DNA from: Myxococcales bacterium
Lineage (GTDB): Bacteria > Myxococcota_A > Polyangia > Polyangiales > DASUME01
NCBI GenBank assembly: GCA_047601445.1
Contig: JASGJH010000001.1
Location: 8,896,001 to 8,960,000, forward strand
Length of the DNA: 64,000 nt
Direction of reading: 5' to 3'
Shown here: positions 1 through 64,000 of the stretch, in pieces
Layout of the letters: each line of letters starts with the position of its first letter
Position numbering within the stretch: the first letter of the stretch is position 1
Position numbers and translations under genes: made by a program
Notes under the pieces: generated by a model
Database searches by the model: none
What the model was told of the DNA's origin: nothing
Seen by the model: the letters and a program-made list of their open reading frames with translations, nothing else

Positions 1-2
1 AC

Positions 3-794
3 CTGCGTGGCGCCCAGATCTTGACCGGCTTCGACGGCATCAACCCCGAGCACCTGGTTCGCCACTACGATCTGGCGCAGAAGCAGGCCGTTTTCCTGCG
101 GGCTGTGGCCGTGGTCGCCGAGGTGCGTTGCCGCGACCCCTACGCGTACCGGACGTTGTTCCGCAAGCTCAAGTTCTTCCGCCTCATGCACCGCATCGAG
201 GCGCGTCCCGACGGCTATCTGATCTCCATCGACGGTCCCTTCAGCCTATTCAGCGCGTCCACCAAGTACGGGCTCGAGCTGGCGCTGGCGCTGCCGGCCC
301 TCTTGAGCTGCGACGAGTTCGACATTCGGGCCCAGCTGCGTTGGGGCAAGGAGCGCGAGGCCCTCAGCTACAAGCTCACCGGCAAGGGCCGTTCGGACGG
401 CGCGAAAGAGGTCGCCCTGCCTGACGAAGTCGCAGCGTTCTTGGCGCGCTTTCAGGCACTCGAGTCGGAGTGGGAGGCCGAGGTCTCGAGCGACATCCTG
501 GAGGTCCGAGGCGTGGGCCTCTGCGTACCCGATCTGCGCTTCGTGAGCCGCGAGACCGGTGAGATTGCCTACCTGGAGGTGCTCGGTTATTGGAGCCGCG
601 ATGCCGTCTGGAAGCGAGTCGAGCTGGTGGCGAAGGGGCTCAAGGAACGCGTGATTTTCGCGGCCTCGAGCAAGCTGCGCGTGAGCGAGGAAGTCATCGA
701 CGGGAACGTCCCGAGCCAGCTTTACATGCACAAGGGAACACTCTCGCCCAAGGAAGTTCTGCGGCGCCTTTCGGGGGGGGCCGCGAGCCAGTAG
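3..794 (+). CDS. DUF790 family protein (Bax1-like PD-(D/E)XK nuclease), 5'-truncated by the window edge
   Basis: Frame open from position 3; YDLAQKQAV, IDGPFSLF..STKYG, VPDLRF and YLEVLGYW motifs typical of DUF790. Confidence 0.85.
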   Translation: MRGAQILTGFDGINPEHLVRHYDLAQKQAVFLRAVAVVAEVRCRDPYAYRTLFRKLKFFRLMHRIEARPDGYLISIDGPFSLFSASTKYGLELALALPALLSCDEFDIRAQLRWGKEREALSYKLTGKGRSDGAKEVALPDEVAAFLARFQALESEWEAEVSSDILEVRGVGLCVPDLRFVSRETGEIAYLEVLGYWSRDAVWKRVELVAKGLKERVIFAASSKLRVSEEVIDGNVPSQLYMHKGTLSPKEVLRRLSGGAASQ

Positions 795-803
795 ACTCGG
801 GGC

Positions 804-1577
804 ATGAGTGACGACATGACTGCACGGGCCCGGGAGATGGTGGCCGAGACCCCCAAGCTCCCCGAGATCGACGTGCGCGAGCGCGCGGGCGACCACACGG
901 GCAATCCAAGAGCCATCGATCAGCGGCTCTTCATGCAACTTCTGGTGTACCGCATCGACGAGACCCTCGAGCCCGATGGGATCATCGAGCAGCTCGGGGG
1001 CGCGCTCGCCGCGGCGGAGTGTCCCGGGGTGCTCTACCGGGACGCCAACGATCCTCGCAGCCTCGGCATCCTCACCTGGAGCATCGACCCTGCGCACTTC
1101 GTGACCAAGGTGCGTTCGGTGCTGCTGCAGCCTGCGTTCAAGGGGCTCAAGCTGAGGGACGACTTCAGTATGCTCGGGCGCAGCTACGCCACGGGATACG
1201 AAGCGGACCTCAATTTCTGGCTTTTGCAGCGTCCCATCGAGAACGCGGTGAACCCCGAGTATCGCTGGGCGGTCTGGTACCCGCTGCGGCGCTCGGGCGC
1301 GTTCGAGCGCTTGTCCATCAAGGAGCAGGCGGGCATCTTGCGCGAACACGCGGCCATCGGTCGGGCCTATGGGGAACAAGGCTTGGCCACCGACATCCGC
1401 TTGGCCTGTCATGGCCTCGACGCCAAGGACAACGAGTTCGTGATCGGGCTCCTCTCCAAGGACCTGCACCCGCTCTCGCACCTGGTTCAGCGCATGCGCA
1501 AGACCCAGCAGACGTCGGAGTACATCCAGCAAATGGGCCCGTTCTTCGTGGGGTACGCGGTGTGGCAGCGCAGCTGA
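804..1577 (+). CDS. Chlorite dismutase/HemQ-like heme-binding protein
   Basis: YPLRR, EHAAIGRAY (proximal His), HGLD..DNEFVIGL, MRKT.QTS and GPFFVG motifs. Confidence 0.8.
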   Translation: MSDDMTARAREMVAETPKLPEIDVRERAGDHTGNPRAIDQRLFMQLLVYRIDETLEPDGIIEQLGGALAAAECPGVLYRDANDPRSLGILTWSIDPAHFVTKVRSVLLQPAFKGLKLRDDFSMLGRSYATGYEADLNFWLLQRPIENAVNPEYRWAVWYPLRRSGAFERLSIKEQAGILREHAAIGRAYGEQGLATDIRLACHGLDAKDNEFVIGLLSKDLHPLSHLVQRMRKTQQTSEYIQQMGPFFVGYAVWQRS

Positions 1578-3064
1578 GCCAGATTCCGGCGCGCGGCGAC
1601 TTCATCGGAGGGCGCTTCCTGTCCGTCGGCGACGATGCGCTGAGCGGGTGCATCGAGCGGCTGAGTCCGCGTTGCTTCGCGGACGTGGTGGGACGCTTCG
1701 GGTTTCGGCTGGCGGCGGTGGGGGAGGCGGTCGCGAGCGCGCGCGCGGCGTTCCCGGGCTGGGCGCGGCTCAGCCTGGAACAGCGCATGGAGTCGATGCG
1801 GGCCCTCAAGACGGCGCTCGCGGCGCGCGCGGAAGAACTCGCGGTGTTGATCACGCGCGAGGTGGGCAAGCCACTCTGGGAGGCGCGCACCGAGGTCGCG
1901 GCCGCCCTCAACAAGATCGACATCACGTTGTCCGATGGTCTCGCGCTGGTGACTCCGCGCGAGATGGGATCCTCCGCCCAGCGCTATGCGTTCAAGCCGC
2001 ACGGCGTGGCCGCGGTGCTCGGACCGTTCAACTTCCCCATTCACTTGATGCACGGACACGTGGTGCCCGCGCTGGTCACCGGCAACACCGTCGTCGTCAA
2101 GCCGAGCGAGCTTTCGCCCGCGGTGGGGCAGCTCTACGCCGAGTGCTTCGAGGCGGCCGGTTTGCCGCCGGGGGTGTTCAACCTGATCCAAGGCGACGCC
2201 AGCGTTGGCGCGGAGCTCGCCGCTCATCCCGAAGTCGACGCGGTGATGTTGACCGGCAGCTATGGCGCGGGCTTGGCCATCAAGCGGGCTACACTCGAGC
2301 AACCGCACAAACTGCTGGCGCTGGAGCTCGGTGGGCACAACCCGGCCATCGTCTTGGCGGATGCGAACCTCGACAAAGCCGTGCACGACGTGCTGTGGGG
2401 AGCCTTCGTCAGCGCCGGCCAGCGCTGCAGCGGCACCGCGATCGCACTGGTCGAGCACACCATGTTCGAGCGCTTCAGCGAGTTGCTCTCGAGCAAACTG
2501 GACCGCCTGCGCGTGGGCGATCCGTTGGAGGCCGTTTTCATGGGACCGGTCGTCAGCGAGATCGCGCGTGGACGGTTCTGGGAGGCCCTGGAGCGCGCCG
2601 AGCAACAAGGGGCCAGCGCGCTGCGCAAGAGCACGTGGCCCACGTGCGAGCTGCCCGAGGGGGCGTATCTGACTCCGAGCGTCCACCTCATCGAACAGGC
2701 TCGCGGGCTGCCCTACGAGACGGAGGAGCTGTTCGGGCCCGATCTCGCCCTGATGCCGGTGCGCGATCTCGAGCACGCGCTGAGCCAGGCCAACGCAGGG
2801 GCCTACGGCTTGAGCGCAAGCGTCTTCAGCGCAGATCGCGCAGCCTTCGAACACGCGCTGGCAGGGCTGCGCCACGGCTGCGTGAACTGGAACGCACCCA
2901 CCTGCGGTGCCTCCAGCAAGCTACCCTTCGGCGGCACCGGCAAGAGCGGAAACCATCGGCCTGCCGCCTTATTCTCGACCTTGTACTGCACTTATCCCGT
3001 GGCCACGCTCGAGGGGCCCACAGTGCTGGATCCCAAGACCTTGTCACCCGGTCTGACCTGGTAG
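1562..3064 (+). CDS. astD: Succinylglutamate-semialdehyde dehydrogenase (aldehyde dehydrogenase family)
   Basis: GPFNFP, KPSELSP, LELGG, SAGQRC, EELFGP and the AstD-type tail PFGG.GKSGNHRP..YCTYP; start estimated at GTG 1562, overlapping the upstream gene. Confidence 0.8.
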   Translation: MAAQLSQIPARGDFIGGRFLSVGDDALSGCIERLSPRCFADVVGRFGFRLAAVGEAVASARAAFPGWARLSLEQRMESMRALKTALAARAEELAVLITREVGKPLWEARTEVAAALNKIDITLSDGLALVTPREMGSSAQRYAFKPHGVAAVLGPFNFPIHLMHGHVVPALVTGNTVVVKPSELSPAVGQLYAECFEAAGLPPGVFNLIQGDASVGAELAAHPEVDAVMLTGSYGAGLAIKRATLEQPHKLLALELGGHNPAIVLADANLDKAVHDVLWGAFVSAGQRCSGTAIALVEHTMFERFSELLSSKLDRLRVGDPLEAVFMGPVVSEIARGRFWEALERAEQQGASALRKSTWPTCELPEGAYLTPSVHLIEQARGLPYETEELFGPDLALMPVRDLEHALSQANAGAYGLSASVFSADRAAFEHALAGLRHGCVNWNAPTCGASSKLPFGGTGKSGNHRPAALFSTLYCTYPVATLEGPTVLDPKTLSPGLTW

Positions 3065-3139
3065 GACCTTGCCCGCTCGGGCTGAGCCGACGTGAGCGAG
3101 CCTTGCGGCGCCGGCCTTCCACAGTTAGCGTGCCCCATC

Positions 3140-4624
3140 ATGGGTCGCATCGCTCGGCGGTTCCTCGCGCTGTGGTTGCTCGTGGCTGGCTTGGTCGTCC
3201 TGTCCAGCGTCGCCAGGTCCAGCGTGCGCATGGTGGCTGCCCAGGAGCGAGACGCGGGCGCAGCGCGCGCAGAGCCTGCTCCGTACACCCCGCGGCCGAG
3301 CAAGAACGAGGGTGGGAAGCGGGACATCGCGATCAGCGCCAGCCCTGGGGCTCCGGTGGTGGTGCTTCACATCGAAGGCACCATCGACCTCGGCCTCTCG
3401 GCGTACATCGAGCGCGCGCTAGAACAGCACCCCGATGCGGCGGCTTTCCTGCTCGACATCAACACGCTCGGGGGCCGCGTGGACGCGGCGATCCAGATTC
3501 GCGACCGCCTGCTTTCGAGCAAGCGCAAGACCATCGCCTTCGTACACCCGCGTGCCATCAGCGCCGGAGCCCTGATTTCCTTGGCCTGCGACGTGATCGC
3601 CATCTCCAGCGGTGCGAGCATCGGCGCGGCCACGCCGATTCAGCTCGGCGAAGGCGGCGCCGAACCCGTGGAGGAGAAGATGGTCTCCTATTTCCGCACA
3701 GAGATGCGGACCACGGCCGAAGCGCGCGGTCGGCGCGGCGACATCGCCGAGGCGATGGTCGATAGCAGCGTGGAGATCCCGGGCCTCGATCCGGCCGGCA
3801 AGCTGCTCACGCTCGACACCGCGGGCGCCCTCGAAACGGGCATCGCGGACTTTCAGGCCGAGAGTGTGGACGCCGTGCTCGAACGGGTGGGGGTGGCCAA
3901 GGCTCCACGACAGACCCAGGCCGAGAACTGGGCCGAGAAGCTGGTGCGCTTCTTGACCGATCCGGTGGTGAGCGGACTCTTGATGAGCCTCGGTACCCTG
4001 GGCATCTTGATCGAGCTCTACACGCCCGGGCTCGGCTTGCCGGGTGCCCTAGGAGCGCTGTGTCTGTCGCTGTTTTTCGGGGGCCATCTGCTGGTGAACT
4101 TGGCGGGCCTTGAAGAGCTCATTTTGTTCGCGGCAGGTCTGGGGCTACTCGCCCTCGAGGTGATGGTGTTGCCCGGCTTCGGCATCGCTGGCGTACTCGG
4201 CATCGTCTGCATGGTGGCCGCGCTCGTGCTCACGCTGGTGGGCTTGCCGCTCGGGGTTGCCTTCCAGACAGGGGCCTGGGTGGAGCCCCTCGGGCGCGTG
4301 ACGGCCGCCTTGGTCGTGACGGTGGTCTTGATGTTGCTCGCGCTGCGGATCTTGCCCAAGAGTCGCGCCGGGCGCGGTCTCGTGCTTTCGAGCAGCACCG
4401 CCAGCAGCGAGGGCTTCGTGGCGCACGATGCGACGCGCCTGCTCGGGCAGGTCGGCGTGTCCGAGAGCGAGCTGCGGCCGGCGGGCGTGGCGCGTTTCGG
4501 TAGCGAGCGCGTGGACGTCGTGAGCGAGGGCGCCTTCGTGGCGCGCGGGCTCGCGGTGCGCGTCGTGCAAGTCGAAGGCGTGCGTGTGGTGGTGCGGCCG
4601 GAGGAGTCGGGCGAGGCCGGCTGA
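3140..4624 (+). CDS. nfeD: NfeD family membrane-bound serine protease (long form)
   Basis: Signal peptide, ClpP-like domain (INTLGG, ISAGALI, EEKMVSY), TM block, C-terminal OB fold (LRPAG..RVDVVSEG); upstream of floA. Confidence 0.9.
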   Translation: MGRIARRFLALWLLVAGLVVLSSVARSSVRMVAAQERDAGAARAEPAPYTPRPSKNEGGKRDIAISASPGAPVVVLHIEGTIDLGLSAYIERALEQHPDAAAFLLDINTLGGRVDAAIQIRDRLLSSKRKTIAFVHPRAISAGALISLACDVIAISSGASIGAATPIQLGEGGAEPVEEKMVSYFRTEMRTTAEARGRRGDIAEAMVDSSVEIPGLDPAGKLLTLDTAGALETGIADFQAESVDAVLERVGVAKAPRQTQAENWAEKLVRFLTDPVVSGLLMSLGTLGILIELYTPGLGLPGALGALCLSLFFGGHLLVNLAGLEELILFAAGLGLLALEVMVLPGFGIAGVLGIVCMVAALVLTLVGLPLGVAFQTGAWVEPLGRVTAALVVTVVLMLLALRILPKSRAGRGLVLSSSTASSEGFVAHDATRLLGQVGVSESELRPAGVARFGSERVDVVSEGAFVARGLAVRVVQVEGVRVVVRPEESGEAG

Positions 4625-4635
4625 CAGACAAGCCG

Positions 4636-4709
4636 AGGATGCGAGGGCGCATGCGGCGCCGGGTCTCAAGGGCGCGCATAGCGCTGGGTATCAAAGGCGC
4701 GCATAGCGC
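4636..4709 (+). repeat. 25-bp-period tandem repeat (two near-identical copies plus one degenerate copy)
   Basis: GGGTCTCAAGGGCGCGCATAGCGC (4661-4684) and GGGTATCAAAGGCGCGCATAGCGC (4686-4709) are 22/24 identical; 4636-4660 matches at 14/25. Confidence 0.75.
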
Positions 4710-4727
4710 GCGCGGCGGAGCGAACGT

Positions 4728-5717
4728 ATGGGTGATGCCACGACGGTGATCAGTTTCTTCTTGGTGCTGGTGCTGATGGTGATCGGCGGCAGCTTCTTCC
4801 TGTGGCTGATCCCGATTCAGCTCTGGGTCGCCGCCTGGTCCAGCGGCACCTACGTCGGTTTGATGACGCTGGTCGCCATGCGGCTGCGGCGCGTCACACC
4901 CACGGCCATCGTGAACCCGCGCATCACGGCCATGAAGGCGGGCCTCGACATTCCCATCGATCTGCTCGAGTCCCACTACCTGGCAGGCGGCAACGTGACC
5001 CGCGTGGTGAACGCGCTGATCAGCGCCGACAAGGCGGGTATCCAGCTGCAGTTCAAGCAGGCGGCCGCCATCGACCTCGCCGGTCGCGATGTCTTCGAGG
5101 CCGTCCAGATGAGCGTCAACCCGCGCGTCATCAGTACGCCCAAGATCTCCGCCGTGGCCAAGGATGGCATCCAGCTCGTGGTCATCGTGCGCATCACGGT
5201 GCGCTCCAACATCAACCGCCTGGTCGGCGGTGCCACCGAGGAGACCGTGGTAGCCCGCGTCGGTGAGGGCATCGTGTCCACCATCGGTTCCGCACGCACC
5301 TATGAAGAGGTGCTGGAGAACCCCGACCGAATCTCCAAGAACGTGCTCGGTCGCGGCCTCGACAGCGGCACCGCCTTCGAGATCCTCTCCATCGACATCG
5401 CTGACATCGACGTCGGTGCCAACATCGGCGCCAAGCTGCAGACCGAGAAGGCCGAAGCCGACAAGCAGGTGGCCCAAGCCCAAGCCGAGAGTCGACGCGC
5501 CATCGCAGTGGCCGCCGAGCAGGAGATGCGCGCGCGCGTCGAGGAGATGCGCGCCAAGCTGGTGGAATCCGAGTCGCAGATCCCCATGGCCATGGCGGAG
5601 GCCCTCCGCAACGGCCGCCTGGGCGTGCTCGACTACTACCAGATGCGCAACGTCGCCGCGGACACCGAGATGCGGCAGTCGATCGGTAAGCTCAACGATC
5701 CGGGAACCAACAAGTGA
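4728..5717 (+). CDS. floA: Flotillin-like protein FloA (YqfA family)
   Basis: [61 protein letters not shown]. Confidence 0.95.
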
Positions 5718-5902
5718 AGGGCCCTGAAGAGAAGCAGGCTACGCCCCCGCTCACGGGTGCCCTCGGCAAGCGGGAGCTCCTGGTGCGCTTGGTCTTGGCC
5801 GAAGTCATCGCCAAACCCGGTGAAGGACCGCTCGCCCCGCGCTTCGCACGGCCGCTGCCACGCCGGGCTACTGGCGAGGGCGGGAAGGGCGAAGCCCCGT
5901 GA
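5714..5902 (+). CDS. Small hypothetical protein with YqfB-like motif
   Basis: GTGA start/stop overlaps with both neighbours; [14 protein letters not shown] motif. Confidence 0.55.
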
Positions 5903-7233
5903 ACTCTCCGCTCGTCCGCGTGTTGGTGGCGATCCTCAAGTTGCTCTTGAGGTTGGTGATCCTCGCGATGACGGGCGAGTGGGTGGATCTCGACAAGCTC
6001 GGAAAGAAGGCGACGCAGAGCGCTCCCGCGGTTCCTTCGAGCCCCGCCCCCGAGCGCGCAGCATGGCTCCAACGCTTGCAGGCCGCGCAGGCGCGGCAGC
6101 CCGAGCACACGCGTGCCTGGCGTGAGCACCTCGCTGACTTCGCAGGCGACTCCGGCGCGGCCCTCGAACAGCACCTGCGCGACCAGGGGGTGGCCCTCAA
6201 GCAACGTCGCTTCGTGGCGCTCCACGCCGAGCCGGGTGACCTCAGCTGGATGCGCGAGCTGCGTGCCCACACGCGCTATTGGCCGCTTGCGATCCCGCCG
6301 AGCGCCGAGGCCTCCCTCGCGCTCTACGCAACCATCGCGCGCGAGCGTGCCCTGGCCTTCGCCGAAGATGTCCCGGGGCTCCTCGATCGGCTGCGGCGAA
6401 TCCACGGCTGGCCGGCCTTCTTGCCCCTGCCCGCGCTGGTGGAACGCCCGGACCTGGCACGAGGCGCCTTCGGGGTGTGGCTGGCTCCACTGGTGGCGGA
6501 CGTGTTGGCCACGTTGCAACTTGGGCCCGGCTACGCCGAGGCCATGCTGTCGCGCATGCTGCCCCTCGCGCCTGCGAGTGCGCCCGGGAACGCCCTGCTC
6601 GACGAGACACCACCTCAGCTGCTGCGTTTGGCCGTGTCCCTGGGAACGCTGGAGTTCTTGGGCTACTTCGATGAAGGCGAGCGCCTCGAGAAAGAGCTGA
6701 ACAGGAACTTCGGAGCAGAGCCCGAGCTGCAGATTCCGGTGGGGCCCTGGTCTCCGCTCGGGGTGGTCCGCGTGCCCTATCCGGTGTGGCAGGCCGAGCT
6801 CAGCGCGTTACTCGGGTCAATGCTCGAGGACGTGCAGCCCGCGCTCGGTGGCGAAGGCTTGCTGGACGCCCCCGGGGTCGCCTTTCTCCACGCCGAGATG
6901 GCGCGGGCAGGGCGCCTCTCTGGCGCGCTCTCGGGGGATGGCGGACTCGCGGTTGAGGAGGGCAGCGCGCGGGATTGGCTGGCTGCGGCGCTGTTGGTCT
7001 GGAATCAGGGCAACATTCCTGAGCGGGAACTCGTGCGCCGCCTACTTCGGGCTCTCCGGGCCCCGGACCCCAGCGCACCGGCCGGCTCCAGGGCAGCCGG
7101 TTCAGCACCGGGGTCGGCCCCCGGCGTGCGCACGCTTGCAGAGGGGCTGCGGCAACCTAGTGTCATGCGAGACGCCATCGTGCTCGGGGCGCTCTTGGGG
7201 CCCCGTCGGACCTCGCTGCGAAAGCGCCCCTGA
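5899..7233 (+). CDS. Hypothetical protein, possible degenerate zincin fold with YqfB-like C-terminus
   Basis: 444-aa ORF coupled by GTGA overlap; hydrophobic N-terminus, ADVLATLQLGPGY, PPQLLR, and C-terminal MRDAIVLGALLGP. Confidence 0.7.
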   Translation: MNSPLVRVLVAILKLLLRLVILAMTGEWVDLDKLGKKATQSAPAVPSSPAPERAAWLQRLQAAQARQPEHTRAWREHLADFAGDSGAALEQHLRDQGVALKQRRFVALHAEPGDLSWMRELRAHTRYWPLAIPPSAEASLALYATIARERALAFAEDVPGLLDRLRRIHGWPAFLPLPALVERPDLARGAFGVWLAPLVADVLATLQLGPGYAEAMLSRMLPLAPASAPGNALLDETPPQLLRLAVSLGTLEFLGYFDEGERLEKELNRNFGAEPELQIPVGPWSPLGVVRVPYPVWQAELSALLGSMLEDVQPALGGEGLLDAPGVAFLHAEMARAGRLSGALSGDGGLAVEEGSARDWLAAALLVWNQGNIPERELVRRLLRALRAPDPSAPAGSRAAGSAPGSAPGVRTLAEGLRQPSVMRDAIVLGALLGPRRTSLRKRP

Positions 7234-7290
7234 ATGGCACCCGGAGCCGTCCCGGCGCGACCGGACAAAACGCCGCTGGCCTGGGACCCT

Positions 7291-7314
7291 TGTCGAAACG
7301 AATTCGGTCTGACA
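7291..7314. promoter_or_regulatory. Imperfect palindrome, candidate repressor operator
   Basis: TGTCGAAACGAATTCGGTCTGACA is 18/24 self-complementary and lies 100 bp upstream of the acyl-CoA synthetase. Confidence 0.35.
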
Positions 7315-7413
7315 GGATGCGCGGCGCGGCGCCCTGGGTGACGGCATGCGTGATCCGTCACGCGCCAAGAAGCCACGAAGTTACCGCTAGTTGCGCGATG
7401 GAGGCACAGGCAG

Positions 7414-9339
7414 ATGAGCAGGCTGGAGCAGACGAAGTCCACGGTTTATGAGCTTCAGTGTCTGTGGCGGGTCGCGAAGCGACTCGATCGCTTCGCCAAG
7501 AACCGCCCCTGGAGCGCGTCGCGCCTCCTCGATGAGCGCGTCGAACAGGCCCCCAATAACCTCGCCATTGCGTTCCTCGAGGAGCGCTACACGTGGCGTG
7601 ACGTCGATCGCCGCGTGAACCAGTTCGCCCGCTTCTTCCAGAGTCGGGGCATCGGACGCGGGGACGTGGTTGCCATCCTCATGGACAACCGTCCTGAGTA
7701 CCTGTTCGCCGTGGTCGCGCTCAATCGACTGCGCGCTATCGCCTCCTTGATCAACACCAACGCCACGGGCACGCCGCTCACGCATGCGGTCAATGTGTGC
7801 AAGGCGAAGGCCGTGCTGGTTGGCTCCGAGCACGCGGAGGCTCTCGCGGAGGTGCGCTCGAATCTCACCGCGGTAGACGACCGCTTCTGGATGCTGCTCG
7901 ACAAGGCCGCCGAGGCCCCCACCAGCGTGGGCTTCGAGGCTGTCGGCGCCGCCATCGCGGGACAGTCGGACGCGCGGCCCTCGGGCGTTGCGATCCCGAA
8001 TAGCTCCGAGGTGATGTGTTACATCTACACCTCTGGCACCACGGGCTTGCCCAAGGCAGCCATCATCACCAACAAGCGCTATCTGGCGGGTGCTTACATG
8101 TTCGGCGGAGCCTCGATGGAGGCCACGACGCGCGATATCATCTACCTGCCGCTCCCGCTCTATCACTCGAACGGTATCATCATCGGCTTCGGCTCTTCGC
8201 TGGTCAGCGGCGCCGCGGTGGTGTTGCGGCGCAAGTTCTCCTCCTCGCAATTCTGGGACGACGTCCGCAAGTACGACGCCTCGATCTTCGTCTACATCGG
8301 TGAGCTCTGCCGCTATCTGCTGAACGCACCCAAGAGTCCCAACGAGCGCAGCCACCGTCTGCGCGTGGCGGTCGGCAACGGCCTGCGCCCCGACGCCTGG
8401 GAGCCTTTCCAGCGCCGCTTCGGAGTGCCCCTGATCCGCGAGTTCTACGCGGCCACCGAGGGCAACGCCCCGATCGTCAACTTCGAGGGACGCCCCGGCA
8501 TGTTGGGGCGCCTCAAGCCTGGCCAAGTGCTGGTGCGCTGCGATGAAGCGAGCGGCGAGATCCGCCGCAACGCGCAGGGCTTCTGTGATCGCATCGATGT
8601 AGGTGAGAAGGGCATCCTGCTGGGGCATATCAACCCTTTGCTCACCTTCGATGGCTACGTCGACAAGAGCGCCACCGACAAGAAGATCATGCGCAACGTG
8701 TTCCGTCAGGGGGACGCCTACTTCAACACGGGCGATCTGCTGCAGCTGCACGATGACGCCTGGGTCTCCTTCGCCGACCGCGTGGGCGATACCTTCCGCT
8801 GGAAGGGTGAAAACGTGTCCACCAACGAGGTCGCCGAGGTGCTGAACGGCGCCAAGGGTGTGCTCGAAAGCAACGTGTACGGTGTGTCCGTGCCGGGAGC
8901 GGAGGGACGCGCGGGCATGGCCAGCATCAACGCCAACGGCGAACTCGACCTCAGCGAATTCGCCCGCTACGTCGTCAGTCGGCTGCCTGTGTATCAGCGG
9001 CCGTACTTCCTGCGGCTCCAGCAGGAGATGCGTATCACCGGGACCTTCAAGCACCAGAAGACCGGTTACCGCGACGAGGGCTTCGACCCGACCAAGGTGA
9101 GCGATCCGCTCTACTTCCTGGATGGCGACACCTACGTTCCCATCGATCAGTCGCTGTTTCAGCGCATCCAGGCTGGCGAGAATCGGTCCGCGCTGAGCGC
9201 GGTCGCGGCTGCGACACGGGCTAGCGAGCGCCGTGCGCTGTTCGCCGGCGAGCTCCGCGGCCGACGTCGACAACAAGCACTACATGGAGACGATTGGGCC
9301 GCGGCCCAAGTTACGACTCCCAGTTGCGGCGCGTGCTGA
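7414..9339 (+). CDS. Long-chain acyl-CoA synthetase (FATP/VLACS type); natural stop probably 9196
   Basis: YIYTSGTTGLPKAA, YIGELCRYL, EFYAATEGN, DRVGDTFRWKGENVST, TGTFKHQK. Confidence 0.92.
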   Translation: MSRLEQTKSTVYELQCLWRVAKRLDRFAKNRPWSASRLLDERVEQAPNNLAIAFLEERYTWRDVDRRVNQFARFFQSRGIGRGDVVAILMDNRPEYLFAVVALNRLRAIASLINTNATGTPLTHAVNVCKAKAVLVGSEHAEALAEVRSNLTAVDDRFWMLLDKAAEAPTSVGFEAVGAAIAGQSDARPSGVAIPNSSEVMCYIYTSGTTGLPKAAIITNKRYLAGAYMFGGASMEATTRDIIYLPLPLYHSNGIIIGFGSSLVSGAAVVLRRKFSSSQFWDDVRKYDASIFVYIGELCRYLLNAPKSPNERSHRLRVAVGNGLRPDAWEPFQRRFGVPLIREFYAATEGNAPIVNFEGRPGMLGRLKPGQVLVRCDEASGEIRRNAQGFCDRIDVGEKGILLGHINPLLTFDGYVDKSATDKKIMRNVFRQGDAYFNTGDLLQLHDDAWVSFADRVGDTFRWKGENVSTNEVAEVLNGAKGVLESNVYGVSVPGAEGRAGMASINANGELDLSEFARYVVSRLPVYQRPYFLRLQQEMRITGTFKHQKTGYRDEGFDPTKVSDPLYFLDGDTYVPIDQSLFQRIQAGENRSALSAVAAATRASERRALFAGELRGRRRQQALHGDDWAAAQVTTPSCGAC

Positions 9340-9431
9340 GATAGAATCGACGGGTCTTTCGGAGTCCTGCCGGCCGCGTTTCAGCGGCCCTTCGCAGCCT
9401 CCACCAGCGGCACGGCGTGCCAAGCCCATCG

Positions 9432-12400
9432 ATGCGCGGATCGAAACACTACCTCGACGCCTTTGCGACCCTCCACGAACTTCCCAACGCCGACGAGCTG
9501 AGGGCCACCTGGCGTCAAAGCATGGCCACGCTGGCGGAGGCCACGCTGGAGTCGCGCGGAGTTCCGCTCGAAGGGCTTCACCCCGACCAGCTGCTCGCCG
9601 GCGTGCGCGTTGCCATGGCGTCCAACTTGATGGACGACCTGGGCTTCCTGTCGGCGCCCGCCGCAGCCTGTGCGCTGTATGGTCTTGCATCGGCACTGCC
9701 CCACGGCGCGGAGCGCCGCGAGCTGGGTCGCCGGGTGCTGCTGCGCCTCCATGAGAGCGATGCCGCCACCTTCGTCTCCCTGGCCACCGCCGTAGCGCTG
9801 GGCTCCACGCGCGCCTTCGAGGGTGCGGCCATGCGCGCGCGGGTCGGGCTCTCCCTGGTCTTGCCCATCGGTACGGGCACGCCTGCCGACGCGTTGGCGT
9901 TGGCGCTCATCTCTCGTCGCGAACTGGCGCAGCGCTGGTTGGTGGAGCCGTCCACCGGTTCCCTGCCCGCGCGCCGCATGGCCGCGCGTCTGCTCGAGCG
10001 CGCCGCGCGCGAGGCCGCGCGTCGTGCGGCCCAGGGCGACGACGGCGGGCTCGGCCTGTTCGACTCCCACATGGTGCAGACCGCGTGGAACTACCTGATG
10101 AGCGATCGCGAGCCGCTGGTATGGCGCCACATCGCCACCGGCCGCGGCCTGCTCTCGGCCGTGATGCCCCGCTTCACCGAAGAGGTCGAGCGCGACCTGC
10201 TTGCCACGGCCTCCTTCTCGCGCTGGCGCCGCGGTGCGACCTCGCTCGCTGCCCGCGTGGCCTTGCGTCCCAACGAAGCCGTGGCGCGCGCCCGCGACGT
10301 GCTCGGCGGCAGTCTGCTCGGGCGTGATCCCGGTATGGCAGCGGCCATGATCTACGGCCTGCCGCGCGCGGCCGAGGTCGAGCCCGACGCCGCAGAGGAA
10401 CTCTTGATGGCCGCCACGGAGCGTGGCGGGGTACTCGCTGCGGAGGCGCTGGTCGATCTCCGGCGCGAGTGGTTCGGCTCGAGCTTCGGCCTGAAGGCCG
10501 CCGAAGTCGCGCGCGTGCAGCTGCGGCAGAAGCATGGCGGCGACAGCAGTGACGACGGCCAGGTCGCCTTGATCGATGTACTCTGCGAGGAGCTCGGAGA
10601 ACGCGGCGAAGACCGCGCGCCGAGCTTGCCCGACCGCGTGTTCAAGGCCTTGAGCGCGTTCGGCAACAAGAGCGCGCGCGCCGCCTACGAGCAGGCCCGG
10701 GAGGCCCTCGGGGTCGCCTCGGAGTTGCTCAAGCGCCTCGAGAGCCTCAACGAGTCGGAAGGCACCAAGGCACGTCATGAGAGCTTCCGCCTGATGCACG
10801 AGCTCGACGTGGGATTGCTCGAGTCTTCCATCCTCTCGGATCTGTTGAGCCTCGGGGCGCAGGGCAACGACACCTCCAAGACGGTGGCTCCGTTGACGGC
10901 GCTGATGACTCGCCTCAACACGAACATGATGACGTACGAGACCGCGCCCCACATGGGTGGCGAAACGGTCCCTCACCTCACGCTGCGTATGCGGCGCCTG
11001 CGCACGCTGTTGCATCTGCTCGACTTGGACACGCGGCAGGGTGACGAACGCACGAGTCCAGGTGGCGACCCGCGCGTGCAACGGCTCGACACCATCCGCA
11101 GGTTGTTCGAGCGCGTCCGCGACGATGCCTCGAGTCCCATGGATCGCATCGTCCACGCGTCGGTGGCCCGTGGTTGTGACAGCTTGGTGCGCGACGAAAT
11201 CTTCGAGCTCTCCGACGTGGTGTTGGCCGCTGCCGCCAACGTGCCGACGCCCGAGGGATTCGCGGCGCTTTCCGAAGGCTCGATGCTGCCCGAGGTCAAG
11301 CTCTGCCTGAAGGCGCTGGCCGGCCTCGTGCGCACCTTGTTCAAGGCTGGGCGCGACTCGGGCGGACAGCAGGCCCTGATGGACGCGCTGGTGGAGCTTT
11401 CCCACGCACTCCCTGCCGAGAGCTCTCCGCGCACCGAGGGATTGCGCTCGAACCTGCTTCGGCTGGCCCGCGCGCTCCGCTTCGTGGGCCAGGCGCGGTC
11501 CCTGCGCGAAATCGCGCAGGAGCAGCGCGCCATGGAGCTGCTCGAGATCGCGGTCGACGAGCTGGTCCACCTGGCCGCGGGCGCACGGCGTCGGCTGAAC
11601 TCCAGGGGGCCCATCTCGTCGCCCAACGCAGGAGAAGCGGTTTCCACCCTGGGGCTTGCGGTCGAGCGCGCCGTCCAGGACCAAGACGACTCGCGCGCCG
11701 CCATCGAGGTGGCGCTGGACGCCCTCGACCAGAGCCTGCGCGCCGAGCTTCCGCCCATGTTCGGCGGCCTGATCATGAACATCCTGCGTCCGCTCGCGGA
11801 TCGACCGCTCGAGGCCCCCAAGGTTACGCGCAACTCGGGCGTGCAGGCGCCCGTGCCAGTCGAGGATCGCCCGCTGCCCGCCTGGTTACCACCCGCGCGC
11901 ACGCTCGGTGGCTTCTTCGTGGTGCGCGCGCTCGGCGCCGGTGCGGGTGGCTCGGTGTTCGTGGTCAAGCGCTCGGAGGAACGCAACGAACCGCGCGCCC
12001 CGCAGCTCGCACTCAAGGTCCCCGAGTACGACGGCAGCGCAGCTCGCTCGCTCTCCGAGGAAGAGTTCTTGCGCATGTTCCGCCAGGAGGCGGGCGCGCT
12101 GCTCGCCATTCCGCCCCACGAGAACCTCGCCAGCTTCGTGACCTTCGACGCGGGCGCCAAGCCCAAGCCGGTGTTGGTGATGGAGCTCGTGGAGGGGCCC
12201 ACCCTGGAGCGCGTTCTCGCCAAGGGCGACATGGACTGCACGCGCGGCGTCTCCCTGATCGACGGCATGCTCTCGGGCCTCGAAGCGATGCACGCGGTCG
12301 GCGTTGGACACCTCGACGTGAAGCCTTCCAACGTCATCCTGCGCGAGCGCGAGACTTTGCCCACTCAGCCCGTGCTGGTGGACTTCGGCTTGGCCGGACG

Positions 12401-12791
12401 CCACGTGCGTCCGGGCTGCGCCACCGGCAACTACGGCGCCCCCGAAATCTGGGGACTGGTGCCCGACGGCATCACGCCCTCGCCGATGTCAGCTGACGTC
12501 TACGCTCTCGGTTGCGTCGCCTACGAGGTCATGACGGGCCAAACCTTGTTCAGCGCTGCCAGCGAGATGGCCATGATCGCGGCCCACGTCAGTCACGATG
12601 GACGCCCTGCTCCGGTCGCCGCGCTCGCCGCCGAGAAGGACACGGCGCCCTTTGCCGATTGGCTCGCACGTTGTCTGCGCCAGGATCCGCGCGAGCGCGC
12701 CTCGGTGCGCGAACTGCGTCAGGGCTTGCGCGGGCTCAAGGAGTCCCTCAAGGGCTGTGAGTGGCCGATGCCGCTTCCGGCCGAGGTCTAG
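9432..12791 (+). CDS. Large Ser/Thr protein kinase with C-terminal kinase domain
   Basis: LGAGAGGSVF, ALKVP, HLDVKPSN, DFGLA, YGAPE and ADVYALG in the last ~290 aa; long helical N-terminal region. Confidence 0.88.
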   Translation: MRGSKHYLDAFATLHELPNADELRATWRQSMATLAEATLESRGVPLEGLHPDQLLAGVRVAMASNLMDDLGFLSAPAAACALYGLASALPHGAERRELGRRVLLRLHESDAATFVSLATAVALGSTRAFEGAAMRARVGLSLVLPIGTGTPADALALALISRRELAQRWLVEPSTGSLPARRMAARLLERAAREAARRAAQGDDGGLGLFDSHMVQTAWNYLMSDREPLVWRHIATGRGLLSAVMPRFTEEVERDLLATASFSRWRRGATSLAARVALRPNEAVARARDVLGGSLLGRDPGMAAAMIYGLPRAAEVEPDAAEELLMAATERGGVLAAEALVDLRREWFGSSFGLKAAEVARVQLRQKHGGDSSDDGQVALIDVLCEELGERGEDRAPSLPDRVFKALSAFGNKSARAAYEQAREALGVASELLKRLESLNESEGTKARHESFRLMHELDVGLLESSILSDLLSLGAQGNDTSKTVAPLTALMTRLNTNMMTYETAPHMGGETVPHLTLRMRRLRTLLHLLDLDTRQGDERTSPGGDPRVQRLDTIRRLFERVRDDASSPMDRIVHASVARGCDSLVRDEIFELSDVVLAAAANVPTPEGFAALSEGSMLPEVKLCLKALAGLVRTLFKAGRDSGGQQALMDALVELSHALPAESSPRTEGLRSNLLRLARALRFVGQARSLREIAQEQRAMELLEIAVDELVHLAAGARRRLNSRGPISSPNAGEAVSTLGLAVERAVQDQDDSRAAIEVALDALDQSLRAELPPMFGGLIMNILRPLADRPLEAPKVTRNSGVQAPVPVEDRPLPAWLPPARTLGGFFVVRALGAGAGGSVFVVKRSEERNEPRAPQLALKVPEYDGSAARSLSEEEFLRMFRQEAGALLAIPPHENLASFVTFDAGAKPKPVLVMELVEGPTLERVLAKGDMDCTRGVSLIDGMLSGLEAMHAVGVGHLDVKPSNVILRERETLPTQPVLVDFGLAGRHVRPGCATGNYGAPEIWGLVPDGITPSPMSADVYALGCVAYEVMTGQTLFSAASEMAMIAAHVSHDGRPAPVAALAAEKDTAPFADWLARCLRQDPRERASVRELRQGLRGLKESLKGCEWPMPLPAEV

Positions 12792-12839
12792 CAGGCGGCA
12801 GACGAAGTCAGCTACCTGCTCCCGTGCCCGCAGGCTTGC

Positions 12840-13709
12840 CTAGCCGAACACGACCGTCTTGTTGCCGTACACCAACACGCGGTCTTCGATGTGCCACTTC
12901 ACGGCGCGTGCGAGGGCGATCTTCTCCATATCGCGCCCCTTGCGTACGAGGTCGTCCACCGAGTCGCGGTGCGAGGTGCGCATCACGTCCTGCTCGATGA
13001 TCGGTCCCTCGTCGAGATCCGACGTGGCGTAGTGCGCCGTGGCGCCGATCAGCTTGACGCCTCGCTCATGGGCCCGGTGATAGGGCTTGCCGCCCATGAA
13101 CGCGGGCAAGAACGAGTGGTGGATGTTGATGATGCGATTCGGGTAGCGCGCCGTGAATTCCGGGCTCAGCACCTGCATGTAGCGGGCGAGCACGACCAAA
13201 TCCACGCGGGTGTCCTCGAGCAGCTGCCACTGCTTCTGCTCTTGCTCGGCCTTGTTGACCTTGTCGATCGGGAACACGTGGAACGGCACGTTGAACTGCG
13301 CGGCCACCGGCGCGAGGTCCGCGTGATTGCTCACCACCAGGCTGATCTCGCAGGCGAGCTCGCCGGCACGGTGACGCAAGAGCAGGTCGTAGAGGCAGTG
13401 GTCGTACTTGGAGACGAAGATCGCGACCCGCTTCGGTACGCTCTCGTACGCGAGCCGGTACGTCATGTCGAAGCGCTGCGCGACCTCGGCCAAGCCACGC
13501 TCGAGCACGAGCTTGTCGGTGTGGAGCTCGCGCACGTCGAAGCGGATGCGCTGGAAGAACATCGAGGCCACCGCATCGGTGTGCTGGTCGGCGTCGACGA
13601 TGTTGCAACCATATCCGTAGAGAAACTGGGCCAGCGCCGCCACCAGTCCCTTGCGGTCCGGGCAGCTCACCAGCAGCGTCGCCAGGGTTCCCTTGTCGCT
13701 CGTCGCCAT
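12840..13709 (-). CDS. purU: Formyltetrahydrofolate deformylase
   Basis: SCPDRKGLVA ACT domain, LARYMQVL, INIHHSFLPAF.G.KPY, GATAHY..DLDEGPIIEQ. Confidence 0.96.
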   Translation of the reverse strand: MATSDKGTLATLLVSCPDRKGLVAALAQFLYGYGCNIVDADQHTDAVASMFFQRIRFDVRELHTDKLVLERGLAEVAQRFDMTYRLAYESVPKRVAIFVSKYDHCLYDLLLRHRAGELACEISLVVSNHADLAPVAAQFNVPFHVFPIDKVNKAEQEQKQWQLLEDTRVDLVVLARYMQVLSPEFTARYPNRIINIHHSFLPAFMGGKPYHRAHERGVKLIGATAHYATSDLDEGPIIEQDVMRTSHRDSVDDLVRKGRDMEKIALARAVKWHIEDRVLVYGNKTVVFG

Positions 13710-13716
13710 CTCGAGA

Positions 13717-14787
13717 TCAGCCCTTGTTGAGGCGAGCGCGTCGTGCGCGCACGGCCGCCGCGAGCTCGTCCAGCACGGGCACCGTCTCGCTCCAGCCGAG
13801 ACACGCATCGGTGATGCTCTGTCCGTACACGGCCTGACCGGGCTTGTAGTCCTGGCGACCACCCACGAGGTGGCTCTCCAACATCACGCCGAACACCCGC
13901 GACTCACCCGCCGCCAGCTGTTCGCCGATGGCAGCCAGCACCTTGGGTTGATTGCGGTGATCCTTGCTGCTGTTGCCGTGGCTGGCGTCGATCATGATGC
14001 GAGGCGGTTGCTTGGCCGCCTCCAATGCGCGTGCCGCCTGCTCCACGTGCTCGGCACCGAAGTTCGGGCCCGTGTTGGAGCCGCGCAGGATCACGTGACA
14101 GCGATCGTTGCCCTTGGTGGCCACGATGGCGTGGATGCCCTGCTTGGTGACCGACAGAAAATGATGGGGGTGGCTGGCAGCCCTGATCGCGTCGACCGCG
14201 ATCTGCACGTTGCCGTCGGTGCCGTTCTTGAAGCCCACGGGCATCGACAAGCCGGAGGCCAGCTCGCGGTGCACCTGGCTCTCCGTGGTGCGGGCGCCGA
14301 TCGCTCCCCAGCTCACCAGGTCCGCGATGAACTGCGGCGTGATGGTGTCGAGGAACTCCGTGGCACACGGAACACCCAGGTTGAGCAGCTCCACCAGGAG
14401 TCCGCGCGCCAGCCGCAGTCCCTTGTTGATCGCGAAGCTCCCATCGAGAAGTGGGTCATTGATCAACCCCTTCCAACCCACGGTCGTGCGGGGCTTTTCG
14501 AAGTACACCCGCATCACGATCAACAGATCGTTGCGGAGACGCTTGGCCTCGATGGCGAGCTTCTGCCCGTACTCGATGGCGGCGTTCACGTCGTGGATCG
14601 AACAGGGGCCGACCACCACCAGCATGCGGTCATCGCGCCCGTCCATGACGTCGCGCACCTGCAGTCTGGATTCGGCCACCACCCGCGAGCCTTCTTCGGT
14701 GATCGGGATCTCTTCGATCAGGATTGCCGGAGGAATCAGCGGTCTGATCTTGTCGATGCGCAGGTCGTCGGTCGGATAGAAAGACAT
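13717..14787 (-). CDS. aroG: 3-deoxy-7-phosphoheptulonate (DAHP) synthase, class I-alpha (AroF/G/H type)
   Basis: GPCSIHD, MRVYFEKPRTTVGWKGLINDP, GAIGARTTESQ.HRELASG, SITDAC; the exact paralog name is uncertain. Confidence 0.93.
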   Translation of the reverse strand: MSFYPTDDLRIDKIRPLIPPAILIEEIPITEEGSRVVAESRLQVRDVMDGRDDRMLVVVGPCSIHDVNAAIEYGQKLAIEAKRLRNDLLIVMRVYFEKPRTTVGWKGLINDPLLDGSFAINKGLRLARGLLVELLNLGVPCATEFLDTITPQFIADLVSWGAIGARTTESQVHRELASGLSMPVGFKNGTDGNVQIAVDAIRAASHPHHFLSVTKQGIHAIVATKGNDRCHVILRGSNTGPNFGAEHVEQAARALEAAKQPPRIMIDASHGNSSKDHRNQPKVLAAIGEQLAAGESRVFGVMLESHLVGGRQDYKPGQAVYGQSITDACLGWSETVPVLDELAAAVRARRARLNKG

Positions 14788-14861
14788 GGCGTTGGTTCCG
14801 GGGCAAAAGCGTGGGCTAGCGAAAGCTGAGGGGAGGGCCTTCGGAAGGCGCTTGAATGGCG

Positions 14862-15164
14862 TTAGGGGTCCCTCGGTAGTTCGATCTTGGGCTTGTGAGG
14901 GTGACGCTTGTACAGGACGACGACTCGGCCGATGAGTCCGGCGAGCTCGGCCTTCACCATGTTAGGCAGCCGGTCGGCCAGCTCCTGACGCTCCAGGGGC
15001 GCGGTATCGAGCAAGCGAACCTTGATCAGTTCGTGGGCCAGCAGGGCGTCCTTCACCGCTTCGAGCACGGTCTCCGACAAGCCTTCTTTGCCAACCATGA
15101 CCACCGGATTGAGCGCATGCGCTTCGGCGCGCAGGAACCGGCGCTGTTTTCCCGTCAAACTCAT
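14862..15164 (-). CDS. yhbY: Ribosome-assembly RNA-binding protein (CRM domain)
   Basis: LTGKQRRFLR..AH.LNPVV.VGK.G, HELIKV, IGRVVVLY. Confidence 0.92.
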   Translation of the reverse strand: MSLTGKQRRFLRAEAHALNPVVMVGKEGLSETVLEAVKDALLAHELIKVRLLDTAPLERQELADRLPNMVKAELAGLIGRVVVLYKRHPHKPKIELPRDP

Positions 15165-15251
15165 AGGGGACCAGAGGTTAGCACGGGCTTGGGACACTGC
15201 CCCGGCGACGCGCGCCTGACGCGCGCGTGCGCTCCTTGGAGAGCTCTGCTC

Positions 15252-15716
15252 TCAGCCCATCTTCAAGAGCTGGGTGGCCTCTTGAGGATCGATGGCCCAA
15301 AGCAACCGGCCCCCCTCGATCCAGACGGCCTCGCTAGGAGCAAATGCGACCGAAGCCCCGCCCGTCAGCAGCTGCGCCACGTCGCCCAGGGTGGGCATGT
15401 GGCCGAAGGCCGCGATGTGCCCATCGAGGCTAGCCAGGTCGCGCGCGGCCATGTCGGCTGGGACCGTGTAGGACAGCGAGGGCAGGCTCACCACCGGGCC
15501 GGCGAACCCCAGCACATGGGCGAAAATTTCGGCGGTTTGGACGGCTCGGACGCGTGGGCTCGTCACCATGCGCGTGAACGAAATACCCTTGTCTTTCAAC
15601 GACTCCGCCACTGCGTGGGCTTTGCTGCGACCGCTCGCCGTGAGCCAGCGAGCGGAGTCATCTACCTGGCCAACGGCTTGAGCAGCGTCCGAGTGTCGCA
15701 CCAGCAGAAGCCCCAT
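15252..15716 (-). CDS. sixA: Phosphohistidine phosphatase SixA family
   Basis: LVRHSDA, R.LT..G, TSPRVRAVQTA, GHMP. Confidence 0.82.
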   Translation of the reverse strand: MGLLLVRHSDAAQAVGQVDDSARWLTASGRSKAHAVAESLKDKGISFTRMVTSPRVRAVQTAEIFAHVLGFAGPVVSLPSLSYTVPADMAARDLASLDGHIAAFGHMPTLGDVAQLLTGGASVAFAPSEAVWIEGGRLLWAIDPQEATQLLKMG

Positions 15717-15782
15717 GGGTCGCCCTCTTGTCCGGACGCGCGGATGCGCGCGCCAGCGAGAAAAGAACCAACGCGGGCTAGT

Positions 15783-16266
15783 TCATGCGCCGCGGTTAAC
15801 GCGACGATACAACGGACGGGGGTCATCTGTCGCTGCCTGGTAAGTCACCGAGAAATCGGCCAGACAGCGCAGCGCGGCATCCAGGTCCTTGCCTTCGACC
15901 AGCTCATAGGCATCGAAGCCGCAGCGATGCATGTAGAACAGCTGATCGCCGAGTACCTCTCCCACGGCCCGCAGCTCGCCCTTGTAGGCGTGCCGCTCGC
16001 GCAGGAGCCGGGCCTTGGAGTAGCCGCGGCCGTCCCCGAACTTCGGGAAGTTGATGGCCACGAGCGCCACCTTGGGGAGCACTGCCACCAGCGCCGCGAG
16101 ATCGTCCTCCGGGTCCACCCGCACGCCGAGCTTGCCCTTGTGGGCGGCCAGTGCGGCGGCGTCGTTCGCGAAACGCGCGAGCCCCACCACCACGTCACCG
16201 GTCTCGGGCACGGGTTGGCCGTCGGGCACGCTCTGCCAGCTGTCGCCCGAGACTACTTGTGTTCCT

Positions 16267-16280
<14 letters not shown>
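15783..16280 (-). CDS. DUF934 protein (sulfite reductase associated)
   Basis: FPKFGDGRGYS.ARLLRER..Y.GELRAVG.VL.DQL..M.RCGFD; overlaps the cysI stop. Confidence 0.92.
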
Positions 16281-17931
<1,651 letters not shown>

Positions 17932-17985
17932 GGGATTCCTCTCGATCCTCGATTCGGGGTGCGTCGGGCTTGGCCCGCGCGGGGT

Positions 17986-18276
17986 TCAGTCAGGTCGGCG
18001 GACACGCACGGTGGGACCCGTGCTGCGGATGCGTTCGCGGGCGCTCAAGGCATCGATGAAGCCGTCCTTCTTCTCGATCTTGAACGTGTAGGGGTCCGCC
18101 ACGATGGGCTGCTCGGTCTTGCCGCGGGTGGCCGCCTCGGCCTCCCCCTTCTCGGTCGCGAAGACCTCGGCCTCCTGGAGCGCACGGGACCACGTGCCCT
18201 GGGCCGTCAAGTACACGGGGGCGCCGTCGGCCAACCAGTGCGCGGTCACCACCACCAACTCATTCGTATCCGCCAT
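17986..18276 (-). CDS. DUF2849 protein
   Basis: VTAHWLADGAPVYL, VADPY, RERIRSTGPTV; position upstream of cysI is typical for the family. Confidence 0.85.
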   Translation of the reverse strand: MADTNELVVVTAHWLADGAPVYLTAQGTWSRALQEAEVFATEKGEAEAATRGKTEQPIVADPYTFKIEKKDGFIDALSARERIRSTGPTVRVRRPD

Positions 18277-18333
18277 GTGCGCCAATTTCGGGAGGGAATG
18301 AGCCATCCGACAACCGGAGAGTTGTTATGTTAT

Positions 18334-18352
18334 CCATAACGTTCTGTTATGG
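18334..18352. promoter_or_regulatory. LysR-type operator (ATA-N9-TAT / T-N11-A)
   Basis: CCATAAC-GTTCT-GTTATGG perfect 7-bp inverted repeat between the divergent DUF2849-cysI operon and the LysR gene. Confidence 0.75.
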
Positions 18353-18364
18353 TTCGGAGACGTC

Positions 18365-19249
18365 ATGGATCTCGATAAATTGCGGGCGTTCGCCGCGGTG
18401 GCCGAGGAGGGCAACATCACGCGGGCGGCACGGCGGCTGCGCACCAGCCAACCGGCCGTGTCCAAGCAGGTCTCGGAGCTCGAGGAGTCGTTGGGAGCGG
18501 TGCTCTTCGACCGGCTCCCGCGGGGGGTCCGGCTCACGGAGGCCGGCCAGGTGCTGATGCGCCATACCCAGCAGATCCTGGCAGCCGAGCGCCTGGCCGA
18601 GAACGAGATCGCGGAATTGAGCGGGCTCACCCGCGGCAAGCTCTCCATCGGGGCCAGCACCACCATCGGCAGCTACCTGCTGCCGGGCGTGTTTGGGGCC
18701 TTCCAGCGCAAGCACCCCCAGGTGCGTCTGGAGCTCGAGATTGCCAACACCACCGTGATCCAGGCGATGGCGCTCGACGGCCGCATCGACCTCGGGTTGA
18801 CCGAGGGCTTCATGCCCACGGACCAGCTCACCGCCGAGGTCGTCTACTACGACGAGATGGTCGCCATCGTGGCGCCCGACCATCCGCTGTCGGCCAAGCC
18901 CAAGGTTCAGCTGCGTGACCTGCGCAAGGTCCCCTTCATCAGCCGCGAGCGCGGCTCCGGCACGCGCGACGTGATCGAGGCGGCACTGGCGGAGCAGCAA
19001 GTTGAACTCGAGCCCGTGATGTCGCTGGGCAGCACGGAGGCGGTCAAGCGCGCGGTGGCAGCGGGTCTCGGCCTGGCCATCGTGTCGCGCCTCACCGTGG
19101 AGCTCGAGGTGCAGGCCAAGAAGCTCGTGGTGTTGGACGTGGCCGACCTCAATGTCCGACGCGGTCTTCACTTGGTGCGCTTGAAGGGAAAGCGCGAGAG
19201 CCGTGCGGTGGCGATGTTCCTCAAGCTGCTGCGCGAGGCCTTGGTCTGA
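18365..19249 (+). CDS. LysR family transcriptional regulator (CysL/YeiE-like)
   Basis: N-terminal HTH (NITRAA..L..SQPAVS), GASTTIGSYLLP, RERGSGTR, GSTEAVKRAV. Confidence 0.93.
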   Translation: MDLDKLRAFAAVAEEGNITRAARRLRTSQPAVSKQVSELEESLGAVLFDRLPRGVRLTEAGQVLMRHTQQILAAERLAENEIAELSGLTRGKLSIGASTTIGSYLLPGVFGAFQRKHPQVRLELEIANTTVIQAMALDGRIDLGLTEGFMPTDQLTAEVVYYDEMVAIVAPDHPLSAKPKVQLRDLRKVPFISRERGSGTRDVIEAALAEQQVELEPVMSLGSTEAVKRAVAAGLGLAIVSRLTVELEVQAKKLVVLDVADLNVRRGLHLVRLKGKRESRAVAMFLKLLREALV

Positions 19250-19270
19250 GATTCCGGCGCAGCGGCCCGT

Positions 19271-21721
19271 CTAGAACGTTCCGCGCACGCCCATGATGGG
19301 CATCGTGATCGGGAAGCCCACGTACTCCACCTTGCACCTGGACTCGTTGCAGGACCAGGACAAGGGCTCGCGCTGGAACGTGAAGTTCAGCCAGTCGAGG
19401 GTGAAGCGTAGCTCGCCCCAGGGCTTGGCCCAGACGCGAGAGATGTTGAGATCGCCGCGGAAAAACGGGGGAAGGCGAGCCCGCTGACGCGGGTCGATCT
19501 CGGTGGTGGCGCCCAGCGGAAAGCGGCCGCTCTGGGCATAGCCGCGCAGCGAGACGCTCCAGCGTGGAGAGGCGCGCCAGCGGAGTACCAGGTTGGCTAC
19601 GTGACGCACGTCGAAGTTGGGCACCAGGCGCTTTCCATCCTCGGTATGACCATCGGCCTTGGAGAGCGTGTAGGCCAGCCAGCCGGAGAGCTTCTCCTCG
19701 TAGTCGCGACGGATCATCAATTCGTTGCCGTAGGCGCGCGCCGACATGCGGGCCAGCCCGTCGGACTCTCGGCAGGTCTCCGGAGGTTGGACGGGGGGAG
19801 GTTGCTCCGGAGGAACTTCGAGGGCTTGTCCTTGTGCGGGTGGAGCGGGTGCAGGGACCGGAACGCCCTGTGAATCGCTGCTCGTCGTGCAGTTGCTGCC
19901 TTTGATGGCGGTGTCGAAGGTGATCATCTCGCTGTAAAAATGAGCGAACAGCTTGCTTTCGATGCGGAACGAGCCTGGCAAATCGAGTCCGGCGCCCACC
20001 TCCGTCTGCACGGCGCGTTGGAGGCCACGGTCCAACGCCACGTCGGAGATACCCGGCAACGGGATCAAGAACACGGCCGGTTGGTACGCCAGGCCTGCCG
20101 CCGCGTGCACCGTCAATGCGTCGGTCGCGAACCAGCGCACCACACCGCGAGGTTCCAGCGCGCGCTGCATCTTGGAGCCCGTCAGCCAGATGTCACCGCG
20201 CAATCCACCCTCGAACTCAAGCCGAGGCAAGATGGGCATGCGCAGCTCCACGTAGCCGCCGAGCACGTTGCGCCCCGTGGCCGACTGATAGAGCGGGTTG
20301 CGCTTCTGCAGCATCTGTTGGTCGGGGTCGTCGTTGTTGGCGAGAGGGTTCTGGATGCGGCCCGACGTGGCCAGCGTGTCTGCGCCCAGCCGTAGGCGCG
20401 CCTTCGAGATCGGCAGGGCCAGCCAGAGCTTGGAGCCCATGCGATAGGCGCGGACCGCGAACTCCTCGGACATGATGCTGTGCTCGATGCCACCGGTGAC
20501 GGCGGTGCCGATCTCGAGCTCGTCCACGCGTTTGACTAGACGTGCATCCAGGCGATGAAACTGCAGTTCCAAGTCGCGGTGCGTGCGCCCCTCGTAGTGT
20601 TGGCCGACGAAGTCGTAGGAACCGAGCGCCACTAGCTGAGCTTCCGTGGTGGCCGACAGTGGGAGCACCGCGCGCAGCTGATAATCCCAGTACTGCACTC
20701 TCGCTCGCGAGTCGAAGAGCATCGCGACCAGACCTGGATAGCCGTAGCGTCCGCCAATCTCGATGCGCCCGCGCTTGCCGAACGGCTTCGCCAAATAGGC
20801 CTGCATGTCGACCAGGCGAATCTCGAGCTCTCCATGAACCCCAGGCTTGAGCGGTCGAAAGGCCGCCTTGCCCGCCACCACGCCGCCGGTCTTGCGTCCG
20901 TAGCGCAGCGGCGCCACGCCCGGATAGAAGTCGATGGGGCCCACCATCGCGGGGTGCACCACCGCGGGCCCGAGCGCCATGTGGAACAGCGCGGGCATCT
21001 GGATGTCATCGTAGAAGTAGGCGGTCGCGGAGGGTGGAGCGCCGCGCACGTAGACGTAGGGCACCCCCGACATCACGGGCACCACGCCCGGCAAGGCCTC
21101 GATGGCACGAAACGGATCCCCGAACGCGCCGGGTGTTTCTCGTACTTGCTCCAGGCTCAGGCCGTGAGCCGTGGGATTCGGGCGCGAGACGGTGCCCTGC
21201 GCGCCGTACTCGGGGGCGGCGGGTGCAGCCGGCAGGGCAGGAGTCTCCGCCGTCGTCGTCGGGCTGGTCGTGCTGGGGGCTGGTGCCGTACCTACGGGGG
21301 CTTGCGACGTCGGCGCCCGAAGCAGGGGAAAGCGCACGCGCACGCGCGCCGGGCTGGCCCTTCCGTCCACCTGCGCCGGCAAGAACTCGGACTCCACGAG
21401 CGCCGCTGCGATGGCGTCGCAAGCGGCTCCGGGCAACTCGCATGGTTCGAGCTGGGCTCTGCCGTCGCGGCCCACCACGATGCCGACCTCCACGAACTCC
21501 TGCTCAGGGAAGGGCACGTCAGCAGGCCACAGCGCGCCCGCGATGTACACGGCGCGCGGCGGCTGGGGGCCCGACCTCTCACCCTCGTCGCTCTCCGCCG
21601 CAGGGCCTGCGTCGACCCACCCCTCGTCCCCGCGCACGCCCGCGTCGTCCTGCGCACGCACCACGCCCGCCCAGGATAAGGCACACAGCAAAAGAGTTAG
21701 AACCCCGGGGAGGAGAAGCAC
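19271..21721 (-). CDS. TonB-dependent receptor with N-terminal TonB-C-like domain
   Basis: Signal peptide; plug motifs PGAFGDPFRAI..LPGV and YVRG; barrel strands GWLAYTLS; C-terminal aromatic GTF. Confidence 0.82.
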   Translation of the reverse strand: MLLLPGVLTLLLCALSWAGVVRAQDDAGVRGDEGWVDAGPAAESDEGERSGPQPPRAVYIAGALWPADVPFPEQEFVEVGIVVGRDGRAQLEPCELPGAACDAIAAALVESEFLPAQVDGRASPARVRVRFPLLRAPTSQAPVGTAPAPSTTSPTTTAETPALPAAPAAPEYGAQGTVSRPNPTAHGLSLEQVRETPGAFGDPFRAIEALPGVVPVMSGVPYVYVRGAPPSATAYFYDDIQMPALFHMALGPAVVHPAMVGPIDFYPGVAPLRYGRKTGGVVAGKAAFRPLKPGVHGELEIRLVDMQAYLAKPFGKRGRIEIGGRYGYPGLVAMLFDSRARVQYWDYQLRAVLPLSATTEAQLVALGSYDFVGQHYEGRTHRDLELQFHRLDARLVKRVDELEIGTAVTGGIEHSIMSEEFAVRAYRMGSKLWLALPISKARLRLGADTLATSGRIQNPLANNDDPDQQMLQKRNPLYQSATGRNVLGGYVELRMPILPRLEFEGGLRGDIWLTGSKMQRALEPRGVVRWFATDALTVHAAAGLAYQPAVFLIPLPGISDVALDRGLQRAVQTEVGAGLDLPGSFRIESKLFAHFYSEMITFDTAIKGSNCTTSSDSQGVPVPAPAPPAQGQALEVPPEQPPPVQPPETCRESDGLARMSARAYGNELMIRRDYEEKLSGWLAYTLSKADGHTEDGKRLVPNFDVRHVANLVLRWRASPRWSVSLRGYAQSGRFPLGATTEIDPRQRARLPPFFRGDLNISRVWAKPWGELRFTLDWLNFTFQREPLSWSCNESRCKVEYVGFPITMPIMGVRGTF

Positions 21722-21760
21722 GGGTCGCTCGAGGGCGGCATCCTATCAGGCCCCCGCGGA

Positions 21761-22603
21761 TCAGGTAGCGATGGATGCGCAGACATAGTCGGGGATCACC
21801 CCGGAAGCATCGATCAGCAACTGGTAGTTGTCTTTGGCGGTGTTGCCCGAAAGAGTGAGCACCGTATCGATGCCGAACTTGTTGCCCCCCCGAATGTCCG
21901 TCTCGAGCGTGTCGCCCACCATCAGGATGTCCTTGCGCCGCACCCCCGGCGTAATGGCGCTGGCGCGGGCGAAGCTGTACGAGAACATGTAGGCATCGGG
22001 CTTGCCGAACCGCACGAACTGCTTGCCGAGAATGCTCTCGATCAGGTCAGCGATGCCCCCGACGGCCACCGCGACGTCGTTGCCGTGCGTGGGGTAGACC
22101 TTGTCTGCGTTGGCCACGACCACGGGCACCGTGCGATGGCGCAGCAGGTTGATCGCACGGTTGATGTCGGGCTGCCAGTCGAAGCCTTCGTCGTCGAGCA
22201 GGGCCACCGCGCCGATCTGCGTGTTCTCGTCGCAGCGGTTGAGCGGGATGGGGCTCAGGCCTGCCGACTCGATGTAGTAGGCCGAGTCTGCCTTGCCGAG
22301 GTAGGCGACCTGACCGGTCTTCACCTTGGAGCGCAGGAAATCGCGCGCGAGGAGGCCAGAGCTGACCACCCGGTCCTCCGGAAATAGTTCACCGAACTCT
22401 GGGTGCAGGTAGAGCTGGCCCATCTTGCGCGGGGAGCGCGAGGAGTCGTTGGTAACGATGAAGAGCTCCTTGCCCGAGCGCTTGAGGTCGGCGAGCACGT
22501 CCAGCACGCCGTCGATGACGCCCTCGAAGTTCTTGAGCACCCCGTAGGCATCGAAGAAGATGACGGAGTAGTTCTCGGCCAGGGCACGAAACGATTGCAA
22601 CAT
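21761..22603 (-). CDS. HAD-IIA family hydrolase (NagD-like)
   Basis: FFDAYGVL, VTNDSS, FGKPD, MVGDTLETDI.GG. Confidence 0.88.
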   Translation of the reverse strand: MLQSFRALAENYSVIFFDAYGVLKNFEGVIDGVLDVLADLKRSGKELFIVTNDSSRSPRKMGQLYLHPEFGELFPEDRVVSSGLLARDFLRSKVKTGQVAYLGKADSAYYIESAGLSPIPLNRCDENTQIGAVALLDDEGFDWQPDINRAINLLRHRTVPVVVANADKVYPTHGNDVAVAVGGIADLIESILGKQFVRFGKPDAYMFSYSFARASAITPGVRRKDILMVGDTLETDIRGGNKFGIDTVLTLSGNTAKDNYQLLIDASGVIPDYVCASIAT

Positions 22604-22691
22604 GCGGCAAGTGTATGCGCTCTCGCGCCGTGCCGCAGGTTTCGCGGACCGCACGGGTAGGCGCTGCTCGCCGGGCCTCCGGGGGCGGGAC

Positions 22692-23387
22692 TCAGGGACG
22701 AGGCGGCGGGTTCGACAGGTGGCCGACGTGCCGGATGTCCTTGCCCTTGACCATGAAGACCACGAGCTCGGCCAGGTTGGTGCTGTGATCGGCGATGCGC
22801 TCGAGCCACTTGGCCACGGACTGGATGTGGATGCCGCGCTGAATGGCCGATGAGTCGCGCATCATCATCTGCAGGATGTCGCGGAAGATCTGGTGGTAGA
22901 GCTCGTCGACCTCGTCGTCGCGGGCGATGACCTCCTCGGCCTTGCGGTCGTCCGCATGCACGAAGGCGTCGATGGCGTCGCGCACCATGCTCTGCACCAG
23001 GTCGGCGGTGCGAACGATGTCGTCGTAGCTCCGCAGGGGGGGCTCGGCCGAAAGGTCGATGGCGCGCTCGCAGATGTTCACTGCCAAGTCCCCGATGCGC
23101 TCGAGGTCGGTCACCATCTTGAGGGCGAGCGTGATGAAGCGCAGGTCGCTGCCCATGGGCTGGCGCTTGGCGAGGATGACGAGGCAGAGCTCATCCGTCT
23201 CTACTTCGCCCTGATTCACTTTGTGATCGTTCTCGATGGTGCGCCGCGCCAGGTTCACATCGCGCTCGACCATGGCCTTGACCGCGCTCGCAATCATGGC
23301 TTCCACGTGACCGGCCATCAGCAAGAGCTTGTCGCGCACTTGCCGGAGCTGGTTGTCGTATTCGCGATCGATGTGGGCGCGCGTCAT
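22692..23387 (-). CDS. phoU: Phosphate signalling protein PhoU
   Basis: QPMGSDLR, DLERIGD, DDEVDEL, LERIADH. Confidence 0.96.
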   Translation of the reverse strand: MTRAHIDREYDNQLRQVRDKLLLMAGHVEAMIASAVKAMVERDVNLARRTIENDHKVNQGEVETDELCLVILAKRQPMGSDLRFITLALKMVTDLERIGDLAVNICERAIDLSAEPPLRSYDDIVRTADLVQSMVRDAIDAFVHADDRKAEEVIARDDEVDELYHQIFRDILQMMMRDSSAIQRGIHIQSVAKWLERIADHSTNLAELVVFMVKGKDIRHVGHLSNPPPRP

Positions 23388-23462
23388 GACACTTCCCTAA
23401 ACGGACTCGAACCAAATGAGTCTAACAGTTACCCGCTTCGACTGTGCTCTTTTTGCAACGGA

Positions 23463-24251
23463 TCAGCCGAATTTTCCGGTGATGTAGTCCTCGGTTCGGG
23501 TGTCCTTCGGCTTGGTGAAAATGGTGTTCGTGGGCCCGGCTTCAACCAGGTCACCCTGCAGGAAGAACGCGGTCTGGTCCGAGATACGCGCCGCCTGCTG
23601 CATGTTGTGCGTCACGACCACGATGGTGTAGCGCTCCTTGAGCTCATGGATCAGGTCCTCGATGCGGGCCGTCGCGATCGGATCCAGGGCCGAGCAAGGC
23701 TCGTCCATCAAGAGAACGTCGGGTTCCACCGCGAGGGCGCGGGCGATACACAGGCGTTGCTGCTGGCCGCCAGAGAGGCTGGTGCCCGCCGCGCTGAGAC
23801 GATCCTTGACGTCGTCCCAAAGTGCGGCCTGGCGGAGCGCGGACTCGACGATGCGCTCCGCCTCCTCCCGGCGATGGGTGTGGGTCAGGTACTTGCCAGC
23901 CAAGACGTTGTCGCGGATGGACATCGTCGGGAAAGGATTGGGCTTTTGGAACACCATTCCGACGCGGCGCCGCAGCAGCACCGGATCGACGTCGGTTTCG
24001 TAGACATTTTCGCCGTCCAGCTCCACACGCCCTTCGGCGCGGGCAGCGGACACGAGCTCGTGCATGCGGTTGAGGCAGCGCACGAAGGTGGACTTGCCGC
24101 AGCCAGAGGGACCGATGATGGCCGTGACCCCCTTGGCGTGGATATCGATGTCGATCCCGTGCAGGACTTCGTGGTTACCGAACCATGCGCGGAGGGCACG
24201 GATCACATACTTGGGGGCATTGCTCATGGGACTCTCGGGCACGATCATCAT
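23463..24251 (-). CDS. pstB: Phosphate ABC transporter ATPase
   Basis: [49 protein letters not shown]; start may be 24227. Confidence 0.96.
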
Positions 24252-24268
24252 GAAACGGCTCAGGCTTC

Positions 24269-25183
24269 TCAGTGGCGGTGGCTCCGTCTAGCCTGCATGC
24301 GGTCGCGCACCACGATGGCGGTCGCGTTGAGGATGAGCATCATGCACAGGAGCACGATGATGCCCGCCGCAGCGTTCACCAGGAACTCCTTCTGGGGCCG
24401 TGATACCCAGTTGAAGATCTGGATGGGGAGCGCCCCGAACGGGGCATCGATACCGTCGGGCAAGAACGTGACGTAGCTGAGGGCACCCACCACCACGAGC
24501 GGCGCGGTCTCTCCCATGGCGCGCGAGAGGGCCAGGATGGAACCGGTCAGGATGCCCGGCAGGGCTTCCGGAAGCACGACCTGGCGGATGGTCTGCCAGC
24601 GCGTGGCACCCAACGCCAGGCACGCCTCGCGCGTGGCCATGGACACCGTGCGCAGCGCCTCGCGCGAAGCGACCACCACGATGGGCAGCACCAGCAGCGC
24701 CAGGGTGGCGGCGCCCGCGATCAAGCTGCGCCCGAGCCCCAGGGTGCGCACGAACAGACCGAGGCCCAAGAGGCCGTAGATCACCGAGGGGACGCCCGCC
24801 AAGTTGGCGATGTTGACCTCGATGAGCAACGCCAGCCGACTCTTCTTGCCGTACTCCTCGAGGTACACGGCGGCGCCCACGCCCACGGGCAGGGCGATCA
24901 GGGCGGTCAGTACGATGAGGTACAGGGTGCCCACCGCGGCCGGCAAGATGCCCGCCAGGGCCGCCTTGCGGGAAGGAAAGCTGACCAAGAAGTCCCAGCC
25001 GAGCCGGGGCAGGCCATCGATGACCATCCGCACCAGCAGGCTCGCCAGCATCAGCACGGGTAGCAGCACCGCCGCCAGGCAGGCGCTCACGAACACGCGT
25101 TCGCGCAGCTTGTAGCCGCCGCGACTTGGGGCCTTGAGGCTCGACTTGCGGGCAAGGGGGGGCGTGGCTTCACGGATGGTCAT
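24269..25183 (-). CDS. pstA: Phosphate ABC transporter permease
   Basis: [30 protein letters not shown]. Confidence 0.95.
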
Positions 25184-25184
25184 G

Positions 25185-26125
<941 letters not shown>

Positions 26126-26129
<4 letters not shown>

Positions 26130-27175
26130 TTTCCCGACAGCAGGTCCGCCACCGTGACGCCCACGCGTGACCCCGACCCTGCAAACACCGAACCAGTCGT
26201 GCGTGCATCGAAGCGACCCGTCGCGAGCTGGTAGGTGTTCGCGGGCAGCGCGATGTAGCCGACCTCGTTGACGAGCTTGGTGCCCTGGCCGAGGTAGTAG
26301 TGCACGAAATCCTGCACTTCCTTGCGATCGGAGTTGCCACGACTCACGTAGATGAAGATCGGGCGCGCGAGGGGCTGATACGTGCCGTCCTCGATGGTCT
26401 TGGGCGACGGCGCGATCGGACCATCGCCGTTCTCCTTGTTGCCATCGTCGATCGACAGCAGTTTGAGCACGTTCTTGTTCTCTTCGTAGTAGGCGAACCC
26501 AAAGAAGCCGAGCGCCAGCTTGTCGGTGGAGATGCCCTTGACCAAGACGTTGTCGTCTTCGCTCGAGGTGTAGTCACCGCGGCTCTTGTGTTCTTCGCCC
26601 ACGACGGCCTTGGTGAAGTAATCGTAGGTGCCCGAGTCGACGCCAGCGCCGAACAGGTGAATCTCTTCTTCCGGCCAGCCCGCACGGATGTCCGCCCAGG
26701 TCTTCACCTTGCCCTGAGCCTCCGGGGCCCAGAGCTTCTTGAGCTCGTCCACCGTCATGGTGGTAGCCCAGGTGTTCTGAGGATTGACCACCACCGCGAT
26801 GCCGTCGTACGCGACTGGCAGTTCGATGTAGTCCACGCCGTTCGCCTTGCAGGCCTCGACTTCGCTCGGCTTGATGGGGCGCGACGCACCGGCGATCGCG
26901 ATCTCCTTGGCGCACAGCTTCTTGAAGCCGCCGCCAGTACCCGAGGCAGCCACCGTGACGCGCGCCGCGTGGGACTTCTGAAACTCCTCGGCCATGGCTT
27001 CGCTGATCGGGAACACCGTGCTCGATCCGTCGATTGCGATGGGGTTGGCAGCCTGGGCCGCGGGGGCCTCGGCGGCCTTGCTGCCGCTGGGTTCCGCCGA
27101 CTGTTCGGCGCGCTTCGAGCACGCGGGCAGAACGAGGCTCAAGGTGGCACCCAACAGGGCTGCGCCAGACTTCAT
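26126..27175 (-). CDS. pstS: Phosphate-binding lipoprotein
   Basis: Lipobox [34 protein letters not shown]. Confidence 0.95.
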
Positions 27176-27279
27176 GTCCACAGAAATTCCTCCAGCAAAG
27201 ATCGGCGATTCGTCGCCTGGCGGGGAGGCCTGGTCGGCACGTATCCACCCGCTTCCGCCCCAGAAGCTGGACGGGCTTT

Positions 27280-27297
27280 GTGACATTTTGATGACGG
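27280..27297 (-). promoter_or_regulatory. Pho box upstream of pstS
   Basis: Minus strand CCGTCAT-CAAA-ATGTCAC: two 7-mers at 11-bp spacing matching the CTGTCAT-N4-CTGTCAY consensus. Confidence 0.75.
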
Positions 27298-27420
27298 CAC
27301 CGTCACATGTCGCAACGCGGCGTTTGTCACACGAATGTCACCGTCGGGCGGCCTTCGCGTCACTTGTGTGACGCTTGGAAGGCGATTTTGCTTCGTTCGC
27401 GTCGCTTGACGCCCCCGAAG

Positions 27421-28650
27421 CTACTCGGCTGCGGCGGCTTCTTGCGCCACGAACACCTCGAGCAGGCTCTCCTCGGCGGGCACGCCTACTCGGAGGGGGA
27501 AGCCGTAGTGGCCGGTCCCCCGGTGGACGTAGAGCCGGTCCCTGCCCCGGGCCCAAAGCCCATGATCCGGCATGCTGGTGGCGGCGCTTACGATCGTCGA
27601 GGACAGGCCCAGACTCAACAAGCCGAGGTGTCCCCCATGCGTATGGCCACTGAACACCAGGTCCGCGTCACCCTCCGGAATGGCCTGGAAGGCCCCCGGG
27701 TCGTGCAGCAGCCACAGGCGTAGGACCCCCGGCGAACGCGGGTAAGCCAGCGACAGCGCGCGCAGGGCTTCGTTGCGCCCCTGCCAACGATGGTCAGCGC
27801 CGACCAGCTGGACCTTGCCCCAGGCCAGCTCCACCTCCACGGCCCGGTCCTGCAGCAACTCCACCGAGGCGCGGGTCAGGGCTTCTTTAACCAGCTCGGG
27901 GCATTCGTGGTCGTGGTTGCCGAAGCAGGCGAAGACGCGTCCTCGCATGGCGCTCAACGGAGCCAGCGCACGCGCGAGAGGATCGGGGCTGTGCTGGCTC
28001 TCGAAGGTGAGGAAATCGCCCGTGAGTAAGATCAGGTCGGGGGCGTCCTCGACGGCCCGCTCGCAGATGCCTCGGAGGCGCTCCTCGCTCATGAACGGGC
28101 CGAGATGGGGATCGGTGATTTGCACGATGCGCAGCGGGGCTGGGCCTCCCTGCAGCTTGGCCAACCAACCCCGCAGGCGCTGGCGATGCCGCCCCAGTGG
28201 GCCCGCGTCGACGCCGTCGAGCACGATACTTCGCCGCTCCTTGCGCGTGAAAATCGACTGGGCGAAGCCGAAGCCCGCGACCGCGAAGGGCAGCCAGGGG
28301 AGCCAGGGCGAGAAGCCGAGCGCTCGCGTTACGGCCCAGGGCAGCGCCAAGAACACGGCGGCGGAGAACCAAGACGCAGGCCAGGTGACCAGGGTTCGAT
28401 ACCAAGCGCCGGGGGCATAACGGCGCGAGAGCCGCGAAAAATAAAGGTAGGTCGCGAACTGGGAGTACCAAACCAGCCCTTCCACGGGCTTGCCGTAGGC
28501 GCTTAGCAGGGGCTCGAGCAGCGTGGAATTCAGCGTGTGGATGCCCAAAATCACTGCTGAAAACACCGCGATGAAGCGATTCCGGCGAGTCAGGGCCACC
28601 GCCAGGATGGCGCCGTAGGCGGCCAGGGACGCCAGCAGAAAAGGACGCAT
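27421..28650 (-). CDS. Membrane-anchored metallophosphoesterase (YkuE-like)
   Basis: TM N-terminus; TDPHLG, TGD, GNHD, HDP, SGHTHGG. Confidence 0.88.
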   Translation of the reverse strand: MRPFLLASLAAYGAILAVALTRRNRFIAVFSAVILGIHTLNSTLLEPLLSAYGKPVEGLVWYSQFATYLYFSRLSRRYAPGAWYRTLVTWPASWFSAAVFLALPWAVTRALGFSPWLPWLPFAVAGFGFAQSIFTRKERRSIVLDGVDAGPLGRHRQRLRGWLAKLQGGPAPLRIVQITDPHLGPFMSEERLRGICERAVEDAPDLILLTGDFLTFESQHSPDPLARALAPLSAMRGRVFACFGNHDHECPELVKEALTRASVELLQDRAVEVELAWGKVQLVGADHRWQGRNEALRALSLAYPRSPGVLRLWLLHDPGAFQAIPEGDADLVFSGHTHGGHLGLLSLGLSSTIVSAATSMPDHGLWARGRDRLYVHRGTGHYGFPLRVGVPAEESLLEVFVAQEAAAAE

Positions 28651-28696
28651 CCGCTCACTCCTAGCCATCGCGGGCCGCATTGCCAAGTCAGCGCCG

Positions 28697-28713
28697 CTGA
28701 TACTATGTTCAGG
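28697..28713 (+). promoter_or_regulatory. Putative Myxococcus-type LexA box overlapping an extended -10 element
   Basis: CTGATACTATGTTCAGG versus the M. xanthus consensus CTRHAMRYBYGTTCAGS (3 mismatches, in the spacer/left part); contains TGnTACTAT; directly before dinB. Confidence 0.6.
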
Positions 28714-28715
28714 CG

Positions 28716-29792
28716 GTGGAAGAGAGGCCGCGCAAGATCATCCACGTCGACATGGACGCCTTCTACGCGTCCGTGGAGCAGCGCGATCGACCCGAGCTGA
28801 GGGGACGCCCAGTGATCGTCGGGGGACGGCCTGGCATGCGCGGAGTCGTCGCAGCCTGCAGCTACGAGGCGCGTGCGTTCGGGGTGCGTTCGGCCATGCC
28901 CACCACGCGGGCCGAGCGGCTGTGCCCGGACGCGGTGTTCGTACGGCCGCGCATGGATCGCTACGTGGGCGTGAGTCGGGAGGTGCGCCAGATCTTCCGG
29001 CAGGTCACCGACCGCGTGGAGCCGTTGTCGCTGGACGAAGCCTACCTGGATGTCACCGAAAACAAGTTGAGCGAACCTTCCGCTGGCAAGCTCGCGCGGC
29101 ACCTCAAGGAAGAGATCAAGCAGCGCACCGGGCTCACCGCGTCAGCTGGGGTCGGCCCGAGCAAGCTGGTGGCCAAGATCGCGAGCGACGTAAACAAGCC
29201 CGACGGCTTCCTGGTGGTTCGGCCCGAGGATGTGGCTGCGTTTTTGGCCCCCTTGCCGGTCAGCCGCCTGTGGGGCGTTGGTCCCAAGACCGCGGAGCGC
29301 CTGGCGGAGCTCAACATCAAGACCGTCGAGGACGTGCGGAGGGCCGACATCGGCACGCTGACGCAGCGTCTGGGCAGATATGGGGCCTATCTCCTGGCGC
29401 AGGCATGGGGTGACGACGATCGCACCGTGGAGTCCGAGCGCGAGGCCAAGAGTCGTGGCAGCGAGACCACGTTCCTGGAAGACGAATGGAGCGTGAGTGC
29501 CCTGTGCCACACGTTGCAGGGCTTGAGCGAGCAGGTCTCGGCCGAGCTCGTCTCCATGGAGACAAGGGCGCGCACGGTGACGCTCAAGCTGCGCTACGCG
29601 GACTTCACCACCATCACGCGCAGTCGCTCCGTGCCGCGCCCACTCCAGGACGCCGCTTCCATCTACGAGATCGCCAAGGATCTCTTGGTCACGGCAACGC
29701 AGGCCGGCAGCCAGGCGGTGCGCTTGATCGGGGTCTCGGTGAGCACGCTGCAGCGCCCCGGAGCGCCCGAGCAACTGTTTCTCCCCTGGTAG
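28716..29792 (+). CDS. dinB: DNA polymerase IV
   Basis: IIHVDMDAFYASVE, CSYEAR.FGVRSAMP, SLDEAYLD, AKIASD.NKPDG. Confidence 0.96.
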   Translation: MEERPRKIIHVDMDAFYASVEQRDRPELRGRPVIVGGRPGMRGVVAACSYEARAFGVRSAMPTTRAERLCPDAVFVRPRMDRYVGVSREVRQIFRQVTDRVEPLSLDEAYLDVTENKLSEPSAGKLARHLKEEIKQRTGLTASAGVGPSKLVAKIASDVNKPDGFLVVRPEDVAAFLAPLPVSRLWGVGPKTAERLAELNIKTVEDVRRADIGTLTQRLGRYGAYLLAQAWGDDDRTVESEREAKSRGSETTFLEDEWSVSALCHTLQGLSEQVSAELVSMETRARTVTLKLRYADFTTITRSRSVPRPLQDAASIYEIAKDLLVTATQAGSQAVRLIGVSVSTLQRPGAPEQLFLPW

Positions 29793-29886
29793 CGGCGCGC
29801 TGGGGAAGAACGCCCCAGCGGCGGAGCGCTGGCCTGCGCGCCGGAAATTTCGTCCGGCGGTCGGAGCAGGGTAGAGGGGGAAGGCA

Positions 29887-30723
29887 GTGCGGTGCCTTGG
29901 CTTAGCTTTCCTCCTCCTTTTGACCGCAGCAGCGTCGACCGCACGGGCGCAGCTCACCACGTTGCGCGAGCACGCGCGGCAAATGGACACCGGCAACTTC
30001 GCGGTTAGTACCGACCTCAACACCTTCATGGGCGAGGTGCACAGCTCCGGGTACGCCTTTTTTCAGCCCACCGTCGGAACCGCCTTCAGGCTCTACGAAG
30101 CGGTATTCGAGGCAGCCCTCCCGTTCGCGTACTTTCACGAGAACAACGATCCGGGCGCCGACCACAACCAGTTTGCCCTCGGCAACCCATGGTTCGCGCT
30201 CTCGTTTCTGCCGGACACCCAGTGTGGCTTGTCGCGGCTGAGCCTGGGCATCGCGCCGGACCTCGTGCGCGCCAAGGATGCCCGCGACCGCATGGCGAAC
30301 ACGTTGGCGCGCGCCGCCACCGGCGATTGGGATGGCTATTTGTGGCTCGACCACACGCTACCGCTCGTGTTCGGCGCGAGCACGCGTAAGGAGCGCGGCA
30401 TGTGGCGCATCGGCTGGGACGCGGACCTGGTACTAGGCCTGCCTGGCAACGGCCGCCAGACGGAGTTCGGCGCGCAGACGGCCGGCGAGTTCGCGCTGCT
30501 GTTCGGTTGGGACGTCTCGCTCGGCACGCGCCTGTCAGCGGCGTACTATCCCACCTTCGATGGCGACACGTTTCAGTCCGCGCTCACCACCTACCTGCGA
30601 TACGCGCGCATCAATGACGCCTTTGGAGCGCGCTTCGTGCTGAATCTCGACGGGCCTGCGGGCTTCTCGTTCAGCGACAACGGTATCTGGGGCGCCGCGC
30701 TGTTTTACTCGACCTCGCTGTGA
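29887..30723 (+). CDS. Hypothetical exported protein, probable outer-membrane beta-barrel
   Basis: Signal peptide (ASTARA-Q); alternating aromatic-rich strands; C-terminal WGAALFYSTSL. Confidence 0.6.
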   Translation: MRCLGLAFLLLLTAAASTARAQLTTLREHARQMDTGNFAVSTDLNTFMGEVHSSGYAFFQPTVGTAFRLYEAVFEAALPFAYFHENNDPGADHNQFALGNPWFALSFLPDTQCGLSRLSLGIAPDLVRAKDARDRMANTLARAATGDWDGYLWLDHTLPLVFGASTRKERGMWRIGWDADLVLGLPGNGRQTEFGAQTAGEFALLFGWDVSLGTRLSAAYYPTFDGDTFQSALTTYLRYARINDAFGARFVLNLDGPAGFSFSDNGIWGAALFYSTSL

Positions 30724-31871
30724 GCGCATTCACCGGCCAAGAAGCGCAGCAGGGCGTCGGCCTTGAGCGCGAGGCTGTCGATCTCGATCTGCTCGTCGTG
30801 GGTGTGGTACCCGCGTCCGCGCGGCCCCAGGCCGTCGATGGCCGGCAATCCGACGGCACCCACGGTGTTGGCATCGCTGCCGCCGCCCTGACGCGGGGCC
30901 TCGCCCGAGGCCAGCCCTGCCGCCAACTGGCACGCTCCGAAGCGCCGACATAGCGTCGATGAGGCTTGCGTGGCCTCGAGCGGCCGACGCGTCACCGTGA
31001 GCGCGACCTCGAGCCGCACGCCCTCGAGCTCGCCCTCCACGCCGCGTGCAGTGGACTCGAGTAGCTGCGCTACATCTTCTTGTGCGAGCCCATTCACGAA
31101 GCGCAGGTCGAGCTCCGCCTCGGCATTCTCCGCCACCGTATTGCGCGCGCTGCCACCATGGAAAAGCCCGGTGCTGAGGCTCGCACCTTCGAGACGGCTG
31201 GCCGCTACTTGCACCCGGTCCACGAAGCGCGACAGAGCCCACACGGCGTTCCTGCCGTCCGCCAAGTTGTTGCCCGCGTGGGCCGCGCGCCCGAACGCCT
31301 TCACCCGTGCGAACCCGCTGCCGCGACGCGACGTCACGATGGCATCGCCCGAGCGACCCGCTTCGAACACCAGCGCGGCCCGTGCGCTCTTGGCGAAGCC
31401 TTCGAGCATGCCTCGCGAGGTCGGTGAGCCGACCTCTTCGTCGGCCACGCTGATGAAGCGCAGCGGTAGCGCGTCCAGCGCATTCACCTCGTGCAACACG
31501 CGCAACACCACCGCCACGATGGCAAGCCCGCCCTTCATATCGAGCACGCCCGGGCCGTAGGCGCGTGCGCCGTCGCTGCGGAAGCCCTCGAAGGTGCCGG
31601 CCGGGAACACGGTGTCGTGGTGTCCGATCAACAGCACGCTCGGTTCGCGTTCCGCGCGAGATGTCGAGAACGAGAGGTGGGTGCCCCAGGGATCGCCCGC
31701 GTGCTTGGCCACGGTCAGCGGCAGATCCTGCAGCGCCTCGCTGATCAACTCTCCGACTCGATCGACGCCTACCACGTTGCGACTGTGGCTGTTCACGCGC
31801 ACCCAAGCCTCGGTGAGCTGCAGGATCTCCGGTGTTCTCCTCTTCAGAGCGGCCAGTGCGCGTTCCAACAT
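30705..31871 (-). CDS. M20 family metallopeptidase (glutamate carboxypeptidase-like)
   Basis: GHHDTVF, GPGVLDMKGG, DEEVGS, AHAG, GGGSDAN, DGLGP.G..HT..E. Confidence 0.9.
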   Translation of the reverse strand: MLERALAALKRRTPEILQLTEAWVRVNSHSRNVVGVDRVGELISEALQDLPLTVAKHAGDPWGTHLSFSTSRAEREPSVLLIGHHDTVFPAGTFEGFRSDGARAYGPGVLDMKGGLAIVAVVLRVLHEVNALDALPLRFISVADEEVGSPTSRGMLEGFAKSARAALVFEAGRSGDAIVTSRRGSGFARVKAFGRAAHAGNNLADGRNAVWALSRFVDRVQVAASRLEGASLSTGLFHGGSARNTVAENAEAELDLRFVNGLAQEDVAQLLESTARGVEGELEGVRLEVALTVTRRPLEATQASSTLCRRFGACQLAAGLASGEAPRQGGGSDANTVGAVGLPAIDGLGPRGRGYHTHDEQIEIDSLALKADALLRFLAGECAHSEVE

Positions 31872-31886
31872 GTGGCCCCGTGGTGG

Positions 31887-32852
31887 TTAGCGGGTCGAAC
31901 CCTTGTCAGCCCGTCCTTGGGCGAGCGTCGCCAGCATCTGCGCGAGGAGCGTGGCGGCGAGCAGGCTGGTGTTGCCGGTGGCATCGTGGTCAGGCGATAT
32001 CTCGACCACGTCGAGCCCGACCAGCGAAACACCCGCTACGCCGCGCAGCAGCGACAACGCCTCGAAGCTCGTGAGTCCACCGGGCACGGGCGTTCCCGTA
32101 CCCGGTGCGTAGGCCGGATCGATCGCGTCCATGTCGAACGAGAGATACGTGGGGGCGCCGTTGTGAAAGCGTGCGAGTCGCGCTTTTACGCGTTCGAGAT
32201 CGCGCTTCACCTCGTCGATCATCACGATCTCGAAGCCCGCCTTCTCGGCGAAGGCCAGGTCGTGCGCCTCCGTGAATGGACCCCGAATTCCGATCTGCAC
32301 GACGTCGTGGGTGCGCAGCAGCCCTTCTTCGACGGCGTTTCGGAAGATGGTGCCATGGTGAACGTTGAAGCCCCAGGCTGGACCGTACGTGTCGCTGTGC
32401 GCGTCGAAGTGGATCAAGCCCAGCGGTCCGTGAATCTTGGCCAGGGCGCGCAGCCCCGCGAGCGAGACCGTGTGATCGCCACCGACCATGGCCGGGATGG
32501 CACCTGCCTGCGCGATCTCCGACAGCCGCTCCTCGATGCGTCGCAGCGTCTCGTCCACCGAGAGCGGGACAGCCGCTACATCACCACCGTCGCAACACTT
32601 GAGGTGATCGAACAGATCGAGCCCGGGGTCCGGATGGAAGCCACGCGTGAGCGCGCTGGCGGCCCGCACGCCTCGTGGGCCGAAGCGAGCACCGGGGCGA
32701 TAGCTCGTGCCACCGTCGAAAGGCGCGCCCACGATCATCACGTCGACGTCGCGCGGATCATCGTGCACAGGCAGTCGGAGGAAGCTCGGCACGCCCGCGA
32801 AGCGCGGCACCTTGCGCGTAGGGACGGGCCGAAAATCCTCGGGCTTGCTCAC
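31887..32852 (-). CDS. speB: Agmatinase-family ureohydrolase
   Basis: RPGARFGP, GGDHT, HFDAHSD, HGT, SFDMDAIDPAYAPGTGTP; GTG start overlaps the gdh stop; substrate not determinable. Confidence 0.8.
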   Translation of the reverse strand: MSKPEDFRPVPTRKVPRFAGVPSFLRLPVHDDPRDVDVMIVGAPFDGGTSYRPGARFGPRGVRAASALTRGFHPDPGLDLFDHLKCCDGGDVAAVPLSVDETLRRIEERLSEIAQAGAIPAMVGGDHTVSLAGLRALAKIHGPLGLIHFDAHSDTYGPAWGFNVHHGTIFRNAVEEGLLRTHDVVQIGIRGPFTEAHDLAFAEKAGFEIVMIDEVKRDLERVKARLARFHNGAPTYLSFDMDAIDPAYAPGTGTPVPGGLTSFEALSLLRGVAGVSLVGLDVVEISPDHDATGNTSLLAATLLAQMLATLAQGRADKGSTR

Positions 32853-34114
32853 GGGAACACCCCTCGCAGGGCATAACAATCCGCGAGGCTCTTCAGGGCC
32901 AGACCATAAGCCGCGATGCGCATCGAGATACGACGTTCTCGCGCCATGTCCCGCACCGCACGGTAGCTGCGGATCATCGCCGTCTCCAACTTGAGGTCGA
33001 CCTCCTGCAGGTTCCAGCGCTCGTTGCGTTTGTTTTGCAGCCACTCGTAGTAGCTCACCGTGACACCACCCGCGTTCGCGAGCACGTCGGGGATCACGTC
33101 GATGCCGCGCGCCTCGAGACCGGCTTCACCCTCGGGGTTCACCGGGCCGTTGGCACCTTCCGCTACCACCTTCACCTGGAGCAGCTTGGCCTCTTCGGGG
33201 CCCACCTGATTCTCGAGCGCACCGGGCACGAAGAAGTCCGCCGGCGTACTGAAGAAGTCCTCGCGAGACACCGCTTCGGCCGGTCCGAAGCCCGCCACCG
33301 AACCCGCGCGCTTCACGTGGTTGGCCAGCTCGTACACGTCGAGCCCGCGGTCGTTGCGCAAGCTCGCGGCGTGGTCGCTCACCGCCACGACCTTCACACC
33401 CATGGCGTCCAAAATTAGGCCCGCATGGGAGCCCACGTTGCCGAAGCCCTGGATGATCACGCGGGCACCGTCGAGCTTCACGTCGTGATCGCGCGCCCAC
33501 TCCACCAAACAGTGCACCACGCCTTGGCCGGTGGCCTTCACGCGCCCGACGGAACCACCACAAGCCAGGGGCTTCCCCGTGACCACGGCGCGCTGGGCGT
33601 TCTTCATGTTGCCCATCGTGCCGTTCATATAGGTGTCCATCAGCCACGCCATCTCTTGCGGACCCGTGCCCACGTCGGGCGCGGGGATGTCGTGATCCGG
33701 GCCGATGTTGCTGCCGAGCTCGTGTGTGAAGCGCCGCGTCAAGCGCATGCGCTCGCCCTCCGAGAGGTGTCGGGGATCGCACTTGACGGCGCCCTTGGCT
33801 CCCCCGAACGGGATGTCCATCAGGGCGCTCTTCCAGGTCATCATGGCGGCGAGCGCGCGCACTTCGTCCAGATTGACGTCCGGATGGTAACGAATGCCGC
33901 CCTTGTAGGGGCCGAGGATGTTGTTGTGCTGGATTCGATAGCCAGTGAACATCTGCAGCTTACCGCTGTCCATGCGCACCGGGAAATGCACGATGAGTTC
34001 CGTCTTGGGCTGCGAGAGCATGGCCGAGACGTCGCTCGGGAGCTCCACCACGTGCGCAGCGCGCTCGAGATAGCTCTGGATTACCCTGAAAAAAGCGTAG
34101 TGCGCTTGCGTCAT
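32849..34114 (-). CDS. gdhA: Glu/Leu/Phe/Val dehydrogenase (probable glutamate dehydrogenase)
   Basis: GPYKGGIRY, MTWK, GGAKG, DIPAPDVGT, QGFGNVG, EGANGP, NAGGVTVSYYEW. Confidence 0.9.
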   Translation of the reverse strand: MTQAHYAFFRVIQSYLERAAHVVELPSDVSAMLSQPKTELIVHFPVRMDSGKLQMFTGYRIQHNNILGPYKGGIRYHPDVNLDEVRALAAMMTWKSALMDIPFGGAKGAVKCDPRHLSEGERMRLTRRFTHELGSNIGPDHDIPAPDVGTGPQEMAWLMDTYMNGTMGNMKNAQRAVVTGKPLACGGSVGRVKATGQGVVHCLVEWARDHDVKLDGARVIIQGFGNVGSHAGLILDAMGVKVVAVSDHAASLRNDRGLDVYELANHVKRAGSVAGFGPAEAVSREDFFSTPADFFVPGALENQVGPEEAKLLQVKVVAEGANGPVNPEGEAGLEARGIDVIPDVLANAGGVTVSYYEWLQNKRNERWNLQEVDLKLETAMIRSYRAVRDMARERRISMRIAAYGLALKSLADCYALRGVFP

Positions 34115-34338
34115 GCCAAACCACCTGCGTTCTACGGGACTCCTTAACGCTAACACGGACCCGCTAGACCCTCGCAGCAAGCTTCGGGATCCAGTGCTTC
34201 GTTCCCGTGAGCGGAGCGAACCTCCGCGGTGGGGGCCGTCATTTGTCTTGCTGCGTCGGGCGGGGGAGGGCGTGCGCTCCCCTGAACGACATGGGTGGGC
34301 GCGGGTAGGCGAGGGAGCAGCGAAAACAGGGACGGCCG

Positions 34339-35988
34339 CTAGATCACATAACGCTCGGGCACGAGCAGACCCGTTGCGAGAAGTTCGTGAAAGCCGGCGT
34401 CGTCCATGCCCAGCTGAACACGCGCCACGGTGTCGCCGCCGAGCTCGGCGAGCGCGCGGCCCACCGCGGCGGGCAATTCGAGCAAATCCACATCCTGGGC
34501 ACCGCTGCGCAGCACGCCGAGGAAGCGCGGCTCGGCGAGTCTGGGTACCCGCCTGGCTTCGGCGCCAGAGATCCCGAGCACGTCGTGGTCCATGCGCACC
34601 ACCTCGGCGCCTGCGGCGAGACGCACGTGATCCGTGACGCCTTCCTCGAACGGTAGCGTCTGGGTGATCTGGTCCCGTGGGCCCACGTGAGTGATGGCCG
34701 CTTCGATGGTGGCCAGGTCCGCGAGCGGGCCGCCGCGCGTCTTGCCGACGAAGCGCGCGAAGCGCCGTCCGATGGGAGAGCGCTCGGGTACATCCTCACG
34801 CGAGAAGGCCAGGCAGGTCGCCGCGAACTGCTTGCCGAGTGCGTCACGCGTGTTCGGGCAGGCCGACACGATGCCCTCGCCGAGTTGTTCCACGTCATGC
34901 CCGAGCTCAAGAGGCAGCTCGTAGCCCACGGCAAACAGCTCCTCCACGGGCGCAAGCCCCACCAGTTTGGGTGCGCGCCTGCCCAAACTCGCGCGCAGGG
35001 CCCGATAGCCCTGCGCCGCCTGCTCGAGTCCGGCCTCCGTGCGTCGTCGTGCGAGCGCGTCGATCACCTTGTCGAGCTCGTTGGCCAGCGCGCCTTCGAA
35101 CTGTGCGCGCACCGTTAGCAAGCGATAGCCCACGTCCTGGGCCGCATAGTCCCAGCGCGAGGAGCGCCACGGCGTCAGCTTGGTGTTCTCCGTCAACGCC
35201 GAGCACACCTCGAGCACGCGGTTCTCCAGCGCCTCCAAGCTGTCGTGATGTCCCTGATGTCGCCCGAAGAACTGGGCCACGAAGCGCTCCATTTCGGGCG
35301 CGCGCAGGCGTGCTCCGTGGGCCCGCGCGTAGGCCAGCCCATCGCTCGCCAGATCGATGGTGGCGAAGCGGGTGCCATGGGGCTGACCGCTCTTGATGGC
35401 GCGACGAATCGCACCGAGCTCTCGCTTTACGAATGCGCGTCCCTCACGCATGAAGCGCTCGGCGCTCTTCGACCAGGGGGCGGGCCCGAGCAGTGCGATC
35501 TCTTCGCAGGCCGCGCAGTGGCCCTGAAACAGCGGGCCCTGCCCGCGGTGACGCTCGCACTTCTGGAGTCCGGCTTCGTCGAAGAAGTACCAGAGCGCCA
35601 CGGGCAGAAGTTCGGCCAGCCAGGCCCCGAGCGCATGAAAGAGCATGCTCGCTTCGGGGTGATACGCGAACCCCACCAGCGCGTGGCAGAGCTCGTGAGC
35701 CGTCCACTTCGCCCGGTGGCCCGGATGAAAGCTCGCGATCAGGAGATCGTGCCTGAACGCCTGATACTTGGGCTCCGCGAGCTGCCCCCCGACCCACCCG
35801 CCGTTCTCCTCTTCGGGCAGGTCCGGGTTCGACCATTGAACAGGCTGTGGGAGTCTCCGTCGGTGTTCATAGTGCGCGAAGAAAAGACCCGATTGCGTGG
35901 CCAAGCGGGCCACCGTGTGAGCCGCTCGCGAGCGCGTGTGCTCGGGAGCCGGCGACCCTTCAACATTCACCAAAGCGGGGACTTTCAT
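34339..35988 (-). CDS. Hypothetical HExxH metalloprotein with Cys/His cluster and DUF2063-like C-terminal region
   Basis: 549-aa ORF; HELCH..E, CERH-x9-HCAAC, CPNTRDALG..F..RF..LADLATIEAA. Confidence 0.7.
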   Translation of the reverse strand: MKVPALVNVEGSPAPEHTRSRAAHTVARLATQSGLFFAHYEHRRRLPQPVQWSNPDLPEEENGGWVGGQLAEPKYQAFRHDLLIASFHPGHRAKWTAHELCHALVGFAYHPEASMLFHALGAWLAELLPVALWYFFDEAGLQKCERHRGQGPLFQGHCAACEEIALLGPAPWSKSAERFMREGRAFVKRELGAIRRAIKSGQPHGTRFATIDLASDGLAYARAHGARLRAPEMERFVAQFFGRHQGHHDSLEALENRVLEVCSALTENTKLTPWRSSRWDYAAQDVGYRLLTVRAQFEGALANELDKVIDALARRRTEAGLEQAAQGYRALRASLGRRAPKLVGLAPVEELFAVGYELPLELGHDVEQLGEGIVSACPNTRDALGKQFAATCLAFSREDVPERSPIGRRFARFVGKTRGGPLADLATIEAAITHVGPRDQITQTLPFEEGVTDHVRLAAGAEVVRMDHDVLGISGAEARRVPRLAEPRFLGVLRSGAQDVDLLELPAAVGRALAELGGDTVARVQLGMDDAGFHELLATGLLVPERYVI

Positions 35989-36214
35989 ACACCTGCCGAT
36001 AACGTCGAGACTTTCCCTACACGAATCAGGGGTGAAGCCAACGCGGATACATGGGCAAAATTGACCGCGCGCGGACTAAATCGCCAGATCACCCATGTTG
36101 GACGGGTCGATTCGTGCTCAATAGGCGGCCTTTGTGCCCGGCCTGTGATAAATCGGCAACGCCGAACGGGGTTCGGGGCTTCCTTTAGGAAGTCGTTACA
36201 GCAGCGAGGAAATC

Positions 36215-37222
36215 TTGTCTCTTCTTGAAATCGCGCGCGATCAGGGCTTTGCGAGAGCCGAAGACACGCACGTCGGTCTGATGGACCGGGTCGCCGAGGA
36301 GGCTCGGGAGACCTTCCTTCAGCAGGCTGAAGCCATCGCTGCCATGGCCCAGCGGGTCGACCGCAGCTTTGGCCGAGCGGTCAGCCTCCTCTACGCCACC
36401 CCCGGCCACGTGATCACCATGGGCATGGGCAAGTCCGGCCACGTGGCTCGCAAGATCGCCGCCACCCTCGCTTCCACCGGCACCCCGTCCTTCTTCGTTC
36501 ACCCCGCGGAGGCCTTCCACGGCGACCTCGGCATGGTGACCGATCGTGATACGGTCCTGGTCTTCTCCTACAGCGGTGAGACCGAAGAGGTCCTGCGGCT
36601 GCTGCCGCACCTCAAGCGTGCTGGCGTGTCGGTGGTGGCCCTGGTTGGTTGCACCGAGTCCACCCTGGCGCGCGCCGCTCACGTGGCGCTCGACGTCTCG
36701 GTGGAGCGCGAGGTTTGTCCCAACAACCTGGCGCCCACGAACTCCACCCTGGCCGCGCTGGCCATGGGCGATGCCCTGTCGGTGGCCCTGATGCGCGCCA
36801 AGCAGTTCGGCGCCGAGGACTTCGCTCGTTTCCATCCCGGTGGCGCGCTCGGTAAGCGCTTGCTCACCCGGGTTTGCGACGTGATGCACCGTGGCTCGCT
36901 GCCCCTGGTGCGCCTCGACACGACCGTCCGCGAATCGCTGTTCACCATCACCCGCGGCCGTTTGGGCCTGGCTTTGGTGATCAAGGGCAAGTCCCTGCAA
37001 GGCATCGTGACCGACGGCGATCTGCGTCGCTCGATGCAGAAACACGAAGATGTGCTCGACCTGCCCGTGCAGGCCGTCATGAGCCCCAACCCGGTTTGCA
37101 TCAGCGAACACGCGCTCTTGAGCGAGGCCGAGGAGCTGATGCGCCAGCGCAAGCTCAAGGCACTGGTGGTGGTGGACGGTGCCGGTCGCCCGGTGGGAAT
37201 CGTCGAGATCTTCCAGCGCTAG
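36215..37222 (+). CDS. kpsF: Arabinose-5-phosphate isomerase (KpsF/GutQ, SIS plus CBS domains)
   Basis: GMGKSGH, ASTGTPSFFVHP.EA.HGDLG, NLAPT.ST, FHPGG.LG, TDGDLRR; start could be 36281. Confidence 0.93.
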   Translation: MSLLEIARDQGFARAEDTHVGLMDRVAEEARETFLQQAEAIAAMAQRVDRSFGRAVSLLYATPGHVITMGMGKSGHVARKIAATLASTGTPSFFVHPAEAFHGDLGMVTDRDTVLVFSYSGETEEVLRLLPHLKRAGVSVVALVGCTESTLARAAHVALDVSVEREVCPNNLAPTNSTLAALAMGDALSVALMRAKQFGAEDFARFHPGGALGKRLLTRVCDVMHRGSLPLVRLDTTVRESLFTITRGRLGLALVIKGKSLQGIVTDGDLRRSMQKHEDVLDLPVQAVMSPNPVCISEHALLSEAEELMRQRKLKALVVVDGAGRPVGIVEIFQR

Positions 37223-37238
37223 GCTAAGCTGACCTGCC

Positions 37239-38021
37239 ATGAGTCTCGCGCGGGGAGCGTTCATCCAGCTCAATGTGATCCACGCGCTGGTGCTCCGAGA
37301 GACGCGCACACGTTTCGGAGAGCATCAGCTCGGATATCTGTGGGCGCTGATCGAGCCACTGCTGTGGATCGGCAGCTTTTGGGGCCTCTACACGGTGAGC
37401 AATCGCCCCGCGCCCCACAACCTCGAGGTCACGGGCTTCCTCGCGACCGGGGTGCTTACCTACGAGATTTTCGATAGCAATGTCGGGCGCATCGGCGATT
37501 CCATCAACGGCAATCGACCGCTGCTCTTCTATCCTCCGGTGCAGCCGCTCGATCTGGTGATCGCTCGGGCTTCGTTGGAGACGGCGACCCTGACCGCGGT
37601 GTTTTTCGCGGTCATGGGCGGCGAGTCGCTGCTGCGCGGCGAAATCACCCATATCGATAGCCTATTGCAGGTCTTTCTGGGCATCGCGCTGGCCGCCATG
37701 CTCGGGGCCTCGCTCGGGCTGGTGCTCTGCATGCTCGGCGTGCTGTCCAATGTGGTCGAGCGCTTGCGCGGCCCGTTGATGCGTCCCTTGTTCTGGGTTT
37801 CAGCGCTTTTCTACACCCTGGATGACGTACCCACGGACGTGCGGGAGTTGATGCTGTACAACCCGGTCGTACACGTGGTCGAGATCGTGCGAGACGGCTG
37901 GTTCCATCAGTACACGGCCAAGCACGCCGATCCGCTGTATGTTGTCTGGTTCATCCTCGGCTTTGGCTTTCTCGGGCTGTTGCTCGAGCGGGTGGTTCGC
38001 CGAAAAATCGAGCTTTCATGA
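37239..38021 (+). CDS. kpsM: Capsular polysaccharide ABC transporter permease
   Basis: ALVLRETRTRFG..LGYLWALIEP, V.PLD..IAR, NPVVH..E..R. Confidence 0.92.
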   Translation: MSLARGAFIQLNVIHALVLRETRTRFGEHQLGYLWALIEPLLWIGSFWGLYTVSNRPAPHNLEVTGFLATGVLTYEIFDSNVGRIGDSINGNRPLLFYPPVQPLDLVIARASLETATLTAVFFAVMGGESLLRGEITHIDSLLQVFLGIALAAMLGASLGLVLCMLGVLSNVVERLRGPLMRPLFWVSALFYTLDDVPTDVRELMLYNPVVHVVEIVRDGWFHQYTAKHADPLYVVWFILGFGFLGLLLERVVRRKIELS

Positions 38022-38671
38022 TCGAGCTCAAGAACGTCTACAAGACCTACCCGACGATCACCGGGCCGAACGTGGTGTTGAACAACGCCTCCATCAAGTT
38101 CGCCGATCGTCAGAGCATGGGCATCTTGGGGCGCAACGGAGCCGGCAAGTCCACCCTGTTGCGGATCGTGGCGGGCGTGGAGCAACCGGACGGTGGAGAG
38201 ATCACGCGCACGGGGCGCATCTCGTGGCCGATCGGCTTCGGGGGCGGCTTCAGTCCCTCGCTCAACGGCGAGGAGAACTGCCGTTTCGTGGCGCGCGTGT
38301 ACGGTGAGGACGTGGATCGCGTGGTGGAGGCCACCCGGGCGTTCGCCGATCTCGGGACCTATTTTTACATGCCCATCCGTACCTACTCCTCCGGCATGCG
38401 AGCGAGGTTGGCGTTCGGCTTGAGCATGGCGGTCGACTTCGACATCTACCTGGTCGACGAAGTCACCGCGGTGGGCGACGTGCACTTCCAGGAGAAGTGC
38501 CGTCGTGCGTTCGATGAGCGGCGCGAGCGATCGTCGGTGATCATCGTCTCCCACAGCCTGGAGACCATTCACAGCTACTGCACGCAGTGTGCGGTGCTCA
38601 ACGCCGGCAAGCTCCGAGTCTTCGATAGCGTCGACGAAGCGGCCAAGGTGTACCAAGAGGTTTCTGCATGA
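38018..38671 (+). CDS. kpsT: Capsular polysaccharide ABC transporter ATPase
   Basis: GRNGAGKST, ISWPIG, TYSSGMRARLAFG, DEVTAVGD; 217 aa with no carbohydrate-binding extension. Confidence 0.94.
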   Translation: MIELKNVYKTYPTITGPNVVLNNASIKFADRQSMGILGRNGAGKSTLLRIVAGVEQPDGGEITRTGRISWPIGFGGGFSPSLNGEENCRFVARVYGEDVDRVVEATRAFADLGTYFYMPIRTYSSGMRARLAFGLSMAVDFDIYLVDEVTAVGDVHFQEKCRRAFDERRERSSVIIVSHSLETIHSYCTQCAVLNAGKLRVFDSVDEAAKVYQEVSA

Positions 38672-39363
38672 GTTCTGCCCCGTTGGCTCAGGTCGAATCG
38701 GCCGCTCCTGCCGCGCCCTTGAGCGCCGCCGAAGTGGCGCGCCAGATGAGGCACAAGAAGGCGCGTCGCCTGGCGCGCAACCTCGCGCTCTGGGTCGGGC
38801 TCCCCACGCTGCTTGCGATGCTCTACTTCGGAGTCGTGGCCCGCAGTCAGTACGAATCCTCGGCCACCATCGTGCTCGGTGGCGCCAACCCCATGCACCA
38901 GGCCGTCATCCTGCGCGAGTACACGCTGTCGCGCGGCATGCTGCGGAGGCTGGAGAAAGAGCAGGGGTTCTCTGACCACTTCAAAGAGAACGGAGACGTT
39001 CTTTCCCGGCTCGGCAAGCGGGCGGGCACCGAGAAGCGCTTTGCGTACTTCAAGGACCACGTACGCATCGACTACGACCAGACCTCGCAGGTCATGAACA
39101 TCAACGCGCGCGGCTTCACGCCCGAGGCGGCCAAGAAGTTCGCCAACGCCCTGCTCAGCATCTCGACCGAGTTCTTGGCCCAGAACTCACCGCCGGGGCA
39201 GAACGATCCTGGCGTCGTGATCGTGTCGCGCCCCGAGGCGCCCTCCGACTCGACCTATCCGCGGCGCATCTACGGCGTGGTGTCCACGTTCTTCGCGAGC
39301 CTGGCTCTGTTCGGCATCGGCTCGCTCTTGATCGCGTCGATCCGCGAGCACGCCCATTTCTAA
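38668..39363 (+). CDS. kpsE: Shortened KpsE-type polysaccharide co-polymerase (PCP-3)
   Basis: Two TM helices, Y.S.A, AR.FTPE.A, P..P..YPRR, IREH; only 231 aa. Confidence 0.8.
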   Translation: MSSAPLAQVESAAPAAPLSAAEVARQMRHKKARRLARNLALWVGLPTLLAMLYFGVVARSQYESSATIVLGGANPMHQAVILREYTLSRGMLRRLEKEQGFSDHFKENGDVLSRLGKRAGTEKRFAYFKDHVRIDYDQTSQVMNINARGFTPEAAKKFANALLSISTEFLAQNSPPGQNDPGVVIVSRPEAPSDSTYPRRIYGVVSTFFASLALFGIGSLLIASIREHAHF

Positions 39364-39372
39364 GGAGTATTC

Positions 39373-40206
<834 letters not shown>

Positions 40207-40209
40207 GCG

Positions 40210-40761
40210 ATGATGCCCGCCGATCTGCGTGAGCGTTTGAGGGCCATCAAGCTTCTCGTGCTTGACGTAGACGGTGTGTTCACCAACGGCAGCCTGTACT
40301 ACGGGCCCAGCGGCGAGTCCCACAAGCGCTTCCACGTGCGCGACGGCTTGGGCATCCGCATCCTCCAGCACTTCGGTGTGCAGATCGCGGTGATCTCCGC
40401 GCGCAAGTCTTCACTCGTGGAACAGCGCATGCGCGATCTCAAGATCGCGCACTGGCACACGGGGAAAGAAGACAAGCTCGAGGCGCTCGCCGAAGTCCTC
40501 GCTAGCTGCGGTTTGACGCTGGAGCAGACGGCCTATCTGGGCGACGACCTGCTCGATGTGCCCGTGATGCGCAAGGTCGCCCTGGCCCTGGCCGTGGCGG
40601 ACGCCCATCCGTACACGCGGGATGCTGCGCACCACGTGACCTCGGCCCTCGGGGGCGAGGGGGCTATCCGCGAGGTGGCGGACGCTATCCTCGACGCTCA
40701 GCTCGGGCTCGCGACGGCCTATGAAAAGTTCCTGGCGGCTCTGACCAAGCCGTCCCGTTGA
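40210..40761 (+). CDS. kdsC: Kdo-8-phosphate phosphatase
   Basis: LDVDGVFT, F.VRDG.G, GDDLLD, GGEGAIRE. Confidence 0.92.
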   Translation: MMPADLRERLRAIKLLVLDVDGVFTNGSLYYGPSGESHKRFHVRDGLGIRILQHFGVQIAVISARKSSLVEQRMRDLKIAHWHTGKEDKLEALAEVLASCGLTLEQTAYLGDDLLDVPVMRKVALALAVADAHPYTRDAAHHVTSALGGEGAIREVADAILDAQLGLATAYEKFLAALTKPSR

Positions 40762-40781
40762 TCTCCTGTCCGGGAGGAGCG

Positions 40782-41552
40782 ATGTCGATGGATTTTCGCG
40801 TGGTGATTCCAGCTCGCTTCGGCTCGTCGCGCTTGCCGGGCAAACCGTTGCTTCCGATCGCCGGCAAGCCGATGATCGAGCACGTTTGGCAGCGCGCGCA
40901 GGAGTCGGGTGCCCGTGAGATCGTGGTGGCCACCGACGACGAGCGCATTTTACGGGCCGTCGAGGCGTTTGGCGGTCGCGCCGTGATGACCCTGCCGACC
41001 CACGCTTCCGGTACTGATCGGCTGGCGGAGGTGGCGCAGACGCTCGGCTGGCCCGAGCAAACCATCGTGGTGAACCTACAGGGGGACGAGCCGTTGTTGC
41101 CGGGGCGCTGGCTCGCGCGCATCGCGAGCCTGCTCGACCGCGAGACCCGCGCCGGCATCGCGACCCTCGCCACGCCCGTGACGAACCCCGTCGACATCGG
41201 GAATCCGAACGTGGTGAAGGTGGTGCTGGATCAGGAGAGCTTTGCGCTCTACTTCAGCCGAGCGCCGATTCCCTGGGTGCGCGACAGCTACGCTGCGCCC
41301 GGTGGCTTCAGCCTTGGGCACGACGTGCCGGTGCTGCGCCACCTCGGGCTCTACGCCTACCGCGTGGGCGCCCTGACGCGTGTGGCCAGCAGTCCGCTCG
41401 CGGCGCTCGAACGGGCGGAGGCACTCGAGCAACTGCGCGCCCTCCACTTGGGCATTCGAATCTGCGTTGAGGTCACCACGGAAAGCCTGGGACACGGTGT
41501 CGATACGGCATCGGACCTGGAAGCGGTCGCGGCCATCCTGCGAGCGCGGTAG
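40782..41552 (+). CDS. kdsB: CMP-Kdo synthetase (KdsB/KpsU)
   Basis: IPARFGSSRLPGKPL, SGTDR, NLQGDEP, ALYFSR, HLGLYAY, LEQLR. Confidence 0.95.
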   Translation: MSMDFRVVIPARFGSSRLPGKPLLPIAGKPMIEHVWQRAQESGAREIVVATDDERILRAVEAFGGRAVMTLPTHASGTDRLAEVAQTLGWPEQTIVVNLQGDEPLLPGRWLARIASLLDRETRAGIATLATPVTNPVDIGNPNVVKVVLDQESFALYFSRAPIPWVRDSYAAPGGFSLGHDVPVLRHLGLYAYRVGALTRVASSPLAALERAEALEQLRALHLGIRICVEVTTESLGHGVDTASDLEAVAAILRAR

Positions 41553-41567
41553 CCTGGCGGGCGGGCG

Positions 41568-44500
41568 ATGAAAGTCCTCTACTACCTCGAGCCGTACGTC
41601 GAATTCGGCAATCCGCTATTCCGCATGGCGACCATTCGCAATCATCTGGAGCCCGAGATCGCGGGCCTCCAGCTGGCGCGGGCGAGGGACGTTGAGGTGC
41701 GCCTCCTGTGCTCGGAGGCCGTGGCGGATGTGATTCGCGTCGAGGCTCGTTTGCCCGGTGTGCCTCTGGTGACCGTGGCGCAGGCCGAGTTGGAGCCGAT
41801 TTATCCGGAGTATCTCGAGGCGTCGGCGCGCTTCTACGAGGGAAACTACACCGGCGCAGCGCTCGAGCGCGCCATGGCATTGTACCGACGAAAGCTCGGG
41901 GCCTACGAGCCCGACGTGATCGTCTGCTACGAGTCCAACGCGCCGTTCCTGGCCAAGCTCTTTCCGCGCGCATTGTTCCTTCACAACACGCTCGGCATCT
42001 TTTCGAGAGCGCCGTTTCCGGAGACGTCTGCGCTCGATCCATTCGGTATCGGCAAGGACTCGTACCTCTCGCGCTGCGGCACCCAGCTCACGGCGCTCGA
42101 ACTCTCGGGGGCGCAACGAGCTCGGCTGGAGCGCTTGAAGGAGAGCGCGCAGCGCGCGCAGGTGGAGCGGAGCCCGCTTGCCCGGGCTGCTTTGCGGCAG
42201 GGGTACGAGCGCGTGGTGCTGCTGCCGCTGCAGGTCTCCAAGTACTTCATGTTCGACGAGAACCTCCCTGAAGAACTTCGGGGCGTCGACCAGCTGGGCC
42301 TGCTCGAGCGCGTGCTCGAAGGTGTCGACCGAAAGATCGGCGTGTGCGTTACCATGCATCGTTCGGAGGCGCGCTTGCTCACGCCGACGCGCTGCAAGGA
42401 ACTGCGCGCGCGCTTTCCCCACTTCCTCTACGACCCGGACGTGCAGCGGGTTCCCTGGCCTTCGCAGCACGTGCTTCCTCACGTGGACGGCGTGGTCACG
42501 GTCTCTTCGGCGGTCGGGCTCTTGGCGATGCTCTGGGATCTCCCGATCGTGGGCCTGGGGCGTTCGCACGTGGCCGCCATCGCATCCAGTCGTTCGCTCG
42601 CGGATTTGCCGAGCTTGCTCTCGAACCCACCGCACGGTGCCCGCGACGGGGCGCTCTATCATCTGCTCACGACCTACTACCCGCAGATGGACCGCTTCCA
42701 CCATCAAGGAGACTGGTATCGGGGCTTTCTGGCGGACTGTCACGCGCGCAAGGACGAGCCGTGTCGCCTCGGATTCTTCCGTGAGATCGCCGATCCGGAC
42801 CAAGTCTTCGAGGGCCTCATCCAGGGCCTGCGCGCCGACGAGGCGAACTCTGCAGCGAGCGCGACGTCCATGAAGGGCACGATGGGAACGAGCCAGGGTG
42901 GGGCGCTGCGCAGCAAGCTGCAGCAGGCGGACGTGGTGTCGTTCGACGTATTCGACACGCTGGTGACGCGCCCGCTCTCGGAGCCGAACGCGCTGTTCGA
43001 CTTGATCGCAGAGCCGGCCAGTCAAGCCTTGCTTCGTCATGGCGTGCGCATCGAGGACTTCGGCGAGTTCTCCGAGCTGCGCCGGCAGGCCGCCAAGCAT
43101 GCGTCGGCCGAGGCCCTCGAGAGCGGCTCCGAGGAATACAACCTCTTGCTGGTGTACGGGTGGTTGGTCCGCAAGCTCGGCGCTCCGCAGGCCTTGGTCG
43201 AGGAGCTCAAGGCCATCGAAGAGCAGGCGGAACTCACCATCGCGTTGCCGCGCGAGGCGGGGCGCGAGGCCTATCAGCAGGCGTTGAACCTGCGCAAGCG
43301 CGTGCTCTTGATCTCGGATACCTATCTGGATTCGCGCTTGGTGGCCGACATCGTGAAGCGCTGCGGCTACACGGGGTTCGAGCGACTCTTCGTGTCGTCT
43401 GACTTCGGCAAGCTGAAGCGCACGGGGAACCTCTACGGGCAAGTTCGGCTGCTGGTGGGGGCCGGGCAGCGTTGGCTCCACGTCGGAGATAACTCGCTCT
43501 CGGATGTACGCGTGCCGGAGCGGCTCGGGATTGGCGCCTATCATCTGTCGAGCGCCACCACGCACTACGCCAACGATCCGCTGGTGCGGGCTGCCTTGCC
43601 GTCCAAGCCTGGCACGAGCTTGGGCGCACGCATCGCAAGCGGCGTGATCGCGCGCAAGTTCTTCGACCGGCCTACCGCGAGTCCGCGAGAAGCCCGCTTC
43701 GACGGCAGCCCCTATCGACTCGGCTTCGAGGCGGGGGGGCCGCTCTTCCTGGGGTTCGCCAGCTGGATCCTCGAGGAGGCCCGGCGCGACGGCATCACGG
43801 ATCTCTATTTCCTCGCGCGCGACGGGCTCGTGCCGAAGCAGGTCAGCGAGCTCTTGCTCGAGGGCGGTGGGGAAGGGCCGGCGACGCACTACATCTGGGC
43901 CTCGCGTCGGGCCTATCTCACCGCGGCGCTCGAGACTCCCTCCGACGTGCTCTCGACCCTCGGCTTGCTCTTCCGCACCGCGACGGTGCGCAGCTTCTTC
44001 GGTGAGCGTTTCGGGCTCGAGGAAGCGGCGCTGGTGCCCGGATCGCTGAGCGCGGCGGGGTTCGGTTCCATCGATGATCCCATCGTTCAAGACGATGCCA
44101 CGGACATGGCACGCCTGCGCACGTTGGTGCTGGCCAATGTGGACGGCGTCCTCGCTCGTGCGAGCCAGGAGCGTGAGCTCTTGATGGGCTACTTGAGGGA
44201 GCGCGGACTGTTCGATCCGCACCGCAAGATCGCGCTGGTGGATCTCGGTCACAACGCGTCACTGCAGGTGGCGCTCGCGCGCCTCTCGGGCCGCAAGGAT
44301 CTCGTGGGGTACTACTTCGCGACCTTCAAGGGCGCGCGAGGTCCCTACCTGCAAGGGCACGCTCTGAAGAGTTACCTGATCGAGTTCGAGGACGCCGCGC
44401 GCAGCGATCATCCCTATGCCCGCAACCTGGGGGTCTTCGAGTTCCTGTTTCTGCCCCCCGAGCCTTCCTTCATGCGCTTCGAGCAGACGTCGCAGGGAGA

Positions 44501-44966
44501 GCGGCGGCCCGTGTTCGCCGAGGTCGACGAGCGGCCTCGCTTCGACGTGGTGCGGGAAGTGCAGCGCGGAGCCCTCGATTTTGCCAGGGACGCCGTGCAG
44601 GCCAGCCTCGGACAGCGGCAGGCGCTCGGCATGTCGAAGAACGAGGCGACGCGTTCTTTCGCCAAGTACTGCGTCGAGCCCGACTTGGCCGACGCCGAGC
44701 TGTTGAACGGTATCGGTTTCGCGAGCGGTCTCGGCAGTCGCGACGTGCACTACCTGATCGCGCCAGTGAGCTTCCACCAACACCGTGTCAATGAGAGCTG
44801 GTGGCGGATCGGCGCGGAGGTGGTGGTCGGTCTGCGGTCGAGCAAACCGAGCGCGCTGGGTGACGCGGGGGCCTGGAAGCGCAAGCTGCTGAAGCTCCAG
44901 CGCGATCCCGGGCGCTTCTTGTCGGACATGCGGCTCGTGCGCAAGTTGCGCGAGTTCGTGGACTGA
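41568..44966 (+). CDS. Multidomain polysaccharide biosynthesis protein: beta-Kdo-transferase-like domain, HAD phosphatase and PRT-like domain (putative ribofuranosyltransferase)
   Basis: LPLQV and VTVSSAVGL..L; SFDVFDTL, LISDTY, HVGDN..SD; LYFLARDG, LVDLGHNASLQ. Confidence 0.75.
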   Translation: MKVLYYLEPYVEFGNPLFRMATIRNHLEPEIAGLQLARARDVEVRLLCSEAVADVIRVEARLPGVPLVTVAQAELEPIYPEYLEASARFYEGNYTGAALERAMALYRRKLGAYEPDVIVCYESNAPFLAKLFPRALFLHNTLGIFSRAPFPETSALDPFGIGKDSYLSRCGTQLTALELSGAQRARLERLKESAQRAQVERSPLARAALRQGYERVVLLPLQVSKYFMFDENLPEELRGVDQLGLLERVLEGVDRKIGVCVTMHRSEARLLTPTRCKELRARFPHFLYDPDVQRVPWPSQHVLPHVDGVVTVSSAVGLLAMLWDLPIVGLGRSHVAAIASSRSLADLPSLLSNPPHGARDGALYHLLTTYYPQMDRFHHQGDWYRGFLADCHARKDEPCRLGFFREIADPDQVFEGLIQGLRADEANSAASATSMKGTMGTSQGGALRSKLQQADVVSFDVFDTLVTRPLSEPNALFDLIAEPASQALLRHGVRIEDFGEFSELRRQAAKHASAEALESGSEEYNLLLVYGWLVRKLGAPQALVEELKAIEEQAELTIALPREAGREAYQQALNLRKRVLLISDTYLDSRLVADIVKRCGYTGFERLFVSSDFGKLKRTGNLYGQVRLLVGAGQRWLHVGDNSLSDVRVPERLGIGAYHLSSATTHYANDPLVRAALPSKPGTSLGARIASGVIARKFFDRPTASPREARFDGSPYRLGFEAGGPLFLGFASWILEEARRDGITDLYFLARDGLVPKQVSELLLEGGGEGPATHYIWASRRAYLTAALETPSDVLSTLGLLFRTATVRSFFGERFGLEEAALVPGSLSAAGFGSIDDPIVQDDATDMARLRTLVLANVDGVLARASQERELLMGYLRERGLFDPHRKIALVDLGHNASLQVALARLSGRKDLVGYYFATFKGARGPYLQGHALKSYLIEFEDAARSDHPYARNLGVFEFLFLPPEPSFMRFEQTSQGERRPVFAEVDERPRFDVVREVQRGALDFARDAVQASLGQRQALGMSKNEATRSFAKYCVEPDLADAELLNGIGFASGLGSRDVHYLIAPVSFHQHRVNESWWRIGAEVVVGLRSSKPSALGDAGAWKRKLLKLQRDPGRFLSDMRLVRKLREFVD

Positions 44967-44975
44967 AGCGGAGTC

Positions 44976-46106
44976 TTATCGCTTGGGCGTGCGCAGGCGC
45001 GTGGCGAGCTTTTTGGCCTTGTAGGCGAGCGTGGAGCGTTGCAGTACGGTGATGCGCTCGGCCAAGCGAGAGAGCTCCTTGGACACGCGCTCGACCTCGG
45101 GGTCCAGCGTCGGCGCGGCGATCTTGCGCGCCTCGAGACGTGAGGCTGCGCGCAGGGCATGGCCCTGCCAGTCGGGTCTTAGCGCGCTCGCGGCCATCTC
45201 CGTGCGCACGAGGAGCTGCAGACGCGCGAGCTTGAGCTCCGACACCTCGAACGGGAGCAAGTAGGCATCGGGCGCGCGGCGCATGTCAACGAACGAGCTG
45301 GCCAAGTCGAAGGCATTGAAGAAACTCTTGTACGCCGGCCGGGAAGCGAGCGTCGGTGCATGCTCGCCGCGATAGACGAGCGTCGGCTTGTGGTGACGTT
45401 GGAGGTCGAGCAGCGTGGTCGAGACGCAGCTGACGCCGAAGGCACACTGCGGGACGAGGGCCTCGGCCGGCAGCTCGCGTTCGAAGCTCACGTTGCGCAG
45501 ACGATAGTCCTCCAGCAGGGCCAAGGCGCTCTCGGCATCATCGCGCCGAAGCTCCCCCGGGTGCGGTCGAAACACGAAGTGCAGATCGGGCTGGTGCGCT
45601 GCCAGCTTGAGCACGGCGATCGCGAACTGGTGACGATCGCGCTCGGGCACGCGATCGCTGCTCGTGACCAGGACGAAGCCAGTGCGCCCGGGAGTCTGTG
45701 CGGGGCGACAGGCGGACTTCAGATAGCCGATCCCGTCGTCGCCCTCCCAGCGCAAGAGCTGCCTGGCGCCGTGTCCGATGGCGAAGGCGTGAGGTTCATC
45801 GAATTGAAGGAAGCGATGCTGAATTTCGAGGGTGGATAGCCCGATCTCCCGGAACAGTTCCAGCAGCTCGAGGTTGTCGAGATTCTCGGGGCGGCGCGCG
45901 CCGGAGAACACCACCAGCAGAGCGAAGTTGTTGGGGTTGAGCGCACACAGGGCTGCGTCGTGGCCGGCGATGGGGAACTTGCCCGCGTGACGCTTGGCCA
46001 GGAGCTCATCGGCGAACAGCACGAAGCAAGCCTGGGGTGCCACGGCATCGATGAAGCAGGCGGCCAGAGAGACCTCCTCTTCGCGGCGCACACTAACGAG
46101 AATCAT
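44976..46106 (-). CDS. Hypothetical GT-B-like polysaccharide protein with C-terminal coiled coil
   Basis: EIQH, FRPHPGE, STTLLD motifs; heptad and basic tail; ATGA overlap with the upstream GT. Confidence 0.6.
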   Translation of the reverse strand: MILVSVRREEEVSLAACFIDAVAPQACFVLFADELLAKRHAGKFPIAGHDAALCALNPNNFALLVVFSGARRPENLDNLELLELFREIGLSTLEIQHRFLQFDEPHAFAIGHGARQLLRWEGDDGIGYLKSACRPAQTPGRTGFVLVTSSDRVPERDRHQFAIAVLKLAAHQPDLHFVFRPHPGELRRDDAESALALLEDYRLRNVSFERELPAEALVPQCAFGVSCVSTTLLDLQRHHKPTLVYRGEHAPTLASRPAYKSFFNAFDLASSFVDMRRAPDAYLLPFEVSELKLARLQLLVRTEMAASALRPDWQGHALRAASRLEARKIAAPTLDPEVERVSKELSRLAERITVLQRSTLAYKAKKLATRLRTPKR

Positions 46107-47215
46107 GGGGACCTCGGGACGGGAGCAAGGCTGAACTCGTGCTCGCGGGCGGACAACAGGGCATGCAGTTGATCACGGAAGGTGTCGCCACGGCTGGCCA
46201 CAGTGTGATGGTCGAGCACGTCGCGGTGAGCGGTTTGGGCCAGGCGTCGTAGCAGCTCGGGCGAGTCGTAGAGGGCGCACAGGGCGTCGTGCCAGTCGCG
46301 CTCGGTCTCGGCGAACATGCCGTTCTCGCCAGCGCGGATCAGGGCGCGGAACTCCTGGCGGGGGCTGGCGATCACCGGCACGGACACGAGCCCGCACTCC
46401 AGGTATTTGAGGGCCGACTTGCAGTCGTTGAAGGCGGTGTCCTCGAGCGGAACCAGGCACGCATCATGGCTCGCGACGAAACCGGGGAGCTCGGTCATCG
46501 GTAGCTTCGCCACGGCCTGCACCTGCGGGAACGCGCGGGCTTCCCAGGGGAGATCGAGCGGTCCTAGCAGGGTCAGGCGCACGTCCGCGTGCGTCTCCAA
46601 GAAACGCCACAGGGCGGGTGCCAGGGCACGGAAATCGGCGTCGTGGGTCTTGGTGCCGGTCATGAACAGGATGCGCTCGAGCTTGCGCGGCACCTTTGCG
46701 AGCGGGCGCATGGTGGTCTCGTCGACGGCGTTGCGAGAGACCATGGCGGGGATGCCGAGTCCATCGAGCTCGTGACGCAGGCGCTCCGTGGACACGAAGA
46801 CCTGGTCGAACGCAGGCAAGAGACGCAGCGTGTTGCGTTGGGTCTGGAGGATCCATACCAGCGCGGCCTGGTCCTGCTTGTTGAGGGCCTTGGTGCGCAT
46901 GTAGCCCGTGTTGCGGGCCTCCCAGGGCGTGAAGATGCGGTCGTCGAGATCGCCGCACACGAGCTTTCCGTAGCTGCGCGCGCGCTCGATGAGCTCGATC
47001 GTGCCGGGCTGCCAGGTGCAGCGGGACAGGATCACCGCGTCGGCGGCCTTCAAGTCCGCTGGCTTGGCGTCGCCCCAAAACATGACCCGCGCCTTGGCCC
47101 CAGCCTGGACCAACTCCTTGGCCTTGAACACGCAGCGATAGATGCGGCTTCCGTCCTGCTCGCGTTGTTCGCCGGACAGTAGGAGGACCTGGAGCTGGGG
47201 CTTGGAAGTCGGCAT
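46103..47215 (-). CDS. Glycosyltransferase (GT4-like)
   Basis: SRIYRC, DLDD, VSTE.L, GTKTHD.DF, PLEDT.FNDCKS.LKYLE.G. Confidence 0.85.
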   Translation of the reverse strand: MPTSKPQLQVLLLSGEQREQDGSRIYRCVFKAKELVQAGAKARVMFWGDAKPADLKAADAVILSRCTWQPGTIELIERARSYGKLVCGDLDDRIFTPWEARNTGYMRTKALNKQDQAALVWILQTQRNTLRLLPAFDQVFVSTERLRHELDGLGIPAMVSRNAVDETTMRPLAKVPRKLERILFMTGTKTHDADFRALAPALWRFLETHADVRLTLLGPLDLPWEARAFPQVQAVAKLPMTELPGFVASHDACLVPLEDTAFNDCKSALKYLECGLVSVPVIASPRQEFRALIRAGENGMFAETERDWHDALCALYDSPELLRRLAQTAHRDVLDHHTVASRGDTFRDQLHALLSAREHEFSLAPVPRSP

Positions 47216-47447
47216 GGAGGTGGGGCCAATCGGCACTCGCCCGATATCATACATGAATCCCGCTGGCCACGGGACCTGCTAAGGGTGCCGGCGCAGCCGT
47301 GGTGCGGGCCTGCTGCCCGCGCGGATGCGGTTGGCGTTCACGGCGCCTTCTTGTTATCACCGCTGCTCCGTTTTCACTGCGCTCGAGCGGTGAGTTAAAG
47401 GCGCGATGCTTCACGACTTGCCCAGCTACCGTAGGCGTTGTCGGTCG

Positions 47448-49596
47448 GTGATTGGCCTCGAGGATCTCACGATGGTCCTGGCCGTCCGGCTGCACCAGGG
47501 CAATCCCTGGCTGCTCGACCGCATCACGGTCCTTCGCCAGCACTACCGTGAGCTTCCTGCCACCGTGGTGGTCGACTTCGGCTCGGCCGAGCCGTTTCGC
47601 TCGCAGCTCGCGTCCGTGTGCGCTGCGAACGGACTCATCTACGTCTTCGAGGACGACCAGGGGACCTACTCGGCGGCCCGAGCGCGCAACCTCGGTGCCC
47701 GGGCTAGCCAGACCGCGTTGCTGTTCTTCAACGACGTGGACTGCTTTGGCGAAGCCGACTTGTTCGAGCGCCTGGTGGAGCACGCCAATCGCCTCGAGAT
47801 GGGGAGCTACCTCGAGCAAGTGGTGAACCTGCCCGTGTACTCTCTGGGCGAGGACGAGACAAACGAAGTGTGGAGCGCACCGCCCGCCGTGCGCGGGGAG
47901 CTCCTGGCGCGCGGCATGATCCGCAAGGCCTACCAGCGCTTCGATACCCAGGCTTACCAGTACGTGGACCCGGCTTCGAACTTCTTCCTGATCCGGCGCG
48001 ACTTCTTCGAGCTGGTCGGGGGCTACAACGAGAGCTTCCGCGGACATGGTTCGGAGGACTTCGAGTTCTTCCTTCGACTCGCACACTACACCGATCAGTT
48101 TCCCTTGCCGGAAGCCTTCGAGCGCGACCTCTATTCGCCAGCCAACCCTGCTTTCTTCGGCCACAAGCTGTATCGCGGCTTTCGGCGCTACATGGAGTTG
48201 ATGGCCTTCCAGGCCGAGTGCGCCGGCCTGCGCGTCGCTCACCTCTACCACGCGCGCGGACAGGGCAGCTGGTACGAGCAGAAGGACCGCGGAAAACGCC
48301 GCTTTGCCGAGCAGATCGAGGGCTACCGCAAGAGCCCCAGCCAACTGCTCGAGCGTGACTGGCTGCCGCGCGAGAAGCGCGCGCTCGTCCTGCTCAAGCA
48401 CGAACAGCAATATCAGTACTTCCTGCCGTTGCGTCTGCTCGGCTACCGGCTGCAGCTCATGTTGTCAGGCGACGCCGAGAGCGAGGGGCGCGCACGCCAG
48501 GCGCTCGAGTCGGGGCAGGTCGACGTGGTGGCCGTGTTCAATCCCTACATGGGATCTCACAAGGAACTTTGGCCGTGGGTCGAGCGGGCACGGGCGAAGG
48601 GCGTGAAGCTCCTGGTCACCGACCGCGGCATGCTGCCGGAGAGCTGGTTCTTCGCCGAAGACATGCCCTACGGCGACTCCGAGTACACCCAGCTCGATCC
48701 CGCGCGCTGGCTCTTCGACGAGGAGGAACTGGGAGATCGCCCGCGAGTACGCGCGCACGCTGCGCAAGGGAGGGGTCACGCTCGAGCAAAACGGGGACTT
48801 CGAAGCCACGGTCGCCCGACGTAGGGGCCCGGCAGGGCAGCTCTGCGTGCTCATCCCACTGCAGCTCGACGATGACGTGGCAGTGACCTTTTTCCACGCC
48901 GCGCACGAGCCTTACGCCAAGTTCGTGGCCGACATCGCCCAGGTGGCCAAGGCGCATCCCCAGGTGCGCTTCCTGGTGAAGACGCACCCGCTCTCCAAGC
49001 GGCCCTTCGAGGCCCGCGCCGAGAACATCGTGGTGTGCGACAGCGATGACAACATCCATGCGCTGATCGAGCTGTGTGATGCCCTGGTCTGCTTCAACAG
49101 CGGCGTGGGCTTTCTCGGCTTGATCCACGAAAAGCCGCTCGTGACGGTGGGTAACGCATTCTACAACCTGCCTGGTACGGGGCAGCGTGCGAGCGCCTTG
49201 GCGCAAGCCTTGGCGCAGGTCGTGGCCCAGCGCAGCGCGCCCGAACCCGAGCTGATGACCCGCTATCTGGCCTGGCACCTCTTCCACAAGTACGCCTTCT
49301 TCAAGGCGACCTCCGAGATCCAGGAGCTGCGCACGCGCCGCGCCCATCACTACCGGAACCTGCTTCCTTATCAGCTCGCGGGAGACCAGCTGGCCTCGCT
49401 CCGCGCCTCGGTGGATTACCGCTTCGACCCCGCGTCTTACGCAGCGGGCAAGCTCGTGGTCTCGGCCAGCCCGCTCGCAGGGGGGGTCCGCCTCAGAAAC
49501 GAGGGCTCCTTGCTGCTGCGCAAGCTGCGCAAGCTGGCCCGAGACCCAAGGCGCTTCGCGCGCGATTCGAAGCTGGGGCGCAAGATCCTGGGGTGA
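47448..49596 (+). CDS. GT2 plus beta-Kdo-transferase-like fusion, interrupted by a +1 frameshift near 48731
   Basis: GT2 motifs (VVDFGS, RARNLG, FNDVD, GY.E.F.GHGSED) followed by PLQLDDD, KTHP, NSGVG, GNAFY in the next frame; removing one G of CTGGGAG joins ORFs 47406..48824 and 48847..49596. Confidence 0.75.
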
Positions 49597-49611
49597 GAGG
49601 GAGTCTTCTCC

Positions 49612-51333
49612 GTGGCGTCGGGGCATGCCTCTGCTACCGCCTTGGAACGAGGAACCTGCTTGCTTCGCCTTCTCGCAATCTGGTCTGGCTTGTTTCTGCT
49701 CCTGGTGGGCTGTGGCTTGTCGGTGGCGTTCGTCCTGGAGCGCTTGGGAGGGGATCGCTTTCGCAGACCCGTGACGACGACTCAGGCCTTCTGGTTCGGC
49801 TACGTGATCACGATCGCCTTTTTGCAGCTGTGGTCGCTGGCGTTTCCGATTCGGCTACCGGCCTTGCTGGTGCTCGTGGGCTTGAGCGCACTCGGGTTCT
49901 TCGTCTCGGGGGATCCGCTCCGAGCCCGGCTGCGGGCCTGGCGTCACCGACCCCGTCGCGTGTTGGCGTTGAGTGCGTTCACGATCGTCATCGCCGTCGT
50001 GGTGGCGTTGTATGCGGTTAACACGGTCATCTGGTACGACACGCACCTGTACCATCTGCAGGCCGTCAAGTGGGCACGCTTCCACCCGGCCATACCGGGC
50101 ATCGCCAACCTGCATAGTCGGCTGGCTTTCAACAACAGCATCCATCTGTTCGCGGCGATGACGGAGTCGTTCTGGAAGGCGCAGTCGTCCCATATTGCGC
50201 TCGGCTTCCTGACGACCGTCGTGCTCGTGCAGCTGGTCGCCCCACTGATCCAGCGCGTCGACCATCGTCAAGGTCGGCGCTCCGTGGCGTTCGCTCTGGT
50301 GATGGTGCCGTTCCTCCTCAGTCGCTTGCCGTCCCAGGAGGTCAACTCACTGTCCACGGATCTGGCGCTGGAGCTGCTCTGCATCGCATTCATCATGGAG
50401 CTCTTGCGCTTCGACTCCCGGCGCGAGGTTGGGCTGCAGCTCGCGCTCCTCTTGGGGCTGGCCGCGGCGGCCACGACCACCAAGCTCGGGGCGCTCGCGC
50501 TCGCGATGACGGGCCTCGCGCTCGCGGGGTTCGTGCTCCGCAAGGGAGGCCATGGCGCACGCACCCTGCTGGCGGTGGCTCTACCGTCCGCACTGGTCGC
50601 CGTCGGCTACGTCGCGCGCCATGGCGTGCTTTCGGGTTGGTTGCTGTTCCCGGTGCCGGTCGCTCAGCTGCCGGTGTCGTGGGCCTACGCGCGCGAAGAT
50701 GCGATCGCGTTGTTCCGTTGCATCGAAAGCTGGGCAAAAATCCCCGGTGTGACGCCTGATGAGGTCCTCGACCACGGCTTCCGGCACTGGTTCGATCCCT
50801 GGTTCAGGCGGATCCAGGGCTCGCGCGAGCTCTTGCTGCTCGCGATCAGCGTGCTGTTCGCGCTGCTGCGCTTCGCGTCCCCCCGCGGGAAAGCCTCGGT
50901 GGTCGATCGCTTTGCCATCGGCGGCGTGGCTCTGTCCCTCATGTTCTGGTTTCGCGGGGCCCCCGATCTGCGCTTCGGGGCGGTGTTCTTCTGGTTGCTG
51001 TTGGCCGTGTTGCTCGTCGAGCCTGTGGCCCGCATCTGCCAGACCCAGGCGGGGGCAGTGGTGGCGCTCGGCCTCAGCCTGGCGCTCGCCAACTGGGCAG
51101 GCGGCATCAGGGTCGGCTTCGAGCTCCCCGCGTCCCTGACCGACATTCCGCCGATCACTCCGATGGCCGCCACGAAAAAGGTCGAGCTGTCCCCGGGGTT
51201 GATCTCCTATGTGACCCTGGATGGTGGGGACCAATGCAGCAATTCCCCGCTACCCTGCACACCGTACCCCCTCGGGCAGCGGTTGCGGGAGGGCAAGAAC
51301 TTGAGGGCTGGTTTCCTGGCCAAGCCTCGCTAA
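49612..51333 (+). CDS. Polytopic membrane protein, LIC_10190-like (putative GT-C glycosyltransferase)
   Basis: More than 10 hydrophobic segments; YDT.LYH.Q.V.W, PGIANLH.RLAFN, SG.LLFP, APDLRFG, LPCTP. Confidence 0.65.
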   Translation: MASGHASATALERGTCLLRLLAIWSGLFLLLVGCGLSVAFVLERLGGDRFRRPVTTTQAFWFGYVITIAFLQLWSLAFPIRLPALLVLVGLSALGFFVSGDPLRARLRAWRHRPRRVLALSAFTIVIAVVVALYAVNTVIWYDTHLYHLQAVKWARFHPAIPGIANLHSRLAFNNSIHLFAAMTESFWKAQSSHIALGFLTTVVLVQLVAPLIQRVDHRQGRRSVAFALVMVPFLLSRLPSQEVNSLSTDLALELLCIAFIMELLRFDSRREVGLQLALLLGLAAAATTTKLGALALAMTGLALAGFVLRKGGHGARTLLAVALPSALVAVGYVARHGVLSGWLLFPVPVAQLPVSWAYAREDAIALFRCIESWAKIPGVTPDEVLDHGFRHWFDPWFRRIQGSRELLLLAISVLFALLRFASPRGKASVVDRFAIGGVALSLMFWFRGAPDLRFGAVFFWLLLAVLLVEPVARICQTQAGAVVALGLSLALANWAGGIRVGFELPASLTDIPPITPMAATKKVELSPGLISYVTLDGGDQCSNSPLPCTPYPLGQRLREGKNLRAGFLAKPR

Positions 51334-51367
51334 ATCTCACCGCGGAAAGACGGCGATGACTCACGGC

Positions 51368-52069
51368 ATGAACGACTTGCGAAAGCTCTCAATCCTGATC
51401 CCGATCTACAACGAGAAGCGTTGGGTCGAGGAGATCGTACGGCGCGTGCTCGCGGCGGACTGTCGCGGACTCGAGCGCGAGCTGGTGATGGTCGATGACT
51501 GCTCGACCGACGGCACCAGCGACATCCTGAAGGCATTGGCCGCCAAACATCCCGAGATCAGCCTGTTCAAGCAGCCGGTCAACCAAGGCAAGGGCGCGGC
51601 GGTCCGCAGGGCCATCGAGGAAGCCACCGGTGATCTCATGTTGATCCAGGACGCGGACCTCGAATACGACCCACAGGACTACCCCACGCTGCTGCAGCCG
51701 CTCCTGGACGGCAAGGCCGACGCGGTGTTCGGGAGCCGATTCCTCGGGGGGCCGCATCGAGTGCTCTACTACTGGCACTCCGTGGGTAACAAGGTGCTCA
51801 CCACGCTGAGCAACATGTTTACCAACCTCAATCTCACGGACATGGAGACCTGCTACAAGGTGTTCCGCTCGGACCTGCTCAAGGGCATCAAGATCGAACA
51901 GCAGCGCTTCGGCATCGAGCCCGAGATCACGGCCAAGGCTGCCCGGCTCGGCGCCCGGATCTACGAAGTCCCGATCTCCTACGCTGGTCGCACCTATGCC
52001 GAGGGTAAGAAAATCGGTTGGAGGGACGGCGTGAAGGCCCTCTACTGCATCGTCCGCTACCGGGCCTGA
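51368..52069 (+). CDS. GT2 polyprenyl-phosphate glycosyltransferase-like protein
   Basis: PIYNE, DDCSTDGT, NQGKGAA, QDADLEYDP, TDMETCYK, F.IEPEIT, GKKIGWRDG. Confidence 0.9.
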   Translation: MNDLRKLSILIPIYNEKRWVEEIVRRVLAADCRGLERELVMVDDCSTDGTSDILKALAAKHPEISLFKQPVNQGKGAAVRRAIEEATGDLMLIQDADLEYDPQDYPTLLQPLLDGKADAVFGSRFLGGPHRVLYYWHSVGNKVLTTLSNMFTNLNLTDMETCYKVFRSDLLKGIKIEQQRFGIEPEITAKAARLGARIYEVPISYAGRTYAEGKKIGWRDGVKALYCIVRYRA

Positions 52070-52221
52070 AAGCCCCGCGTCTCCGCCTGAGCCCGGCGTG
52101 GCCGCGCGTCGGCACCTACCAGGAATTCCCCGGGTAATTCGCCAGCCGAGGGCCCGTGCGCGGGTCTGCTTGTCGCGCTATAGCCGAACACGCTCGAGGG
52201 CTGAGCTGTAGGGGTTGGGCG

Positions 52222-53400
52222 ATGGCGAAAGGGACCGGAAAGCGCGGAAATTCAGGGTCGGCTGCTCACCCACAAGCAGAGTCGATCTCCGAGTCGCCGC
52301 TGGTGTCCGTCGTCATTCCTTCCTACAACCACCGCCGCTTCATCGGTAAGGCCGTCGACTCGGTGCTGCAGCAGTCGCACCAGAACGTGGAGCTCATCGT
52401 CATCGACGATGGCTCGTCCGACGGCTCGGCCGAGCTCTTGCGCGAGGCCTACGGCAGCGACCCTCGCGTGCAGCTACGGGCGCGGGAGAATCGCGGTGCC
52501 CACGCCACCCTCAACGAGGCGGTTGGGCTCGCACGCGGAGAGTTCGTCACGATCTTGAACTCGGACGACCTCTACCTTCCCACGCGCCTGGAGCGCTTGG
52601 TTCAGGCGGCGAGGCAGCACGGAGGCCACCCCTTCTTCGGCATCACCGGGGTGCGCATCGTCGACGAGCGCGATGAGCCGCTGCCCGTGAGCGGTCCCAC
52701 CCGCTACTACGCTTCGGTGCTCGACAAGTTCGAGGGACGTCCGGCGGCGGCCGCTTTCTGGGTCGGCAACCTCGCGATGACAACCTCCAACTTTTTCTTC
52801 TCGCGTGGGCTGCTGGAGAAGGTCGGGACCTTTGCCCCCCTGCGCTACACGCACGACTGGGATTGGGCGCTGCGTGCATCCGAGGTCGTGAGCCCGGTTC
52901 GGCTCGACGATGTGCTGCTTTGCTACCGTGTCCACGGCACCAACACCATCGCCGAGGGCAACATGTGGAAGCACGTGTCCGAGAACGCCTACGTCTTCGC
53001 CAGCGCCATCAAGCGCGCTGGCATCGAGCGCATGGCGGAGCGCGCTGGCGTGAGTCCTCACGAAGTCATGCAGGCCATGTTGGCCAACGAGAGCTTCGGG
53101 CCCGTCCCCACGCTGTTCTTGCTCGGCCTGGGCAAGTCTCCCGAGGAGCTCACGCAGCTGCTCGAGCGGGGCGCCCTGGAAGAGATGCTGCCCAAGCTGG
53201 TGGGGCGCTCACGGGTCGATACGGATCTCATGTTGTCGGCCGAACACCTGCGTCACAAGTTGGGTGACAAGCCGGCCCATGCGTCGCCGAAGCCCGCGGC
53301 CAAGAAGGCCAAGCCCAAGGGACCGCTCACCGCACTGCGCGCCGCGGGCAAGCGCGTGCGGAAGAGCTTGCGAAGCGCCCTCTCCGAGAAGCGCAAATGA
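52222..53400 (+). CDS. GT2 glycosyltransferase
   Basis: VSVVIPSYNH, IDDGSSD, N.GAHA.LN, LNSDD, HDWD, YRVHG.NT. Confidence 0.9.
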   Translation: MAKGTGKRGNSGSAAHPQAESISESPLVSVVIPSYNHRRFIGKAVDSVLQQSHQNVELIVIDDGSSDGSAELLREAYGSDPRVQLRARENRGAHATLNEAVGLARGEFVTILNSDDLYLPTRLERLVQAARQHGGHPFFGITGVRIVDERDEPLPVSGPTRYYASVLDKFEGRPAAAAFWVGNLAMTTSNFFFSRGLLEKVGTFAPLRYTHDWDWALRASEVVSPVRLDDVLLCYRVHGTNTIAEGNMWKHVSENAYVFASAIKRAGIERMAERAGVSPHEVMQAMLANESFGPVPTLFLLGLGKSPEELTQLLERGALEEMLPKLVGRSRVDTDLMLSAEHLRHKLGDKPAHASPKPAAKKAKPKGPLTALRAAGKRVRKSLRSALSEKRK

Positions 53401-56400
53401 CGATGACGCCGCCCGGCAAGGACCGCGTCACGACGCTGGACGTGTGGGACACGCTCTTGCGCCGGCGCTGTCACCCGGACGAGGTGAAGCTGGCCAGCGC
53501 GGATTTCGTGCGCATTCACCATGGCGCACGGCTGTTGCCCGAGTTCGCCAGCGCGTCAGCCATCTTTCAGCAGCGCAGGCAGGCCGAGATCCGCATCGGC
53601 AACAAGAACCGCGCGGAGGGCCACGACGACGAGTACCGCTTGATCGATGTTTGGCGTTCGGCGCTGACGGTGATGCTCAAGCCATCCGAAAGCGCCCTCT
53701 TGGAAGAGGTGGCCGCGGCTGCGCAGCGCAGCGAGCTCGCTTTCGAAGACCGCGTCACCTACGCCAATCCGTCGATCCGCGCGTTCCTGCAGGAGCAGGC
53801 CGTGTCGGAGGCGCATCTCCTGAGCGATTTCTACGTGGGAGGGGCCGACCTGCTGGAGTTGGTGCGACGCAAGCACCCTGGGCTCGCGCTGGCGGGGGCC
53901 ATGGTGTCGTGCGACGAGGGCGTGACCAAGCGGTCGGGACGCCTGTACCGCCGCTTCGAGCGCGTGTGCGAGATCGAGCCGGCCCAGCATCTCCACATCG
54001 GCGACAACCAGGAGAGCGACGTGCTGAGCGCGCGTCGGGTAGGGCTCACGGCACTCCACTATCAAGACGCTGTGGAGGAGCAGAAGCGGGCTAATCTGGC
54101 CAAGCAGTTCGAAGCGCGTATGAAGGGCGACTACTCGTCGTACTGGAAGACGCTGCGCTCACGGGGCGCGGCCAGCGCGGCGGCCGATGCACGTCACGAG
54201 GACCCTCGCTTCCAGTTCGGGGTCGAGCTCGCGCCTCTGTACGTGCTGTACGTGCTGTTCGCGCTCGAGCAGGCCGCTCGGGCCGGTGTCGACAAGGTTT
54301 ACTACTTCACCCGCGAAGGTGAGGTGTTGGCCCGCATTCATGCAGCGATCGCCGCGGCCTGTCCGGATCGTCAGCTGCCGGCGGCCGATCTCCTCGAGGT
54401 GAGCCGTCTGGCCACCTTCGGGGCTTCCATCGCCGGCCTCGAGTTGCCGGAGCTGAACCGCTTCTGGACCATGTACTCGCGGCACTCCGTCAACACGCTG
54501 CTGGTGTCGCTCGGGCTCGACCCCGCGGCCTACGCGGACCTGGTGTGGGAGGCAGGCCTCGATCCCGAGCAGCTGGTGATCGAGCCGTGGCGGGACCCGC
54601 GCTTCCTCGGGCTCCTCGAAAATCCCAGCTTCAAGTCCAAGGTGGAGGCCGGACTCGCGCGCCGTCGCGCGGACTTGATGGACTACTTCGGGCAACACGG
54701 GCTCACGCCGCAGAGCCGGCGCGCCGTGGTCGTCGAGATCGGCTGGCGCGGCACCATCCAGGACAACCTGGCCCGCATCTTCCCTGACGTGGAGTGGCAG
54801 GGCGTCTACCTGGCGCTGTTCCGCTACCTCAATACGCAGCCCGAAAACGCGCTCAAGACGGCGTTCCTGCTGAATGACAATCAGGGCGACACGGCCGAGA
54901 AGGTGCTGCGTCCACAGGCCCCGCTCGAGATGCTCTTCAACTCGGCCTCGGGCAGTGTCACGGGCTACGTGCGGGAAGGGGAGCGCGTGGTCGCCACCCG
55001 CAAGTCCGCCGAAGGCGAAGACCGTGTGTTCCATGCATTCACGGGAATGGTGCAGGAGGGGGTGCTGGCTTCCGTGCCGGGCATCGTGCACTTCCTGGAG
55101 GAGCGCGCGCTTTCGCCCCTGGAGCTGCGCATGCAAGCGCGGCGCATGGCGGAGGACTTGCTCAGCATGCCGCCTCGCGCCTTCGCGCGCGCCTACTTCG
55201 AGCTCGAGCACAACGAGACCTTCGGCGTCGGTGGCTTCGTGCGCAAAGAGGGGCAGCTGGTGCGCGACGTACTCAGGACCGGCTCCGCGAGCAAGGCTTG
55301 GAAGCTCCTGAGCGAACGGCCGAAAGAGAGCGGCTGGGTCGCAGGCTTCCATGCTGCACACTCGGGTGCAGGCGGGGCCGACGTCATCACGCGCCTCGCC
55401 GCGGGCCAGAAGGACCTCAAGCGCGTGCCCAAGTTGCTGGGCCGAATTTCGCGAGAGGTCTGGAAGGGCACCAAGAAGCGTGGACTGGTCCCGGTATTGG
55501 CGGACATTCGCGATGCCTTCGTGACCAAGCCTCAGCCGGCCCCCGAGAGCATTCGCATGATTCCGCTCGTGCAGACGGCCGAGCTGCAGAACGAGCACTT
55601 GCTGCGCTTCAACGAGGAAATGCTGTCGGCGCGTCGCGCGGCCAGCGGTCCGTTCGTGGTGGCGTGGCTCATCCCCGACATCGGATACGGTTCGGGCGGG
55701 CACATGACGCTGCTGCGCTTCGTGCGTCACTTCCGCAGCCTGGGCATCGTCAACAAGGTCTACGTGCACGGCAAGTCGCGTCACCGTGACCGCACCGCGC
55801 TCGAGAAGTTCGTGCGCACCAACTACGGCCCCATCGAAGGTATCGAGTTCTACGAGAACTCCGAGACCATCGACGACAGCGACATCCTGATCGCCACCCA
55901 CTGGACCACGGCCTACGAGGTGTTCCGCCAGGAGAACACGCGCTTCAAGGCCTATTTCATCCAGGACTTCGAGCCCCACTTTTATCCCAAGGGGTCGCTC
56001 GGCGTGTTCGCCGAGAACACCTACGCGATGAACCTGTACGGAGTGTGCGCGAGCCCCTGGCTGTTCGAGGTCGCGCAGCGCTACGGCATGCAGGCGTGCG
56101 GCTTCCACCTCGGGTACGAGCCCGAGACCTACTACGTCGACCCGCTCGCCGAGCGGGACCCGAACCGCGTGGTGGTCTACATGCGACCCAGCACGGAGCG
56201 CCGCGGCACCGAGCTCCTGCTGGCAGCGCTCCTCCTGGTTCAGCGAGAGCGTCCGCAGACGCGCATCTCCATCTTCGGGACCCCGAGCATTCCGGCGGTC
56301 GGGCTCAAGGCCGAGATCATGGGCTTGTTGAACGAGGAGCAGCTGCGTCGCCTGCACAGCGCCTCGGCCATCACCTTGCTCACCTCCCTCACCAACTACT

Positions 56401-56840
56401 CGCTGATGCCCATCGAGGCCATGGCTTGCGGCTCGGTGGTCATCGATCTCGATGTCGAGAGCATGCGGGCCACCTTCGGCATCGACGCCCCCATCAGCCT
56501 CGTGAAGCCGGATCCCCAGGCCATCGCGCGCGAGATCCTGGAGCTCTTGAACGACCGCGAAAAGCTGGCCGAGAAGTCGGCGGCTTGCATCGCCTATGCC
56601 CAGGGCTTCCAGTGGAGCCGTGCGTTCGACGAGGTGAGCTCGGCCCTGTTCGCGCAGTACTTCCGGGGCACCCTCGCCGACGCCCGTGGCGCCAAGCTCA
56701 GCGGCTTGGTGCGGCCGCGCGGGGGCACGCAGTTCTACTCGGTGCGCGCTGGCCAGAAGGTCGCGCTCTCGGACGACGAGGTGTCGGGAAGCGCCGAGCA
56801 GATCGACCCACGGACGCTGCTGGCCTTGCCGACGGGCTGA
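53397..56840 (+). CDS. Multidomain protein: HAD phosphatase and PRT-like domain (putative ribofuranosyltransferase) plus WsaF-like GT4
   Basis: LDVWDTLLRR, HIGDN..SD, YYFTREG, EIGWRGTIQ; then GSGGH.T, ATHWTTAY, YFIQDFE..FY, TNYSL.P.E.MACG. Confidence 0.78.
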   Translation: MTMTPPGKDRVTTLDVWDTLLRRRCHPDEVKLASADFVRIHHGARLLPEFASASAIFQQRRQAEIRIGNKNRAEGHDDEYRLIDVWRSALTVMLKPSESALLEEVAAAAQRSELAFEDRVTYANPSIRAFLQEQAVSEAHLLSDFYVGGADLLELVRRKHPGLALAGAMVSCDEGVTKRSGRLYRRFERVCEIEPAQHLHIGDNQESDVLSARRVGLTALHYQDAVEEQKRANLAKQFEARMKGDYSSYWKTLRSRGAASAAADARHEDPRFQFGVELAPLYVLYVLFALEQAARAGVDKVYYFTREGEVLARIHAAIAAACPDRQLPAADLLEVSRLATFGASIAGLELPELNRFWTMYSRHSVNTLLVSLGLDPAAYADLVWEAGLDPEQLVIEPWRDPRFLGLLENPSFKSKVEAGLARRRADLMDYFGQHGLTPQSRRAVVVEIGWRGTIQDNLARIFPDVEWQGVYLALFRYLNTQPENALKTAFLLNDNQGDTAEKVLRPQAPLEMLFNSASGSVTGYVREGERVVATRKSAEGEDRVFHAFTGMVQEGVLASVPGIVHFLEERALSPLELRMQARRMAEDLLSMPPRAFARAYFELEHNETFGVGGFVRKEGQLVRDVLRTGSASKAWKLLSERPKESGWVAGFHAAHSGAGGADVITRLAAGQKDLKRVPKLLGRISREVWKGTKKRGLVPVLADIRDAFVTKPQPAPESIRMIPLVQTAELQNEHLLRFNEEMLSARRAASGPFVVAWLIPDIGYGSGGHMTLLRFVRHFRSLGIVNKVYVHGKSRHRDRTALEKFVRTNYGPIEGIEFYENSETIDDSDILIATHWTTAYEVFRQENTRFKAYFIQDFEPHFYPKGSLGVFAENTYAMNLYGVCASPWLFEVAQRYGMQACGFHLGYEPETYYVDPLAERDPNRVVVYMRPSTERRGTELLLAALLLVQRERPQTRISIFGTPSIPAVGLKAEIMGLLNEEQLRRLHSASAITLLTSLTNYSLMPIEAMACGSVVIDLDVESMRATFGIDAPISLVKPDPQAIAREILELLNDREKLAEKSAACIAYAQGFQWSRAFDEVSSALFAQYFRGTLADARGAKLSGLVRPRGGTQFYSVRAGQKVALSDDEVSGSAEQIDPRTLLALPTG

Positions 56841-57115
56841 GTACCTCGGGGCGGGCTCGACAGGGGACGCCCACGGCGCTGGCACAGGGGCCTCTCGCGA
56901 GGGGGCCCGATCTTCGAGTCTGACCTTGGAATGCAAAGTCATTCCGTCACTTTATGGCTACGAAGTGACGGCGGCTCGAGGCCGCTCGGGGAGGGGGCGG
57001 GGCGGAGCGACCCGGAGCCTACGCACGCGAGCTCTCCGCATTCCACCCTCACCAGGTGTCCGTGAGCACTGCAATTCTCGCCAAGCTCGATGCCTCGCGC
57101 TAGGAAGGCGGCGTC

Positions 57116-58234
57116 GTGACCAACCAGCGCGGGGGCGATTTTGCGGCCCATGGGGGGCGGAAGCTCTTTTGCTTCGGCTTCCATCCCTGGAAGAGGGGCT
57201 ACGTGCGGCGCTACCTGGCGCACGAGGGCAACGCGCGCTTTGCGCGGACCGCGCTCGAGGCCTCGCTCAAGGGCTTCGACGCCGACAGCCGCATCGTCGT
57301 GTGGGGCTCCGGTGAGTCGGAGGACGTGCGGGATTTGGCCGCCCGCTACGACGTCCCGATCTGGCGCATGGAAGACGGCTTCCTGCGTTCCGTGGGCCTG
57401 GGCGCGGAGCGCTATACGCCCGCCTCGCTCGTGCTGGATCGCACCGGCATCTACTACAACCCGCAGACCACCAGCGACCTCGAAAAGCTGCTCGCCGACG
57501 GCATCTTCGGCAGTGCGGATCTCGAGCGTGCCCGCCTGCTCCGCGAGGGCATCGTGCGGCTGGCGCTCAGCAAGTACAACGTCGGCGATCGCACCGCGAG
57601 TTTGCCCACGGTGCCGGAAGGGCGCACCGCGATTCTGGTGCCGGGCCAGGTGCAGGACGACGCCTCGATTCGCCTGGGTTGCATCGACCTTCGGACCAAC
57701 CTGGACCTCTTGAAGGCGACCCGCGAACGTCGGCCTGACGCGTTCATCATCTTCAAGCCCCACCCGGACGTGGTGAGCGGCAACCGACGCGGCGCGGTCT
57801 CCGCCGAGGACGCGCGACGCTACGCCGACGTGGTGGTCGAGGATGCGCCGCTACCGGCTTGCCTCGGCCTCGTTCAGGAGGTCCACACGCTCACCTCCCT
57901 CGTGGGCTTCGAGGCGCTCATGCGAGGGCTTCGCGTCAACGCCTACGGCTTGCCGTTCTACGCCGGCTGGGGCCTCACCGAAGATCGCCATGCCCACTCG
58001 GGACGCACGCGGCGCCTCACGCTCGACGAGCTGGTGTGCGCGACCCTCATCCGCTATCCGCTCTACCTCGACCCGAACACGCTGCGCCCGAGCTCGCCCG
58101 AGCAGGTCGTGGAGGACCTGGCCCAGGCCGTGCGCGACGACAGAAACCGGCCCATCCAGATCTCTTGGCTGAAGCGTCACGCGCGCAAGGCTGGCAACGC
58201 TCTCAAGGCCATGTTGGGCCGGAATGGGCAGTAG
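57116..58234 (+). CDS. kpsC: Single-domain KpsC-type beta-Kdo transferase
   Basis: EDGFLRSVGLG, GIYY, LSKYN, GQVQDDASI, KPHPDV, S.VGFEAL, G.PFYAGWGLT. Confidence 0.88.
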   Translation: MTNQRGGDFAAHGGRKLFCFGFHPWKRGYVRRYLAHEGNARFARTALEASLKGFDADSRIVVWGSGESEDVRDLAARYDVPIWRMEDGFLRSVGLGAERYTPASLVLDRTGIYYNPQTTSDLEKLLADGIFGSADLERARLLREGIVRLALSKYNVGDRTASLPTVPEGRTAILVPGQVQDDASIRLGCIDLRTNLDLLKATRERRPDAFIIFKPHPDVVSGNRRGAVSAEDARRYADVVVEDAPLPACLGLVQEVHTLTSLVGFEALMRGLRVNAYGLPFYAGWGLTEDRHAHSGRTRRLTLDELVCATLIRYPLYLDPNTLRPSSPEQVVEDLAQAVRDDRNRPIQISWLKRHARKAGNALKAMLGRNGQ

Positions 58235-59471
58235 CGGCGTGTCTGCTCTCGAGCTCGGGGTGCGAAACGCGCTGCTGCTGCAGGGGCCGATGGGGCCCTT
58301 CTTCCGCCATTTCGCCGACGAGTTGCAGGCCCAGGGCATCCAGGTCACCAAGCTCAACTTCAACGCTGGCGACGCGCTCTACTTTCGAGGACCAGAGGCG
58401 CGCAGCTATCGCGGTCGGCTCGACGGGCTCGGCGCTTATTTCGAGCAGCTCATGCGCGAGCAGCGCATCGACGGCGTGTTCTTGTTCGGCGACGGGCGTC
58501 CGGTGCACCGCAAGGCCATCGAGGTGGCGCAGCGACTGGGCATCCGGGTCTTCGTGTTCGAGGAGGGCTACATGCGCCCGGACTGGATCACGCTGGAAGA
58601 GGGCGGCGTGAACGGTCACTCGTCGCTGCCCCGTGACCCGGCCTTCTATCGCGCCTTTTCCCACGAAGAGGTGCCGGAGGCCGTGCGCGTCAAGTCTAGC
58701 TTCGGGCGCGCGGGCTGGTTCTCCACCGCTTACTCCATCGCGCTCACGCTCGGCTTCTTCGCATACCCGTACTACCGTCACCACCGCCCGCTCAACGCCT
58801 TCGTCGAGGCCTTTCGCTGGGTGCGCGGCGGTCTGCGCAAGCAGATCTTCGTGCGGCGCGAGCGCGGGCTCACCGAGTGGCTCTCCGAGACACGGCACAA
58901 GCAGTTCTTCCTGGTGGCCATGCAGGTGCACTGTGACTACCAGCTCGTGCATTCTCCGTTCGACAGCGTGGAGCAGTTCCTCGAGCAGGTGATGGCGTCC
59001 TTCGCGAAGCACGCGCCCAAGACGCAGTCCCTTGTCATCAAGAGCCACCCGCTCGATCGACCCTACCGTGAGCACGGACCCTTGATTCGCCGCCTGAGCC
59101 AGCGCTTCGGCCTCGAGGGGCGGGTCACGCACGTGCACGACTTGCACCTGCCCACGTTGCTCCGACACGCGAGCGGCGTGGTCATGATCAACAGCACGGT
59201 GGGGCTGCAGGCGGTGCAGGCTGGCACTCCCGTGAAGGTGCTGGGGCACGCGGTCTACGACATGGCTGGCCTCACGTACCAGGGCTCGCTCGAGGCCTTC
59301 TGGCGCGATCCGGGCAGCGTCGATCTCGAGCTCTACAAGGGCTTCCGCGCGCACCTCATGCAGGCGAACCAGGCCAACGGCAGCTTCTATCGGCAGCTTT
59401 CACAGTCGCCCCTGAAGGCCGGCTTGATCTGGCCGCCGGCGCTCACGGACGGCTCGGCGATCAAGTCCTGA
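58224..59471 (+). CDS. kpsS: KpsS beta-Kdo transferase
   Basis: LLQGPMGPFF, NFNAGD, FGD.R..H, FEEGY.RP..ITLE..GVN..S, QVHCDYQ, K.HP.DR, NSTVG. Confidence 0.92.
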   Translation: MGSSGVSALELGVRNALLLQGPMGPFFRHFADELQAQGIQVTKLNFNAGDALYFRGPEARSYRGRLDGLGAYFEQLMREQRIDGVFLFGDGRPVHRKAIEVAQRLGIRVFVFEEGYMRPDWITLEEGGVNGHSSLPRDPAFYRAFSHEEVPEAVRVKSSFGRAGWFSTAYSIALTLGFFAYPYYRHHRPLNAFVEAFRWVRGGLRKQIFVRRERGLTEWLSETRHKQFFLVAMQVHCDYQLVHSPFDSVEQFLEQVMASFAKHAPKTQSLVIKSHPLDRPYREHGPLIRRLSQRFGLEGRVTHVHDLHLPTLLRHASGVVMINSTVGLQAVQAGTPVKVLGHAVYDMAGLTYQGSLEAFWRDPGSVDLELYKGFRAHLMQANQANGSFYRQLSQSPLKAGLIWPPALTDGSAIKS

Positions 59472-59496
59472 GCCGTCGGTGTGGTGGGCGGCGCGT

Positions 59497-60225
59497 TCAG
59501 GTGCGCTGCATGGCGAAGACGAGGCTCTGACCCACCGGCAGGCGCAAGCGATCCAGCAAGCGAATGACGGGCAAGAGCAGCTCCACCTTGCGCACGTCAC
59601 CCGTGCCCACGGCGCTGTGGCCCAACAGGCGCATTTGCAAAAACCAGCCGAACGCGCCGGGGATATTGACGTAGCGGCAGTCGCGCGTGAGCAGACGAGC
59701 CGGACCTTGAGTCACCTCGAGCCGCTTCAGGTCAGCGGCGACATAGCGACGGTGATGGCCGAGCGCGCGGTCGAAGTCCGAGTACAGCCAGCGCCCTGCT
59801 GGCACCAACGCCACGAACCATCCGCCGGGCTTCAACAGGCGCGCGCAGTGCTGGACTACGGTGGCGTCGTCGACGATGTGCTCGAGCACGTTCGAGGAGT
59901 AGATGCAGTCGAGGCTGTCGAACTCTCGGAGCTCCAAGATGTCGCTACCGCAGGCAGCCACGCGGGGATGGCCGGCGAAGCGCTTGGAGAGCACGCGCAG
60001 GTTGTCTGGCTCGACGTCGAAGGGACGCACCCGATAATCGGCCCCCACGATCTCGGTCAGCGTGCCGTGCCCGGCTCCGAGCTCGACGTTCGCTGCGCCC
60101 AGATAGGGCCGAAAGAAGTCCACGATCCAGCGGTTGTAACCGACCGCAGACTCGATGGTGTCGAGCATCGCGCCGCCGAGGGCGTGCTCGGCGTAGACCT
60201 CGGAGTTAGGTCGGACTGGATCCAC
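59497..60225 (-). CDS. Class I SAM-dependent methyltransferase
   Basis: YNRWI, ELGAGHG, SNVLEHI.DD, LVPA..LYS.FD..GH.RRY; start estimated. Confidence 0.8.
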   Translation of the reverse strand: MDPVRPNSEVYAEHALGGAMLDTIESAVGYNRWIVDFFRPYLGAANVELGAGHGTLTEIVGADYRVRPFDVEPDNLRVLSKRFAGHPRVAACGSDILELREFDSLDCIYSSNVLEHIVDDATVVQHCARLLKPGGWFVALVPAGRWLYSDFDRALGHHRRYVAADLKRLEVTQGPARLLTRDCRYVNIPGAFGWFLQMRLLGHSAVGTGDVRKVELLLPVIRLLDRLRLPVGQSLVFAMQRT

Positions 60226-60613
60226 GGAACACCATCCTGTCGTAGCCGAGAAAATTGAAGACGATCGCGACGAGCATGCTGGCGAGGGTCGTGAGCATGG
60301 GAGCGAACCCGAGCCCATCGAGCAGGTAGAACATCCCGAAACGCAGTGCCAGGCCCACGGACGACACCACGTGGAACGACAGGCAGGAGCGCCAGAAGCC
60401 GGACTCGCCCGCACCCCAGGTGATGCGCCGGTGCAACACGAACGCGAACATCAGCGCGATCTCGGTGACCACGACGTTGGTCACGTTGCGCGCCAGAGCG
60501 GTGTCGTTGAGGGAGGGGACTCGAAACGCCAGCGCGGCCAGACCCATGTTGAAGCCCAACACCGCCACGCCGACCATGCCGTACCGAGAGATGCGCTGAA
60601 GCCGCTCGTTCAC
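60206..60613 (-). CDS. GtrA family membrane protein (flippase-like)
   Basis: RYG.VG, F..HR..TW, FNFL..VF; four TM segments in ~135 aa. Confidence 0.78.
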   Translation of the reverse strand: MNERLQRISRYGMVGVAVLGFNMGLAALAFRVPSLNDTALARNVTNVVVTEIALMFAFVLHRRITWGAGESGFWRSCLSFHVVSSVGLALRFGMFYLLDGLGFAPMLTTLASMLVAIVFNFLGYDRMVFRGSSPT

Positions 60614-60645
60614 CGTCCGACACTCCCACAGCCCTGCGAATCCGG

Positions 60646-61464
60646 CTAGGGTGAGCCGACCGCGCTCCTGGCCTTGACCTTCTCGCCCGCGGTGCGCGCG
60701 AAGGCGAGGGCGTTGTAGATGCTCACGATGGCTGCGCTCTTGGCGCGCTTGCGGAGCATCAGCGCTCGACGATCGCCGGCGTAGCGCTCGGCCACCTCGA
60801 TGTCCTCGGCGAACTGGCGGTGGAATTGCGCGCCGCTCTTGCTGCTCGGGTACCAACGGAAGCAGGCCAGGCGCTCCGGCAGATACAGTGGCTCACCGCG
60901 GCGGGCCAGGCGCAGCCACATGTCGTAATCGAAGGCCAGCTTGAGGTCCATGTTGATGTAGCCGACCTCGTCATGCACCGAGCGGCGCCAGAAGGTGGTC
61001 ATCTGGCACACGTAATTCTCGGTGATCAAGTTGTCGAAGCTATGGCGCTGTGCGCGCAGGTGCTTGTAGAGGCTCACCCACTTGCGCACGGGCTTGTCGT
61101 CCGGATCGATGATCTCGCAGCGTCCGTGGACCCACTCCACCTCGGGGTGCTCGCGGAAGGCGGTGGCCACCCGCTGCAGGGCTCCAGGCAACAACAGGTC
61201 GTCGCTGTTGACCCAGCCTACGATGTCCCCCGTCGCCGCGCGCAAGCCCTTGTTGATGGCGTCGCACTGGCCCTTGTCGCGCTCACTCGTCCAGGCGAAG
61301 CGGTCGCCGTAGCGCTTGAGGATCTCCACCGTGCCGTCGGTGCTGCCGCCGTCGACGACGCGGTACTCCAACTCGAAGTCGCCGCGTTGCCCGAGCACAC
61401 TCTCGATGGTGCGTTCGATGAAGGGCGCTTGGTTGTAGGAGGGAGTGACGATGGAAATGCGCAC
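60646..61464 (-). CDS. GT2 glycosyltransferase
   Basis: ISIVTPSYNQ, VDGGSTDGT, D.GQ.DAINKG, W.NSDD, DYD.WLR. Confidence 0.92.
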   Translation of the reverse strand: MRISIVTPSYNQAPFIERTIESVLGQRGDFELEYRVVDGGSTDGTVEILKRYGDRFAWTSERDKGQCDAINKGLRAATGDIVGWVNSDDLLLPGALQRVATAFREHPEVEWVHGRCEIIDPDDKPVRKWVSLYKHLRAQRHSFDNLITENYVCQMTTFWRRSVHDEVGYINMDLKLAFDYDMWLRLARRGEPLYLPERLACFRWYPSSKSGAQFHRQFAEDIEVAERYAGDRRALMLRKRAKSAAIVSIYNALAFARTAGEKVKARSAVGSP

Positions 61465-61473
61465 GGGCAGGCT

Positions 61474-62487
61474 CTACTTCTTGCCTGCCGCGCGCGCTTC
61501 GCGCTCGGCCAAAGCGATGTCCGCCTCGACCATCATGCGGACCAACTGCTTGAAATCCACCTGCGGCTTCCAGCCGAGCTCCTGGCGCGCCTTGGTGGAG
61601 TCTCCCAGCAACAGGTCGACCTCGGAGGGGCGGAAGTACTTCGGGTCGATCACGACGCGGTCCATGATGGAAACCTGCGCGTGCTCGGCCGCGAGCTCGA
61701 GGAACTCCCGCACGCTGTGCGTCTCGCCCATCGCGATCACGTAGTCGTCCGGCTTGTCCACCTGCAGCATGCGCCACATGGCCTCGACGTAGTCACCGGC
61801 GAAACCCCAGTCGCGCTTGGCGTCGAGGTTGCCGAGGAATAGCTTGTCCTGCAGGCCCACCTTGATGCGCCCCAGGGCGCGCGTGATCTTGCGCGTCACG
61901 AAGGTCTCGCCGCGGCGCGGGCTCTCGTGGTTGAACAGGATGCCGTTCACCGCGAACATGCCGTAGGCCTCGCGGTAGTTCTGCGTGATGTAGAACGAGT
62001 AGGCCTTGGCCGCCGCGTACGGGCTGCGGGGATAGAACGGCGTGGTCTCCTTCTGGGGGGTCTCCACGACCTTGCCGTAGAGCTCCGACGAGGACGCCTG
62101 ATAGAAGCGCGGGGTGATGCCGAGGTCTCGGATCGCCTCGAGCAAACGCACGGTGCCGAGGCCGGTGATGTCACCCGTGTATTCGGGCGTGTCGAAGCTG
62201 ACGCGCACGTGGCTCTGGGCGCCCAGGTTGTAGACCTCGTCCGGCTTGGTCTTGGCCAGCAGGTTGGCGAGGGCGGTACCGTCGCTCAGGTCGCCATAGT
62301 GCAGGAAGAGGCGCGCCGACGGATCGTGGGGATCGAGATACAGGTGGTCCAGGCGCTCGGTGTTGAAGCTCGAAGAGCGCCGGATGATGCCGTGGACTTC
62401 GTAGTCCTTTGCAAGCAGGAGCTCGGCCAAATAGCTGCCGTCTTGGCCGGTGATTCCCGTGATAAGCGCTCGCTTCCGTGTTGCCAT
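61474..62487 (-). CDS. gmd: GDP-mannose 4,6-dehydratase
   Basis: [59 protein letters not shown]. Confidence 0.97.
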
Positions 62488-62803
62488 GCCGCCGAAGTCC
62501 CCTGTCCTGTTCGACTGATCGTTCTGGGGCCAGGCCCCATCGAGCCCCGCCCTCCTCGGACCTCCTAGCGCAGGAAGCGTCGGTGACCAAGCCTCTCGCC
62601 CTTATTGCTGTTTTTCTGGCCCGTATCAACCTAGAGGCGTGGTGCTCACGGGGCGGGCCGGCGGCCCAGGGAAGAGCCAGGCTGGTCTCGTCTGTTGAGG
62701 CGCCCGAGTGAGCGGGGTGAAGGCCTGATCCTCGCCGACCGGATGGGCCTGCCAGAACGTGACATGGCGCCCCTAACCACCTAAACCTCTTCGGCTCGAG
62801 CCC

Positions 62804-63865
62804 ATGATCTATCTCGCGTACGTCCTCTTTGCCGTTTACGTCCTCACCCGGTTCGGGCGCGTGATCTCGGCTTCCAGGGCGATTCCGATGTGGATCGTGC
62901 TGTTCGCCCTGGGCATCACGGTGGTGGATCCCAACGTGCTGCTGCCCATCGCGCAGCTGTTCGGGATCCAGGTCGTCAGCAACATGGTGTTCGCCACCAT
63001 GTTGTTGTTTCTGCTGTTCGAGTCCCTCAAGGGAGCGGCCGAGCAGACATCGGCCACCCGTCAGCTCAGGCGCCTCGTGGCCCGCCTGGCTTGCCGTGAC
63101 TTCACGGGCCAGCAAGCGGGTCGCCCAGCAGGCTCCGTGCTGGTGGTCGTACCCGCCTACAACGAGGCCTCGTCCATCGCCAACGTGGTCACGCAGCTCG
63201 CCGCGCTGCTCGCCGACAACGACGACATCGACGCCGTGATCGTCGACGACGGCTCGATGGACGAGACCGCCCGGATCGCCAGCGAGCGGGCGAATGGCCG
63301 CATCAGCGTCGTGTCCCATGCGGTCAACTGTGGGGTCGGCGGCGTCCTGATGACCGCCTTCACGATCGCCACCCAGCACGCCTATCAGCACGTCGTGCAG
63401 TGCGACGCCGACGGGCAGCACCCGGTGGGGTCCATCCCGGACCTCGTCCAGCAGGCCGCCGAGCGCCGCGTCGATCTCCTGGTGGGCAGCCGCTTCTGCG
63501 CCGAGAGCGAGAAGGACGAGAGCACGACGTGGATGCGTCGCTTCGGTGGTCGCCTGATCTCGCTCTCCCTCGCCACCTTCGGCCGCAAGGCCCAGGTCAC
63601 GGATCCGACCAGCGGCTTTCGCGTTTACTCGCGGCGCGCGGCAGCGCTGCTCGCGGTGCGCATGCCCGACGAATATCCGGAGCCGGAGTCGGTCGCGGTA
63701 TGCGCCATTCAAGGGCTTTCGATCGGCGAGACGCCGGTCAAAATGTTGGCACGTGAAGCTGGTGAATCGAGTATCTCGGGCTGGAAGAGCGCCGTTTTCA
63801 TGGTCAAGGTGCTGACCTCCTTGCTCTCCTTCCGAGTGCGCTATGCACTTGGCCGCGTCGGATAA
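62804..63865 (+). CDS. DUF2304-like membrane domain fused to a GT2 polyprenyl-phosphate glycosyltransferase
   Basis: N-terminal 3 TM (W..F, IAQLFGI..SN.VF, L..LV..LA) followed by PAYNE, DDGS.D.T, QCDADGQH, DPTSGFR, EYPEPE. Confidence 0.75.
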   Translation: MIYLAYVLFAVYVLTRFGRVISASRAIPMWIVLFALGITVVDPNVLLPIAQLFGIQVVSNMVFATMLLFLLFESLKGAAEQTSATRQLRRLVARLACRDFTGQQAGRPAGSVLVVVPAYNEASSIANVVTQLAALLADNDDIDAVIVDDGSMDETARIASERANGRISVVSHAVNCGVGGVLMTAFTIATQHAYQHVVQCDADGQHPVGSIPDLVQQAAERRVDLLVGSRFCAESEKDESTTWMRRFGGRLISLSLATFGRKAQVTDPTSGFRVYSRRAAALLAVRMPDEYPEPESVAVCAIQGLSIGETPVKMLAREAGESSISGWKSAVFMVKVLTSLLSFRVRYALGRVG

Positions 63866-63883
63866 CCAGAAATCGAGGTTTCC

Positions 63884-64000
63884 ATGACCGTAGATCGCCT
63901 GCCTACACAGCTTGAGTCGCGCCCCGAGATCGCGGAGTTCTTCGGTGGCCGTCCGGTCCTCGTCACGGGGGGACTCGGCTTCGTCGGCAGTAACTTGGTG
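63884..64000 (+). CDS. NAD-dependent epimerase/dehydratase, 3'-truncated by the window edge
   Basis: GAGG RBS, ATG at 63884, Rossmann motif VLVTGGLGFVGSNLV. Confidence 0.8.
   Translation, partial: MTVDRLPTQLESRPEIAEFFGGRPVLVTGGLGFVGSNLV

Follow-up and report, generated by a model that had tools for sequence, protein, structure and literature searches.

Textbook accounts describe Kps capsule export as a single sealed KpsMT-KpsE-KpsD conduit. The closest described relative of the locus considered here is the KpsMT-KpsE complex of Schlegelella thermodepolymerans (PDB 8TSH/8TSW): in PMC11041684, the KpsE dome comprises residues 34-172 and 322-329, the crown consists of helices alpha5 to alpha8 in between, KpsE-KpsE contacts lie mostly in the dome, and KpsM is contacted at TM2. 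The distal hairpin is not resolved in that work, and its contact with KpsD, which the first-pass annotation of the present DNA had cited as known, is there a prediction worded as 'most probably' and 'conceivable'. What would such a machine do if the parts that reach toward the outer membrane were gone? Engineered E. coli strains lacking kpsD or kpsE resemble this state in having the transporter and the Kdo anchor without the bridge; their polymer is found on spheroplasts but not at the surface, i.e., it stays on the inner membrane (PMC11041684). Those are laboratory mutants, whereas here the state is natural, under selection and of more than one origin.

Among other exporters, the Wzm-Wzt (O-antigen) and TarGH (teichoic acid) transporters likewise need no PCP-OPX conduit; they flip their lipid-linked glycans to the outer side of the cytoplasmic membrane, but use undecaprenyl-diphosphate carriers and a ligase, whereas KpsS and KpsC here suggest an anchor of phosphatidylglycerol-Kdo, and neither a ligase nor an acceptor was found. 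The CpsC and CapA proteins are short, and these Wzz-like (PCP-2b) co-polymerases resemble the protein described below in that two TM helices flank a short extracytoplasmic domain. They serve Wzy polymerases, however, and are often accompanied by a tyrosine kinase; the present protein instead nests among KpsE sequences and is encoded beside KpsMT. Other Polyangiales carry a full kpsF-lipoprotein-kpsM-T-E-D-kdsA-C-B-kpsC-S locus with the same gene order and 50-69% identity in KpsM and KpsT; relative to it, our locus has cleanly lost kpsD and the lipoprotein gene, has no crown in KpsE and, in the source genus, has kpsC cut to one module. Our literature search, which covered sources other than subscription reviews of the PCP and OPX families (where an earlier mention is possible), found no paper on a crown-less KpsE or on a natural kps locus without KpsD.

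The window, a stretch of 64,000 nucleotides, belongs to a 9.5-Mb single-contig genome (G000; 98.7% complete, 5.4% contaminated), which the names borne by close homologs assign to Polyangiales, and encodes, on the forward strand, kpsF-kpsM-kpsT-kpsE-kdsA-kdsC-kdsB, followed by glycosyltransferases and then by kpsC and kpsS. The arabinose-5-phosphate isomerase gene kpsF (36215..37222; start codon uncertain) scores over the TIGR00393 cut-off and is separated by a 16-bp gap (37223..37238) from kpsM (37239..38021), which encodes the membrane subunit of the ABC transporter; the ATPase gene kpsT (38018..38671) follows. KpsM keeps the equivalents of the S. thermodepolymerans residues R35, W45 and R94 and has Asp at the R89 position; a changed KpsM specificity through this substitution was considered and rejected, as the position varies across Polyangia in full and short loci alike. 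The Walker A, signature, Walker B and H-loop motifs of KpsT are intact. Downstream of kpsE, CMP-Kdo supply is complete with kdsA (Kdo-8-phosphate synthase; 39373..40206), kdsC (Kdo-8-phosphate phosphatase; 40210..40761) and kdsB/kpsU (CMP-Kdo synthetase; 40758..41552) in addition to kpsF; G000 has Kdo synthesis genes in the kps locus only.

The gene after kpsT (38668..39363) has a GC3 of 0.88 and encodes 231 residues: TM1, a dome, TM2 and, as in solved KpsE, a C-terminal P..YPRR and REH end. Its start overlaps the kpsT stop in ATGA, and kdsA begins 9 bp downstream of it, in line with the coupling to kpsT and the adjacent kdsA noted in the first-pass annotation; the 9-bp spacer (39364..39372) is where relatives carry a kpsD of about 540 codons. 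The protein matches TIGR01010 (the BexC/CtrB/KpsE family) in pieces, with an E-value of 1.9e-35 and 122.7 bits; the deletion is the reason it falls below the whole-protein cut-off of 437.5. It aligns to residues 62-175 and 326-373 of the solved KpsE chain in 8TSH (E 7.4e-14), leaving 176-325, about 150 residues, without a counterpart: these limits match the published borders of dome and crown, so that the deletion takes the crown and spares the dome. In place of the whole crown stands a 12-residue turn, AQNSPPGQNDPG (translation; 39178..39213), and the spacing of the flanking anchors is 33 residues as compared with 173-178 in proteins with the long helical crown and distal hairpin. An AlphaFold model (pLDDT 79) places the two hydrophobic helices at residues 20-57 and 200-229 and the four dome strands at 61-70, 132-137, 142-149 and 183-187, and Foldseek matches it to solved KpsE with a best E-value of 2.6e-13 and a TM-score of 0.70 (8TSW). 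These results uphold the earlier description of a protein that keeps both TM helices, the base domain and the conserved C-terminal end while an in-frame replacement removes the hairpin. That description of the deletion was right about the crown but overlooked a second loss, in the lumenal L2 loop (38875..38898, limits approximate), where some 18 residues are missing (S64-S88 spacing 23 versus 40-43). A complex prediction with four copies of residues 28-231 gave a median of 0.38 (mark 0.42), a value that argues on neither side of the question of binding. The nearest feature clusters in the ESM Atlas are Wzz-domain proteins of 215-220 residues (score 0.95). Family similarity, the TM helices around a four-stranded dome and the KpsMT partner genes together identify the protein as a KpsE (PCP-3) by descent, which would work like the inner-membrane module of a group 2 capsule system.

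Is the shortened protein an isolated case? KpsE homologs fall into 32 clusters, 22 of which are 221-265 residues long with identities down to 43%, and in all 22 the anchors A155 and P189 are 30-33 residues apart. Genome-anchored proteins fall into three spacing classes: crown-less (30-33), partial (91-134) and full (173-178); in partial forms, the middle of the crown is gone. A profile search of 50%-identity representatives listed 150 matches, and in the pooled set, with a query that favors short forms, 210 of 221 sequences kept both ends (11 partial sequences were dropped), 43 of them crown-less, 74 partly shortened and 93 full. A metagenome scan yielded only six loci, including three crown-less ones of <3.6 kb. 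Eight crown-less clusters of 211-231 residues (P0160, P0184-P0190) form a separate family whose nearest full-length relatives include a protein named as Burkholderiaceae; this family is possibly a third origin of crown-less KpsE, outside Polyangia. Polyangia-type full kpsE genes also turn up under the record labels Sedimenticola and Halobacteria, as well as on one metagenome contig (L064, L066, L074), either through transfer or through mis-binning.

Among relatives, the short form goes with the absence of KpsD, defined here as a 540-residue OPX named from its position and its Poly_export-SLBB domains. In a sample of 251 genomes of the order, 45 match TIGR01010: 29 have a full KpsE, one a frameshifted full KpsE (G175), ten a short one and five only weak Wzc-like matches; one full-KpsE genome was then left out. 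A phylum sample of 401 genomes adds one crown-less, one partial and one full case (G325, G523 and G454), all from the same class. In the final set of 42 Polyangia genomes, 30 with full and 12 with short KpsE (six crown-less, six partial), a KpsD ortholog is present in 27/30 of the former and 0/12 of the latter, where searches give just 25-33% partial matches to other OPX proteins. In 25 full loci kpsD comes after kpsE, whereas G022 has it upstream of kpsF and G138 on a different contig; in each of the three full genomes without it (G093, G166, G169), a contig ends at the locus. In G000, no KpsD was found by protein search, by tblastn or with a profile of 26 KpsD sequences (the last giving two weak, distant OPX matches only), no OPX family match was found among 30 ORFs tested from 34-64 kb of the window, and no full-length kpsE lies elsewhere in the genome. 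The lack of a kpsD at 36-64 kb, stated in the first-pass annotation, and the co-occurrence of short KpsE with kpsD absence, which it proposed to test, thus hold, and the genome-wide search that it proposed turned up two OPX genes, neither of them kpsD, far from the window. Draft assemblies (87-99% complete) make up 11 of the 12 short-crown genomes, and G022 shows that kpsD and kpsE can become separated, so an assembly gap could hide a kpsD in some of them.

KpsD may not be the only partner to have gone. A gene for a lipoprotein of ~120 residues precedes kpsM in 28 of the 29 full loci that hold this stretch and in none of ten short loci; a search of G000, where the 16-bp gap takes its place, did not find it. 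The lipoprotein (L054:7906-8262 and its equivalents) has conserved AASGR.CR, C and W.FVP motifs, weakly resembles DUF5061 and tracks kpsD; it is a candidate for an extra part of Kps export or a helper of KpsD.

In a KpsM+KpsT tree of 44 rows, not firmly rooted, the short state changes four times, two of them forced by strong branches, and the AU test rejects any topology that groups all five crown-less rows (p 0.00015). The crown-less form thus arose at least twice; a FastTree KpsE tree, weakly supported, serves as a hint only. Well-supported branches provide two independent short/kpsD pairs (four on all branches), both in the expected direction (sign test p 0.5): with only two, the correlation between KpsE and KpsD is consistent but falls short of statistical proof. 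Partial crowns already lack kpsD, which suggests an order of events in which kpsD was likely lost first, the crown tip next and the whole crown last. Taken together, sequence comparisons indicate that the capsule machine of myxobacteria without found LPS genes has lost its outer-membrane-reaching parts more than once, the rest remaining intact.

What would the remaining machine export? The first beta-Kdo transferase gene, kpsS (58224..59471), is present in all six crown-less genomes; in the window its product matches PF05159 (E 1.9e-76), is 51% identical to a relative's KpsS and contains the QXXXD and HP motifs. The adjacent kpsC (57116..58234) has the QVQDD and HP motifs of a C-terminal module only; it is the single such place in the genome and is closer to the C module (50% versus 37%). 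This C-only state is shared by G000, G076, G047 and G083; G006 has an N-like module only. G325 keeps both modules, and on this ground the idea that a crown-less KpsE requires a KpsC of one module was rejected. In PMC10148158, KpsC-C adds the second Kdo and the two KpsC modules alternate, which predicts a two-Kdo linker in the source genus. With neither a crown, a cognate OPX (of KpsD or CtrA/BexD type) in G000 nor a two-module KpsC, the locus should not be filed as a standard ABC-dependent (group 2) capsule exporter. The genes between kdsB and kpsC include two for 1100-residue proteins (41568-44966 and 53397-56840) that fuse a common HAD-type domain to glycosyltransferase-like parts and are candidate polymerases; the first matches PF05159 weakly and is a candidate polymer enzyme. 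A GT2 + PF05159 gene (47406..49596) is split by a frameshift near 48735, either an assembly indel or a real break, and is a single 732-aa frame in a relative (L041). Past the window edge (G000 8959884-8975000), further genes of the glycan cluster encode a NeuB-type nonulosonic acid pathway and two Wzx-type flippases, and further along with an acyltransferase and a sulfotransferase.

Our preferred model, to which we give a probability of about 0.5, is that KpsMT, in a collar of dome-only KpsE, flips a Kdo-glycolipid across the inner membrane and that the glycolipid then stays on the periplasmic face. KpsS and the single KpsC-C module would make a short, probably two-Kdo, linker on phosphatidylglycerol; glycosyltransferases of the cluster would lengthen the chain; KpsMT would flip the product, steadied by the dome ring; and the glycan would form a periplasmic layer anchored in the inner membrane. 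We estimate the ring at ~30 Å high (80 Å of resolved height minus the alpha5 extension), and the periplasm measures 210-442 Å, 327 Å in M. xanthus (PMC9603273), which puts the outer membrane out of reach. Why keep the dome at all? KpsMT without KpsE has been purified only as an inactive mutant; together with the inner-membrane location of polymer in E. coli mutants, this suggests that the dome is likely kept as a stabilizing collar, a reason we infer, since KpsE is dispensable for inner-membrane crossing in E. coli (PMC11041684). Against this model, it is hard to see what purpose a bulky polymer would serve in the periplasm, and many glycosyltransferases of the locus are of kinds seen for surface glycans. 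Of the two destinations first proposed for the glycan, the better fit is the inner membrane's periplasmic face, while another route or acceptor has lost its obvious candidates, as described below.

The main rival, unlikely though it may be, is carriage of the flipped glycolipid to the outer membrane without any OPX, by a TamB/AsmA-type bridge or an unrecognised translocon, giving a surface glycolipid in place of LPS. Such a glycolipid would be useful in cells without lipid A genes, and its likely two-Kdo linker recalls Kdo2-lipid A. The cells are diderm (Omp85 in 15/15 genomes), and searches found no lipid A pathway, LptF/G or LptD in G000 or in most of the Polyangiales covered: LpxC occurs in 2/43 genomes, both full-crown, LptF/G in 1/43 (G038, on a short contig of a 7%-contaminated draft) and LptD in 0/30, the last with a model so narrow that it matched only 2/14 controls. 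The absence of LPS thus seems to be order-wide and not particular to short loci, in agreement with the title of a paper on LPS-lacking Sorangium (Keck 2011). TamB-family genes, present in 15/15 genomes with four in G000, keep a lipid route outward possible, but they are also present in all three full-crown genomes examined. Even for canonical systems it is debatable whether the lipid anchor gets as far as the outer membrane, and CPS can face the periplasm during transit. Model searches of G000 found no LpxC, LpxB, LptF/G, LptD, LCP, Wzi or YjbH and KdtA below cut-off only (the Wzi model scored over cut-off in no control), so that the usual alternative routes appear to be missing: Lpt ferrying the glycolipid as a stand-in for LPS, ligation to lipid A-core as in O-antigen export (Wzm-Wzt, WaaL, Lpt), LCP attachment to peptidoglycan and a Wzi or YjbH barrel were each considered and set aside. 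Nor does any shared new gene adjoin short kpsE in the mapped loci.

A borrowed OPX is quite improbable. Two PF02563 genes do exist in G000: a lipoprotein OPX at 1.307 Mb, which has no adjoining PCP in the source genus, and a short OPX at 2.12-2.14 Mb, next to a Wzc and a barrel-like gene. Both have Wzc-like partners of their own, however, at 6.219 Mb and 2.12 Mb, respectively; relatives' copies of the lipoprotein OPX gene adjoin a Wzc-like gene (in G036 and G226) whose G000 homolog is the one at 6.219 Mb. Full-crown genomes have both OPX types too, as do same-genus genomes in which no kpsE was found. G161 and G219 have a single PF02563 match each, in frames of 210 and 243 residues, and the short KpsE is without the helices through which an OPX is predicted to dock. 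In several Polyangiales (L117, L118, L119, L123), a lipoprotein OPX gene lies beside ~1500-aa PKS/NRPS-like genes, with a Wzc-like gene next in two of these loci, an odd polysaccharide-polyketide cluster.

Transfer of the flipped glycan to a periplasmic acceptor, protein or peptidoglycan, is a still fainter prospect. Multi-helix membrane proteins, putative GT-C-type transferases, are encoded in three crown-less glycan clusters: a LIC_10190 family member and two DUF2142 proteins in G000 (window 49612-51333; G000 8977089-8979230 and 8982558-8984108) and DUF7657 proteins in G076 and G047. But they share no family (over cut-off, LIC_10190 is found in 1/30 and DUF2142 in 1/44 genomes; DUF7657 in 2/44), none occurs in the six partial-crown genomes or in G325, there is no LCP ligase, and they may serve the two Wzx-type flippases of the cluster; known ligases, moreover, use pyrophosphate-linked donors. 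A single shared GT-C-like replacement gene was sought, and none is common to short-crown genomes.

It is very doubtful that the locus is decaying after kpsD loss and its product useless. Only half of kpsC remains, a frameshift splits one glycosyltransferase gene, and searches of four of nine same-genus drafts found no kpsE, but purifying selection is seen on kpsE, kpsM, kpsT and kdsA. Between G000 and the three closest loci (L060, L071, L072), dN/dS is 0.16, 0.19 and 0.16 for kpsE, with 0.07-0.14 for kpsM and 0.03-0.11 for kpsT; comparison of kpsE with two distant loci, L061 and L062, gives 0.40 and 0.58, with synonymous sites near saturation. Crown-less proteins have diverged to 43% identity while keeping frame and junction length, and kpsS was found in all six crown-less genomes. 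An assembly error or single-strain deletion is refuted by independent assemblies, the same junction being found in five other genomes and in 22 protein clusters from several sources. The earlier view that the deletion has evolved rather than decayed is thus corroborated, the closest relatives are not all full length, and short KpsE is real, conserved and recurrent.

If the periplasmic model is correct, then myxobacterial capsule exporters without their outer-membrane-reaching parts likely leave a lipid-anchored sugar chain between the membranes rather than building a surface capsule. That lineages in nature have given up KpsD and the crown while retaining the transporter, the Kdo anchor and the KpsE dome argues that the dome has a job beyond bridging. 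Their hosts appear to lack LPS and Lpt, so the Kdo-glycolipid may bear on how such envelopes are built: it is conceivable, though we hold it only tentatively, that LPS-free Polyangia have repeatedly made the capsule machine a new envelope pathway, with a phosphatidylglycerol-Kdo lipoglycan that would either line the periplasm like a Gram-negative lipoteichoic acid or reach the outer membrane, OPX-free and Lpt-free, as an LPS substitute. The full, tip-less and crown-less forms offer a stepwise series of natural deletions with which to map the KpsD contact, and the short-KpsE lineages a system for asking whether a capsule lipid anchor ever leaves the inner membrane.
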